DNA of 64,000 nucleotides. Origin: an uncultured Gammaproteobacteria bacterium (GTDB taxonomy: Bacteria; Patescibacteriota; Microgenomatia; Levybacterales; UBA12049). Of the stretch, positions 1-64,000 are shown in pieces (the stretch's first letter is position 1; each line of letters begins with the position of its first letter). The stretch lies in assembly GCA_964507055.1 (NCBI GenBank), contig CAZDOJ010000003.1, forward strand, positions 4,819-68,818, in the 5' to 3' direction. The translations under genes were made by a program, and so were the position numbers. Under the pieces are notes generated by a model that saw only the letters and a list, made by a program, of their open reading frames with translations, ran no database searches and was not told the origin of the DNA.

Positions 1-3000
1 AAAGATCATCGGTGATATTCAATGGAGAGATAGTTCCCGCAATTCGCTGCCAATAATTGGTTCCTAATGTACTTGCATCAACCCATGTTGGTGCACCACC
101 TGCATTCGATTGAAGAACTTGTCCTGCAGTTCCTGCACCAGTCTGTCCAACAACACCGGAACCATTTGTATATAATAGTCCACCGTTGGTTGTATAGTTT
201 CCAAAGGTTAATGCACCTGACGCATTGATGGTACCGATATTGGACAAGTTACCATTGTTATCGATTCGTTGTGTTCCCGCTCCCGCTCCTGTATTGATCC
301 CTATAGTTCCATTTATAGTAGTACCTGTGATTATGTTTGTTGTTGCAATGGTTCCAAATCCTGATCCGATTGAACCTGAAGTTAATGCTCCAACTGTTGT
401 CAATGAAGATGCGGTAACCGTACTACCGAGAGTTGTAGAACTCAAAACTGTTGTGCCACCGATTTGATAGGCACCACCATTGAGATTTAAGTTACCTGTT
501 CGATCAAAGACAAAGCGCGTTGTACCAGATGCTGATCCTGTCAAAATGTCTTGATTACCTGTTTCATTGAAGATGACAAGTGCTTTACCTATGTTTGCTC
601 CATTGATATCCAATTTCCCTGTCGGAGTATCATTACCAATTCCTAATCGGTTGTTTGTCGCATCCCATGCAAATCCTGAAGATTCAGATGTCAAACTTCC
701 TGAGCCATTAAAGTATGCTATTTGCCCGGATGTTCCTGCCCCTGTCAATCCTCCACCAGAACCTGCACAATTACCGGTCGTCAAACAAATTGTGCCATCT
801 GCATCAGGTAATGTATACGTACGATTTGCGGTCGCCACTGATGTAAGTGTATTGAGGTAACTTGTATTACCTGCAAATTGTACATCACCGTTGTTTGCAA
901 GATTGAATTTGGTGACACCTGATGAACTTGCGGTAATGATATTCTGATTTCCTGTTTCATTGAATGAAACCAGAGCCTTTCCAACTCGATATCCACTCAC
1001 TTCAAATTGGAAATCTGTCGCGGTGTTACCACCAAGGACAACCTGATCGGTTGCGGTTAATGGTGCAAGAACCGTACCATTTCGCTGCCATTTTGAGGAA
1101 CTTGCTCCGCCAGAACAATTGGCTGCTTCCAAAATACAAACAGTTCCACCACCGTCAGGGAATGTAAATGTCCGATCTGCGGTGAGGTCTCCAACATCAA
1201 TTGTTCCAAAATATGTATTGCCAGCTGATTCCAAGATTCTCAATTCACTTGCAGCATTATTGAGGACGATATCAAATGCCCCGGTCTGATCCCAATTTGC
1301 TGTGAGTGCTCCGAGTGCAATTGTCGGAGTTGAACCTTCTCCAGTTGCAGTCGCAGAAATACCATTGCCAGATGTTAGGGTCGCAACATAATTTCCAGTT
1401 GTATCTGTACCGAGTGCAACTGCATCAGCACCGATAGTCAATGTACCATTTGCAGCCAATGTCGCATCACTTGAAAGTGTCACAAATGTCGGAACACCCG
1501 AACCATTTGCAACAAGCAGTTGTCCGGATGTTCCGGCAGCTGCTTGGGAAACAACACCTGAACCATTGGTGTACAGTAAACCATTATTTGTTGCCAATCC
1601 GCCAAAGGTGATTGTTCCGCCAGCGTTAAGATTATTGATGTTTACAAGATTGCCATTATTATCGATTCGTTGTGTTCCAGCTCCTGCTCCAGTATTAACT
1701 CCTGTTGTTCCATTCAATGTTGTACCAGTGATTGTATTGCCAGTTGTGATTGTTCCGAAACCATTTGCAATCGATCCACTTGCCAATGCTCCAACCGTGG
1801 TTAACGAAGATGTAATAACACTTGATCCAAGTGTACTTGCTGTCAAAACATTTGATCCGTTGATTTGTAATGCTTTACCTGATGCAAGGTTCAAATCTCC
1901 GGTGACATTAACGACACCATTGCCATTAAGTGGTGCAAGTGTAATATTCCCAGTCGTTGCTCCCCCGATGGTGAAAGATTGATTTGCTGTCGTCTGGATA
2001 GAACCCGGCGTATTGAAGGTCAAAGTACCTGATGTAGATGCATTCCCAGTCGTTCCTGAAATTTGGAATTTCGCTGATGATGTAGCAGTCCCACCGATAA
2101 GGAAATCGTCTGTGATGTTTAATGGAGAGATAGCACCATTTGCTCGCTGCCAGAAATTGACAAGTCCGCCAGCATCCGCCCAAACAGGTACTCCACCTGA
2201 AACAGTCAAAATTTGTCCATTTGTCCCAATCGCTCGTGCAGCTAATGTATTTGATCCAGATGCGTAAATGAGATCTCCAGCATTGAAACTGTTCAACCCA
2301 GTTCCTCCATTGGTTACGCCCAATGTTCCAGTAACATCAGCTGTATTTAATCCAACGGCACTTGAAGAAAGTACACCTGAGCTATTACTTTTAACGATGC
2401 CAGTCGATAGTCCACCAAATGTGATCGTTCCGGATGCAGATAAATTGGAAAGTCCTGTGATACTTTGGCTGTTTCCAGTGATTGCACCAGTTAATGTGGC
2501 TGCACCAAATTGAAGGACTCCAGATGATGCGGTTATGACGTGATTACCTGTGCCTGAGAAGCCAATTCCTGCTCCATTACCTGCTATAGTAATTCCTGTT
2601 GAACCTGTCGATGTAATATCGCCTCCTGAAATAGCATCTGCCCCAACATCAATTGAACCAAAGCCAGTGCCTATTGAACCTGCATTAAGTGTACTAACAC
2701 TTGTCAAAGAAGATGCTGTAACACTTGAACCAAGCGTGGTTGAGCTCAAGACATTTGCCCCTCCGATTTGATAGGCACCACCATTGATGTTAAGATTGCC
2801 TGCACGATCAAAGACAAAGCGAGTTGTACCAGATGCTGATCCAACTAAAATATTTTGATCACCTGTTTCGTTGAGGCTAACCAATGCTTGTCCAGCAGCA
2901 CCCCCAACAACGGAAAAAAGCCCTTCCGGGCTGGTTGTGCCTATACCGATCTTTGTTCCGGTATCGTAAATGAGCGAGTTGCCAATGTTGGTCGTGCTGG

Positions 3001-4900
3001 TAAATCGCGGGAGATAATTCGTGGTCCCCGAACCTCCAATATTTCCTCCTCCTCCTCCAGGACAATTTCCTATAGACAAACAAATTTCACCTGATGCATC
3101 GGGCAAGGTATATGTTCTTCCACTTGTTAGTGTTGCCATAGTTATTACCCCAGTATTCCCTGTTCCCAGAGTTAATTGATTTGTATTTGCAGTTAAACTC
3201 AATGATGAAAAGATTGGATTTGAAGTGGCTGCGATATCTTGTGGCAAAGAAAGAGTAATTGCTCCGGTGCTTCCCGATGTTGTGATTTGATTTGCTGTTC
3301 CAGTTATAGACAAAACGCCATTGTTGGTGAGACTGATTGTTCCTGACCCATTACTAACACCTATACCTGTTCCTGCTGTAAGAGTCGCAAGTGAATAACC
3401 GGATCCATTACCAATAAGCAGTTGCCCATTGGTTGGCGTTGCAGTCAAACCTGTTCCTCCTCGATTAAGTGAAAGAATTCCAGTCACATCTGCTGAAAGA
3501 TCAACTGCACCAAAGACAGGAGCACCAGCTGTTACACCCTTGAGGACTGTACCAGTTGAACCAGCAGTTGTACTTGATGCATTGTTAGGATCTGTTGCGT
3601 AGAGAACTCCATTTGTGGTGAGACCAGAGAGGGTTCCACTCGCATTACTCGTAATTGTAACAGTCTTACTTCCAGCATTTCCGCTTATAGTAATACCTGA
3701 TCCGGCTGCAAATGTGACTGAATCATTATTTGAATTTGCGTCTATAGTCGTTGATCCAGCGATAATACTCTTGAAGATATTTTGTGCTGAACCTGGATCG
3801 GTGTTATTGATTGTTGTGCCTGAAACAGTTACACCACTACCTCCAGTGAAGCTAACAGCACCAGTTTGGCCTTGCACAGAGAGTACACCAGTGTTGGTTA
3901 TAGTTAATCCATTCAAGCCAATACCTGAACCTTCTGCCAATGCAACTGCACCGGTAAGTCCTTGGAATGAAGCGACGCCCGTTGCTCCAGCTGAGATTGT
4001 AGGGTTCTGTGGATCACCTGTGATTGAGATATTTGTACCAGCAAGCAATGAATAGATTACATTTGATGCGGTCAATCTTCCAGTTCCCGCATTGATATCT
4101 GCATTATTTGTAACAATTCCCCCGCTCATTGTCGCTACCCCATCAACTGTCAGTCCTTTTCGGATTCCAACACTGTCGAGAAAGGTTGCTTGCTTACCAA
4201 AAACACTTGGCACGTTGATCTTAAGCACCACCACGGGAGTTCGATCTCCAGCAGCTAACACTGCCTTATTCTGTGCTGTGGTCACAGTATCTTTAGCATT
4301 CTGGGCATTTATAAGGCTCACTGTGAAGAGAAGCAAAAGTATGGCTACAGCACCAGCTAGAGCCATCGAATAACGAGGATGGGAAAAGAAGCCAAGAGAT
4401 TTTTTGATATCATTAGATTCGTTTGAGGAGTAGTTAGATACTCTCTCATTTTTCTCTTCAACAGCCTCATGAACAAAACCCAAACCAAAAGGTTGAGGTT
4501 TCTCCTGAGCTAAGGCAGGTTCGAGATCGACATTTACAGGCTGCACTTTTTCTTCAACTACCTCTTCATTTTTCTTCTCTTCAGGCTCAGGAGATTTCGT
4601 ATCGATAACTCCAGCGAACTGCATTGGTTCAGGAGTACTGCTGGGGTGTTGAGAAGCAACAGCATCCTGAGCAACTGAGACATGCGATGGAAATGGCGTT
4701 TCATTTACAGCTTCAGGTACTGCTGCTGTTGTCGATTTATTTTGTTGAAATGCTTGAAGTTCAGAAAGTGAGTAACGTCGCTGGTTACCGACTGTTCTTT
4801 CTGGCTTCAATCGGCCACTTGTATCCCAACGGCGTAAAGTCTTGGTAGCAACTCCAAGGAATTGTGCAGCTTCTTGTATTGTGAGTGTTTGATCTTTCAT
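1..4900 (-). CDS. Giant repetitive surface protein, paralog A (5' partial in window: ATG at 4900, C-terminus beyond position 1; at least 1633 aa). N-terminal excisionase/MerR-type HTH, low-complexity linker, single TM helix, Gly/Thr/Asn-rich repeat ectodomain
   Basis: Manual translation of the minus strand from ATG 4900 gives 'MKDQTLTIQEAAQFLGVATKTLRRWDTSGRLKPERTVGNQRRYS...', then the TM segment 'MALAGAVAILLLLFTVSLI'. The open frame continues uninterrupted to position 2. The modules are the same as in the 5604-13724 and 19070-35941 genes (NYWQR..., LTSVGAL.SGSI.NGFG..., GEICL..GNC.GGGGG). The ORF track shows only short Pro/Val-rich antisense ORFs on the + strand. Confidence 0.8.
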   Translation of the reverse strand, partial: MKDQTLTIQEAAQFLGVATKTLRRWDTSGRLKPERTVGNQRRYSLSELQAFQQNKSTTAAVPEAVNETPFPSHVSVAQDAVASQHPSSTPEPMQFAGVIDTKSPEPEEKKNEEVVEEKVQPVNVDLEPALAQEKPQPFGLGFVHEAVEEKNERVSNYSSNESNDIKKSLGFFSHPRYSMALAGAVAILLLLFTVSLINAQNAKDTVTTAQNKAVLAAGDRTPVVVLKINVPSVFGKQATFLDSVGIRKGLTVDGVATMSGGIVTNNADINAGTGRLTASNVIYSLLAGTNISITGDPQNPTISAGATGVASFQGLTGAVALAEGSGIGLNGLTITNTGVLSVQGQTGAVSFTGGSGVTVSGTTINNTDPGSAQNIFKSIIAGSTTIDANSNNDSVTFAAGSGITISGNAGSKTVTITSNASGTLSGLTTNGVLYATDPNNASSTTAGSTGTVLKGVTAGAPVFGAVDLSADVTGILSLNRGGTGLTATPTNGQLLIGNGSGYSLATLTAGTGIGVSNGSGTISLTNNGVLSITGTANQITTSGSTGAITLSLPQDIAATSNPIFSSLSLTANTNQLTLGTGNTGVITMATLTSGRTYTLPDASGEICLSIGNCPGGGGGNIGGSGTTNYLPRFTSTTNIGNSLIYDTGTKIGIGTTSPEGLFSVVGGAAGQALVSLNETGDQNILVGSASGTTRFVFDRAGNLNINGGAYQIGGANVLSSTTLGSSVTASSLTSVSTLNAGSIGTGFGSIDVGADAISGGDITSTGSTGITIAGNGAGIGFSGTGNHVITASSGVLQFGAATLTGAITGNSQSITGLSNLSASGTITFGGLSTGIVKSNSSGVLSSSAVGLNTADVTGTLGVTNGGTGLNSFNAGDLIYASGSNTLAARAIGTNGQILTVSGGVPVWADAGGLVNFWQRANGAISPLNITDDFLIGGTATSSAKFQISGTTGNASTSGTLTFNTPGSIQTTANQSFTIGGATTGNITLAPLNGNGVVNVTGDLNLASGKALQINGSNVLTASTLGSSVITSSLTTVGALASGSIANGFGTITTGNTITGTTLNGTTGVNTGAGAGTQRIDNNGNLVNINNLNAGGTITFGGLATNNGLLYTNGSGVVSQAAAGTSGQLLVANGSGVPTFVTLSSDATLAANGTLTIGADAVALGTDTTGNYVATLTSGNGISATATGEGSTPTIALGALTANWDQTGAFDIVLNNAASELRILESAGNTYFGTIDVGDLTADRTFTFPDGGGTVCILEAANCSGGASSSKWQRNGTVLAPLTATDQVVLGGNTATDFQFEVSGYRVGKALVSFNETGNQNIITASSSGVTKFNLANNGDVQFAGNTSYLNTLTSVATANRTYTLPDADGTICLTTGNCAGSGGGLTGAGTSGQIAYFNGSGSLTSESSGFAWDATNNRLGIGNDTPTGKLDINGANIGKALVIFNETGNQDILTGSASGTTRFVFDRTGNLNLNGGAYQIGGTTVLSSTTLGSTVTASSLTTVGALTSGSIGSGFGTIATTNIITGTTINGTIGINTGAGAGTQRIDNNGNLSNIGTINASGALTFGNYTTNGGLLYTNGSGVVGQTGAGTAGQVLQSNAGGAPTWVDASTLGTNYWQRIAGTISPLNITDDL

Positions 4901-4963
4901 TGGCAGGATTCTTTTTACTAACTTGGACATCCTGCCTGGTGTCCAACTTTTGCTAGTATATAT

Positions 4964-4994
4964 ATTACTACATATATTAATTAGGCATGTCAAG
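4964..4994 (-). promoter_or_regulatory. Conserved promoter/operator-like element upstream of giant gene A. Read on the minus strand it contains TTGACA (4994..4989) followed by an AT-rich -10 region (ATTAATATATGTAGTAAT).
   Basis: 'attactacatatattaat[2nt]aggc[1nt]tgtcaag' is nearly identical at 4964-4994, 13794-13823 and 36007-36037. Each copy lies about 65-95 bp upstream of a giant-gene ATG and is followed by a conserved 'aatcttatc' box. Confidence 0.45.
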
Positions 4995-5603
4995 CACAAA
5001 TTAATCTTATCATAATTACATCAAAAATAACCATTTAGCCTTAAAAAATGAGCTGTCCAACTTTCTGCGAAACTCTAGTTTTGTAAGAAAATAAGTTAAT
5101 TTTCACAGCTTCAAAACTCTTATTAATTTTCACAAAATTTCTTTACCCCTTTTGATGCTTAATGATATTTTTTGTATTACTTAAAGAATTTTTATATTTT
5201 CTCTTCCTTTTGTACATTTCTCTTGAATAAAAATCTCAGCCTTAGAAAAAAATAGAGAGAGAAATAACTCGTAAGTATAGATAAAATTGCAATATATTTA
5301 TGTGTATCAAAAGGTAAACCTATGCATCAATGATAAATTTACTAACGAGACATGACTCTCACATGCGATTCACACATCTACAAGTATTTATAAAAACTAC
5401 CACTGATAAAAACTAACGACACAAGAACAACCACAAAGAGTCACCAGAAGTTGGAGAAGTCGATCTAAAGACTCTCTGGTGGAAGAGAAAGAGTATCCTT
5501 TACGTCAAAGTCGAAGTTAATCTATATAGTAAAAAAATGAGTATGGAAAATAAACCTAATTGAACATATTGGATAAGTTTGAAGAATTGCTATAGCAAGT
5601 TAG

Positions 5604-8600
5604 TTAATTAACAATCCACCAACTCAACCTCACATCAGTGGACTCTGCAGATCGTACCCGAATTTCAAATGTGTCAGCTGCAGTCTTCTTAACCGCAGTA
5701 GTCACTGGAATTTCTTCTGCTTGGACAAAGATCTTTGATTTATCGGACAGAGCAGAAGTCTTAACAATAACTTTTGTTTGCCCTTCCTTTAAGACAACTT
5801 CTCCTAAGGATGCACTTGCAACTTCTTCAGTATCGATATTGACCTTCTTCGCCGTAATCTCCCCTTCAGACTTCATGTTACCTTTATTATCGATTGTTAT
5901 CTTACCGTTGAGGATATCAATTCCGTTAAGACCATTTGATTGCAGTCGTAATGCTCCGACAGATGTGTTGATGGCAGCAGAACCTTCGTTATCAAGTCCT
6001 TCGATGCTAAGAAGCCCAACATTCACCTTTCCTGTGATACCTACGTCTGCAAGCGTTGTACGCCCTACAACAGCCAATGTATCAGTGACTGTGACTTTGT
6101 TAACATCAAGCTTCTCTAGATCAAGTTCTGCTGCAGATGAAGCAGTAAATCCTCCAGGTGCACTTGTCATGAAAGCTGAACTGCTCGCAGAATCCTCGAG
6201 TGTTGAAACTCGCGTAGTTAATGCTGCAAGCATGTCTTGGAGAACATTGGTCTTGCTCTTTACAGTAGTCAAAGCTGATGAGGTCGCCGTTCGTGCATTG
6301 AATGAATCATCAGAGATATTAGTGTTCTGGTTTTGAGCAAGTTGTGGATTAAATGGTTTACCATCAACTGAAATATTTCCATCTGAACTTAACGTGGCAC
6401 GTGGGTCGTACCATGATGGATTAACCAATGCAACAACTTTACCCACTGCACGAGGATCAGGATTATTGTATGATTCAACAGCCTTTGCGATTGTAGTACC
6501 AGCTTGTGTAGCCTTCATAGCAACCCCCGGAATACTACTCGAAGTAAGGTAATCACCAGGTTTGATTGGACCATTTTCGGTACTAACCTTTGTAGGAATT
6601 CTTCCAGCAAGTGCAATTGGATACTTCTTATCATTACCAAATCGTCTCTCTTCATCACCGAATCCTCCCAAAAGGATACCTGGCTTTGTAGAAACGATAC
6701 CGAGGATACTTCCCTGATAAGAATTCTCTGAGCGTTTGACGTATTCTGTATTATTTGGATCAGCAATAACAAGATCTCCTGGCTCCAATGTATTGTCTTT
6801 TGATGGATAATTCTCAGCTAAATCGATTGCGGTAACTGTACTGGATTCTGCATAGATACGTCCTGCTAGTCGTGAAGCATCATCACAATTACTTCCTCCA
6901 TCATCAACACAAAGTGCACCATTACCGACATGAAGAGAACCATCTGGCAGATTTGTAAAATTATTTGTGCCCAAACCAAACGATGCCGCACCAGTAAGGG
7001 TTGCCAATGTTACCGTCGCAGCTCCATTATTTTCAAATACAAATCCCGCATTAGCATCATAGACTTTCAAATAAACATTCTCTGCAGTTCCAGCATTGTA
7101 TTGAGAGAATAAGATACCTCCACCAATATTTGCACCATATATATTTGGATTTTGGATATAATTTAATGAAGATATTCCTCGTACATCGAAATCATAATTA
7201 GGATCCGTAAGTCCAATACCAACTCTTCCGCCTCCTCGTTGTAAAATAAGATCATCGTAAACCCCACCAATAATGGATGCAATATCATTGTAACCTCCGC
7301 CTGTTCTGTTTGTGCCAAATGCCAGATAATTCAGTGAGCCAGGTCCATCAGTGAATAGTACAGAATCTCCACTTGTATTTCCTGCAACATACAAAGGATT
7401 TCCTGGATTGGTTACTCCCCCAATACCTACATTTCCGCTATTCGTAATCACGAATTTGGTAGCCCCACTCTTTGAGGCGGTAAAGAGATCTCCGACGCCA
7501 TTATTATCGACCATGAAAGCGGCTTTTGCAGTACTCGCTGATATCGAAGCTGCCGGAGCGGTTCCGCTAGTACCAAAGATACTCAATGCTCCATTTATTG
7601 TTTGTTCCCCGTTAACTGATAATCCATTCCACATTTGAGCATTTCCTGCGACAGTGAGACTGCCATTACTAAAGATATTTCCGGCAAAAACACTTCCGCC
7701 TACAGCTCCATTGCCAACCATACCTGAAGCTGATGCGATATTGCCTCCAGATAATCCGATGAGGTCAAGATTTGCGTTCATTGAAATTCTTGCTGTACTT
7801 GCATAGTAGACAGTGCTTTGAATACCACTAGTACCACTTGTGGTTGTAGAGCCTCCCACTACATACATATATCCGTTTTCGATAACACCATTCTTCGAGA
7901 TGTTCCCACGAACTCCAGGAATTAAGTATTGATTGGTTGCCCATGTTCCTACAGTTCCATTGTCATTCAATTTTGCAAAGAAAACTTCATCTTGAGCATT
8001 ACTTGTATCATCTCCTCCCATCGCATAGACATAACCATTTGCCACAACTGATGAATGACCTACTCTTGCGGCTGGCATTCCATTGGTTGAAGTCCATGAA
8101 CCGACAGAACCATCACCATTTAGCTTTGCAAAATAAACATTTGTTGTACCGCCACTTGCATTACCTCCGATCATGTAGACATATCCATTAGCGACAACTG
8201 ATGTATGACCTCGAGTTGCTGCTGGAAGGTTGGTACCATTGGTCGTCCATGCTCCAATTGATCCATCTGAATTAATCTTTGCATAGTAAATGCTATTGAT
8301 ATTGTTATTGATAACATTGTTTGATCCTCCAAGCATATACAAGTATCCATTGGCGACAACTGAAGATTGGGATTGAATAGCCTGAGGCAAGTTGGTTGCA
8401 GTCTGCCATGATCCAAGTGTTCCATCAGTATTAAGTCGTGCATAGTACACTTTATTTTGAAGCGTAATAGAAACCTGTCCACCAGCAACATACACATAGC
8501 CGTTATAAACCACTGCAGTTGCATTACTCAAACTTGTTGGAAGCGAAGACGTGGTTCTCCAGTCTCCTACAGAACCATCTGCATTTAATGCCGCATAATA

Positions 8601-11600
8601 TGCTGTGGATTGTCCACCACCATTGTACCCACCTATTGAGTAAATATATCCATTCGCTGCGACAACACCATTAAAGGTTCTTCCTGCCGGTAGTGAATTA
8701 GCTGTCGAGAATGAACTTACTCCACCAAGTGTAGTCGCCATTCCTGTGACAGAGAATCGTGCGGATGCAGTTGCTGTCCCTCCGATCAAGAAGTCATTTG
8801 TACTGTTGGATGGAGACACTGCTCCGTTATTTGATTGCCAATAATTTGTTGCCCCAGCATCCGTTCCACAACTCAAAACACCACTGCCGTTTGTGTCAAT
8901 CGTGTCACAGTTCGTGAGCCCAGAAAGCGTCAATCCTGCAAAGGTCGGCGACGCTCCAGAGTGAATATTCTGCGGCAAACTCAATGTCACAGCACCAGTA
9001 CTTCCTGATGCGTTCACTTGATTTGTCGTTCCTGTAATTGAAGTTACTCCAGTGTTATTGATGGTAATTGCACCAGCACCATTTGAAATAGAAATTGCAG
9101 TGCCCTGCGTTAATCCTGCCAATGTATAACCTGAGCCGTTACCAATTAAGAGTTGTCCATTCGTTGCTGTCGAAGCTGTTCCTGTACCACCATTTCCAAT
9201 TGGCAATGTCCCTGTTATCAATGAAGCTCCTCCCGCCAAATTCAATGCAGAACTCGAAAGAACTCCTGATCCATTACTTTGTACAACTCCTGTTGTGAGA
9301 CCGCCAAAGGTGATTGTGCCAGTTGCACCCAAATTAGCTAAGCCAGTAAGATTTTGAGAGTTCCCGGTGATTGCCCCAGTCAAAGTTGCGGCTCCAAATC
9401 TAAGTGTTCCAAGCGATGCAGTAATATCATGATTTCCAGATCCTGAGAAAGTTAAACCAGCACCTACTCCAGAACCAGTAAATCCGGTTGTGCCGGATGC
9501 CGTAATATTGCTTCCTTGAATCGTATTTGCAGTCAAGATAGTGCCGAACCCTGAAGCAATCGATCCACTCGCCAATGCGCCAACTGTTGTGAGTGAAGAT
9601 GTCGTAACCCCCGACCCAAGTGTGTTATTGGTCAAAACATTGGTACTGTTAATCTGAAATGCATTTCCCGTCTGCAGATTAAGATTGCCTGCGACTGTTG
9701 TGTTGTCAGAAAGTGTAATTAAGCCAGATCCTGAATCAATGACAACATTGCCAGTTGTAGAACTTCCGAGCGTTAAGGTCTGGGCATTTGTTGTCCCAAG
9801 AACCCCCGTGCCATCAAGATATGCTGCGTTATTGCCTGAATTCGCGGAGATTGAAGCAGTTGGAGTACCTGAGTTTGTATTAATAAATCGGAATTTAGCT
9901 GAAGTTGTGCTCGTACCTCCGACTAATAAATCGAGTGTATTCGAGAATGGAGAAACCGTGCCATTGTTAGATTGCCATAGATTAGTACCACCCGCACAAG
10001 TACCCCATGTTGGAGTGCCTCCACCATTGGACATCAAACATTGCCCTAGACCACCCACCGAAGTTTGTGCAAGAATTCCTGATCCATTTGTGTACAAAAT
10101 GCCACCATTGCTTGTAAATCCTGACAGCGTTAAACCTGCAAAGGTTGGTGAAGCTCCTGAATGAATATTCTGCGGCAAACTCAATGTCACAGCACCTGTG
10201 CTTCCTGAAATATTAACTTGATTGGTTGTACCAGTAAGTGAAAGCACGCCACTGTTTGAGATCGTCACGGCACCAGTAGCACCACTTACGCCAATCCCTG
10301 ATCCTGCAACTGCGGATGTTACACCAGTGTTGTTAATCGTTATCGTTCCTGCTCCATTGGAAATTGAAATTGCTGTACCATTGGTCAGCCCAGCCAATGT
10401 ATACCCCGTTCCATTGCCAATCAGAAGTTGACCATTTGTTGGAGTGCTTGCTGTTCCTGTTCCACCGTTGCCTACTGCCAATGTTCCCGTGACATCACCT
10501 GTATTCAAACCTACTGCACTTGATGAAAGAACTCCAGAACCATTACTCTTCACAATACCTGTAGTTAAGCCACCCAATGTAATTGTGCCTGCTGCCGAAA
10601 AATTGTTCAAACCTGTAATACTTTGAGAATTTCCAGTAATTGCCCCAGTCAGTGTTGCTGCTCCAAATCTGAGTGTTCCAAGCGATGCAGTAACGTCATG
10701 ATTGCCCGAACCTGAGAAGGTCATCCCAGCACCTGCTCCCGAACCAGTAAATCCCGTCGTTCCTGAAGCTGTAATGTTACTTCCTTGAATCGTATTGGCA
10801 GTCAAGATAGTGCCAAAACCATTTGCGATCGATCCACTCGCCAATGCTCCAACTGAAGTCAATGAAGAAGCGGTCACACCTGATCCCAGCGTGGAAGCAT
10901 TAAGAACGGACGTTCCGTTAATCGAATATCCATTACCCAGTGAAAGATTGACTCCGCCATTCACTGTTGTTGCATCAGACAAAATAATTGAACCAGAACC
11001 TGCATCGATGACGACATTGCCAGTGGATGCACTTCCAACAGTGAGAGTTTGAGCATTGGTTGTGCCAAGCACACCATTGCCTGCCAGATATGCTGCATTG
11101 TTTCCTGAGTTAGCTGAGATACTTGCTGTTGGCGTTCCTCCACTGATGTTCGTAACTGCAAATTTCGCTGAACCCGTAGATGATCCGCCGAGGAGCAAAT
11201 CAAGTGACATATTTCCTGTGTAGATCGCACCGTTGTTGATCTCCCATTGTTCACTCCCCAACTGACATGTACCAAATCCTGTGACGATACCATTGGTCGT
11301 TGTCACACAACTTGCAGAACCTTGTGTGATACCAGAAATGCCATTTGATTGGTAAGCTCCTCCTGTGAGATTTAAATTGCCATTATTCGAAAGTGTCAAT
11401 CGTGTCGTCCCGGATGAGGAAGCACTGAAGATATCACCCGATGCATTTTGCTGATTGATGACTAATTTGCCATTGCCGATCGCGTTGGATCCGACACCAA
11501 GTCCATTGACTCCAGCAAAGAGTGTTGAGGACTGAGCAAACGATCCAGAGCCGTTTGCATACAGAAGTCCTCCATCAGTTACAAAACTTGCAAGTGTCAT

Positions 11601-13724
11601 CCCCGCAAAGGTTGGAGATGCACCAGTATGAATATCCTGTGGCAAACTTAGCGTCACTCCGCCTGTACTTCCTGAGACATTGACTTGATTGGTTGTGCCA
11701 GTCAATGAAGTAACGCCATTATTTGTGAATGTAACAGCACCAGTGGAAGCGTTGATACCGATCCCTGATCCTGCGACTGCAGATGTCACGCCATTGTTGG
11801 TAATCGTTATATCTCCAGTTGCTGCATTGATTTGAATTCCTGATCCAGCAGTCGCAGAAGTAACTCCAGCATTTTGGAGTGAAACCGATCCTCCCAAACT
11901 TACCACTCCTCCACCAGACAAACCTGTCCCTGCTGTCACGGTCACCGATGAATTTGCAAGGTTTGCATTGGTGATTCCTGCGGATCCTGAGAGGTTAGAA
12001 TTGGTCAAACCTGTTATCGTGTTGGATCCTGCAGCAATGGTTTTATTGGTCAAGGTATCATTGCTATTTCTGCCAACCAATGTGTCATTTGCAGATGGAA
12101 AAGTAAATGCAGTCCCGTCAGTTCCAGAAAGCGTGAGAGAACTATTAAGCGTGATTGTCTTTCCAGTAGCAATGTTTAACGTGTTTGAGCCATTTGCAGT
12201 CACCGTCAAACCATTCAATGTCGTAGCAGTTAGAGCTGTAAATGCACCTGTGTTTGGTGTTGATGAACCGATTGCACCTGGTGCAATCCATGTCGCATTT
12301 TGCAAAGACGAAGCATTAATCGTACCACTCCCTGTGAAACCCAAACTCGCACCAGTTCCAACGATCATATTGGCTGTCGTGTTTGTTCCATCGGTAAGAA
12401 AATCAAATGGCAAATACCCAAGTACTGTTCCTGGTGCAACCCATTCTGGTGGCGTCCCAGGTCCTGTGGATTTGAGGATGAAACCATTTGCACCAGCGTT
12501 TGTGGATGTGGCGGTTGTTGCTGAAGTTGCATAAAGAACTCCATTAGTGGTCAATCCAGATAAGACTCCAGCAGCATTACTTGTGATTGTCACAGTCTTA
12601 TTTCCAGAGTCAGGAGACAATGTAATTCCTGCTCCTGCGGAAATGGTGAAAGTGTCAGTATTTGAACCTGCAGAAATATCCGTTGAGCCAACTCGGATTG
12701 TACCGAAAATCTTCTGAGCTGAGCCAGGATCAGTATTGGTGATGGTCAAGCCGGACAAACCAATACCTGAGCCGGATGAAAATGCTACGTCGCCATTTTC
12801 ACCTTGCAGAGAAAGCACACCGGTATTGGCAATTTCCAAACCTTCCAAATCAATTCCATTTCCTGATGTGAAAGCGATTGTACCAGTCAAGCCCTGAACA
12901 GAATTAACTCCGCCAAGGGCTGCGATAACCGGATTCTGAGGATCGCCAGTGATTGAGATATTTGTACCGGCAAGTACTGAATAGACTATGTTTGATGCAA
13001 TTACTCGACCAGTTCCAGCGTCAATGTCTTTGTTATTTGTTTTAATTCCTCCAAACAAATTCGATGCTTCGTTAACCGTCAAACTATTCTTGATCTCAAA
13101 AGCATCGAGAAAGGTCACTTTCTTGGTAAACAGAGCTGGCACGCCGATCTGCAGTTGCATCGCAGAGATCCTATCTTCTGCGGCCAAGACACTTTGTCCA
13201 CCGACTTGCTCTACTTTTTCACCTGGTTTAAGAAACGAGATAAATGCTTGTCTTTTTTCATCAAGCCCTTGTGCATTGGAGAATCCTATAACTATTAATG
13301 TCGTCAGAAGAAGTAATGCTATCACTGCACCGAAGGTCATGACCGCTTGAGGCTTGTGAAGTTTTGGCTCAGGCTTTTGGGAATGATGCAGTGGAGCTGC
13401 TGAAGTTTCTGTATGAACCGGCGTTGATTGAATAGGCATTGGAGTTGGCTGGGAGATTGATGCTTTCTGAGGAACGTGCTGCGGTTGCGATTGGAATCCA
13501 AAAGGCTTTGCAGTAGAAGCAGGCTCTGAAACTTGGACATCAGCCTCATCATCTTTTACAGCAGCTCCAAGTAATTGAGATAATTGGGCTTTACTGTAAC
13601 GACGCTGATTACCGAAAGTCCTATGCGAAGTAAGATAACCCTTTTCCTCCCATCGACGAAGAGTCCTCGTCGAAACGCGGAAAAAAGTTGCAGCTTCTTG
13701 AATTGTTAGATACTCGTTGTTCAT
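5604..13724 (-). CDS. Giant repetitive surface protein, paralog B (2706 aa). N-terminal excisionase-type HTH, linker, TM, repeat ectodomain. Near the C-terminus is a roughly 120-aa domain homologous to the ectodomain of the 37333-38103 protein, then a 265-aa tail.
   Basis: Complete ORF in the track. N-terminus 'MNNEYLTIQEAATFFRVSTRTLRRWEEKGYLTSHRTFGNQRRYS', TM 'AVMTFGAVIALLLLTTLIVIGF'. Long internal repeats ('LTTVGALASGSIANGFGTILTANTIQGSNITASGTTGFTGSG...LPVGNGGTG') occur at least twice. The ATG at 13724 was checked in the sequence. Confidence 0.9.
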   Translation of the reverse strand: MNNEYLTIQEAATFFRVSTRTLRRWEEKGYLTSHRTFGNQRRYSKAQLSQLLGAAVKDDEADVQVSEPASTAKPFGFQSQPQHVPQKASISQPTPMPIQSTPVHTETSAAPLHHSQKPEPKLHKPQAVMTFGAVIALLLLTTLIVIGFSNAQGLDEKRQAFISFLKPGEKVEQVGGQSVLAAEDRISAMQLQIGVPALFTKKVTFLDAFEIKNSLTVNEASNLFGGIKTNNKDIDAGTGRVIASNIVYSVLAGTNISITGDPQNPVIAALGGVNSVQGLTGTIAFTSGNGIDLEGLEIANTGVLSLQGENGDVAFSSGSGIGLSGLTITNTDPGSAQKIFGTIRVGSTDISAGSNTDTFTISAGAGITLSPDSGNKTVTITSNAAGVLSGLTTNGVLYATSATTATSTNAGANGFILKSTGPGTPPEWVAPGTVLGYLPFDFLTDGTNTTANMIVGTGASLGFTGSGTINASSLQNATWIAPGAIGSSTPNTGAFTALTATTLNGLTVTANGSNTLNIATGKTITLNSSLTLSGTDGTAFTFPSANDTLVGRNSNDTLTNKTIAAGSNTITGLTNSNLSGSAGITNANLANSSVTVTAGTGLSGGGVVSLGGSVSLQNAGVTSATAGSGIQINAATGDITITNNGVTSAVAGSGIGINASTGAVTFTNNGVTSLTGTTNQVNVSGSTGGVTLSLPQDIHTGASPTFAGMTLASFVTDGGLLYANGSGSFAQSSTLFAGVNGLGVGSNAIGNGKLVINQQNASGDIFSASSSGTTRLTLSNNGNLNLTGGAYQSNGISGITQGSASCVTTTNGIVTGFGTCQLGSEQWEINNGAIYTGNMSLDLLLGGSSTGSAKFAVTNISGGTPTASISANSGNNAAYLAGNGVLGTTNAQTLTVGSASTGNVVIDAGSGSIILSDATTVNGGVNLSLGNGYSINGTSVLNASTLGSGVTASSLTSVGALASGSIANGFGTILTANTIQGSNITASGTTGFTGSGAGAGMTFSGSGNHDVTASLGTLRFGAATLTGAITGNSQSITGLNNFSAAGTITLGGLTTGIVKSNGSGVLSSSAVGLNTGDVTGTLAVGNGGTGTASTPTNGQLLIGNGTGYTLAGLTNGTAISISNGAGTITINNTGVTSAVAGSGIGVSGATGAVTISNSGVLSLTGTTNQVNISGSTGAVTLSLPQNIHSGASPTFAGLTLSGFTSNGGILYTNGSGILAQTSVGGLGQCLMSNGGGTPTWGTCAGGTNLWQSNNGTVSPFSNTLDLLVGGTSTTSAKFRFINTNSGTPTASISANSGNNAAYLDGTGVLGTTNAQTLTLGSSTTGNVVIDSGSGLITLSDNTTVAGNLNLQTGNAFQINSTNVLTNNTLGSGVTTSSLTTVGALASGSIASGFGTILTANTIQGSNITASGTTGFTGSGVGAGLTFSGSGNHDITASLGTLRFGAATLTGAITGNSQNLTGLANLGATGTITFGGLTTGVVQSNGSGVLSSSALNLAGGASLITGTLPIGNGGTGTASTATNGQLLIGNGSGYTLAGLTQGTAISISNGAGAITINNTGVTSITGTTNQVNASGSTGAVTLSLPQNIHSGASPTFAGLTLSGLTNCDTIDTNGSGVLSCGTDAGATNYWQSNNGAVSPSNSTNDFLIGGTATASARFSVTGMATTLGGVSSFSTANSLPAGRTFNGVVAANGYIYSIGGYNGGGQSTAYYAALNADGSVGDWRTTSSLPTSLSNATAVVYNGYVYVAGGQVSITLQNKVYYARLNTDGTLGSWQTATNLPQAIQSQSSVVANGYLYMLGGSNNVINNNINSIYYAKINSDGSIGAWTTNGTNLPAATRGHTSVVANGYVYMIGGNASGGTTNVYFAKLNGDGSVGSWTSTNGMPAARVGHSSVVANGYVYAMGGDDTSNAQDEVFFAKLNDNGTVGTWATNQYLIPGVRGNISKNGVIENGYMYVVGGSTTTSGTSGIQSTVYYASTARISMNANLDLIGLSGGNIASASGMVGNGAVGGSVFAGNIFSNGSLTVAGNAQMWNGLSVNGEQTINGALSIFGTSGTAPAASISASTAKAAFMVDNNGVGDLFTASKSGATKFVITNSGNVGIGGVTNPGNPLYVAGNTSGDSVLFTDGPGSLNYLAFGTNRTGGGYNDIASIIGGVYDDLILQRGGGRVGIGLTDPNYDFDVRGISSLNYIQNPNIYGANIGGGILFSQYNAGTAENVYLKVYDANAGFVFENNGAATVTLATLTGAASFGLGTNNFTNLPDGSLHVGNGALCVDDGGSNCDDASRLAGRIYAESSTVTAIDLAENYPSKDNTLEPGDLVIADPNNTEYVKRSENSYQGSILGIVSTKPGILLGGFGDEERRFGNDKKYPIALAGRIPTKVSTENGPIKPGDYLTSSSIPGVAMKATQAGTTIAKAVESYNNPDPRAVGKVVALVNPSWYDPRATLSSDGNISVDGKPFNPQLAQNQNTNISDDSFNARTATSSALTTVKSKTNVLQDMLAALTTRVSTLEDSASSSAFMTSAPGGFTASSAAELDLEKLDVNKVTVTDTLAVVGRTTLADVGITGKVNVGLLSIEGLDNEGSAAINTSVGALRLQSNGLNGIDILNGKITIDNKGNMKSEGEITAKKVNIDTEEVASASLGEVVLKEGQTKVIVKTSALSDKSKIFVQAEEIPVTTAVKKTAADTFEIRVRSAESTDVRLSWWIVN

Positions 13725-13793
13725 TGGGCAGTAATGAAATTGAGCTCAAATACTAGACTTTGTCACCTTTTGTCCAATATTTTCACATAATAT

Positions 13794-13823
13794 AATTACT
13801 ACATATATTAATAAGGCTGTCAA
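13794..13823 (-). promoter_or_regulatory. Conserved promoter/operator-like element upstream of giant gene B (same motif as 4964-4994 and 36007-36037)
   Basis: The sequence is 'attactacatatattaataaggctgtcaagg'. The reverse complement gives TTGACA plus an AT-rich -10 region oriented toward the ATG at 13724. Confidence 0.45.
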
Positions 13824-14123
13824 GGATGAGAATAATCTTATCGTATACTTATCATACTTTATCGATTGTGCTCGACAATTTCGTGAAAAGTTTCGGGGAA
13901 TTATTGATGAGAGAATCCAGTAAATTCTAATAATCTTATACGTGCGATTTTGGAGAATTTCATTAGTTGCAAAAACGTGTTTTTAGAAATTGAGTCAGTT
14001 TAAAAAAAGTCTTATAATAATCATTATCCGTCAGGGACAGAGATATATCCTTCCCTTTTTACGAAAAAATTAAAGATATCAATAGTTATATTAATGCATC
14101 AAAGTGGTGGTCTATTCTTTGTT

Positions 14124-14657
14124 CTATTGAGGAATTAATTTGTTAAGAGCATCTTGTTCTGCGGCTGCTGATGCAATCTCGATATCTGGTTCTGTAGAAG
14201 CTGATGTTGTCCCCGCAACTGCTGAGGATTCAAATGGAATTGATGTAGGCTCTAGATAATTGAGTTTGGACTTACTGATAATTTTTTTTAATGATGGTCT
14301 ATATAAATAGACTTCTTTACTCTTTTTGTAAAGGAGAATCTTATCTCCGTTCTCTGCCTTTTTAAAGAAAGGTTGTGTATCGAGTGATTGCTTATCTGAA
14401 ACTGTTGCCACAGTTGGGACTTCATCTTTTGGAAGTGCCAATTGTTTCTTTGCATTGCCCATCATCTCATTCCAATCTTCTTCGTATGTCTTTGCCTCTC
14501 TCTGAAACACTGCTTCAGGGCTATGAAAGTACTGCCAATAACGGAAACCACCATAACTGCCCACGAGAACTCCTGCAACAATTCCAACAGCAATGAGTGT
14601 CGATGCAACTGGATGATTCTTATGAAATGTTTTAATTTTTTGCATGGCACTTAGCAT
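14124..14657 (-). CDS. Hypothetical membrane-anchored protein (N-terminal TM helix, Lys-rich extracytoplasmic part)
   Basis: ORF of 177 aa with one hydrophobic helix ('VASTLIAVGIVAGVLVGSYGG') near the N-terminus. It sits 103 bp downstream of the M23 gene, on the same strand, inside the giant-gene cluster. Confidence 0.5.
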   Translation of the reverse strand: MLSAMQKIKTFHKNHPVASTLIAVGIVAGVLVGSYGGFRYWQYFHSPEAVFQREAKTYEEDWNEMMGNAKKQLALPKDEVPTVATVSDKQSLDTQPFFKKAENGDKILLYKKSKEVYLYRPSLKKIISKSKLNYLEPTSIPFESSAVAGTTSASTEPDIEIASAAAEQDALNKLIPQ

Positions 14658-14760
14658 AAAATAAAGCGAGTAAAATGTAAAGAAATCTCAATACTCATCT
14701 TTGCATAAAACCCTTTGCCATTTCGCATTTGATGACCTTTGGCGACATGTGTAAAAATGC

Positions 14761-17700
14761 TTAGAAAACAAATGGTTGTTCAGCAGCACGTCCATCAAAG
14801 AATTTCCCATGTCGCATTAATTCCTCATTTGTTGGAGCATAGATTTTCGTTTCTTCTGATCCCACGGATGAGAAAGTTCCTGGTGCTACTTGATTATTAT
14901 ATTCAGTCTCAATCCATGCAGCGGAACGCACGGTATTGGACATACGGACCTCATCAATCCTTCCGTCAAAGCACCACGCAAAATTAGAAGAACAAACTGC
15001 ATTGATATCTGCTTGCCCAATGGATGAAGCCTGTGTAGTGTAGTCTCGAGGGTTTCCGGTATAGGTGACACTATTTCTGAATATTCCATCAACGTAGAGA
15101 CTATTTACCTTAGTTGCTGTATTAACTGTCTGTACCACATATCTAAAGGCTCCTATTGCAAATGGTGTTGTACTTGCTCCAAAAGCTGTACCTCCGGTAT
15201 TATAGACCGTAGAGAACCATGTACTACTACTCGCGAAACGGATACCTGTATGCTGGCCCCTTTTCCCCACAACAAAGTAATCGTTATTTCCTGTAGCATT
15301 TGGGTTTGTATCAGGACTAGCCCATGCACTATAAGTGAAATTTGATTCAGTTATATCTTGCAGACTTGCTGAATTTGGGATAGTGACTTTATCATTTCCA
15401 GCTGTTCCCCCATCAAAGTTTTGTGAGTTACCTACCTGACCTGTATTTGTACTGAGGGTAAATCCACTGGCGGTTCCATTATTTGCATTAGACGTGGAGT
15501 CATTGACTGTCGTCCCTGAGGTTTCTGCCATATGATACACGGCTTTATAGTTGCTATCCCAAACGCTTGTTGCACTTTGCTGACTGGCGGCTGATGGATT
15601 GCCATAATACATATAGATCGTCGTGTCATTAACCGAAGACAAGCTTGGAATCTTAACCCACGCCACGAGCGTACCGGATGCATACGATTCGATTTGATGC
15701 GAGAGTTTGGTTCTGCCATCATTCGAGGTAAAGAGGATGTCATTACCATTTGCTAGTGCTTTCGTTGAAAGATCACTGTCACTCGTCCGTGTTATAACTA
15801 CAGGAAAATCAGTAAGGGCTGAGTCTGCAGACGTGTAAGCCATAATTACACCTGCCTCCAATAAGGATATAGTCGCGGTATTCGTACAGGATTGCATACC
15901 AATCGTAGCCGCATTGGACGGGTACGTCGAGCTCGTGGTAATTGGTGAGACATAAGTCTCTTCAAAATTACCTAGGGTGATTGTCGTATCTGTACCATTA
16001 AATGTAATTCTGGATCCGGTACATGAAGTTGCGTTCCTCCTTCCATAAATCCATCCCTGACTTGCAATAAGTCTTTGAGACGAAATATCAACATCGCCTG
16101 TAGCAGCATTTTCAATACCAAAATTCTCTCTTTGATTGGCCACGTTTCGACTCCAGCCGTTTGTCCCACTAACAGGACGCTCATTAATCTGAGGAGCATG
16201 TCCACTTCCATAGCCACTGCCCCCTGATCCAACTTGTGTTGTGAACTGGTTTGCTGCACCGTTTGCATTTGGACGCTTAGCTGTGACATGAACTTCTCCA
16301 GGATCGGAAAGATCGCTGCCATTGTCTATATAGATATCATCCATATGCTGTACCTTGTTTGCTCCATTCGCGTCAGCGATAAGCCCCATACGAATATAAT
16401 TAGAACCAGTAGCACTAAGGAATACATTGGAACTTGTGTATTCAAGATTTCCATTGAGATAAACTCTGAATTGATTCACAGATGTTGATGTAATAGTGTA
16501 TGCCATAGAAATTCGATACCAGACACCAGCCTGCAAAGCTGTACTGCCCTGATTACCGCTACCATCCTCCAATATATGCCCTGGTCCCATCGTCAGAGGA
16601 CTACCAATAAATGTAGAGTCATCACTCTGATAAAGTTCGATAATACCTTGTTCTCCACTATTGGTGAAGTTATCAAATTTCATATAGAAACTAATTCTTG
16701 TACCCGTATCACTCGCAACACCACCCTGGTGGAACATAGAATATGTCGCACCTGCACCGGTATTGAGTCGTAATGAACACGGGCCAGTCACGGAGGTAGT
16801 GCAATCAGAAGTTACGGTTGAGTCAGGATTTTCATAGAATTCTACGTTCTGAGTACTATCCGTTCCAGGTTCCATAAAGGTAACAGTTGGAGATGAAGTA
16901 ACCACTTCTGTATGGTCAATGGTAATCGGCTTACGATATATCCACGAATAGTCGTACCAATCTGTACCCACAGCATCGGCTGCAAGTTGCCACTTTCTTG
17001 TGTCGTCGTAGATCATCGTTTTGGAAGAGTCAAAGAGTTTTGCAGAACCTAATAAGTAAAACTGTGGACTTACTTGTGGAGCTCGATATGCATAACTCAA
17101 TGTTGTCTTCTCCCCTTTCTTCAATGAGACTTGCCATTTAATAACTTTCACCTTTTCAGTCACACTACTCTCAGAATCTGCAACTTCCGTTTGGATTTCC
17201 TGACTAAGGACGGTAAATGGCTGTGCTTTCACCGAATTCGTAGCAGCAGACGATGTTGCTACCGATGGCTGAGGCGTTTCAAGCGTAGGCTCAGGTTCTG
17301 TTGAAGGAACGGCTGATGAAGTGGCTGGATTTGCTTCGGATCCTCCAGGTGTATCATGCTGATGTTCTTCCGCAGCTGATGTCGTCGCAGAGAGAACTCC
17401 AGTTGAATTAATAGCATTCTCAAGTGCGGGCGGCATGATGCCATTACCTGCAAGGTTAAGATATGGCAGCGGATCAATCTTTCCTGCATAACCATTTTCC
17501 ATATCGGGATTCTCGGGTTTCATACCAAAATGCAAATGGGGTCCTGTCGATTCACCTGTATTACCTGAGTAGCCGATAAGCATACCTTTGGTGACATGCG
17601 TTTCTGTTGGGACATCTGTCTTACTCAGATGGCCGTAGTAACTCTTTCCCCACGCGTGTTGAATAATGATCGTAATACCATAATCCCCTGGCCCAGAAAA

Positions 17701-19002
17701 AACCACATTGCCTTCATCCACTGCATATAACGGAGTACCCATTGGCAGAGCAAAGTCTATCCCATCATGACCAGAAAGACCGTATTTGGAATAGAAATTT
17801 CGCAGTTCTCCATCGGTTAAGTAGCCACCAAAACCTTGTGAGATTGAGTAGCTTCCATCAAAAGGCATTTGGAGAGAAGCGGTACTTGCACCAAGCACTT
17901 TCGTTTCAGGATCTTGTCCATCTAAGTACACTGTCTTTACACCATCATACGAAGATTTTTCATCCGTTGGTGTAATGACAAAACTCTCAGGTACAGTTTC
18001 AGTAACAGTTCCTTCGAAATCCTGATTTGCTGTGACCTCAATATTCATCGGATACGTAAGCGGCGGATACAAACGTGTAGCACTAGTTCTTTTGATTTCA
18101 AATGGCGTTTGTGTTTTTACTTCAAATGAATCTGTGATTGAAAATTCTCCATTCAAACTTATCGCATGCAGTTCCATCGTATATGTTCCTTCGTCTGCAA
18201 CAGTATATTGTGCTTCGTAATCAGGTTTTAGAGTAAAGTTCTTTGATGAACATTCTTTATTCACTTTAATTTTGTTATTTGCAGTTGAGAGAATATCTGT
18301 AGTATTTGCTTTCACATTGGTGATCTTGAGAGAGACGCTTGCATCACAGACCATCTCTCCTTTTTCATCAAGAACTGCCATTGAAATTGCAGCTGTTTCT
18401 TTTGGCTTATATGTGGCTTTGTCAGTATTGATGGCAAGTACACCCCACGTGAAGTCTTGCTTAGAAATATTTCCTTTGGCATCTGTTACTTCAAGCGTAA
18501 ATTGGCCAGGAACGAATTGATTGGTCCCCGCCAGAAGTACTTCTGTTTGATTACCATGCTCAACAGTACGGGTTTCAACTGGAATTACCTCACCTTCCGA
18601 ATCAATAACTTTGGTCGTAAACGCATCTTTGTCGGGATTATTTACAGTCATGCTGACAACTTCATCTGCCTTAAAGTCATCTTTGGGAAGCTCTTGTACC
18701 GAAACCGGAATTGGTCTTTTGGCTGAAGTATTTGAAGCAGAATCATCTGCAAGAGTCAGCTTATTGATATCTTCAGCAACACCTACCATATTACGTTTGA
18801 TCACATCCGTATGTGGATCTGTAAGTGTTGGCTGCTCGACACGTACATCCTTAGCCCAAACCTGTGCAGGATAAGCAAGATGGCCCAAGCCGAGCGTAAG
18901 AATATTGATAATTGCGACAGTTCTTTTAAGATGAGTGAAATGCAATTTTCTGAAATGAGAAAAGGCAGTATGCATATATTTTGGGCCGTTTTTACTCGGC
19001 AA
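14761..19002 (-). CDS. Large secreted M23 (LytM-type) metallopeptidase with C-terminal LamG/concanavalin-A-like lectin modules (about 1400 aa). The start is uncertain: TTG at 19002 or ATG at 18975.
   Basis: Signal-peptide-like 'MHTAFSHFRKLHFTHLKRTVAIINILTLGLGHLAYPAQVWA'. M23 motifs 'SGHDGIDFALPMGTPLYA...GYSGNTGESTGPHLHFGM'. LamG-like signature near the C-terminus '...CFDGRIDEVRMSNTVRSAAWIETEY'. The track start codon is TTG (revcomp of 19000-19002 'caa'). Confidence 0.8.
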   Translation of the reverse strand: MPSKNGPKYMHTAFSHFRKLHFTHLKRTVAIINILTLGLGHLAYPAQVWAKDVRVEQPTLTDPHTDVIKRNMVGVAEDINKLTLADDSASNTSAKRPIPVSVQELPKDDFKADEVVSMTVNNPDKDAFTTKVIDSEGEVIPVETRTVEHGNQTEVLLAGTNQFVPGQFTLEVTDAKGNISKQDFTWGVLAINTDKATYKPKETAAISMAVLDEKGEMVCDASVSLKITNVKANTTDILSTANNKIKVNKECSSKNFTLKPDYEAQYTVADEGTYTMELHAISLNGEFSITDSFEVKTQTPFEIKRTSATRLYPPLTYPMNIEVTANQDFEGTVTETVPESFVITPTDEKSSYDGVKTVYLDGQDPETKVLGASTASLQMPFDGSYSISQGFGGYLTDGELRNFYSKYGLSGHDGIDFALPMGTPLYAVDEGNVVFSGPGDYGITIIIQHAWGKSYYGHLSKTDVPTETHVTKGMLIGYSGNTGESTGPHLHFGMKPENPDMENGYAGKIDPLPYLNLAGNGIMPPALENAINSTGVLSATTSAAEEHQHDTPGGSEANPATSSAVPSTEPEPTLETPQPSVATSSAATNSVKAQPFTVLSQEIQTEVADSESSVTEKVKVIKWQVSLKKGEKTTLSYAYRAPQVSPQFYLLGSAKLFDSSKTMIYDDTRKWQLAADAVGTDWYDYSWIYRKPITIDHTEVVTSSPTVTFMEPGTDSTQNVEFYENPDSTVTSDCTTSVTGPCSLRLNTGAGATYSMFHQGGVASDTGTRISFYMKFDNFTNSGEQGIIELYQSDDSTFIGSPLTMGPGHILEDGSGNQGSTALQAGVWYRISMAYTITSTSVNQFRVYLNGNLEYTSSNVFLSATGSNYIRMGLIADANGANKVQHMDDIYIDNGSDLSDPGEVHVTAKRPNANGAANQFTTQVGSGGSGYGSGHAPQINERPVSGTNGWSRNVANQRENFGIENAATGDVDISSQRLIASQGWIYGRRNATSCTGSRITFNGTDTTITLGNFEETYVSPITTSSTYPSNAATIGMQSCTNTATISLLEAGVIMAYTSADSALTDFPVVITRTSDSDLSTKALANGNDILFTSNDGRTKLSHQIESYASGTLVAWVKIPSLSSVNDTTIYMYYGNPSAASQQSATSVWDSNYKAVYHMAETSGTTVNDSTSNANNGTASGFTLSTNTGQVGNSQNFDGGTAGNDKVTIPNSASLQDITESNFTYSAWASPDTNPNATGNNDYFVVGKRGQHTGIRFASSSTWFSTVYNTGGTAFGASTTPFAIGAFRYVVQTVNTATKVNSLYVDGIFRNSVTYTGNPRDYTTQASSIGQADINAVCSSNFAWCFDGRIDEVRMSNTVRSAAWIETEYNNQVAPGTFSSVGSEETKIYAPTNEELMRHGKFFDGRAAEQPFVF

Positions 19003-19069
19003 CCCTCCTTATATTCATAGTAAATCAATTCCTGTACAGTTGCAAATTAGACGCTATACTCCCCTGGTA

Positions 19070-22000
19070 TTACTTATTGGATCTGTAATTGAGGACGATA
19101 TCTCCAACCTGAGTGTAGTTATTATCTTTGGAATATAGCTTCAAGTAGATGATAGCAGTCTCACCAGCGGCATCCAAATCTCGTGTATTACCGGCATCCA
19201 GTTCCGAGTCATCGATGCTTATGACGTTCCATTGTCGTTGGCTTGCAGACGTCTGATTGACTCTCATTGCTACTGGCGTCGAGGCTTGTGCAGCACTCAA
19301 ACTAATATCCGAATTATAGACTCTCACATCAAGCTTATTTCCAGTATTTGTAGTTAATTCTGTATTGTAATAAATCTGAAGGGCATTACTTGTTTCCCAT
19401 GCAGCAAAATCATCAGGTAATGTAACTCTTACTGCCACTGTGTAATCTTGTATTGCTGTCTGGCTTGAATTCCATTCATAGTAACTCATAAAGTTGGACA
19501 AATTCTGACTTGCTGAACTGGAAGCATCTGACGTCATAAATCCGTTGGTTGTACCTGAGTTAGAAGCAGTGAGTATAGCTCCTGGGTATTCAGCACTAAG
19601 CGTAACCTTTCTTACTGGTCTTGCTGTGCCGTAATACGTTGGTCCCGCTGCAGGATCAAATTGAATACCATTTGTGGTACTACCGATTGTAACAATTCCA
19701 TCCACTTCAAGTTCATCCTGGATATACAGATCATTATCACCATCAGCAGTATTGTTGTTGACCACAGAATCACCAATGACGTTGAATGCTGATCCTCCAC
19801 CATAGCCACCGACATTGAGTGTGTCGTTATCAGCAATGATGATATCTGAGCCAGCTGCATTGAGGGTGATATCACCTGATGAAGAGGTAAAGGTATTTCC
19901 AGTTACATTTCCTGTTAGATTACCTGTTACATTACCAAATATCGTGCCTAATGTTTGGAGATCCCCTTCTATAAAGAGATCATCATCTGATCCCATATTA
20001 CCGTTCGCTCCAGTAATCGTATCGCCAATAATGTTATATGCAACGTCCGAAGCATTTCCTCCAATGTTCAACGTCGTAGCATCATTAAAGATCACATCGC
20101 CACCATTTGGTGCAAGTGTGAGGTCCCCTGTTGTTGTATCTAAAGTATTGTTATCAAGTCGAAGATTATCCACTGTTAACTGTCCAAGTCCAGTAATACT
20201 TTGAGTATTTCCAGTTATAGTTCCGGTCAATGTTAATGCACCCAATCGAAGCACACCCACTGAGGCTGTAATGTCATGATTACCTGTACCTGAGAATGTT
20301 AAGCCGGCACCATTACCGGTAGATGCATATCCAGTGGTACCTGCTGCTGTAATATTACCTCCAGCAATATTATCTGATCCTACATCAATTGCCCCAAATC
20401 CAGTATTGATTGAACCTGAATTCAAGACACCCACTGTTGTGAGTGAAGATGTCACAACACTCGAACCAAGTGTCGAAGCACTCAAGATACTTGCTCCATT
20501 GATCTGGAATTCTTTACCTGAAGAAAGATTTAAGTTACCTGTTGAAGTAACAGTGCCTGAACCTGCTTGAGGTGATAAGGTAATATTTCCTGTGGTATTT
20601 CCACCAATGGTCAATGTATTATTTCGAAGTGATTGGATAACTGCGTCTCCACCAAGTGAAAGTCCGTTTCCTGTAGCTGTTGCTGAAACAGATGCTGTTG
20701 GCGTCCCTGAATTCATATTAAGTACTGCAAATTTTGCTGAACTTGAAGCTGTGCCTCCGATAAGGATATCCGCGGTACTGTTTACTGGAGAGAATGCTCC
20801 ATTAGCCAAGTTCCAGTAATTCGCTCCGCCACAAGAACCCCACGTTGGAGCCGCTGCACCATTCGATTTGAAACAATCACCGTTTGTGCCTGCTGACGTG
20901 AAGGCAAATGCTGTACCGGTACCGTACGCTACACCACCATTAGTCGGAGTTGCTGTTGAATTTGTACCACCGTTTGCAATTGGTAATGTACCTGTAATTT
21001 GCGTCGTCAAATCAACTGCTCCCCATGATGGCGTTGTTCCTGAGTGAAGGAGTTGGTTACCTGTACCTGCAGCCAATCGAGTCCAATCAGTTCCGTTGTA
21101 ATACATTAAATCTCCGGTCGCATCTGAACCTAACGCAATATCTGTACCATCAACAGAGTTGTCCGCAATTGTTGTTCCAAATGATCCTGTACCTGTTCCA
21201 GTTACATCACCTGTGAGTGTAATTGTCTGGTCCCCAGTGTTTGTACCCGAAGTTGAACCAGAGAAGTTCGATCCAGCCAAAGTTCCATTACATGCAAAGT
21301 TACCGTTAGAGTTGGTAACTGTACAGCCAGTCCCACCAAATCCGCCACCAAGAAGGACATTGCCTGTTCCTGTGCCATTCAATCGGAGTTCACCTGTTCC
21401 CTTTGCATCGATAGCAAATGGAATGTTAGAATCGCCACCTGTTGCTGCGAGTGTGACTGCACCAGCTGCGGCGGCATTGGTCAAGGTTAACTCATTAATA
21501 GCTGAAGCTGTTGTACCGAAGATGAGCTGTTCATTACCATTTGCATCAGCGATAAATCCACCATTTACAAATCGTGGAGCAGTAAGTGTCTTACCACTTA
21601 AGGTTTCAGTTCCTGCCAAAGTTGCCAATGTACCTGTTGTAGGCAAAGTCACATTCGTCGTACCTGTTGTTGTAAGCGTCAACGCATTTGCACCTGAGGT
21701 AGTAAAGTCACCAGCCAACGCAAGAGCACCAGTTGTCCATGTTGGAGCACCTGTGCCACCTGAAAGTAATGCTTGTCCAGATGTACCTTGAGCTGAAGCT
21801 GCAACTGGACTTGTTCCGTTTCCGTATAAGATACCACCTTGGGTCAATGTCGTTGCACCGGTACCACCGTTGCCTACTGGAAGTGTTCCGGTAACATCAG
21901 CTGTCGCCAAACCAATTGCTGAACTGGAAAGAACACCGGATGCGTTGGTCTTTACAACGCCAGCTGTGAATCCATTCAAGACAATGTTGCCAGTTGTATT

Positions 22001-25000
22001 GTTCCCCAAGGTCAAAGACTGTCGAGCGGTTGTACCGAGAACGCCTGTCGCAGTGAGTGATGCTCCACCAGCTGATCCTGCTGAGACTGATGCCGTTGGT
22101 GTACCTGAATTAACATTCAAGATTGCAAACTTTGCGGATGATGATGATGTGCCTCCAATGAGAAGATCGACAGTACTGTTTACTGGAGCCAATGTGCCTT
22201 GGTTAAGATTCCAGAAGTTTTGTACTCCACCACTTTCATCAGTTCCACAAGAGAGTACTCCATTTGCATCAGTATCAATCGTGTTACAGTTTGCCAAACC
22301 GGTAATTCGTGCTCCACCAACTACATGTAAATTAGTAGTAGGATCAAGCGTTCCGATACCCAAATTGCCACCATTTTCGAATACAAATTGTTGCGTACCT
22401 GATCCTCCAGTTCGGATAGCCAAACCACCTCCAAAACCTTCAATACGAGCATCGAAATCTTCAGCTGTTGAGGTCTTAAAGTCAATAAAGGCATCATCCG
22501 ATGTACGAGCAAGTTCAATACTTCCGGTATCTGTTAATAATGACTGTTGCGTACCGTTCAGTGCTTCAATATTTCCAGCAACTGTAAGGCGGTTAGTTGG
22601 AGTTGCTGTGCCGATACCTACAAAGTTATTGCCATCACTGTTCAACACGATATTGCCTGTTGTATTACCACCAAGGCTCAATGTTTGATTGACAGTGGTC
22701 TGTAATGCACCTGCTGCAGTTAAGTATGCCGCTCCAGCTGATCCAGCTGATACTGATGCTGTTGGGGTTCCTGAGTTGACGTTAAGGACTGCGAACTTTG
22801 CTGAATTACTTGCTTGTCCTCCGATCAAGAGATCAAGAGTATTGTTCACTGGTGAGAGTGATCCGTTTGCCAAGTTCCAGTAATTTGTTCCAAGAGCTGC
22901 CGCATTGGACCATGTCGGATTTTGTCCTGCTCCATTGGTAGTCAAAACATATCCTGCAGTTCCAGGAGCCAAAGCACTCATTACACCCGTAGCTGAGAAG
23001 TATGGAACTGCACCTTGATTAGCCGCTGAAAGATTTGCTCCAGTACCACCATTTGCGGAGCCAAGAACACCCGTAATATCAGCTGTAAGAGAAACTGCTC
23101 CCCATGATGGAGTCGTTCCTGAATGCAAAAGCTGTGTACTTGTACCAGCAGCCAATCGTACCCAATCAGTGCCGTTGTAGTACATCAAATCTCCTGTCGC
23201 ATCTGATCCAAGTGCAATGTCAGTTCCATCGACTGAGTTATCTGCAATTACTGTTGCGAATGATCCTGTACCTGATCCAGTAACATCACCTGTAAGGGTA
23301 ATTGTCTGGTCACCGGTATTGGTACCTGAAGTTGTTCCAGAGATGTTTGAACCAGTAACTGCACCATTACATGCAAATGCCCCAGTAGAGTTGGTAACTG
23401 TACAGCCAGTGCCACCGAAACCACCACCAAGGAGAACATTTCCTGTACCAGTGCCGTTCAATCGAAGCTCTCCAGTGCCTTTAGCATCGATAGCAAATGG
23501 AATATTAGAATCACCACCGGTTGCTGCAAGTGTGACCGTGCCGCCAGCAGCTGCATTGGTTAAAGTTAACTCATTAATAGCTGAAGCTGTTGTACCGAAG
23601 ATCAATTGCTCGTTACCATTTGCATCAGCGATGAAACCACCATTTACAAATCGTGGAGCTGTAAGTGTCTTGCCACTCAAGGTTTCAGTTCCAGCCAAGG
23701 TTGCAAGTGTTCCAGTTGTTGGCAAGGTGACGTTGGTTGCACCTGTTGTGGTTAAGGTCAATGCATTCGCCCCTGAGGTTGAGAAATTACCAGCCAACGC
23801 AAGTGTCCCCGTTGTCCAAGTTGGAGCACCTGTACCACCAGAGAGCAAAGCTTGCCCAGCTGTACCTTGAGCTGAAGCCGCAACTGGACTTGTTCCATTT
23901 CCATAGAGTACGCCACCTTGAGTCAATGTAGTTGCACCAGTACCACCGTTACCAACTGGGAGTGTTCCTGTCACATCAGCCGTTGCCAAACCAATTGCTG
24001 AGCTCGAGAGTACACCTGATGCATTTGTCTTTACAACACCAGCGGTAAATCCATTCAAGACAATATTTCCTGTGGTACTGTTCCCCAAAGTCAATGATTG
24101 ACGTGCTGTTGTACCAAGTACACCATCTGCAGTAAGTGACGCTCCACCAGCTGATCCTGCGGAGACTGATGCCGTTGGTGTACCTGAATTAACATTCAAG
24201 ATTGCAAACTTCGCTGAGGCTGAAGATTGACCACCCACGAGCAAATCAACAGTTGAATTCATAGCAGAGAGTGCTCCATTATTTTGATTCCAGTAATTAG
24301 CCAAAGATCCAGTACATGAACCCCAAGTTGGTGCTCCACCTGCATTGGATTGGAGACATTGGCCGGATGTTCCTTGTGCTGTTTGGGCTACGACTCCTGA
24401 TCCGTTGGTGTAAAGCAAACCGCCATCAGTTGTGAAGCTTCCAAAAGTAACTGTGCCTGTTGTGCCGAGATTCGCAACGCCAGTTATATTCTGGCTATTT
24501 CCGGTGATTGCACCTGTTAATGTGGTTGCACCCAATCGGAGTACCCCTGAAGATGCTGAGATGTCATGATTTCCTGTACCTGAGAATGCTAGACCAGCTC
24601 CGTTACCTGAAGCAGTAAATCCGGTTGTTCCAGTGGAAGTGATATTGCCTCCAGAGATTGCATCTGTACCTGTATCTATTGAACCAAAGCCCGAGGTAAT
24701 TGAACCTGCGTTCAATGCTCCGACGGTTGTAAGTGATGAGGTAACGACACTTGATCCAAGTGTTGTTGCATTCAAAACTGATGCTCCATTAATCTGGAAT
24801 TCTTTGCCACTTGCCAAGTTCAAACTTCCAGTCAAGTTGACAATTCCTGCACCAGCCAAAGGTGAGAGTGTAATGTTGCCAGTCGTATTGCCACCAATGG
24901 TAAGTGTTTGATTCGCTGTTGTCTGCAATGTACCTGCTGCAGTCAAGTATGCTGCACCTGCTGATCCTGCTGATACTGATGCCGTTGGTGTTCCAGTATT

Positions 25001-28000
25001 AACATTAAGTACTGCAAACTTTGCAGAGTTACTTGCTTGTCCTCCAACTAAGAAGTCAACGGTTGAATTCATTGGGGTGATAACACCATTTGCTTGGTTC
25101 CAGTAATTAGCTAAACCGCCAGTACAATTACCCCAAGTTGGTGCACCACCGCCATTGGACATCAAACATTGTCCCCCAGTTCCTGCAGCTGTTTGTGCGA
25201 CAACACCTGAGCCGTTGGTGTATAAGAGTCCGCCATCAGTTGTAAGACCACCAAAGGTGATTGAACCGGATGCTGCAAGATTTGCTAAGCCTGTGAGGTT
25301 TTGTCCATTACCGGTAATTGCTCCAGTTAATGTTGTTGCACCCAATCGGAGTACGCCACCTGAGGCGGAAATGTCATGATTTCCTGTACCTGAGAATGTT
25401 AATCCAGCACCATTTCCTGAACCTGTAAATCCTGTTGTGCCAGTTGCTGTGATGTTACCTCCGGAGATATTATCTGCACCTGTATCGATTGCACCAAAGC
25501 CTGAAGTGATCGAACCTGCATTCAAAGCACCGACGCTTGTCAGAGATGAATTGATGATACCCGAACCAAGCGTATTACTACTCAAAACACTTGTGCCACC
25601 AATCATATATGCACCACCAACGATATTCAAATCGCCATTACTACTTAACGTCAATCGTGTCGTACCAGAAGATGATGCTGTGAAGATATCACCTGTTCCC
25701 TGCTTGTTGACGATCAATGCGGAGTTACCACCAGCATTTGGAGCAACAACGACGCCACCTGTGCCAGCGTTGGTTCCAAGTGTCAGATTAAATCCACCCA
25801 ATGCTATCTGTGTTGCAGCATCAAGACTCAAACTGTCAGCAAGTTCTGTGAAGTTGATGACATCATCAGCGATTGAAACATTTGCTTCATTTGCAGGTGA
25901 AGCTGTTACTAAGAAGTCTGTTCCGAAATCAATCGTATCAACATCAGTACCGACACCACTATCGTTATTCTCAACATTTACGACACCTGCTGGTCCACCA
26001 GTACCGCCAGCATCAGATCCACACGCCCAGACTTTTGTTGTATCATTCCATTTAAGAATCTGTCCGTCATTACAACCTCGAAGGATCGACAAACCGTTTG
26101 CAGTACTGAACTCCAAGCCTGAATTGGAGGAAGTATTGACTGTATCTCCAGAAGAAGTCAATGCAATTGTAGCCACACCAGTATTGCTCAATGTTATGCC
26201 TCCTGAAATTGATGTAAAGGTTGGGACGCCTGAACCGTTACCCAAAAGGACTTGACCACCAGTTGGAGCTGATGTTACAGATAAGGCACTTCCTCCATTT
26301 CCATAAACAACGCCATTGGTTGTAAAGCTTGTTTGACCTGTACCACCATTTGCAACAGGTAATGTTCCGGTCACATCAGCTGTTGCCAAACCGATTGCTG
26401 AACTTGAAAGTACACCTGATGCATTTGTTTTAACGATGCCAGCTCCAAATCCGTTCAAGACAACATTACCGGTTGTACTATTACCAATAGTTAAGGATTG
26501 TCTGTCAGTTGTGCCGATTGTTCCATTTGCTGCAAGTGAAATACCACCCGTAGATCCTGCAGAAACGGATGCTATTGGTGTGCCTGAATTGACATTTAAG
26601 ACTGCAAACTTCGCAGAATTGGATGCTTGTCCACCAATCAAGAAGTCAACAGTTGAGTTCACTGGAGTTAACACGCCATTTGCCTGATTCCAATAGTTTG
26701 CGAGGCCACCCGCACATGAACCCCATGTTGGTGCACCACCACCATTAGAAATGAGACATTGGCCTGAGCCACCCGCTGTCGTCTGAGCTACAACGCCTGA
26801 TCCATCTGTATATAAGAGTCCACCATTATTGGTAAAGTTAGCAAAGGTAATCGAACCTGATGAAGACAAACCAGTCAATCCGGTCAATGTACCGGTCGCT
26901 GTCATATTTCCATTACTTGCAAGAGTAAATCGTGTGGTCCCAGCTGCACTTGCAGTAAAGATGTCACCTGTTCCCTGCTTGTTGATGATCAAAGCTGAAT
27001 TGCCTCCAGCATTTGGGGCAACGACGATACCACCTATACCAGAGTTCGTACCCAAAGTTAAATCAAAGTTCGATAATGCAATGCTTGTCGCTGCATCCAA
27101 TGTCAGCGAGTCTGCAATTTCAGTGAAATTGATGATGTCGTCCGCAATTGAAACATTTGCCTCTGTTGATGGTGAAGCTGTTACTAAGAAGTCAGAACTA
27201 AAGTCAATCGTGTCGACACTACTCCCAACAGGTGAATCATTGTTCTGGATATTCACAATACCAGCACCACCTCCGCCACCAGCATCACTTCCACAAATTA
27301 AATTACCACTTGCATCAGTATCGATGGAATCACAGTTAGCCAATCCATTAATTCGGACATTTCCACTACCGTTCAATGGATTCAAAACGATATTCCCCGT
27401 GGTATTACCTCCGAGAGTTAAGGTGTTGTTGTTTGTTGTCTGAATTACACCAAGTCCATTGAATGTCAAATTGCCTGAAGTAGTAGCATTTCCTGTACCA
27501 GAGAATACTTGGAACTTCGCTGAAGCAGTACTTGTCCCGCCAATCAACAAATCATCCGTAATACTTAATGGAGAAAGAGCTCCAGCAATTCTCTGCCAGT
27601 AATTTGTTCCTACACTTGCGGCATCAGTCCAACTTGGTGCTCCTGAACCATTTGATATGAGAACTTGACCATTACTGCCAACGCCTGTGAATGCATATGA
27701 TGAGCCATTTGAATAGGCAACTGAACCCGCAGATCCAACCGATGTTACACCTGTGCCACCATTACCTACAGCTAATGTTCCGGTAACATCACCTGAAGCC
27801 AAATCAATTGCACTTGATGAAAGGACACCTGAGCCATTGCTCTTGACGATTCCTGTAGAAAGTCCACTAAAGGTGATTGTCCCAGCGGCAGACAAATTAT
27901 TCAATCCAGTAATGTTTTGAGAATTACCTGTTATTGCACCAATCAATGTTGTCGCACCCAATTGTAATGTTCCTCCTGATGCTGTGATCGTATGATTACC

Positions 28001-31000
28001 TGTTCCAGAGAATGTTAAATCAGCATCATTTCCTGAAGCTGTAAATCCAGTTGCTCCAGAAGCAGTAATATCAGTACCTTGGATCGTACTACTTGTAAAG
28101 ATACTGCCAAAACCATTTGCGATTGATCCTGAAGCCAAAGCACCTACACTTGTCAAAGATGAATTGACGACACCAGCACCAAGTGTTGAGCCGGTGAGAA
28201 CACTTGTTCCATTGATCTGGAATTCTTTACCGGATGCCAAGTTAAGATGGCCTGTGGAAGTAACTGTACCAGCACCAGCCAATGGAGCAAGCAGGATATT
28301 TCCTGTGGTGTTGCCTCCGATTGTAAGTGTTTGATTATTCGTTGTCTGCAATGTACCTGCAGCTGTTAGATATGTTGCTCCGGTTGCACCAGCTGATACA
28401 GATGCTGTTGGTGTTCCCGAATTGACATTTAAGACTGCAAACTTTGCAGAATTACTTGCTGATCCTCCAATAAGGAAATCAACTGTCGAATTCATTGGAG
28501 AAAGTGCACCATTTGCTTGGTTCCAGTAATTGATAGAACCTGCAGCACATGATCCCCAAACCGGTGCTCCTCCGCCATTGGATTGGAGACATTGACCAGC
28601 TGTGCCTTGAGCTGTTTGTGCCACGACTCCTGATCCGTTGGTGTAAAGCAAACCTCCATCGGTTGTAAATCCTCCAAAGGTGACAGTTCCTGAAGCTGAA
28701 AGATTGCCCAAACCTGTGATATTTTGTCCGTTGCCGGTAATAGCTCCAGTAAGTGTTGCGGCACCAAGTTGGAGTGTGCCTGCTGAAGCTGAGATCAAGT
28801 GGTTACCAGTTCCTGAGAACAAGAGGTCCGCGTCATTGCCTGTAACAGCCAAACCGGTTGTTCCTGTAGAAGTAATATCTCCACCAGAAATAGCATCAGC
28901 TCCTGTATCGATTGCACCGAAACCTGAAGTAATTGAACCTGCATTCAATGCCCCAACTGTTGTCAAAGATGAATTTGTAACACCTGATCCGAGAGTGTTA
29001 CTACTTAAGACAGTTGTTCCACCAATTTGATAATTACCACCAGTAATATTCAAGTCGCCTGAGTTACTCAAGGTCAATCGAGTTGTACCTGATGCTGAAG
29101 CCGTGAAGATATCACCTGTCCCTTGCTTGTTGACGATCAATGCGGAATTACCTCCAGCGTTTGGTGAAACAACGACACCACCAGTTCCAGCATTTGTTCC
29201 AAGAGTTAAATTAAAGTTGGAAGTTGCGATACTTGTCGCTGCATCCAATGTCATGTTGTCGATGAACTCAGAGAAGTCCAAAATATCATCAGCGATTGAG
29301 ACATTTGCTTCATTGGATGGAGATGCTGTCACTGTGAAATCTGTACTGAAATCAACTGTATCTACGTTTGAACCGACTCCAATATCATTATTCTGGACAT
29401 TAATAGTACCTGCAGATCCAGATCCACCAGCATCGGTCGCACAAACCCAAGCCTTTGTTGAATCATTCCACTTAAGAATTTCATCATTTGCACAACCTCG
29501 AAGCAATGATAATCCATCAGTTGTATTGAACTCCAAACCAGAATTGGAACTTGTATTGGCTGTATCTCCAGATGAAGATAACGCAATTGTTGCAACTCCG
29601 GTATTACTAATGGTTACTCCACCTGAAATTGTCGTGAATGTTGGAACTCCAGAACCATTGCCCAAAAGCACTTGACCACCAGTTGGTGCGGAAGTTACAG
29701 ACAAAGCACTTGCACCATTGCCGTAGACAACACCATTGGTAGTAAAGCTTGTCTGTCCTGTACCACCGTTGCCAACTGGTAATGTACTCGTCACATCACC
29801 AGAACTCAAGTCAACTGCACTCGATGAAAGCACTCCAGATCCATTGCTCTTGACGATTCCTGTAGAAAGTCCACCAAATGTGATCGTTCCGGCAGCTGAT
29901 AAGTTGTTCAAACCAGTGATACTCTGGCTATTTCCAGTGATTGCACCAGTTAATGTGGCTGCACCGATTTGGAGTGTTCCAGATGATGCACTTACGATAT
30001 GATTACCCGAGCCTGAGAAGGTTAATCCTGCTCCAGTACCAGTCGCTGTAAATCCTGTAGTTCCAGATGCTGTAATATCTGATCCTTGAATCGTGCTTCC
30101 AGTTAAAATACTACCGAAGCCACTTGCGATTGAACCGGACGTCAATGCACCAACACTTGTCAAAGATGAATTGATAACACTTGAACCAAGCGTTGAAGCA
30201 CTCAAGATACTGACGCCATTGATCTGGAATTCATTTCCAGTTGTGAGATTCAAGTTGTCGTTCACTGTAAGTGTATTCTGTGATAGATCCGAAAGTTGGC
30301 CTTCGATTGCAAGATTTCCGTTTCGGCTAAGAACAAATTGTGTTGTTCCCGACGCTGAAGCCGTGATGATGTCTTGATTTCCGGTTTCATCGAAGACAGC
30401 CAATGCTTTTCCTGCTGCTGCACCAGAAACTGTCAATTTACCTGTTGGTGTATCTGTACCAATTCCGAGTTTTTTGGTGAGAGCATCCCATGAGAATCCT
30501 GAAGTTTCAGATGATAATGATCCTGTCCCATCGAAGAATGCAATTTGTCCCGCAGTACCTGATCCAACCAAGCCTCCACCTGATCCTGCACAATTACCAG
30601 AATCAAGACAAATCTCGCCGCTTTCATCAGGCAATGTATATGTTCGAGGTGCTGTAAGGTTTGCGATGGTTAACTGACCACGTCCATCTGTATCATAAAA
30701 GTACAAAGACGTTCCTTGTGTACCACCAGCAGTGAACGCTGCACCTGAGATGACATCACCAATCGCAGTGATGTCTCCTGCACCACCAACTGATGTCACA
30801 TTCTTCCAACTTAATCCGCCAGTACTATTAGTAGTCAAAACATAATCGCTCGAACCATCAGAACCTGGCCATGTGTATGTAACACCATTGAATTGTGTTG
30901 TTCCAATATTTACCAAATTACCATTTGTATCTACTCTTTGTGTTCCACTACCTGCTCCCGTGTTAAGACCTGTCGTTCCATTTATAGTAGTACCAGTAAT

Positions 31001-34000
31001 AGTACTCGTTGTAGCGATTGTTCCAAAACCATTTGCGATCGATCCTCCGGTCAATGCACCAACATTTGTCAAAGATGAATTAACAACGCCTGTTCCAAGG
31101 GTTGTCGCGGTGAGAACATTTATTCCGTTAATCTGGTAGTTATTCCCTGACGCAAGATTCATAGTACCGTTAACTAATACTGTCCCTGCACCATTTAATG
31201 GTGAGAAGATTATATTGCCAGTACTATTGCCACCAACTGTTAAGGTTTGATTATTTGTGGTTTGGATGTTGCCAGCTGCATTGAATGTGAGTGAACCTGA
31301 GGTTGAAGCATTGCCTGTATTACCAAAGATTTGGAACTTGGCTGAAGCTGTACTCGTACCACCAATTGCAAGATCATCGGCAATATTAAGAGGAGCAAGA
31401 AGTCCTGCGTTTCTCTGCCAATAGTTGGTACCGAGACTTGAAGGACTTGCCCAAGTTGGAGCACCGGAACCATTGGAAATAAGTACTTCTCCATTACTAC
31501 CAACACCTGTGAATGCAAATGTCGAACCGTTGGAGTAAGCGACCCCACCAGCAGAACCGACTGAAGTGATACCTGTTCCTCCATTGCCAGTTGCCAATGT
31601 TCCAGTAATATCACCTGAAGCCAAATTAACTGCACTTGATGAAAGGACGCCTGAGCCATTGCTCTTGACGATTCCAGTGGAAAGCCCACCAAAGGTAATT
31701 GTTCCTGATGCAGAGAGATTATTAACTCCGACAATACTTTGACTGTTTCCGGTTAAGTCACCAGTTAAAGTAGCTGCTCCTATCTGAAGTGTCCCAGATG
31801 ATGCACTTATGCTATGATTTCCTGAGCCTGAGAAGGTCAGTCCAGCTCCGTTTCCTGTTGCCGTAAATCCTGTTGTACCGGATGCAGTAATATCACTTCC
31901 CTGAATTGTATTTGACGTAAAGATACTTCCGAAGCCATTTGCGATCGATCCTGAAGTCAAAGCTCCAACACTGGTCAAAGATGAATTGATAACTCCTGAG
32001 CCAAGCGTTGATGCACTTAAGACACTTGTACCATTGATTTGGAACATGTTGCCTGAAATCAAATTCAAACTATCATTTACTGTTAATGCATTCTGGGTAA
32101 GATCTGAAAGCATGCCTTCGATTGCTAAGTCACCATTGCGTGCTAAGCGTAGTTGTGTGATACCGGATGCTGAAGCTGAGAAGATATCTTGATTACCAAG
32201 TTCATCAAAAATTGCTAATGCCTTGCCTGCTGCTGCACCAGAAACGCTCAGCTTACCTGTTGGAGTGTCTGTGCCTATGCCAAGTTTCTTGTTAATTGCA
32301 TCCCAGGCAAAGCCAGAAGTCTCGGATGAAATTGTGCCTGTATCTGTGAAGAATGCTAATTGACCAGCCGTACCCGTACCAACAATTCCACCACCAGCTC
32401 CAGCACAGTTACCAGAATCAAGACAAATTTCACCTGATGCATCTGGCAATGTGTATGTTCGAGGTGAAGTGAGGTTTGCTATAGTAAGTTGTCCTCGCCC
32501 ATCTGTATCATAAAAGTACAAAGAGGTTCCTTGTGTGCCACCAGCAGTAAATGCCGCACCAGAGATCACGTCTCCAATGGCAGTAATATCTCCAACTCCA
32601 GGAAGCGTTGCTGGATCATTCCAAGTCAAATCTCCACTGCCATCAGTTGTGAGGACGTAGTTATTCGAACCTGCAGAACCCGGCCAGCTATAAGTAATGC
32701 CATTGAACTGGGTTGTTCCGATGTTGGTTAGATTTCCGGTAGTGTCAATTCGTTGTGTGCCAGCCCCAGCACCCGTATTTACACCGATTGTACCGTTAAG
32801 GGTTGTACCAGTAATCGTATTGTTGTTATTAATCGTGCCAAAACCCATTGTGATGGAGCCAGCACTCAATGCTCCAACTGAAGTCAAAGATGAATTTGTA
32901 ACGCCTGATCCTAGTGTTGTTTCGGTCAAAACATTTGAACCATTAATCTGGTAAGCCTTACCTGAAACAAGGTTGAGATTACCAGTCGAAGTTACCGTCC
33001 CATTCCCATTTTGAGGAGAAAGTGTAATATTTCCAGTTGTTCCACCACCAATCGTTAATCCTTGATTATTGGTACTTTGGATTACGCCTGCGGTATTGAA
33101 CGTAAATGTACCTGAAGTACTCGCATTACCTGAGATACCAAAGACTTGGAACTTCGCTGAGTTTGTGGCAACTCCACCAACGAGTAAATCATCTGAGATG
33201 TTTAATGGAGCAAGCGTACCTGCACCTCGTTGCCAATAGTTAAGTGTGCCCGAAGATATCCATGTAGGTGTTCCTGCACCAGAGACCGCAAGCACTTGTC
33301 CTTCCGTCCCTATTGGAAGTGCAGCTAATGTATTACCAGCTGAAGCATAAACCAAATCACCTGTATTGAATGAGTTTAAGCCAGTACCGCCATTCGTCAC
33401 AGGAAGAACACCTGTTACATATGAAGTTCCTCCCGCAAGATTGAGTGCAGAACTTGAGAGGAGACCTGAGCCATTACTTTGAACTACACCAGTTCCAAGA
33501 GCACCAAATGTGACTGTGCCAGAAGCAGAAAGATTATTGAAACCTGTCGCGTTCTGACCATTTCCAGTCAAAGCCCCAGTCAAAGTAACTGCTCCCAATC
33601 GAAGGACACCCGATGACGCAGTCACATCATGATTACCTGTGCCTGAGAAGTTCAATCCGGCACCGTTACCTGTTGAAATAAAGCCAACTGAACCAGTGGA
33701 AGTAATATCCCCACCACTAATTGCATCGGCTCCAACATCAATATTCCCAAATCCAGAAGTGATAGAACCTGAATTAAGAGCACCAACTGAAGTAAGAGAT
33801 GAACTCACAACGCCAGAACCCAAACTAGTACTTGTGAGGACAGGCGTTCCACCAATCTGATAGGAACCACCGATGATGTTGAGATCTCCACTGCTATTGA
33901 GGGTAAGTCTTGTCGTCCCCGACGCGGATGCAGTCAAAATATTCTGACCAGATCCAGTGTAATTAAAGACAGCAAGAGCCTTACCTGCAGGACCCCCAGA

Positions 34001-35941
34001 AACAGTTAAAAGCCCTTCCGGGCTTGTGGTGCCTATACCAACTCTTCCATTGTCGTATATGCTCGAGTCAGATATCCCACTCGAACTCGTAAACTTGGCT
34101 ATGTAATTGGTGGTACCGGAACCGGAAATGCCTCCTCCTCCACCTCCACTACAATTTCCCGAAGTCAAACAAACAGTTCCACTTGCATCAGGGAAGGTAT
34201 ACGTTCGACCGGTTGTTAGTGGATCCATACTGATTGTTCCAGTCAAGCCAGATCCAAATACAATCTGATTCGCACTATTGGTCAAGTTCAAAGTTGCAAA
34301 AGTTGGTGAAGCTGCAGTATGAATATCCTGTGGTGTAGAGAATGTAATCGAACCAGCACCGTTGCTTATAGTAATTTGATTGACCGTACCTGTCAGGTTG
34401 CCCAATGTATAGTCAGTTCCATTTCCTATAAGAAGTTGGCCATTTGTAGGTATTGAGGCTAACCCTGTTCCTCCGTTTGCTACAGGGAGAACGCCAGTTA
34501 CTTCAAGAGCTCCGCCTGATAAGTTCAACGCACTTGTTGAGAGCAAACCATTACTGTCAGCCTTTACGATACCTGTACTCAAACCGGAAACAGTCAAACT
34601 ACCTGAGAATCTTCCATTACCTGTGACATCCAAAGTAGCACCAGGTGCTGTGTTTCCTATGCCTACATTACCGAGGTTGTAATATATATCGGATCCTGTA
34701 GTTGTCCACTGACTTGTGGCTGACCCATTCGCTGAAATAGTCAAAGTTTTGTCTGTAGTATTTGTGCTGAGCGTAATTCCGCTTCCAGCAGCGAAATTAA
34801 ATGTGTCTGTATTCGAACCAGCGGAGACTGGAGTGCCATCGATATTGAACGTGCTAAATATCTTTTGTCCTGAACCAGGATCGCTGTTGGTTATAGTAAG
34901 ATTATTAAGCGTAATTCCAGCTCCCTGAGTAAAGTTAAGAGCTCCTGTCTGACCCTGAAGCGAAAGTACACCAGTGTTGGTGATAGTTAATCCATCAAGT
35001 CCTATTCCTGATCCCTGAGCTAAAGCTACTTCGCCTGTTTGACCTTGGAATGATCTGACTAACCCACTACCCAAGTTAGCTGAGATTGTAGGATTCTGGG
35101 GATCACCCGTGACTGAAATGTTTGTACCAGCAAGAACAGAATAGACCACGTTTGATGCTGTCAATCGACCTGTGCCCGCATCAATATCAGAATTATTTGT
35201 AACGATGCCTCCACTTGTTGTGGCAATCCCATCAACAGTCAAGCCTTTGCGTATACCAACGCTATCAAGAAAAGTCGCCTGCTTCCCAAAGACAGAAGGG
35301 ATATTCACCCTGAGCACAAAGACCGGAGTATTATCATTTGCTGCTAATACCTCCCGAGCACTTGCACCTTCACGCAGTAATCCTTTCCCAAATCTATCTA
35401 AACTTTCTCCCCAGGTAGGAGCCAAATTCGCAACGAGGACAAATCCTACAAACAGAACTAAGACAGCAAACACGCCAGCCATGGGCGAAACATCTTTCAT
35501 ATCCCGAAGTCTTGATGGCATCTTATATCCACCAAATACATCTTGTCTCGGCTGACTAACTAGATCAGAAACTTGGACATTAGCTTCGGTTTGAGTTTGA
35601 GGCACGACTACGGGGTTAGTTGGAGTTTGTGGGGCTGTAAGCTTTTCGATTGAAGCCTCGGCCTCATGTGTTGGAGTAACAATTGGTTCCTCACTTTGAA
35701 CTGGCTCTGAAGCGACTACAACCGGTGCTGCAGGAGTTGTAGTTGAGCTTGCTGGGGCTGATTGAACAGGCTTGAATCCGTTTTGCTTGAAAGCAAGAAG
35801 TTGCTCCTTCGAATACCTTCGCTGGTTACCAGCGGTTCGATAAGGCAGAAGAACCTTTCGTTCCTCCCAGCGGCGAAGCGTTGTAGGAGAAACTCCTAAA
35901 AGCGTCGCTGCTTCTTGTATTGTGAGCAGTGATTCGTTCAT
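19070..35941 (-). CDS. Giant repetitive surface protein, paralog C (about 5623 aa; the track ORF extends to 35968, but the paralog-consistent ATG is at 35941). Excisionase-type HTH, linker, TM, then an ectodomain built from several long, internally duplicated repeat families.
   Basis: Complete 16.9-kb ORF. 'MNESLLTIQEAATLLGVSPTTLRRWEERKVLLPYRTAGNQRRYS' aligns with the A and B N-termini. TM 'MAGVFAVLVLFVGFVLVANLA'. The repeats include a roughly 693-aa unit duplicated in tandem, 3+ copies of a 'GC.ND.ILKWND..K.W.C..DAGG...' module, and 8+ copies of '..NYWN.ANG.LSP.NST.D.LIGG.ASNSAKFAVLNVNSGTPTASVSA'. Confidence 0.9.
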   Translation of the reverse strand: MNESLLTIQEAATLLGVSPTTLRRWEERKVLLPYRTAGNQRRYSKEQLLAFKQNGFKPVQSAPASSTTTPAAPVVVASEPVQSEEPIVTPTHEAEASIEKLTAPQTPTNPVVVPQTQTEANVQVSDLVSQPRQDVFGGYKMPSRLRDMKDVSPMAGVFAVLVLFVGFVLVANLAPTWGESLDRFGKGLLREGASAREVLAANDNTPVFVLRVNIPSVFGKQATFLDSVGIRKGLTVDGIATTSGGIVTNNSDIDAGTGRLTASNVVYSVLAGTNISVTGDPQNPTISANLGSGLVRSFQGQTGEVALAQGSGIGLDGLTITNTGVLSLQGQTGALNFTQGAGITLNNLTITNSDPGSGQKIFSTFNIDGTPVSAGSNTDTFNFAAGSGITLSTNTTDKTLTISANGSATSQWTTTGSDIYYNLGNVGIGNTAPGATLDVTGNGRFSGSLTVSGLSTGIVKADSNGLLSTSALNLSGGALEVTGVLPVANGGTGLASIPTNGQLLIGNGTDYTLGNLTGTVNQITISNGAGSITFSTPQDIHTAASPTFATLNLTNSANQIVFGSGLTGTISMDPLTTGRTYTFPDASGTVCLTSGNCSGGGGGGISGSGTTNYIAKFTSSSGISDSSIYDNGRVGIGTTSPEGLLTVSGGPAGKALAVFNYTGSGQNILTASASGTTRLTLNSSGDLNIIGGSYQIGGTPVLTSTSLGSGVVSSSLTSVGALNSGSITSGFGNIDVGADAISGGDITSTGSVGFISTGNGAGLNFSGTGNHDVTASSGVLRLGAVTLTGALTGNGQNATGFNNLSASGTVTFGALGTGVVQSNGSGLLSSSALNLAGGTSYVTGVLPVTNGGTGLNSFNTGDLVYASAGNTLAALPIGTEGQVLAVSGAGTPTWISSGTLNYWQRGAGTLAPLNISDDLLVGGVATNSAKFQVFGISGNASTSGTFTFNTAGVIQSTNNQGLTIGGGTTGNITLSPQNGNGTVTSTGNLNLVSGKAYQINGSNVLTETTLGSGVTNSSLTSVGALSAGSITMGFGTINNNNTITGTTLNGTIGVNTGAGAGTQRIDTTGNLTNIGTTQFNGITYSWPGSAGSNNYVLTTDGSGDLTWNDPATLPGVGDITAIGDVISGAAFTAGGTQGTSLYFYDTDGRGQLTIANLTSPRTYTLPDASGEICLDSGNCAGAGGGIVGTGTAGQLAFFTDTGTISSETSGFAWDAINKKLGIGTDTPTGKLSVSGAAAGKALAIFDELGNQDIFSASASGITQLRLARNGDLAIEGMLSDLTQNALTVNDSLNLISGNMFQINGTSVLSASTLGSGVINSSLTSVGALTSGSIANGFGSIFTSNTIQGSDITASGTTGFTATGNGAGLTFSGSGNHSISASSGTLQIGAATLTGDLTGNSQSIVGVNNLSASGTITFGGLSTGIVKSNGSGVLSSSAVNLASGDITGTLATGNGGTGITSVGSAGGVAYSNGSTFAFTGVGSNGEVLISNGSGAPTWASPSSLGTNYWQRNAGLLAPLNIADDLAIGGTSTASAKFQIFGNTGNASTSGSLTFNAAGNIQTTNNQTLTVGGNSTGNIIFSPLNGAGTVLVNGTMNLASGNNYQINGINVLTATTLGTGVVNSSLTNVGALTGGSIANGFGTIATTSTITGTTINGTTGLNTGAGSGTQRVDTNGNLVNIGTTQFNGVTYTWPGSDGSSDYVLTTNSTGGLSWKNVTSVGGAGDITAIGDVISGAAFTAGGTQGTSLYFYDTDGRGQLTIANLTAPRTYTLPDESGEICLDSGNCAGSGGGLVGSGTAGQIAFFDGTGSLSSETSGFSWDALTKKLGIGTDTPTGKLTVSGAAAGKALAVFDETGNQDIITASASGTTQFVLSRNGNLAIEGQLSDLSQNTLTVNDNLNLTTGNEFQINGVSILSASTLGSSVINSSLTSVGALTSGSIASGFGSILTGSTIQGSDITASGTTGFTATGTGAGLTFSGSGNHIVSASSGTLQIGAATLTGAITGNSQSITGLNNLSAAGTITFGGLSTGIVKSNGSGVLSSSAVDLSSGDVTSTLPVGNGGTGQTSFTTNGVVYGNGASALSVTSAPTGGQVLLGNGSGVPTFTTISGGVTISNTGVATIALSSSGDTANTSSNSGLEFNTTDGLSLLRGCANDEILKWNDSTKAWVCATDAGGSGSAGTINVQNNDIGVGSNVDTVDFSTDFTVTASPSNEANVSIADDILDFSEFIDNMTLDAATSIATSNFNLTLGTNAGTGGVVVSPNAGGNSALIVNKQGTGDIFTASASGTTRLTLSNSGDLNITGGNYQIGGTTVLSSNTLGSGVTNSSLTTVGALNAGSITSGFGAIDTGADAISGGDITSTGTTGLAVTGNDADLLFSGTGNHLISASAGTLQLGAATLTGAITGNGQNITGLGNLSASGTVTFGGFTTDGGLLYTNGSGVVAQTAQGTAGQCLQSNGGGAPVWGSCAAGSINYWNQANGALSPMNSTVDFLIGGSASNSAKFAVLNVNSGTPTASVSAGATGATYLTAAGTLQTTNNQTLTIGGNTTGNILLAPLAGAGTVTSTGHLNLASGKEFQINGTSVLTGSTLGAGVVNSSLTSVGALASGSIANGFGSIFTSSTIQGTDITASGATGFTASGNDADLTFSGTGNHTITASGGTLQLGATTLIGAITGNSQNITGLNNLSAAGTITFSGLSTGIVKSNGSGVLSSSAIDLASGDVTGTLAVGNGGTGVTSVGSAGSVAYSNGSSYAFTGVGSNGQVLISNGSGAPSWTDAASVGTNYWQRIAGALSPLSITDDLLIGGTSTASAKFQVFSGTGNATTSGNLTFNGLGVIQTTNNNTLTLGGNTTGNIVLNPLNGSGNVRINGLANCDSIDTDASGNLICGSDAGGGGGAGIVNIQNNDSPVGSSVDTIDFSSDFLVTASPSTEANVSIADDIINFTEIADSLTLDAATSIALSNFDLTLGTNSGIGGIVVAPNAGGNSALIINKQGTGDIFTASAAGTTRFTLASNGNMTATGTLTGLTGLSSSGSITFANFTNNGGLLYTDGSGVVAQTTAGGSGQCLISNGGGAPTWGSCAGGLANYWNQANGVLTPVNSTVDFLIGGQASNSAKFAVLNVNSGTPIASVSAGSTGGISLAANGTIGTTDRQSLTIGNSTTGNVVLNGFGAGIVKTNASGVLSSSAIGLATADVTGTLPVANGGTGQTSFTTNGVVYGNGGSALSVTSAPTGGQVLLGNGSGVPTFTSISGGITLSNTGVATIALTSSGDTVNTSSNSGLEFSTANGLSILRGCNDGQILKWNDTTKVWACGSDAGGTGGPAGVVNVENNDSGVGTDVDTIDFGTDFLVTASPANEANVSIADDVINFTELADSLSLDAATQIALGGFNLTLGTNAGTGGVVVAPNAGGNSALIVNKQGTGDIFTASSSGTTRLTLSSNGDLNIVGGAYMIGGTSVLSSNTLGSGIINSSLTSVGALNAGSITSGFGAIDTGADNISGGNITATGTTGFTGSGNGAGLTFSGTGNHDISASGGVLRLGATTLTGAITGNGQNLTGLANLAASGSITFGGLTTDGGLLYTNGSGVVAQTAAGTGGQCLMSNGGGAPTWGNCTGGLANYWNQANGVITPMNSTVDFLVGGQASNSAKFAVLNVNTGTPTASVSAGSAGAAYLTAAGTLQTTANQTLTIGGNTTGNITLSPLAGAGIVNLTGSLNLASGKEFQINGASVLNATTLGSSVVTSSLTTVGALNAGSITSGFGSIDTGTDAISGGNITSTGTTGFTASGNGAGLAFSGTGNHDISASSGVLRLGATTLTGAITGNSQNITGVANLGTTGTVTFGSFTTDGGLLYTNGSGVVAQTAQGTSGQCLQSNAGGAPTWGSCTGSLANYWNQNNGALSAMNSTVDLLVGGQSSASAKFAILNVNSGTPTASVSAGSAGGASLTADGVLGTTARQSLTLGNSTTGNIVLNGFTAGVVKTNASGVLSSSAIGLATADVTGTLPVGNGGTGATTLTQGGVLYGNGTSPVAASAQGTAGQALLSGGTGAPTWTTGTLALAGNFSTSGANALTLTTTGATNVTLPTTGTLATLAGTETLSGKTLTAPRFVNGGFIADANGNEQLIFGTTASAINELTLTNAAAGGTVTLAATGGDSNIPFAIDAKGTGELRLNGTGTGNVLLGGGFGGTGCTVTNSTGAFACNGAVTGSNISGTTSGTNTGDQTITLTGDVTGSGTGSFATVIADNSVDGTDIALGSDATGDLMYYNGTDWVRLAAGTSTQLLHSGTTPSWGAVSLTADITGVLGSANGGTGANLSAANQGAVPYFSATGVMSALAPGTAGYVLTTNGAGQNPTWSNAAALGTNYWNLANGSLSPVNNTLDLLIGGQASNSAKFAVLNVNSGTPTASVSAGSAGAAYLTAAGALQTTVNQTLSLGGNTTGNIVLNSDGNNFVGIGTATPTNRLTVAGNIEALNGTQQSLLTDTGSIELARTSDDAFIDFKTSTAEDFDARIEGFGGGLAIRTGGSGTQQFVFENGGNLGIGTLDPTTNLHVVGGARITGLANCNTIDTDANGVLSCGTDESGGVQNFWNLNQGTLAPVNSTVDLLIGGTSSSSAKFAILNVNSGTPTASVSAGSAGGASLTATGVLGTTARQSLTLGNNTTGNIVLNGFTAGVVKTNASGVLSSSAIGLATADVTGTLPVGNGGTGATTLTQGGILYGNGTSPVAASAQGTSGQALLSGGTGAPTWTTGALALAGDFTTSGANALTLTTTGTTNVTLPTTGTLATLAGTETLSGKTLTAPRFVNGGFIADANGNEQLIFGTTASAINELTLTNAAAAGAVTLAATGGDSNIPFAIDAKGTGELRLNGTGTGNVLLGGGFGGTGCTVTNSNGNFACNGTLAGSNFSGSTSGTNTGDQTITLTGDVTGTGTGSFGTTIADNSVDGTDIALGSDATGDLMYYNGTDWTRLAAGTGNQLLHSGTTPSWGAVDLTTQITGTLPIANGGTNSTATPTNGGVAYGTGTAFAFTSAGTNGDCFKSNGAAAPTWGSCGGANYWNLANGAFSPVNSTADILIGGTASSSAKFAVLNMNSGTPTASVSATATGNGLSLGGDAVIQSLRNNTLTIGGNTTGNITLSPQAGSGTVTSTGNLNLSSGKEFQINGASILSASTLGSSVVTSSLTTVGVLNSGSINTGFGAIDVGSDNIAGGNITAAGTTGYASTGNGAGLTFSGTGNHDITASVGVLRLGALTLTGTITGNTQSITGLGQLTVDNLRLDNNTLDTTTGDLTLAPNGGDVIFNDATTLNIGGNASDVAYNIIGDTITGANGNMGSDDDLFIEGDLQTLGTIFGNVTGNLTGNVTGNTFTSSSGDITLNAAGSDIIIADNDTLNVGGYGGGSAFNVIGDSVVNNNTADGDNDLYIQDELEVDGIVTIGSTTNGIQFDPAAGPTYYGTARPVRKVTLSAEYPGAILTASNSGTTNGFMTSDASSSASQNLSNFMSYYEWNSSQTAIQDYTVAVRVTLPDDFAAWETSNALQIYYNTELTTNTGNKLDVRVYNSDISLSAAQASTPVAMRVNQTSASQRQWNVISIDDSELDAGNTRDLDAAGETAIIYLKLYSKDNNYTQVGDIVLNYRSNK
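20350..24500. repeat. Intragenic tandem duplication inside giant gene C, period 2079 bp (693 aa), two copies about 85-90 % identical. Boundaries are approximate.
   Basis: The antisense shadow ORFs 21159-21791 and 23217-23870 are about 88 % identical and offset by exactly 2079 bp. The sense-strand protein shows 'NYWQRGAGTLAPLNISDDL...' to 'NYWQRNAGLLAPLNIADDL...' as repeated units. Confidence 0.7.
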
Positions 35942-35968
35942 TGGGCAGCACCGGTAAGTTTTAAGCAC

Positions 35969-35983
35969 AAATGGATAAGTTTG
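35969..35983. repeat. 15-bp direct repeat 'AAATGGATAAGTTTG', copy 1 (copy 2 at 36088-36102). The two copies flank the conserved promoter element of giant gene C.
   Basis: Exact 15/15 match read directly in the sequence at 35969-35983 and 36088-36102. Confidence 0.6.
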
Positions 35984-36006
35984 CTTAACTTTTCACCAGT
36001 ATATTA

Positions 36007-36037
36007 ATTACTACATATATTAATATAGCTTGTCAAG
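36007..36037 (-). promoter_or_regulatory. Conserved promoter/operator-like element upstream of giant gene C (third copy of the motif)
   Basis: The sequence is 'aattactacatatattaatatagcttgtcaagg', followed by 'tattatcttatcttaatcttatc'. It has the same orientation and a similar distance to the ATG as at the other two giant genes. Confidence 0.45.
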
Positions 36038-36087
36038 GCTGAGTATTATCTTATCTTAATCTTATCATAATTCATCCTCTAGAAGCT

Positions 36088-36102
36088 AAATGGATAAGTT
36101 TG
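36088..36102. repeat. 15-bp direct repeat 'AAATGGATAAGTTTG', copy 2
   Basis: Exact match to 35969-35983. Confidence 0.6.
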
Positions 36103-36268
36103 TCTTTAGAAAAAAATCTACTGAGAAAAGATCAATTTCATGACAAAAAAAGTCCTGTGAAAACATCAAAAAATCAACTAATGTAATCGATATCATACTG
36201 ATGCTTTAAAAAATCATTTGAAGTTCTGATACCTTGACGGCTTTTGCAGATTTTGGTACTTTTTGCTT

Positions 36269-37222
36269 ATGCTCGATATAGTCTACGCAATCTCACCATA
36301 CATGCTCCGGTTTCTGGAAAAAGCAGAAATTGCCAGAAAGCAGATACTCCTCTACCCTATGGAACCAAAGAAAGAACTGACAGTGCAGTTTGCAGCAACA
36401 ATGGATCGAATCTACTTTGGTCTTACCGAGACAGAAATTCCTGTTTTGAGGGAAAAAATAAAGTCAATTTTATCCAATCAAATTGTTTTTGCGATGCAAA
36501 AAAATCCGCAGAAAAGGGATCTGATACAAAATACTGTTTTAGGGTACAAACAGTCTCTTGACTATATCAAAAGAGATTGGACATTAAACCCTGAGACAGT
36601 ACAGGCTAAACATATCTTACAAATCTATGATTACATCGGCGGAGAGAAATCAGCAACAATAGAAAAGCATCTTCAGGAAATCACAACATATCTCCAAGTC
36701 AGTTCCGACAATCCATATGTCCAAGCAGCGATCGCAAAACTCCTCTACAGAAGCCTCTTGCCGCCAGGAACAAAGGCAGATATGTTCTCAACGCTTTGTA
36801 GCTATCTATTTCTCTACAAGGGAGGTATCGATTGCCGAGGACTTTTGGTTTTAGAGAAGCCATGGGCTGAAGAAAACAAGATTTTCTTGGGACATTACCA
36901 AACAGCTATCGCCAAGGCAAATGTCACAAGCTGGGTTGAATATTACGTCAAAACCCTTTCCCAAACTCTCGAGCTAACATATTCGCAACTTTCCCAAACA
37001 ACAAAATTGCCAGTACAAGATAACATCGGAAAGTTAAACGAACGACAGAAAACGATTATGACTCTTTTGGACGACCCAAAGACAGTTATAACAAATCGAA
37101 CAGTTCAAAAAATCTTCCACATTTCGCAAATCACTGCATCACGAGATCTTGCAAAATTAACATCATTGGGATTACTCTTCACTCAAGGCAAAGGGAGATC
37201 AGTTCGATATACTAGGATATAG
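36269..37222 (+). CDS. Fic/Doc-fold protein with a degenerate active site and a C-terminal winged-HTH (the track ORF starts at TTG 36263; the first ATG is at 36269)
   Basis: The segment 'NPYVQAAIAKLLYRSLLPPGTKADMFSTLCSYL...WVEYYVKTLSQ' aligns with the Fic core 'HPYV.AA..H..F..IHPF.DGNGR..R......W..FF...L'. The HPFx[DE]GNGR motif is replaced by 'LPPGTKADM'. The C-terminal 'TNRTVQKIFHISQITASRDLAKLTSLGLL' is wHTH-like. Confidence 0.55.
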   Translation: MLDIVYAISPYMLRFLEKAEIARKQILLYPMEPKKELTVQFAATMDRIYFGLTETEIPVLREKIKSILSNQIVFAMQKNPQKRDLIQNTVLGYKQSLDYIKRDWTLNPETVQAKHILQIYDYIGGEKSATIEKHLQEITTYLQVSSDNPYVQAAIAKLLYRSLLPPGTKADMFSTLCSYLFLYKGGIDCRGLLVLEKPWAEENKIFLGHYQTAIAKANVTSWVEYYVKTLSQTLELTYSQLSQTTKLPVQDNIGKLNERQKTIMTLLDDPKTVITNRTVQKIFHISQITASRDLAKLTSLGLLFTQGKGRSVRYTRI

Positions 37223-37286
37223 ATTGATATTTAAGTACTCGATTACGTTGTCGTTTAGTTGAACCATAAAGAACCGCTTCGTTACC

Positions 37287-37316
37287 TTGACATCCCTTCC
37301 AATTCCTGGGTACTAT
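37287..37316 (+). promoter_or_regulatory. Putative sigma70-like promoter for the atp operon: TTGACA (37287-37292), 18-nt spacer, TACTAT (37311-37316). An AGGAGG RBS lies 5 nt before the ATG at 37333.
   Basis: Read directly from the sequence: 'ccTTGACAtcccttccaattcctgggTACTATagaattAGGAGGaactATG'. Confidence 0.35.
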
Positions 37317-37332
37317 AGAATTAGGAGGAACT

Positions 37333-38103
37333 ATGCTTAGAAAAGGTATTCTTGCCACGATTGTAGGATTGCTGTTTGTGACAGCTATTTCCCCTGTGGC
37401 AGCATCAGATTTATCAAACGGAACTGCCATAGGTGTTACAGTCTCAGACAAAGACATTCAGGACGGTGATATTATTAGCTCAACGCAAGAAGGTTACAAA
37501 AGAACTGTTTCAGCGTATGATCCACAAATCTTTGGAGTCATCAGTAAAAGACCAGCGGTATATTTAAGTGACACAACTTCCCCAACAGATCTTCCTGTCA
37601 TCAGTGTCGGACAAGCTCGCGTCCGAGTTACTACACAAAATGGAAATATCCAGCGAGGAGATTTTATAACTTCTTCAACAATACCGGGCGTTGGTCAGAA
37701 AGCGAGAGATAACGGCTATGTTATAGGTACAGCAGATCAAGATTACAGTAACAATGACACGAAGAAAGTTGGGATAATTCTTGTAACACTCCATCCTCAT
37801 TTCGCAAAACTATCAAACGATATCACAAGGAATCTTTGGAATACAGCAACATTAGGATTTACGGCTGCACTTGAAACACCTCTTGGATTTGTGAGATATG
37901 TGGTTTCCGGTACGATCGCATTACTTTCATTCTTCTTTGGATTTAGATTCTTCGCAAGATCATCCAATCGAGGTGTTGAAGCAATTGGACGTAACCCTCT
38001 TGCAAAGCAAGCAATCCTCTTAAGTGTGTTCATCAACAGTATGGTTACTATTGCAATTATGTTCTTTGGTGTTGCTATCGCGTATTTGATTCTAGTACTA
38101 TAA
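37333..38103 (+). CDS. Fusion-like membrane protein: N-terminal signal/anchor, a roughly 120-aa extracytoplasmic domain homologous to a C-terminal domain of giant protein B, and a C-terminal 2-TM hairpin resembling ATP synthase subunit c (loop 'VEAIGRNP') but lacking the conserved carboxylate and Gly motif. First gene of the atp operon.
   Basis: Strong RBS. Ends 4 nt before atpF. The C-terminus 'SNRGVEAIGRNPLAKQAILLSVFINSMVTIAIMFFGVAIAYLILVL' resembles the c-subunit loop 'QGKAVEGIARQPE' followed by helix 2, but the E/D position holds Ile/Thr. The ectodomain 'GDIISSTQEGYKRT...NGNIQRGDFITSSTIPGVGQKA' matches giant B 'GDLVIADPNNTEYVKRS...[22 protein letters not shown]'. Confidence 0.6.
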   Translation: MLRKGILATIVGLLFVTAISPVAASDLSNGTAIGVTVSDKDIQDGDIISSTQEGYKRTVSAYDPQIFGVISKRPAVYLSDTTSPTDLPVISVGQARVRVTTQNGNIQRGDFITSSTIPGVGQKARDNGYVIGTADQDYSNNDTKKVGIILVTLHPHFAKLSNDITRNLWNTATLGFTAALETPLGFVRYVVSGTIALLSFFFGFRFFARSSNRGVEAIGRNPLAKQAILLSVFINSMVTIAIMFFGVAIAYLILVL

Positions 38104-38107
38104 AATC

Positions 38108-38821
38108 ATGGTTATCGAACCGATTACATTAATATTTCTTGCAGTTACAATAGCTGTCCTTGCGGCAGTACTTCTTGTCTTGGCTATTTCCTACACCAAA
38201 AATGGACAAAAATTGCATCAGACAGAAGAACTTAATAGGCATCTTCAAAACCAAATGTCTGAGAAACCAATCAAGCTTTTAGAAGAAGCACATGGAAAGG
38301 CACAAGAAATTATTGACCAAGCGAACAAACACGCCAATGATATCCTCGCAAGCAGCAAGGCGTATGAAGATAATTCTAATTCTGCCTTGAAAGAAAAGCT
38401 TGTACAGCTTGAGCAAGAACAAGCAGAAGTCTTTAATCAAGCCTCTGAAGAAATGAAAACAGCATATCAGGATATGATGACCCAGATCCAAGAGCAGGAC
38501 ATTAATTCTCTGAAGTCGATGACCAAAGATATCCAATCCGATGTACTGGCAGACTTTAAGGAGTTTAGAGAGACGCTTGAAAAGGAAACTATAAACAGTG
38601 AAAAAGTAGTGAAAGAGAAGATTGATGAAGAGTACTTGATGATTGAAAAGGAACTACAGGATTACAAGAAACAAAAGTATCAGAAAATGGATGAAGATAT
38701 TTACAAGATTCTATATAGAGTTTCTGAAATGGTACTTAGTCAAGGAATCACTTTTGATAAGCATAAGCAATTAGTTCTTGAAGCTCTTGAGACAGCGAAG
38801 AAAGAGCAAGTCTTTAAATAA
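38108..38821 (+). CDS. atpF: F0F1 ATP synthase subunit b
   Basis: Single N-terminal TM helix, then a long charged coiled coil. Operon position is immediately before the delta subunit. Confidence 0.8.
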   Translation: MVIEPITLIFLAVTIAVLAAVLLVLAISYTKNGQKLHQTEELNRHLQNQMSEKPIKLLEEAHGKAQEIIDQANKHANDILASSKAYEDNSNSALKEKLVQLEQEQAEVFNQASEEMKTAYQDMMTQIQEQDINSLKSMTKDIQSDVLADFKEFRETLEKETINSEKVVKEKIDEEYLMIEKELQDYKKQKYQKMDEDIYKILYRVSEMVLSQGITFDKHKQLVLEALETAKKEQVFK

Positions 38822-38838
38822 GACATCCTATCCATATT

Positions 38839-39342
38839 ATGTTAGACACTGCCCTATTTGAACAAATAATTAGCAAGCTTCGTTTAAAGTCAGAAATGAC
38901 TGCAGTCCTTATATGTCTTGATGAATTTTCAAATGACTTTTTCGCTCCTAAAGGTGATGAAGAAATACAAAGGGTTTTCGATAATCTCCCACCCGAGCTT
39001 GGACAAATCCTTAAAGATCATCTGCTCAAGCAAGAGATAACTCACGAAAACCATGGACTGATGACCAAAGCAATTGATGAACTGAAAGAAAGACTTCGGA
39101 CACTGAATGTTATCCAGCTTACGCTTGCCTTCCAACCAGATGAAGATGCCATTTCTATCTTTTCAGATTGGGTAAAAAAGAATGTCGGACCAACAGCAAT
39201 TATTGATTTACAGTTTGATAAGACAATCGTTGGTGGTGCACTCATTATTTCAAGCGGGCAATACAAAGATTATTCTGTACGCAAGAAATTAGGAGGACGG
39301 TTCCAGATTCAAAGAGAAGAAATCATGGGACTGCTAACATGA
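38839..39342 (+). CDS. atpH: F0F1 ATP synthase subunit delta (OSCP)
   Basis: Size of 167 aa. C-terminal 'KTIVGGALIISSGQYKDYSVRKKL' is typical of delta. ATGA overlap with atpA. Confidence 0.8.
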   Translation: MLDTALFEQIISKLRLKSEMTAVLICLDEFSNDFFAPKGDEEIQRVFDNLPPELGQILKDHLLKQEITHENHGLMTKAIDELKERLRTLNVIQLTLAFQPDEDAISIFSDWVKKNVGPTAIIDLQFDKTIVGGALIISSGQYKDYSVRKKLGGRFQIQREEIMGLLT

Positions 39343-40832
39343 AAAATTTCCAACATTATTTAAGCACAAGTGAAGAAGTGGGTTTTGTCGAAGCCTCGAA
39401 CCAATCTATCGTCTATGTCAACGGATTACCACAGGCGACACTGCAGGAAATTGTGATGTTTGAGACAGGTGAATTTGGCGTTGTGCTTTCGATGAGTAAA
39501 GACCAAGTAGAGATTTTGTTATTCTCAAAGTATTCAATCAAGGCTGGAACACGCGTGACAAGGACTGGCTCCAAGCAAGAAATGCCTGTAGGTTTTGAAT
39601 TACTTGGACAAACAGTTGATCCTTTTGGACATCCATTGGAAGTTGGTAAAACAATCGAAAAGCCCAAGGTTTCACGGCCGATTGATATTAATCCGAGTGG
39701 CATTAATACAAGAAAACGTATCGCCACACCACTCGAAACAGGCGTAACAATGGTCGATCTTCTTGTCCCGCTGGGTAAAGGCCAACGTCAGCTTGTCATC
39801 GGTAACCGTAAGACTGGTAAAACAAGTTTTCTTTACCAAACTATCTTGAAACAAGCACGTCTTGGAACGATTTGTATTTACGCAGGTATTGGACGAAAGA
39901 AGACTGATATTAAGAAGATTGAAACATACTTTAAGAACTCCGGAATCATTGATAATACCGTTATCATTGCCTCAAGTTCTGAAGATCCATCAGGCATTAC
40001 TTACCTTACTCCTTTTGCGGCAATGACACTCGCTGAATACTTCCGCGACGAAGGCCATGACGTACTTCTCGTACTTGACGATCTTTTCACTCATGCAAAA
40101 GTCTATCGCGAGATTATGCTTATTGGACGACGTTTCCCAGGACGTAATGCCTACCCTGCTGATATCTTCTATACACATGCACGGCTCCTTGAACGAGCGG
40201 GCAACTTTGTCTTGGCCAATGGAAGTGAGCATTCGATTACATGCCTTCCTGTTGTTGAATCAGTTGAAGGTGATATTGCGGGATTCATCCAAACCAATCT
40301 TATGTCTATGACTGACGGACACATTTACTTTGACGTTGAAATGTTCACCAAAGGAAATCGTCCAGCGATCAATCCGTTCCTTTCTGTAAGTCGTGTTGGC
40401 CGTCAAACGCAAACTCCGCTCCGTTTGAGTATCCACCGTGAGCTAATAAGTTTCTTGACGCTTCATCAACGCCTTGAGAACTTCAGCCACTTTACAGCAG
40501 AAGCTGGTGCAGGTATTAAGAAAACAATGGCTGTTGCAGATCGTATCTTTGCATACTTCACACAAGGTGCGACTGATGTAAAAAGCCTTGATCTACAGAT
40601 TGTGATCTTTGGACTTTTATGGATGGAATACTGGGAAGATCATGCCAAGATGGAACAAGATATCCAGACAATTACCCACACCTATGAGAACAATATCGAA
40701 GCACAAGCCTTGGTGAAAGAAATTATTACCAGTGCTCCAAACCTTAATGACATGTTACAAGATATCAGGAGACGTCAAGAAAAGCTTATGCATGTCTTCG
40801 GAGTCCAAAGGACACCACTCGTTAATATATAA
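39339..40832 (+). CDS. atpA: F0F1 ATP synthase subunit alpha
   Basis: Motifs 'ETGEFGVVL...', 'GRV.D..G.P.DG' and 'LETGVTMVDLLVPLGKGQRQLVIGNRKTGKTS' (P-loop). 497 aa. Confidence 0.95.
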   Translation: MKNFQHYLSTSEEVGFVEASNQSIVYVNGLPQATLQEIVMFETGEFGVVLSMSKDQVEILLFSKYSIKAGTRVTRTGSKQEMPVGFELLGQTVDPFGHPLEVGKTIEKPKVSRPIDINPSGINTRKRIATPLETGVTMVDLLVPLGKGQRQLVIGNRKTGKTSFLYQTILKQARLGTICIYAGIGRKKTDIKKIETYFKNSGIIDNTVIIASSSEDPSGITYLTPFAAMTLAEYFRDEGHDVLLVLDDLFTHAKVYREIMLIGRRFPGRNAYPADIFYTHARLLERAGNFVLANGSEHSITCLPVVESVEGDIAGFIQTNLMSMTDGHIYFDVEMFTKGNRPAINPFLSVSRVGRQTQTPLRLSIHRELISFLTLHQRLENFSHFTAEAGAGIKKTMAVADRIFAYFTQGATDVKSLDLQIVIFGLLWMEYWEDHAKMEQDIQTITHTYENNIEAQALVKEIITSAPNLNDMLQDIRRRQEKLMHVFGVQRTPLVNI

Positions 40833-40839
40833 AAATACC

Positions 40840-41730
40840 ATGAACTATATCAAAAATATCTTAATTCAAATTGAAGATCTTACTGGTATCAAAGAAATCG
40901 TAGGAGCATCCGAAGAAATCGCCAGTATGAAGATGCGTAGCATCCGTGGACAAGTGTTGGAAAGCCGAGACCTGAATGCAGAACTTGCTGACATCTACCG
41001 TGAAGTTACTATCTCCTACAAAAACCAGATTATGAACCTTGTAGCTGAGAAACATGGACTCCTTCCAGGATCTAAGCCGGCTGACTCTCTGTCCCTTAAA
41101 CGAGGTAATGGAAAAACCGCTTGTGTTTTCCTTTCCGCGAACTCAGGTTTCTTCAGTAAGATTTTGCAGAAAACATACAAAGAATTTGTAGCATATCTTG
41201 AGGAACATCCCGCAGAACCAATCATCATCGGTGAGTTTGGAAAGAAGCTTTTTACGGAAGAATTCCCAGGAAGACAATTTACATTCTATGCATTCTCCGA
41301 GAAAGAAGCTACTGAGCAAGGATTAGAGCAAGTTACAAAGGAACTTGTTAAGTATGAAAATGTCATTATCTTTTATCCTCGATTTGAGAGTCTTGCATCC
41401 CAAACAGTTGCATCACTGGATGTATCAGGACATGAAAAAGCACCAGCGGGAGAATCAGCTTTGATGGTGCATTATTTGTTTGAGCCATCATTGGAAAAAA
41501 TCCTTGCCTTCTTTGAGGGTGAAATCTTTGCCGGGATTATCCATCAAACAGTGACAGAATCGGAACTTGCACGATATGCTTCCCGTATTACCACTTTGGA
41601 TATCGCACGAGAAAATATCAGTAATAAGCTCAGAGCCATCAATCTGGAAAAGCGTTTCGCAACCCACAGAATGATGAATAAGAAACAAACAGAAGCATTA
41701 AATGGTTTGTCGCTTTGGAAGCTCGCTTAG
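40840..41730 (+). CDS. atpG: F0F1 ATP synthase subunit gamma (ATG at 40840; the track ORF begins earlier, inside atpA)
   Basis: 'MNYIKNILIQIEDLTGIKEIVGASEEIASMKMRSIRGQVLESR' is typical of a gamma N-terminus. The C-terminal helix is '...KRFATHRMMNKKQTEALNGLS'. Operon position is between alpha and beta. Confidence 0.9.
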   Translation: MNYIKNILIQIEDLTGIKEIVGASEEIASMKMRSIRGQVLESRDLNAELADIYREVTISYKNQIMNLVAEKHGLLPGSKPADSLSLKRGNGKTACVFLSANSGFFSKILQKTYKEFVAYLEEHPAEPIIIGEFGKKLFTEEFPGRQFTFYAFSEKEATEQGLEQVTKELVKYENVIIFYPRFESLASQTVASLDVSGHEKAPAGESALMVHYLFEPSLEKILAFFEGEIFAGIIHQTVTESELARYASRITTLDIARENISNKLRAINLEKRFATHRMMNKKQTEALNGLSLWKLA

Positions 41731-41787
41731 AATGATTGTCTCTGGCGTTTTTATACTCATTTCGACTAAACTGATAAAAGGAAATAA

Positions 41788-43182
<1,395 letters not shown>

Positions 43183-43185
43183 TGT

Positions 43186-43587
43186 ATGGAAGATCCAAAT
43201 CAACCACCACAACCAGCACCTGTGCAACCGACGCAAAGTAATACACCTCCGGAAGCTCCAGTGGAGCATGTCGCACTTGATAAAATTCACGTTATGATCC
43301 GTAATCGACGCCAGTTACTTTTTGATGATGACGTGAAAGCGGTAACTTCCAAGAATGACACAGGAATATTCGATGTGTTGCCAGAGCATTCTAACTTTAT
43401 TTCAGTTCTAAAAGAAGCAATCACACTACATAAGATTGATGGAACAGAAGAAGTTATTCCTTTGAAGAATGGTGTTATGAAAGTCAAAGACAGTGGTGTG
43501 AAGTGTTATATCGATCTTTTGACAACAGTGATTACTCCTGAAAATCAACCTACACAAGCTTCCCATCCAACTGAGCAAGCGAAGTAG
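43186..43587 (+). CDS. atpC: F0F1 ATP synthase subunit epsilon (with a Pro/Gln-rich N-terminal extension)
   Basis: Lies directly after atpD. The beta-sandwich region 'KIHVMIRNRRQLLFDDDVKAVTSKNDTGIFDVLPEH...' resembles epsilon. Confidence 0.75.
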   Translation: MEDPNQPPQPAPVQPTQSNTPPEAPVEHVALDKIHVMIRNRRQLLFDDDVKAVTSKNDTGIFDVLPEHSNFISVLKEAITLHKIDGTEEVIPLKNGVMKVKDSGVKCYIDLLTTVITPENQPTQASHPTEQAK

Positions 43588-43863
43588 TTATTGTCTACGA
43601 TTCCGAGATGCTGTAAAGACTGTTCGAGCTACAGAAACACCTGCCTCAAGTGTAGCTCCGCCTAAACGCTTTCCTAATTCAAAACTTCCTCTTGCAACGA
43701 TTGATGTGGCATAAACTGAACCGACAAATGATGTGCCGATTGGTCCTTTGGTAAGTTCTCTTGTGAATGAATCTGTTGCAGCACTCAAATGTCCTCGCAT
43801 AGAGATTCTTTCGATATCTTCTGTATGTGATGTTCGCTCTGTCATAAATAAAAACAACGACAA
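43588..43863 (-). CDS. Small hypothetical protein (91 aa) between the convergent atp and ndk units
   Basis: ORF with ordinary codon usage. No recognisable domain. Confidence 0.3.
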   Translation of the reverse strand: MSLFLFMTERTSHTEDIERISMRGHLSAATDSFTRELTKGPIGTSFVGSVYATSIVARGSFELGKRLGGATLEAGVSVARTVFTASRNRRQ

Positions 43864-43905
43864 CCACTAATAAGATTACTGGAATATAAACCAATAAGAG
43901 GAAGC

Positions 43906-44373
43906 CTACTTCTTACGCTCTTCTTCGAGGTAAACGTGGATGTTGTCTACTTTTTCCCAATCAAATATATCTGATGCATCAAACATGATTGCTCGTTCTC
44001 TTGCAGCTGCTTCAGGACTTTCTGATGCGTGAATGAGGTTGTATTGCTGACTCATTGCGAAATCTCCTCTGATTGTACCTGGAGCTGCTTCTCGAGCTTT
44101 GGTAATGCCAATCATTGTTCGGACTGTTGTTGCAGCGTCGATACCTTCCCAAAGCATTGCTACAACTGGGTAGGATTTCATATAAGATTTGAGACCTGGG
44201 AAGAAAGGCTTATCTTTGTGGTGAACGTACCATTCTTCAAGAAGAGAATCACTGAGTGAAATCATTTTAAGTGCAGAAAGTTTCAATCCTTTACGCTCAA
44301 AACGCTGGATGATTTCTCCGATAAGTCCTCTTTGGACGCCATCTGGTTTGACTAATACAACTGTTTGTTCCAT
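43906..44373 (-). CDS. ndk: Nucleoside diphosphate kinase
   Basis: 'MEQTVVLVKPDGVQRGLIGEIIQRFERKGLKL...' with the NDK active-site region 'NLIHASES'. 155 aa. Confidence 0.9.
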   Translation of the reverse strand: MEQTVVLVKPDGVQRGLIGEIIQRFERKGLKLSALKMISLSDSLLEEWYVHHKDKPFFPGLKSYMKSYPVVAMLWEGIDAATTVRTMIGITKAREAAPGTIRGDFAMSQQYNLIHASESPEAAARERAIMFDASDIFDWEKVDNIHVYLEEERKK

Positions 44374-44381
44374 AAGTTAGA

Positions 44382-45656
44382 TTATAATTTTAACAGAGCT
44401 TCGAGTTTCTGTCCATCTTCAAAATTTCCAATCAAAGCTAAATTTAACCTTTTCTCGACAAAGAATTCTTTTCCGACTGCTTCGATGTCTTCTTTGGTTA
44501 CTTTATCAATCTCTGTAATGACATCAGAAGGATTCTCGATATGATCTTCAAGTAGTTCTTGGTGGGCGTAGAATCCTGCTACAGAACGACTATCCTCCAA
44601 ATCCAGTACTAAGTGACCTTTCAAAAATTCCTTGGCTTTTACGAGCTCCTCATCTGTTAATCCCATTTCTCCACGAGAAACTTTTCCGTACTCAGCAACC
44701 ATGACTTCAACTGCTTCACTTACCCGCTTTGGATCGATTCCCGCTGTTGAGACAAATGACCCGACATCAGCATATTCATCTGAACTTGAACGTACGTAAT
44801 ACGCAAGCCCCCGCTTCTCGCGAACTTCATGGAAGAGGCGTGAAGACATACCTCCACCAAGGATTGCAGAAAGTACTGATAATGGATATCGCTTGTCTGA
44901 TTGGATTGAAACAGTACGGACGCCAAGTGCAATATGAATTTGCTCAGTTTGTTTTTGCTTGATCAGAACAGCCGGCTTATCTTGAGCATCAGAGACAGAA
45001 TCATACTTGATCGTTTCAAACTGCTTCATAACTCCAAAATACTTTTCTATCATTGCAAAAGTGTCATTTTCATCAATTCCTCCTGCCACGACAACTGTGA
45101 GGTTACTTGCACTATACAGTTCTCCCATATACTTGACGAAATCATCTCGAGTTACGGCTTTGATAACTTCTTTATTTCCAGCAATGTCCCATCCCATTGG
45201 CGTATCACCATAAAGAAGCTGCTCATAGATATCGCCAAGCTTTCGGGCTGGCATATCCTCATACAGGTTTATTTCTTCAGCAATAACACCTTTTTCCTTC
45301 TCGATCTCTGTTGGGTCAAATTTCGAATGCATCAACATATCTGAGAGTAAATCGATTGAGGTTTCGATCCTAGACTTTGCAGATTTGATGTAGTAGCCTG
45401 TGGTTTCTTTGCCGGTAAAAGCATTGAATTCGCCTCCCATACCATCAATCAATGATGATATTGCCATAGCATCAGGGCGTTTTTCTGTACCTTTAAAAGC
45501 CATATGCTCAAGGAAATGTGAGATGCCGCTATTTTTTGCTGTCTCATATCGTGAGCCTGCTCCGGCCATGACAAGCACTGTTGCACTTTCCATTGCTGGC
45601 ATTGGGATAAGGAGAACTCGAAGACCGTTTGGTAAAACTTTTCTGGTAAATTGCAT
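44382..45656 (-). CDS. M16-family (pitrilysin/insulinase-like) zinc peptidase
   Basis: Inverted zinc motif HxxEH in 'GISHFLEHMAFKGTEKR'. About 420 aa, typical of M16B. Confidence 0.85.
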   Translation of the reverse strand: MQFTRKVLPNGLRVLLIPMPAMESATVLVMAGAGSRYETAKNSGISHFLEHMAFKGTEKRPDAMAISSLIDGMGGEFNAFTGKETTGYYIKSAKSRIETSIDLLSDMLMHSKFDPTEIEKEKGVIAEEINLYEDMPARKLGDIYEQLLYGDTPMGWDIAGNKEVIKAVTRDDFVKYMGELYSASNLTVVVAGGIDENDTFAMIEKYFGVMKQFETIKYDSVSDAQDKPAVLIKQKQTEQIHIALGVRTVSIQSDKRYPLSVLSAILGGGMSSRLFHEVREKRGLAYYVRSSSDEYADVGSFVSTAGIDPKRVSEAVEVMVAEYGKVSRGEMGLTDEELVKAKEFLKGHLVLDLEDSRSVAGFYAHQELLEDHIENPSDVITEIDKVTKEDIEAVGKEFFVEKRLNLALIGNFEDGQKLEALLKL

Positions 45657-45715
45657 AACCTAGATAAAAAACTATTCTAGCACCTTCCCTTAAGATCACA
45701 AGACCTAGAAGAATC

Positions 45716-46078
45716 CTAATGCTTTAATGCTTCTGCTACAGCAGTCGCAGCATCAAAATTGACTGTATCATCAAGTGCTGTAGCTTCTGCTTGTGGTCCC
45801 ATGATGACTGGTTCAAGATGTCCTGGACTGGGTGCTTCCACTGGAGCTGCCGGTGGAACAAATTTACCAGGAGCTTCACTATGCCCTTGAAGCGATGCCA
45901 CACCAGTTAAGGCAACCATTATGCTTGAAATTGGTATAGGAGGTGTATCTGGATATCGTCTTATCGGAGGCTCCATGCGATGTCTACCTTGAGCGACTCG
46001 CCTTGGAACAGTGGCTAACTGATCATCATGTTCGACCAGTGCGTGCCTTCCGTATGAAGAATCAATAGATTCAGCCAT
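45716..46078 (-). CDS. Hypothetical Pro-rich protein
   Basis: ORF of 120 aa lying between the flanking genes. No recognised domain. Confidence 0.35.
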   Translation of the reverse strand: MAESIDSSYGRHALVEHDDQLATVPRRVAQGRHRMEPPIRRYPDTPPIPISSIMVALTGVASLQGHSEAPGKFVPPAAPVEAPSPGHLEPVIMGPQAEATALDDTVNFDAATAVAEALKH

Positions 46079-46084
46079 GGTATT

Positions 46085-56458: not shown

Positions 56459-57095
56459 TAATTTGATCTTTTATTTTTTCAAATGTTGCCTGTCCCACAG
56501 CCTTCTTTTCAACCAATTCTTCAGGCGAAGCATATGGCCGATTTTCGATAATCTTATTTGCAGTCACTTCACCAACTCCAGGAAGTGCATCCAATTCATC
56601 TTCGGTCACAGCATTGATATTAATGATTGCATTGGTAGCTGATTGGACAGATGGAGAACTGTTATTAGAACTACCACCAGATGTCACTATCTGCTCTCCA
56701 GCAACTGGAATATATAATTTGGCACCATCAGTGAGAGGTGCTGCTAAATTGAGGGTTTGAGCGACTTTTTGCTGATCAACTGACGATGACAAACCACCAG
56801 CTTTAACAATTGCATCCTGGACACGACTTTGTGCAGCAATCATATAAACCCCAGGCTTATTGACTGCACCAGAAACGTCCACCATAATCATTTTTTCTTC
56901 AACATTTTTTTGCTTGAGCGAAGTCGAAGGCTTAGCATTCGCAGTAAATGTAATTTCTTGCTTGGGAGAGCTTACATAATAAAAGCTGACAAAACCATAA
57001 ATAAGAAAAATTAAACCTGAGAAACCAATAAGCAGTGCTACAAAATGTTCTTTGCCAAATTCGAGCAACCATTCTTTGAATGAATCCATAAACAT
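56448..57095 (-). CDS. comEA: ComEA-like competence protein (N-terminal TM, C-terminal tandem helix-hairpin-helix DNA-binding domain)
   Basis: 'ININAVTEDELDALPGVGEVTANKIIENRPYASPEELVEKKAVGQATFEKIKDQI' is an HhH motif. Confidence 0.8.
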   Translation of the reverse strand: MFMDSFKEWLLEFGKEHFVALLIGFSGLIFLIYGFVSFYYVSSPKQEITFTANAKPSTSLKQKNVEEKMIMVDVSGAVNKPGVYMIAAQSRVQDAIVKAGGLSSSVDQQKVAQTLNLAAPLTDGAKLYIPVAGEQIVTSGGSSNNSSPSVQSATNAIININAVTEDELDALPGVGEVTANKIIENRPYASPEELVEKKAVGQATFEKIKDQISVY

Positions 57096-57144
57096 AGATT
57101 ACAAACTCTTTAGTAAAATGTAAAGAGATTAGTTTCTATTATTA

Positions 57145-59844
57145 CTAGATAACAAAGTTGAGGATTTTACCTGGCACGTAAATAACTTTTCTCACAGATC
57201 CTTGGAGGAATTTTGCAACTTCTTCTTTCTCGCGTGCTTGTGCTTCAATCATATCTTTTTTATCCTTATCCCCTGTTGCAATTTCAAGCGTACTACGCAA
57301 TTTTCCATTTACCTGAATGGCTACAGTCAACGTATCCCGCTTCAAATGCTTTTCATCAAAAGAAGGCCAAACACTCTTGTGAATTGAGAATGGATTACCC
57401 AATTCTTCCCACAACTCTTCCGTAAGATGCGGAGCAAATGGTGCGAACAATTGCAAATACGTAGCTAACTCTTCTTTGCTCACAATTTGCTGCTTTGATA
57501 AGAAGTTATACCACGTCATGAGCTTGGCAATTGCAGTATTAAACCGTAGTTCATGCAAGTCTTCAGTTACACCTTTGACAGCTTCATGCATGAACTTTAA
57601 TCCCTCGGCTGATGCTTCTCCACTTCCTTTGCCTTGCTCTTTGAACAAGTTCCAGACACGCTTAACGAATCGATTCATTCCTTCAATTCCCGTGTCACGG
57701 AAATCTCCTCCTTGATTGAACGGTCCAAGGAACAATAGATAGGTCCGTAAAGTGTCTGCACCATACTTGCCAATGTAGTCATCAGGATTGATGATATTGC
57801 CTTTACTCTTACTCATTTTTGCACCGTCTTTGATGATCAATCCATGGGCATAGAATCTCGTAAAAGGTTCCTCGAAATCAACATAGCCCATGTCATGTAA
57901 TGCCATTGTGACAAATCGTGCATAAAGCAAATGCAACACAGAATGTTCTGCACCACCGATATACATAGTCACTGGAAGCCAAGGTTTGCGTTTTACTGCC
58001 TCTAAGATTTCTTCTTTCGTTGCACCATCGAATTCTTTGGCCTTCTCTTCATTCATTGGAAATGGAATATGCTTCAAATCCGTAGCCAAATAGCGAAGGA
58101 AATACCACGCTGAGTCCAAAAATGTATCTGATACATCTGTCTCACGCTTTGCTGTACTACCACATTCTGGACAGGAAACCTCGTAGAAACTTGGATGATT
58201 TGCCAAAGGTGATTTGCCAGTACCCATTGGCTTGAAGTCTTTAATATATGGGAGTTCCACTGGTAGGCTTTCTTCAGGATACCACCCTCTCATTTCTTCA
58301 GCAGTTGTTGTTTTGCTTCTCTTCTTTCCTTCTGTCGTCGTAAACCATGACTTACCCTTTTTGGCACAATCTTCGCAGTAAATCATTGGAATTGGCGGGC
58401 CCCAATATCGTTGTCGAGAGATTAACCAGTCTCGCAAATGATACGTTGTTTCAACCTTTCCGACTTGTTCTGCTTCTATTAGTTGTTCAAGCTTCTTCTT
58501 TGCTTCTGAGCTTGAAAGGCCATCGAACTTTCCTGAATTAACCATTTCAGAGTCATTTTTGAACAATGTCTTAATTTCCTTATATTCCCAAAAACCATCT
58601 TTTTCGACATGTGCATCTTTCGTACCCGATTTAGGTTTTACAACCGGTTTTATTTTCAATTTATATTTTTTAGCAAATGCATAATCCCTCGCATCATGTC
58701 CCGGGACTCCCATCACAGCACCAGTACCATATCCCATCAAGACATAATCAGCAATCCATAATGGAACCTTATCGCCATTCAATGGATTTATTACATAAAT
58801 TCCACTAAAGACTCCAGATTTAGCCTTACCTTCTCCTGTACGCTCTACTTCAGATTTATGTTGTGCTTCTTTAATATAAGCTTGGATCTCATCTCGTTTA
58901 ACCTTATCCTTAGTACTTTCTAGGATATTTTTTACTAAAGAGTGCTCTGGAGAGATGACCATAAAGGTCACGCCAAATACAGTATCAATAGCCGTGGTAA
59001 ATACGGGTATTGTATCCTTGTACGCTGGCAAACATTCTACTTTGAACTCCAAACGAACACCTTCACTTTTGCCTATCCAATTCCTTTGAGCAATTCTGAC
59101 CTTATCAGTCCAATCAAGATCTTCTATGTTATTGAGTAATCTTTCTGCATAATCTGTAATTTTAAAGAACCATTGCTCCAATTCTTTCTTTTCAACTACT
59201 GATCCACACCGTTCACAGGCTCCATCGATAACTTGTTCATCAGATAAGACAGTCATACACGAAGGACAAAAATTAACCGCAGAACTTTTCCTATAAGCCA
59301 AACCTGATTTAAATAGTTGCACAAAAATCCACTGCGTCCAGCGATAATATTCAGGATTGTAGGTTTCAACTTTATTATCCCACGCATAAGAGTTACCAAT
59401 TGCATGCAATTGACGATAGAAATTTTCTTCAGTCCTCTTTGCGTGATCTACAGGATGTGACTTAGTTTTAATAGCATGATTCTCAGAATGGATACCATAC
59501 CCATCTAATCCAATTGGCTCGAAAACTTCATACCCCATCATTCGCTTAAATCGACCATAAACATCCACTCCACCAAAAGTATAGATACTTCCGACGTGCA
59601 AACCCTCGGCTGAAGGATACGGAAACATCATCAAGTTATAAAATGGCGTCCCTATAGCAGGACGTGAGGCTAAATCCTCTTTATTATTTGAGGCTAATTT
59701 GTGGCTGGTTTGAGATTTAGCAGAACCCAATTGAGGCTGATAGACTTTCGCCTGTTGCCATTTAGATTGCCATTTCAATTCAATCGAATTTGGGCTATAT
59801 TTATTATTCTCTGATTTAGTTATTTTAGCTTCAGTTTTACTCAT
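57145..59844 (-). CDS. leuS: Leucine--tRNA ligase
   Basis: 'PYPSAEGLHVGSIYTFGGVDVYGRFKRMMGYEV', 'KMSKSKGN' ('GAKMSKSKGNII'), and a CP1 editing region. 899 aa. The ATG at 59844 was checked in the sequence. Confidence 0.95.
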   Translation of the reverse strand: MSKTEAKITKSENNKYSPNSIELKWQSKWQQAKVYQPQLGSAKSQTSHKLASNNKEDLASRPAIGTPFYNLMMFPYPSAEGLHVGSIYTFGGVDVYGRFKRMMGYEVFEPIGLDGYGIHSENHAIKTKSHPVDHAKRTEENFYRQLHAIGNSYAWDNKVETYNPEYYRWTQWIFVQLFKSGLAYRKSSAVNFCPSCMTVLSDEQVIDGACERCGSVVEKKELEQWFFKITDYAERLLNNIEDLDWTDKVRIAQRNWIGKSEGVRLEFKVECLPAYKDTIPVFTTAIDTVFGVTFMVISPEHSLVKNILESTKDKVKRDEIQAYIKEAQHKSEVERTGEGKAKSGVFSGIYVINPLNGDKVPLWIADYVLMGYGTGAVMGVPGHDARDYAFAKKYKLKIKPVVKPKSGTKDAHVEKDGFWEYKEIKTLFKNDSEMVNSGKFDGLSSSEAKKKLEQLIEAEQVGKVETTYHLRDWLISRQRYWGPPIPMIYCEDCAKKGKSWFTTTEGKKRSKTTTAEEMRGWYPEESLPVELPYIKDFKPMGTGKSPLANHPSFYEVSCPECGSTAKRETDVSDTFLDSAWYFLRYLATDLKHIPFPMNEEKAKEFDGATKEEILEAVKRKPWLPVTMYIGGAEHSVLHLLYARFVTMALHDMGYVDFEEPFTRFYAHGLIIKDGAKMSKSKGNIINPDDYIGKYGADTLRTYLLFLGPFNQGGDFRDTGIEGMNRFVKRVWNLFKEQGKGSGEASAEGLKFMHEAVKGVTEDLHELRFNTAIAKLMTWYNFLSKQQIVSKEELATYLQLFAPFAPHLTEELWEELGNPFSIHKSVWPSFDEKHLKRDTLTVAIQVNGKLRSTLEIATGDKDKKDMIEAQAREKEEVAKFLQGSVRKVIYVPGKILNFVI

Positions 59845-59985
59845 ACCCTGGAGTATAACATAGATATTTAAAGCAGAAAAGTGGAAGGTAAAGTTATCAA
59901 ATTACTATAACAAAATACTATCCTCTACAACACATGTAGCCTTAAAACCTTCAACAATTGTCTTTTAACAATAAATGGATTACGA

Positions 59986-60762
59986 TTGAGGTACATGTTA
60001 TCTAAAAAATTAATGCCACAAACTAAAAAAAGATATTTTATGCCTGTCGTAGTTATATTTGCTTCGGTTTTAGCCTTAAGTTGCCCTATTTCTCCTGTTT
60101 ACGCTGCGGTTTCATCAAGTGGAGACTATTCAATTGAGTTTGAAGAAATAGATACTGCAGTGCCTGAAGCAACAAAACCTCCACCGATAATTAAACCGAC
60201 ATCTTCATTACCGAATCTGCCTGTAGTTCCAAAAATTGTGCCTGAAACTACCCCAACCTACACAATAAAAGGAAGTAATGATTATTTCAGCTTTGCAATT
60301 TCTCAAAATGCTATCGACTTTGGAGCACTCACGGCCACAAACCCCGTCATAAGAACTTCCGATTTAGCATTTACGTCCCCACTTTATGGTGGCCAAATAT
60401 TTGCATACGAAAATCATCCGTTTCTTAATACAGAGAATACATTTCTTCCAGATACAACCTGCGATAATGGGACATGCACTCAAACAATTCCAGCAAATTG
60501 GGAGAATTCACTAACATATGGGTTTGGTTTTCGATGCGATAGTGAGGCTACAGAAGTCTGTGGAAGCGATTTTTCAAACACAAATAGCTTCAAGCAGTTC
60601 TCTGACATCTCTGCCAAGGAAACTTTACAGTCAATTATATTAAATCAACAAGCTAAACCAGAAACAAAAATGAAGATTACTTATAAGGTAAATATTTCTG
60701 GCACTCAGCCTGTCAGTGGCTATAGTAATACTATAACATTTATAGCTATTCCTAACTTTTAA
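59986..60762 (+). CDS. Hypothetical secreted protein (N-terminal signal/anchor)
   Basis: 'KKRYFMPVVVIFASVLALSCPISPVYA' is signal-peptide-like. No recognised domain. Confidence 0.55.
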   Translation: MRYMLSKKLMPQTKKRYFMPVVVIFASVLALSCPISPVYAAVSSSGDYSIEFEEIDTAVPEATKPPPIIKPTSSLPNLPVVPKIVPETTPTYTIKGSNDYFSFAISQNAIDFGALTATNPVIRTSDLAFTSPLYGGQIFAYENHPFLNTENTFLPDTTCDNGTCTQTIPANWENSLTYGFGFRCDSEATEVCGSDFSNTNSFKQFSDISAKETLQSIILNQQAKPETKMKITYKVNISGTQPVSGYSNTITFIAIPNF

Positions 60763-60764
60763 TT

Positions 60765-61787
60765 ATGACTCAAATAAGACTTACTACATCATATAAAAAA
60801 ATACTTGTTCTATCTCTTAGTACAGTTTCATTAATATCCAGTTCAATATTCCCTTTCCAGGCACACGCCGAAGGAATTGGATTAAAAATCACCCCATCAA
60901 CAATCAAAATAAAGGCTCAAACTCCATCCGACCTGAGAGCTCCTTTTGTGCTAGAGAACCAAAGCGACCAATCGATTAGGCTCAAACTTGCCTACAAATT
61001 ATTTGATCCGGCAATGTCCCAAGAAGGAAAAGTAACTTTCCTGGATAATCCAGCTTCAGCAAATGACATTTTTAGCTATGTTTATGTTATCGATACAGAC
61101 AATACAAGAGTTACAACGCTTGATTTAGGGCCAAAACAACAGAAGCAACTACAGCTCCGTGTACAATTGCCTCAAAATCAAACCGCAAGAGACTACTACT
61201 TTTCCCTTATTTTCTTTCACGATCTAACACCTCAAACAGATCAAAACAGCACAATACGTGACAAAAAAGATCAACATTCAATTACAACTATACAAGGAGG
61301 ACTTGGGACAAATGTCCTTTTATCAGTTGGTACTCCTGAAACCGCTCAAGGATATATTGAGGAATTCTCCACTCCTTGGTATAAGCAATCGGGTCCCGTT
61401 CCATTCAGTGTGAAGGTTAAAAATACTGGAATTCATTACATAGCCCCTAAAGGCAATATTCTCATAAAAAATGTCTTTGGTCAGGCAGTCGGTAGAGTCG
61501 ATATTCCTGAAACTCCGATCCTAGCTGGAACAACCCGCTCGCTCTTTGATGAATCTCAGATAGCTCGAACTATTCAAGAGACTACTGAACCAAAAGTTGA
61601 ATGGAAAGAAAAATTCTTGCTTGGCATCTATAGTGCACAGATCAATCTCGCAATGTCAGACGAGGGACCGATTAATACTCAGACAATAAGATTTATGGTA
61701 TTTCCTACGCACTTACTTCTGGGTTTCATATTCCTACTAGCCTTAGTATTCTTTATCTATAAGCGAGTCAAAAAGAAACTTAGTTAA
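60765..61787 (+). CDS. Hypothetical cell-surface protein with a signal peptide and a C-terminal TM anchor plus basic tail (architecture reminiscent of DUF916/DUF3324-type surface proteins)
   Basis: N-terminal 'ILVLSLSTVSLISSSIFPFQAHA', C-terminal 'LLLGFIFLLALVFFIYKRVKKKLS'. A 2-nt gap to the preceding gene suggests an operon. Confidence 0.55.
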   Translation: MTQIRLTTSYKKILVLSLSTVSLISSSIFPFQAHAEGIGLKITPSTIKIKAQTPSDLRAPFVLENQSDQSIRLKLAYKLFDPAMSQEGKVTFLDNPASANDIFSYVYVIDTDNTRVTTLDLGPKQQKQLQLRVQLPQNQTARDYYFSLIFFHDLTPQTDQNSTIRDKKDQHSITTIQGGLGTNVLLSVGTPETAQGYIEEFSTPWYKQSGPVPFSVKVKNTGIHYIAPKGNILIKNVFGQAVGRVDIPETPILAGTTRSLFDESQIARTIQETTEPKVEWKEKFLLGIYSAQINLAMSDEGPINTQTIRFMVFPTHLLLGFIFLLALVFFIYKRVKKKLS

Positions 61788-63449
61788 AAAAGATATCAAA
61801 AGACATCATTAAGAGTCATACGTCGTGGTAAAGAAAATGGATAGTCACACAGAACCTTTCTTTACCATGCCTTAAAACGCAACTGAGAGAGTTCAATTTT
61901 GTAAATTTCTTCAATCAGGCATTTAGACTGTCTACTCAATCTAACTGAATCATGTCACTCTATCCATATGTCTGCTAACTTCCTGTTCCTATAGTTTTCT
62001 ATTCTTGCAGTGAAGATTTACTATTATGAAATTAGCGGTTATAGATTTAAACTGACAAGCAGATAGCTAAGATGACTCTTCACTTTACTCTCACTTGAGA
62101 ACGGCTTACGACACTAGTATGGCCAATGCAAGTAAAATATTTTATAGAGTTATAGTCCTAACACTATAAATATTTATATTTTTAGCCTTACTACTATTAC
62201 ATCGTAAGATATACTATTGGATCAATTTATGTCTTATAATTTTAAGTGCTTAAAATGTATCCAATAACAATATCACTCTAAGACTCTACTATGCATTAGA
62301 TATTACATACTATAGAACATATGTACGATATTAGCCTTATTTTTAACTATTTACTGCATCTTCGTGGATAAGCCTACTTATGAAATTAAAGTTGTAATAG
62401 GATGACAAATTATACGTCTCAAATATTTCGTCTGCCTTCTAGCGGATTTGAGAGCCTTGCTATTGCAAGGCTAAATTTTGAAATATTTCCATACTATAAA
62501 ATGTCATTATTAATATTGAAGTATCCCCTTATACATATAAGATATATAAATATAACCATTTAGGTATCGTTTATTAAAACTATATACACAGGATTAAATC
62601 AAACAATCTCTTAGTGCCAATATTTTAACCATTTAGTACTAATCCATATGAAAAGTTGTTTTCATATGACAATTAGCCTCAGAATGCACAGTTACTAATA
62701 TCCGATATTCCTTTACAAATGTCTCAGACGTACTGTTAACTCAATGAATAAGTCTACAGAATAGCGAATATATAGTAATATATTACCGATATTTCTATAA
62801 GGGTTTTCAATAATTAATATCAATCTATTATTTCCTAGACATATGTTGCTGATCATATCAGAAAGCTATCTATCATTTTCGGTAAATATAAACTTTATAC
62901 TGATATATCAATATAAATAACTATTTATGAAAGCTATCACTATGCCTTATCTTCTGCTAGAAATGTTATTATTCTCCGAAATAATAAGATAACGTGATTA
63001 AAACGATTACTATTAAAGCAATTTACTTAAATTTAAATCGTTAATAAAAAAGTCCCATATTAAATGCTGTTTTTGACGTTTTTTGGGTTTTTGAGGATGG
63101 ATTCTTAAGATATCTTTTCAATTTTAGCAGTCAGCGACTTCGAGGCTAAATAGCCTTATCATAACTATAAAAGTACGAAATTTATTCGTATTTTACCTAT
63201 TTTTAACAATTTCTGATAGTCTACTTGTTCAAAATCTGAATAAAGCCTAGTAATCTCAAAGAGAACTATAACAAATACCATCTAAGGACATCAATATTAT
63301 TGAGATCTATTGACATCCAAATAACATTTTATATATCCTAGTTTAAGAACTCATTTTTACACAGGATAATCGGTATAATCAGTATAATTTCGTAGCTAAA
63401 CACCAAATTTCGTATTTTATTAAATAATAAGTTTTCACAATAAACTGCC
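61788..63449. other. 1.66-kb AT-rich non-coding stretch (no ORF of 60 codons or more, no recognisable RNA gene) between the surface-protein pair and a tyrosine recombinase gene
   Basis: No ORFs appear in the track. The base composition is visibly AT-rich, with short hairpins. Confidence 0.6.
62453..62480 (+). terminator. Perfect 8-bp stem / 4-nt loop hairpin 'AGCCTTGC-TATT-GCAAGGCT' followed by 'AAATTTTG'. Weak terminator-like element, or a structured site within the AT-rich region.
   Basis: Read directly from the sequence. The T-tract is only 4 nt. Confidence 0.2.
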
Positions 63450-64000
63450 ATGGATATAGTAAACAATTTTAAATCTCACCTTTTCACAGACAGAAATAAA
63501 CCTAGTAAGGTTACCGTGAAAAACTACATCTCTGACGTAAGGAAGTTTATTCAGTGGTTTGAAAGGACTGAGAAAGTAACCTTTTCTCCTTCCGGCCTTA
63601 CAACTGAGGTAGTCAAGAGATATAAAGATAGCCTTTATGAAAACACTCAAGGATCTCCTATTGCTACTCGTTCTGCAAAAAGGTATATTTCATCACTGAG
63701 AAAATTTTGTCGCTTCCTACGCGATTCTGGAGCGATTGAGGCAAATCCGTTTGATGGAATAATTACCGATTTACCTAAGATAGAAGCAGACCCTTGGCAA
63801 ATAAAATCATACAAGAATTCACTTGTCTCCTCTGGTGCTAGCAAATTAACGATCAAGAATTATTTGCACGACATACAACAATTCTTATTATGGTTTGAGA
63901 AGGTTACAGTTAGTGATGTAACATCAAGGAGTGATCGCTTCATAAAAATAGATACATCTACGGTCGAACATTACAAAGAACGACTTATGGGTGATTCGAA
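63450..64000 (+). CDS. Tyrosine recombinase (XerC/D / phage-integrase family), 5' part only (runs off the window end). Two tandem N-terminal SAM-like core-binding domains.
   Basis: Manual translation from ATG 63450: 'MDIVNNFKSHLFTDRNKPSKVTVKNYISDVRKFIQWFERTEKV...ATRSAKRYISSLRKFCRFLRDSGAIEANPF...LTIKNYLHDIQQFLLWFEKVT...VEHYKERLMG'. This is not in the ORF track because there is no stop in the window. The duplicated 'KNY..D...F..WFE' motif is characteristic of the integrase N-terminal SAM-like domain. Confidence 0.65.
   Translation, partial: MDIVNNFKSHLFTDRNKPSKVTVKNYISDVRKFIQWFERTEKVTFSPSGLTTEVVKRYKDSLYENTQGSPIATRSAKRYISSLRKFCRFLRDSGAIEANPFDGIITDLPKIEADPWQIKSYKNSLVSSGASKLTIKNYLHDIQQFLLWFEKVTVSDVTSRSDRFIKIDTSTVEHYKERLMGDS

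What the first reader, a model, noticed from the sequence alone, without database searches (positions are those of the whole stretch)
36269..37222. Fic-fold protein with an ablated HPFx[DE]GNGR motif next to the giant-gene cluster
The region aligning to the Fic active-site loop reads 'RSLLPPGTKADMFS' instead of HPFxDGNGR. The flanking Fic-core helices ('NPYVQAAIAKLL', 'WVEYYVKTL') and a C-terminal winged HTH are retained. This is a likely catalytically inactive Fic (pseudo-enzyme or DNA-binding regulator). It is divergently oriented from giant gene C and shares its intergenic region (including the 15-bp direct repeats), so it is a candidate local regulator.
Basis: partly seen in the sequence, partly recalled or inferred. 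Interest (0 to 1): 0.5.

Follow-up and report, generated by a model that had tools for sequence, protein, structure and literature searches.

The report
Dead Fic enzyme turned DNA-binding regulator
This gene encodes a Fic-type enzyme fold that has lost its whole catalytic motif but keeps an almost invariant DNA-binding domain, and comparison with about 80 related genomes suggests it is a transcription factor acting on a conserved repeat next to the promoters of giant surface-protein genes in candidate-phyla-radiation bacteria.

Summary
ORF 36269-37222(+), 317 aa, has a class-II-type Fic fold plus a C-terminal winged HTH. Support: profile vs PDB CbFic2 8CIL E 5e-12, Foldseek top hits all Fic-wHTH proteins, and the PADLOC SoFic model E 2.4e-9. 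The HPFx[D/E]GN[G/K]R loop reads LPPGTKADM (1 of 8 residues kept). The alpha-inhibitory (S/T)xxxE(G/N) motif is absent. There is no frameshift, and dN/dS is about 0.03.

The protein belongs to a Microgenomates-wide family of about 400 clusters at 50% identity. The catalytic His is almost always lost and the motif decays by degrees, while the recognition helix SQITASRDL is nearly invariant.

In 72 of 81 loci the gene is divergent from a large envelope-protein gene. The shared intergenic region carries a tandem 11-bp repeat (GATAAGATTnnGATAAGA, "motif A"). One copy (O1) lies next to the neighbour's promoter. An inverted copy (O2) overlaps the gene's own promoter. Motif A is about 150-fold enriched there, and O1-O2 spacing is helically phased.

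In the window O1 is perfect (36048-36067) and O2 is decayed. O1-like sites precede all three giant genes.

Best reading: a pseudo-Fic transcription factor. This is a new variant of a known kind, comparable to CccR.

The parts
36269..37222 (+). Pseudo-Fic/wHTH gene (317 aa plus stop)
   Evidence: ORF. 479 homologues of uniform length, about 300-325 aa. dN/dS about 0.03 against L001.
36419..36439 (+). Relic of the alpha-inhibitory motif position (G51-LTETE-I57). No (S/T)xxxE(G/N).
   Evidence: Profile alignment to FICD TVAIEGN. Regex and alignment census.
36755..36787 (+). Ablated Fic active-site loop, residues 163-173 LLPPGTKADMF. The HPFxDGNGR-equivalent is L164-M172.
   Evidence: HMM alignment to 8CIL HPFDDGNGR. 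Motif census.
36581..37003 (+). Fic core helices, about residues 105-245
   Evidence: Profile hits to Fic structures. Foldseek. SoFic model residues 120-313.
37031..37219 (+). C-terminal DeoR-like winged HTH, residues 255-317. Recognition helix S286-L297 is at 37124-37159; Q287 covaries with the half-site.
   Evidence: Pfam HTH_DeoR E 8.9e-4, matched by 24 of 28 members. ArsR/HlyU-type wHTH fold hits. Invariant columns. Covariation.
36234..36262 (+). Probable own promoter: TTGACG (36234-36239), 17-bp spacer, TGn-TACTTT (36257-36262). The ATG at 36269 lies 7 nt after the -10, so the mRNA would be leaderless (inferred).
   Evidence: Sequence. TTGAC(G/T)-N17-TA..(G)T is conserved in orthologous loci. 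Not reported by the consensus scanner.
36244..36261 (+). Decayed O2 operator relic (8 of 16 matches), at the position (-25) where relatives carry TGATAAGATTATGATAAGA
   Evidence: matches counted by hand on the sequence.
36048..36067 (-). O1: tandem 11-bp direct repeat ATCTTATCTTAATCTTATCA (reverse complement TGATAAGATTAAGATAAGAT), 16 of 16 matches to motif A, about -47 to -66 from the inferred giant-gene C transcription start
   Evidence: (D12).
36008..36036 (-). Giant-gene C promoter on the minus strand: TTGACA (36036-36031), 17-bp spacer, TAGTAA (36013-36008). The 17-mer TTACTACATATATTAAT is conserved.
   Evidence: 11 of 11 close loci conserve it. The 17-mer occurs exactly 3 times in the window, once before each giant gene.
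35969..35983 (+). 15-bp repeat copy 1 (motif-B variant), in the giant-gene C leader
36088..36102 (+). 15-bp repeat copy 2 (motif-B variant), about -87 to -101 from the inferred giant-gene C transcription start
19070..35941 (-). Giant gene C (about 5.6 kaa) with an N-terminal MerR/HTH_17 head. Divergent neighbour and proposed target.
13796..13853 (-). Same promoter cassette plus an O1-like site (13836-13853, 14 of 16) upstream of giant gene B (start 13724)
4965..5022 (-). Same promoter cassette plus an O1-like site (5005-5022, 13 of 16) upstream of giant gene A (start 4900)

Best explanation
The gene encodes a catalytically dead descendant of a class-II-type Fic-wHTH protein, the SoFic/CbFic2/CccR architecture. 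It now works as a sequence-specific transcription factor.

Shown:
- the Fic fold
- complete loss of the HPFx[D/E]GN[G/K]R motif and of the inhibitory Glu
- strong purifying selection
- a near-invariant recognition helix
- conserved divergent synteny with large envelope-protein genes
- a conserved operator-like motif at that position

Inferred:
- The wHTH binds tandem 11-bp repeats with core GATAAGAT (motif A), probably as a dimer of dimers.
- In most relatives one pair (O1) sits 10-25 bp upstream of the -35 of the divergent neighbour's promoter. An inverted pair (O2) overlaps the spacer and -10 of the regulator's own promoter. The two are kept on the same face of the helix, with spacings of about 62, 72, 82 or 93 bp. 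That arrangement suggests cooperative binding or looping that couples autorepression to control of the neighbour.
- In this window's clade O2 has decayed but O1 is perfect, and O1-like sites precede all three tandem giant genes. Here the protein would mainly control the giant surface-protein genes.
- The dead Fic domain would serve as a dimerisation and/or sensor module.
For: Fold and motif. Motif census. Among 145 representatives of 50%-identity clusters, none has HPFxxGN[GK]R, one has the His, and 8 keep xPFxDGNGR. Among 83 genome loci, 4 keep 8 of 8 positions, including Levybacteria in the same synteny (L022, L043). Catalysis is therefore dispensable within a single orthologous lineage.

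Selection: dN/dS 0.03 overall and 0.012 for the wHTH.

Recognition helix: SQITASRDL is kept in 110 of 146 representatives.

Synteny: 72 of 81 loci have a divergent upstream neighbour. The neighbours fall into classes (HTH_17-headed giants, HTH_17+dCache, signal peptide plus SH3_3, Laminin_G-bearing large proteins), and every class identified is an envelope protein.

Motif A: 128 hits at 13 or more of 16 positions in the 260 bp upstream of the gene (21.6 kb in total), against 48 hits in the other 1.27 Mb. 64 of 83 loci have O1, 51 have O2 and 44 have both.

O1 and O2 are reverse complements of each other. Their spacing falls into four classes one helical turn apart: Rayleigh R = 0.81 at a 10.5-bp period, with p about 5e-4 even when only the unique distances are used.

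Motif A is present whatever the class of neighbour, including neighbours with no HTH (13 of 14 and 6 of 6 loci). The Fic-like wHTH is thus the one constant candidate binder.

Covariation: half-sites read exactly GATAAG in 60% of cases where residue 287 is Gln, and in 12.5% where it is Pro or Ala. In the Levy P/A clade both half-sites become GATATG.

Precedent: CccR, a Fic-wHTH protein, represses its own promoter as a dimer and independently of AMPylation (PMC9755527). CbFic2 binds DNA through its wHTH (PMC10628234).
Against: No experiment has been done; binding is guilt by association.

Where the gene has moved (L024, L046, L056 and L007), motif A stays with the giant-gene/ATPase control region and not with the gene. 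Another conserved factor could therefore be the binder.

The second half-site of O2 also reads as an extended -10 (TGnTAAGAT), so part of the motif's conservation could be promoter conservation.

The covariation rests on about 4-5 lineages, and Gln-bearing loci also show some half-site variation.

In the window itself the autoregulatory O2 is gone (8 of 16 matches).

The three O1-bearing cassettes in the window are paralogous, so they do not count as three independent observations.

Pfam's HTH hit on the window protein alone is below the gathering threshold.

4 of 83 relatives keep a canonical motif and lack the inhibitory Glu, so the family as a whole is not uniformly dead.
Confidence: 0.6

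Rival explanations
1. Motif A is bound by some other factor, or is simply a promoter element such as an extended -10. The pseudo-Fic gene is then only a syntenic passenger of the giant-gene/ATP-synthase control region. It may still be a DNA-binding protein, but with a different target.
For: In L024, L046 and L056 the gene sits after the ATPase operon while the O1-O2 cassette stays between the giant gene and p256. In L007 the cassette precedes the downstream giant gene, and the gene's own upstream region lacks motif A. The second half-site of O2 coincides with TGnTAAGAT at -10 distance from TTGACA.
Against: Motif A persists next to the gene in lineages whose neighbour belongs to an unrelated class and where no ATPase operon is nearby. 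On its own strand O1 lies upstream of the neighbour's -35, so it is not a -10 for that promoter. The helical phasing of O1 and O2 and the covariation with residue 287 are not expected of a passenger gene.
Confidence: 0.17
2. The protein chiefly regulates the downstream p256/F-type ATP synthase operon rather than the giant gene, or regulates both.
For: In about 35 Levybacteria loci the operon follows directly on the same strand. In three loci the O2-bearing promoter reads straight into p256.
Against: Woese-, Gottesman- and other Microgenomates loci keep the gene, O1 and O2 with no ATPase nearby. In the window p256 has its own strong promoter-like site (37287-37316, 10 of 12 matches) that carries no motif A.
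Confidence: 0.12
3. It is still an enzyme, either with migrated catalytic residues or with a different chemistry (as Doc is a kinase and AnkX a phosphocholine transferase). Alternatively it is a SoFic-like anti-phage defence protein.
For: The PADLOC SoFic model matches it. Some relatives keep HPFxDGNGR without an inhibitory Glu. The pseudoenzyme literature warns that catalytic residues can migrate (PMC10211241).
Against: All eight motif positions except the Pro are replaced, and the loop is the most variable stretch within the window's clade. No compensating invariant His or Asp cluster is evident among the invariant columns. Fixed chromosomal synteny across phylum-level lineages is unlike a defence island.
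Confidence: 0.05
4. The wHTH mediates protein-protein or RNA contacts, and the protein is a non-DNA-binding adaptor for assembly or export of the giant proteins.
For: Function is untested. wHTH domains can bind proteins or RNA. The association is with envelope proteins.
Against: This does not explain the conserved, phased, inverted DNA repeat or its covariation with a recognition-helix residue. The closest characterised relatives bind DNA (PMC10628234, PMC9755527).
Confidence: 0.06

Closest known systems
CccR (Yersinia pseudotuberculosis), a class II Fic-wHTH protein that is both an AMPylating toxin and an autorepressor (PMC9755527)
   Same: It has an N-terminal helical domain, a Fic core and a C-terminal wHTH. 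It binds a repeat in its own promoter as a dimer, and its regulatory role is independent of AMPylation. This matches the O2-over-own-promoter arrangement in most relatives of the window gene.
   Different: CccR keeps an active Fic motif and is secreted by a T6SS. The window protein has lost the motif and the inhibitory Glu, and it comes from a CPR bacterium. The proposed operator here is a pair of tandem direct repeats in inverted orientation 60-95 bp apart, not a simple palindrome. Sequence similarity to CccR was not tested here.
CbFic2 (Coxiella burnetii CBU_0822, PDB 8CIL; PMC10628234)
   Same: It is the best sequence-profile hit (E 5.3e-12, covering Fic core and wHTH) and the best structural hit (E 9e-9). 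Its DeoR-type wHTH binds DNA and it dimerises through the N-terminal helix.
   Different: CbFic2 has HPFDDGNGRIGR and the inhibitory helix TSAIEG, and it is a bifunctional (de)AMPylase. No sequence-specific binding site has been identified for its DNA binding. Identity to the window protein is about 13%.
SoFic (Shewanella oneidensis, PDB 3EQX/3ZCN; also the PADLOC 'SoFic' defence model)
   Same: Same three-part architecture. The PADLOC SoFic model matches residues 120-313 of the window protein directly (E 2.4e-9).
   Different: SoFic is a competent, Glu-inhibited AMP transferase. The window protein lacks every catalytic residue and sits in conserved housekeeping-type synteny, not in a defence island.
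Degenerate or non-canonical FIC domains (AvrB; Bartonella Beps with non-canonical motifs, PMC8401265; clades lacking key residues in PMC4454073)
   Same: The Fic fold is kept under selection although the catalytic motif is lost.
   Different: Those examples are effectors or toxin-antitoxin derivatives without a wHTH regulator role. Here the loss occurs inside a chromosomal family that looks like a transcription factor family.
DeoR-family transcription factors
   Same: The HTH is of DeoR type (Pfam PF08220 is the best HTH match). A multi-operator arrangement suggestive of looping recalls DeoR; that comparison is from my own knowledge.
   Different: DeoR proteins have an N-terminal HTH and a C-terminal DeoRC sugar-phosphate sensor. 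Here the HTH is C-terminal and the other domain is a Fic fold. The NCBI label 'DeoR family transcriptional regulator' on P0114 is only partly apt.

Membership tests
Fic/Fido superfamily (PF02661) | Fic core fold of alpha helices around the active-site loop | tested here: met
   Profile against PDB. AF2 plus Foldseek, top 39 hits all Fic proteins. 11 of 28 relatives hit PF02661. SoFic model E 2.4e-9. The window sequence alone does not reach PF02661.
Catalytically competent Fic AMP transferases | HPFx[D/E]GN[G/K]R motif with the catalytic His | tested here: not met
   The window reads L-P-P-G-T-K-A-D-M, 1 of 8 positions kept. There is no such motif in any frame.
Class II Fic proteins | N-terminal alpha-inhibitory helix with (S/T)xxxE(G/N) | tested here: not met
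   The equivalent stretch is GLTETEI. A regex search finds nothing in the protein. The family consensus is SLxLxGNPL without the Glu, and only 2 of 83 sequences give chance-like matches. The AF2 model shows a loop at residues 52-60.
Class II Fic-wHTH architecture (SoFic/CbFic2/CccR type) | N-terminal helical domain, then Fic core, then C-terminal winged HTH, in one chain of about 310-380 aa | tested here: met
   Full-length structural alignments to 8CIL, 3ZCN, 3EQX, 4RGL and 7CB8. The HMM alignment to 8CIL spans Fic core and wHTH.
Fic-wHTH autoregulators (CccR-like) | Specific binding to a repeat in its own promoter | not testable with these tools
   Indirect only. The O2 repeat overlaps the gene's own promoter in 51 of 83 loci, but it has decayed in the window.
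DeoR family regulators | N-terminal DeoR HTH plus C-terminal DeoRC effector domain | tested here: not met
   The HTH is C-terminal (residues 259-303) and falls below the gathering score. There is no DeoRC hit.
SoFic anti-phage defence system | Active Fic enzyme encoded in a variable defence context | tested here: not met
   The catalytic motif is absent. Synteny is conserved across phylum-level lineages. Defence activity itself cannot be tested here.

The most novel reading that the evidence does not exclude
An entire orthologous family across the Microgenomates (CPR) would have converted an AMPylase into a dedicated transcription factor. Its dead nucleotide pocket would now act as a sensor, for example of ATP or energy state. 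Through two helically phased operators, that sensor would couple the signal to expression of metabolically very costly giant surface-protein genes and, in Levybacteria, of the adjacent ATP synthase operon. This would be the first regulator-operator pair proposed for CPR giant genes, and it would offer a stepwise natural series from active enzyme to pseudoenzyme within one locus.
Probability: 0.2. Interest if true: 0.7.

Novelty: new variant of a known kind. Interest (0 to 1): 0.52.

Why it matters
Giant genes are a hallmark of CPR/Patescibacteria genomes. To my knowledge nothing has been reported about how they are controlled, and I did not search the literature on this point.

This locus yields a concrete and cheap hypothesis to test: one small protein and one 20-bp repeat. 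The hypothesis is conserved over phylum-level distances.

The locus also provides a graded natural series within one syntenic orthologous family, running from HPFxDGNGR through xPFxDGNGR to a fully scrambled loop. That series is useful for studying how an enzyme becomes a pseudoenzyme while a second function, DNA binding, is retained.

Finally, it supports the view from CccR that the wHTH of class II Fic proteins is a genuine regulatory module that works independently of AMPylation.

Tried and rejected
- Pfam, NCBIfam and PDB phmmer with the single sequence gave no Fic hit. Family profiles and structure prediction were needed.
- Sequencing error or frameshift hiding an intact motif: rejected. 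The ORF is continuous, all six frames were checked, and orthologues are colinear.
- Known RNA in the intergenic regions: nothing was found, apart from a chance-level Yfr17 match inside the ORF.
- The consensus promoter scanner did not call the conserved promoters, because of its strict A2/T6 rule. The promoters are assigned from cross-locus conservation.
- The 15-bp repeats as the protein's operator: set aside. The motif they belong to (GTCYAAGTTT) occurs in two or more copies only with GNQRR-type HTH_17-headed neighbours, 18 of 30 loci against 0 of 51.
- Independent replication of the Q287/half-site covariation, using four distant non-Gln representatives. Half-sites do deviate from GATAAG in every one of them. 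Gln-bearing loci also vary, so the result is supportive and not decisive.
- p256 C-terminus as an ATP synthase c subunit: no Pfam support. It is kept only as an impression.
- Anti-phage defence or toxin-antitoxin reading: considered because of the PADLOC SoFic hit, and rejected on the missing motif and the conserved synteny.

Full report
**1. The observation**

The ORF at 36269-37222(+) encodes 317 aa. On its own it matches no Fic model in Pfam, NCBIfam or the PDB sequences. The only hit is a sub-threshold DeoR-type HTH at residues 259-303.

A database search returned 479 homologues of very uniform length. Most are unnamed, and the named ones come from Levybacteria and other CPR MAGs. A few carry precomputed PF02661 hits.

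In a 28-sequence alignment, 11 members hit Pfam Fic (best E 1.6e-7) and 24 hit HTH_DeoR. The family profile finds solved Fic-wHTH proteins: CbFic2 8CIL at E 5.3e-12 across Fic core and wHTH, then 8UQU, FICD and SoFic.

An AlphaFold2 model (pLDDT 86, pTM 0.74) retrieves only Fic proteins at the top of the PDB search. Isolated ArsR/HlyU-type wHTH hits match the C-terminus. The PADLOC SoFic model hits the window protein directly at E 2.4e-9. The Fic fold is therefore real.

**2. The motif**

In the HMM alignment to 8CIL, HPFDDGNGR aligns with window L164-P-P-G-T-K-A-D-M172. Only the Pro survives, and the second Arg of the extended motif is Thr.

The FICD inhibitory TVAIEGN aligns with G51-L-T-E-T-E-I57. 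No (S/T)xxxE(G/N) occurs anywhere in the protein, and the family consensus at that position is SLxLxGNPL with the Glu replaced.

No other reading frame holds a Fic motif. dN/dS against the 93%-identical orthologue is about 0.03 (dS is near saturation), and 0.012 for the wHTH. This is a gene under selection, not a pseudogene.

**3. The family**

An exhaustive phmmer search of 1.84 billion cluster representatives gives 412 hits at E<=1e-3 and 209 at E<=1e-30. Of the best 145 representatives:
- none has HPFxxGN[GK]R
- one has a His at the catalytic position
- eight keep xPFxDGNGR
- 110 keep the recognition helix SQITASRDL exactly

Among 83 loci from species-representative genomes (Levy-, Woese-, Gottesman-, Roizman- and Chisholmbacteria, plus WWE3), four keep a canonical motif. 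Two of these are Levybacteria in the same synteny as the window. Six have lost only the His, and the window's clade scores 0-1 of 8.

Catalysis has thus been lost, mostly early and then progressively, within one orthologous lineage whose DNA-binding domain hardly changes.

**4. Genomic context**

In the window and about 30 Levybacteria loci, the gene lies 215-350 bp from, and divergent to, a giant gene with a MerR/HTH_17 head. It is followed on the same strand by a 256-aa membrane protein and the F-type ATPase operon.

Rearranged loci keep the trio but change its order: L007, L004, and L024/L046/L056.

Outside Levybacteria there is no ATPase nearby. Even so, 72 of 81 loci still have a divergent upstream neighbour, and every class of neighbour identified is an envelope protein:
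- HTH_17+dCache proteins (9 loci)
- signal-peptide proteins with CxIGEFLYDD and SH3_3 (14 loci)
- 'INFQGK' large proteins, including one with Laminin_G_3 (6 loci)
- MerR-headed proteins (3 loci)

**5. The intergenic region**

Alignment of orthologous intergenic regions shows the following elements.

- **The neighbour's promoter.** On the minus strand it reads TTGACA-N17-TAGTAA (window 36036-36008).
- **O1.** Just upstream of that -35 lies a tandem 11-bp direct repeat, ATCTTATC-N3-ATCTTATCA (window 36048-36067).
- **O2.** In most lineages the exact reverse complement, TGATAAGATTATGATAAGA, overlaps the spacer and -10 of the regulator's own TTGACA promoter at about -25.

Scoring GATAAGATTNNGATAAGA at 13 or more of 16 positions gives 128 hits in the 260 bp upstream of the gene across 83 loci (21.6 kb). 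The remaining 1.27 Mb gives 48 hits, an enrichment of roughly 150-fold. 64 loci have O1, 51 have O2 and 44 have both.

O1-O2 distances fall only into 61-62, 69-73, 79-83 and 91-94 bp. That is one helical turn apart: R = 0.81 at 10.5 bp, and p is about 5e-4 even on the unique distance values. This pattern is what cooperating protein-bound operators would show.

Motif A is present whichever class the neighbour belongs to, including neighbours that have no HTH of their own. The pseudo-Fic wHTH is therefore the one constant candidate binder.

Where residue 287 at the start of the recognition helix is Pro or Ala instead of Gln, half-sites are rarely GATAAG: 12.5% against 60%. In the Levy P/A clade both half-sites read GATATG. 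This rests on about 4-5 lineages and is suggestive only.

**6. The window specifically**

O1 is perfect, but the O2 position (36244-36261) keeps only 8 of 16 matches. The own promoter (TTGACG 36234-36239, TGn-TACTTT 36257-36262) ends 7 nt before the ATG, which implies a leaderless mRNA. That is an inference.

The 17-mer TTACTACATATATTAAT occurs exactly three times in the 64 kb. Each copy lies in the same promoter cassette before a giant gene: A at 4965, B at 13796 and C at 36008. Each is followed by an O1-like site scoring 13, 14 and 16 of 16 respectively. These cassettes are paralogous, so they are not independent evidence. They do suggest a small regulon of giant genes.

**7. The 15-bp repeats**

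They are exact, conserved in L001, and flank the giant-gene C promoter at about +18 and -87. They are the local variant (GGATAAGTTTG) of a second motif, GTCYAAGTTT. That motif forms 11-bp-period arrays in giant-gene leaders. It occurs in two or more copies only where the neighbour has a GNQRR-type HTH_17 head, 18 of 30 loci against 0 of 51.

I therefore assign these repeats provisionally to the giant protein's own N-terminal HTH, not to the pseudo-Fic protein. Clade confounding cannot be excluded.

**8. Mechanism, rivals and comparison with known systems**

The best-supported reading is a pseudo-Fic transcription factor. It would bind GATAAGAT repeats and control the divergent giant gene or genes, with autoregulation in most relatives. 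The dead Fic domain would act as a dimerisation or sensor module.

Precedent comes from two proteins. CccR is a Fic-wHTH protein that represses its own promoter as a dimer, independently of AMPylation (PMC9755527; summarised in PMC10628234). CbFic2 has a DNA-binding wHTH (PMC10628234).

Main caveats:
- In four rearranged loci motif A stays with the giant-gene/ATPase control region rather than with the gene.
- Part of O2 doubles as an extended -10.
- Nothing here is experimental.

Rivals considered: a passenger gene with another binder of motif A, an ATPase regulator, a residual enzyme or defence protein, and a non-DNA adaptor. Each is given with a probability in the rivals section.

**9. Verdict**

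This is a new variant of a known kind, a Fic-wHTH regulator that has lost catalysis. It is conserved across Microgenomates and linked to giant surface-protein genes. Interest is moderate (about 0.5).

Noticed in passing
window 4965-5064, 13750-13853, 35969-36102: Three tandem giant genes have starts at 4900(-), 13724(-) and 35941(-). Each has a MerR/HTH_17 head, and each is preceded by the same promoter cassette: motif B repeats, TAGTAA -10, TTGACA -35, an O1 repeat, then (for A and C) a further motif B copy. The 17-mer TTACTACATATATTAAT occurs exactly three times in the window, once in each cassette.
   Followed up: partly
window 19070-35941(-) and loci L003-L052 (upstream neighbours): The giant surface proteins begin with a cytoplasmic MerR/HTH_17 DNA-binding domain. 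Arrays of GTCYAAGTTT with an 11-bp period (up to 7 copies) fill their 5' leaders, and only in loci with this type of head. This suggests autoregulation, or tethering of the DNA, by a membrane-anchored HTH.
   Followed up: partly
loci L025-L088, between O1 and O2 (e.g. L040, L050, L070); window 5035-5040 (TTAGCC): A short element, TTAGCCTCA (TGAGGCTAA on the neighbour's strand), is conserved between the two operators across phylum-level lineages. No function has been assigned.
   Followed up: no
window 37333-38821: The F-type ATPase operon starts with a conserved 256-aa membrane protein and a 237-aa protein. Neither has a Pfam hit. No ATP-synt_A or ATP-synt_C gene is annotated in the operon of L001 or L003. 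The 256-aa protein's C-terminal hairpin (…GVEAIGRNPLAKQAILLSVFINS…) resembles a c subunit without the carboxylate, but that is from memory only. The p256 query also matches by tblastn inside large (>=1000 aa) ORFs in distant loci (L081, L085, L086).
   Followed up: partly
L003, L011, L012, L016-L018 (leaders upstream of the orthologues): In the 54-62% identity clade the orthologues have leaders of about 90-100 nt with long inverted repeats, for example GAATGATGAATG…CATTCACTCATTC. The window and L001 lack this and appear leaderless.
   Followed up: no
L005/L006 11074-11733: An IS200-like Y1 transposase gene is inserted between the pseudo-Fic gene and p256 in one Levybacteria lineage.
   Followed up: no
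window 5100-5133, 13780-13786, 35990-35996; many loci: A third recurrent short motif, TTTTCAC(A), appears in the same control regions, often between O1 and O2 in relatives.
   Followed up: no
L009 (OZ246394.1) and many CA… records: Public records that hold close relatives are titled 'uncultured Gammaproteobacteria bacterium', although their gene content and relatives are Levybacteria/CPR. This is probably a mislabelling in the source.
   Followed up: no
window 1-36000 vs 36000-64000: The giant-gene block has a higher G+C content (about 0.44-0.47) than the flanking housekeeping genes (about 0.38-0.42).
   Followed up: no
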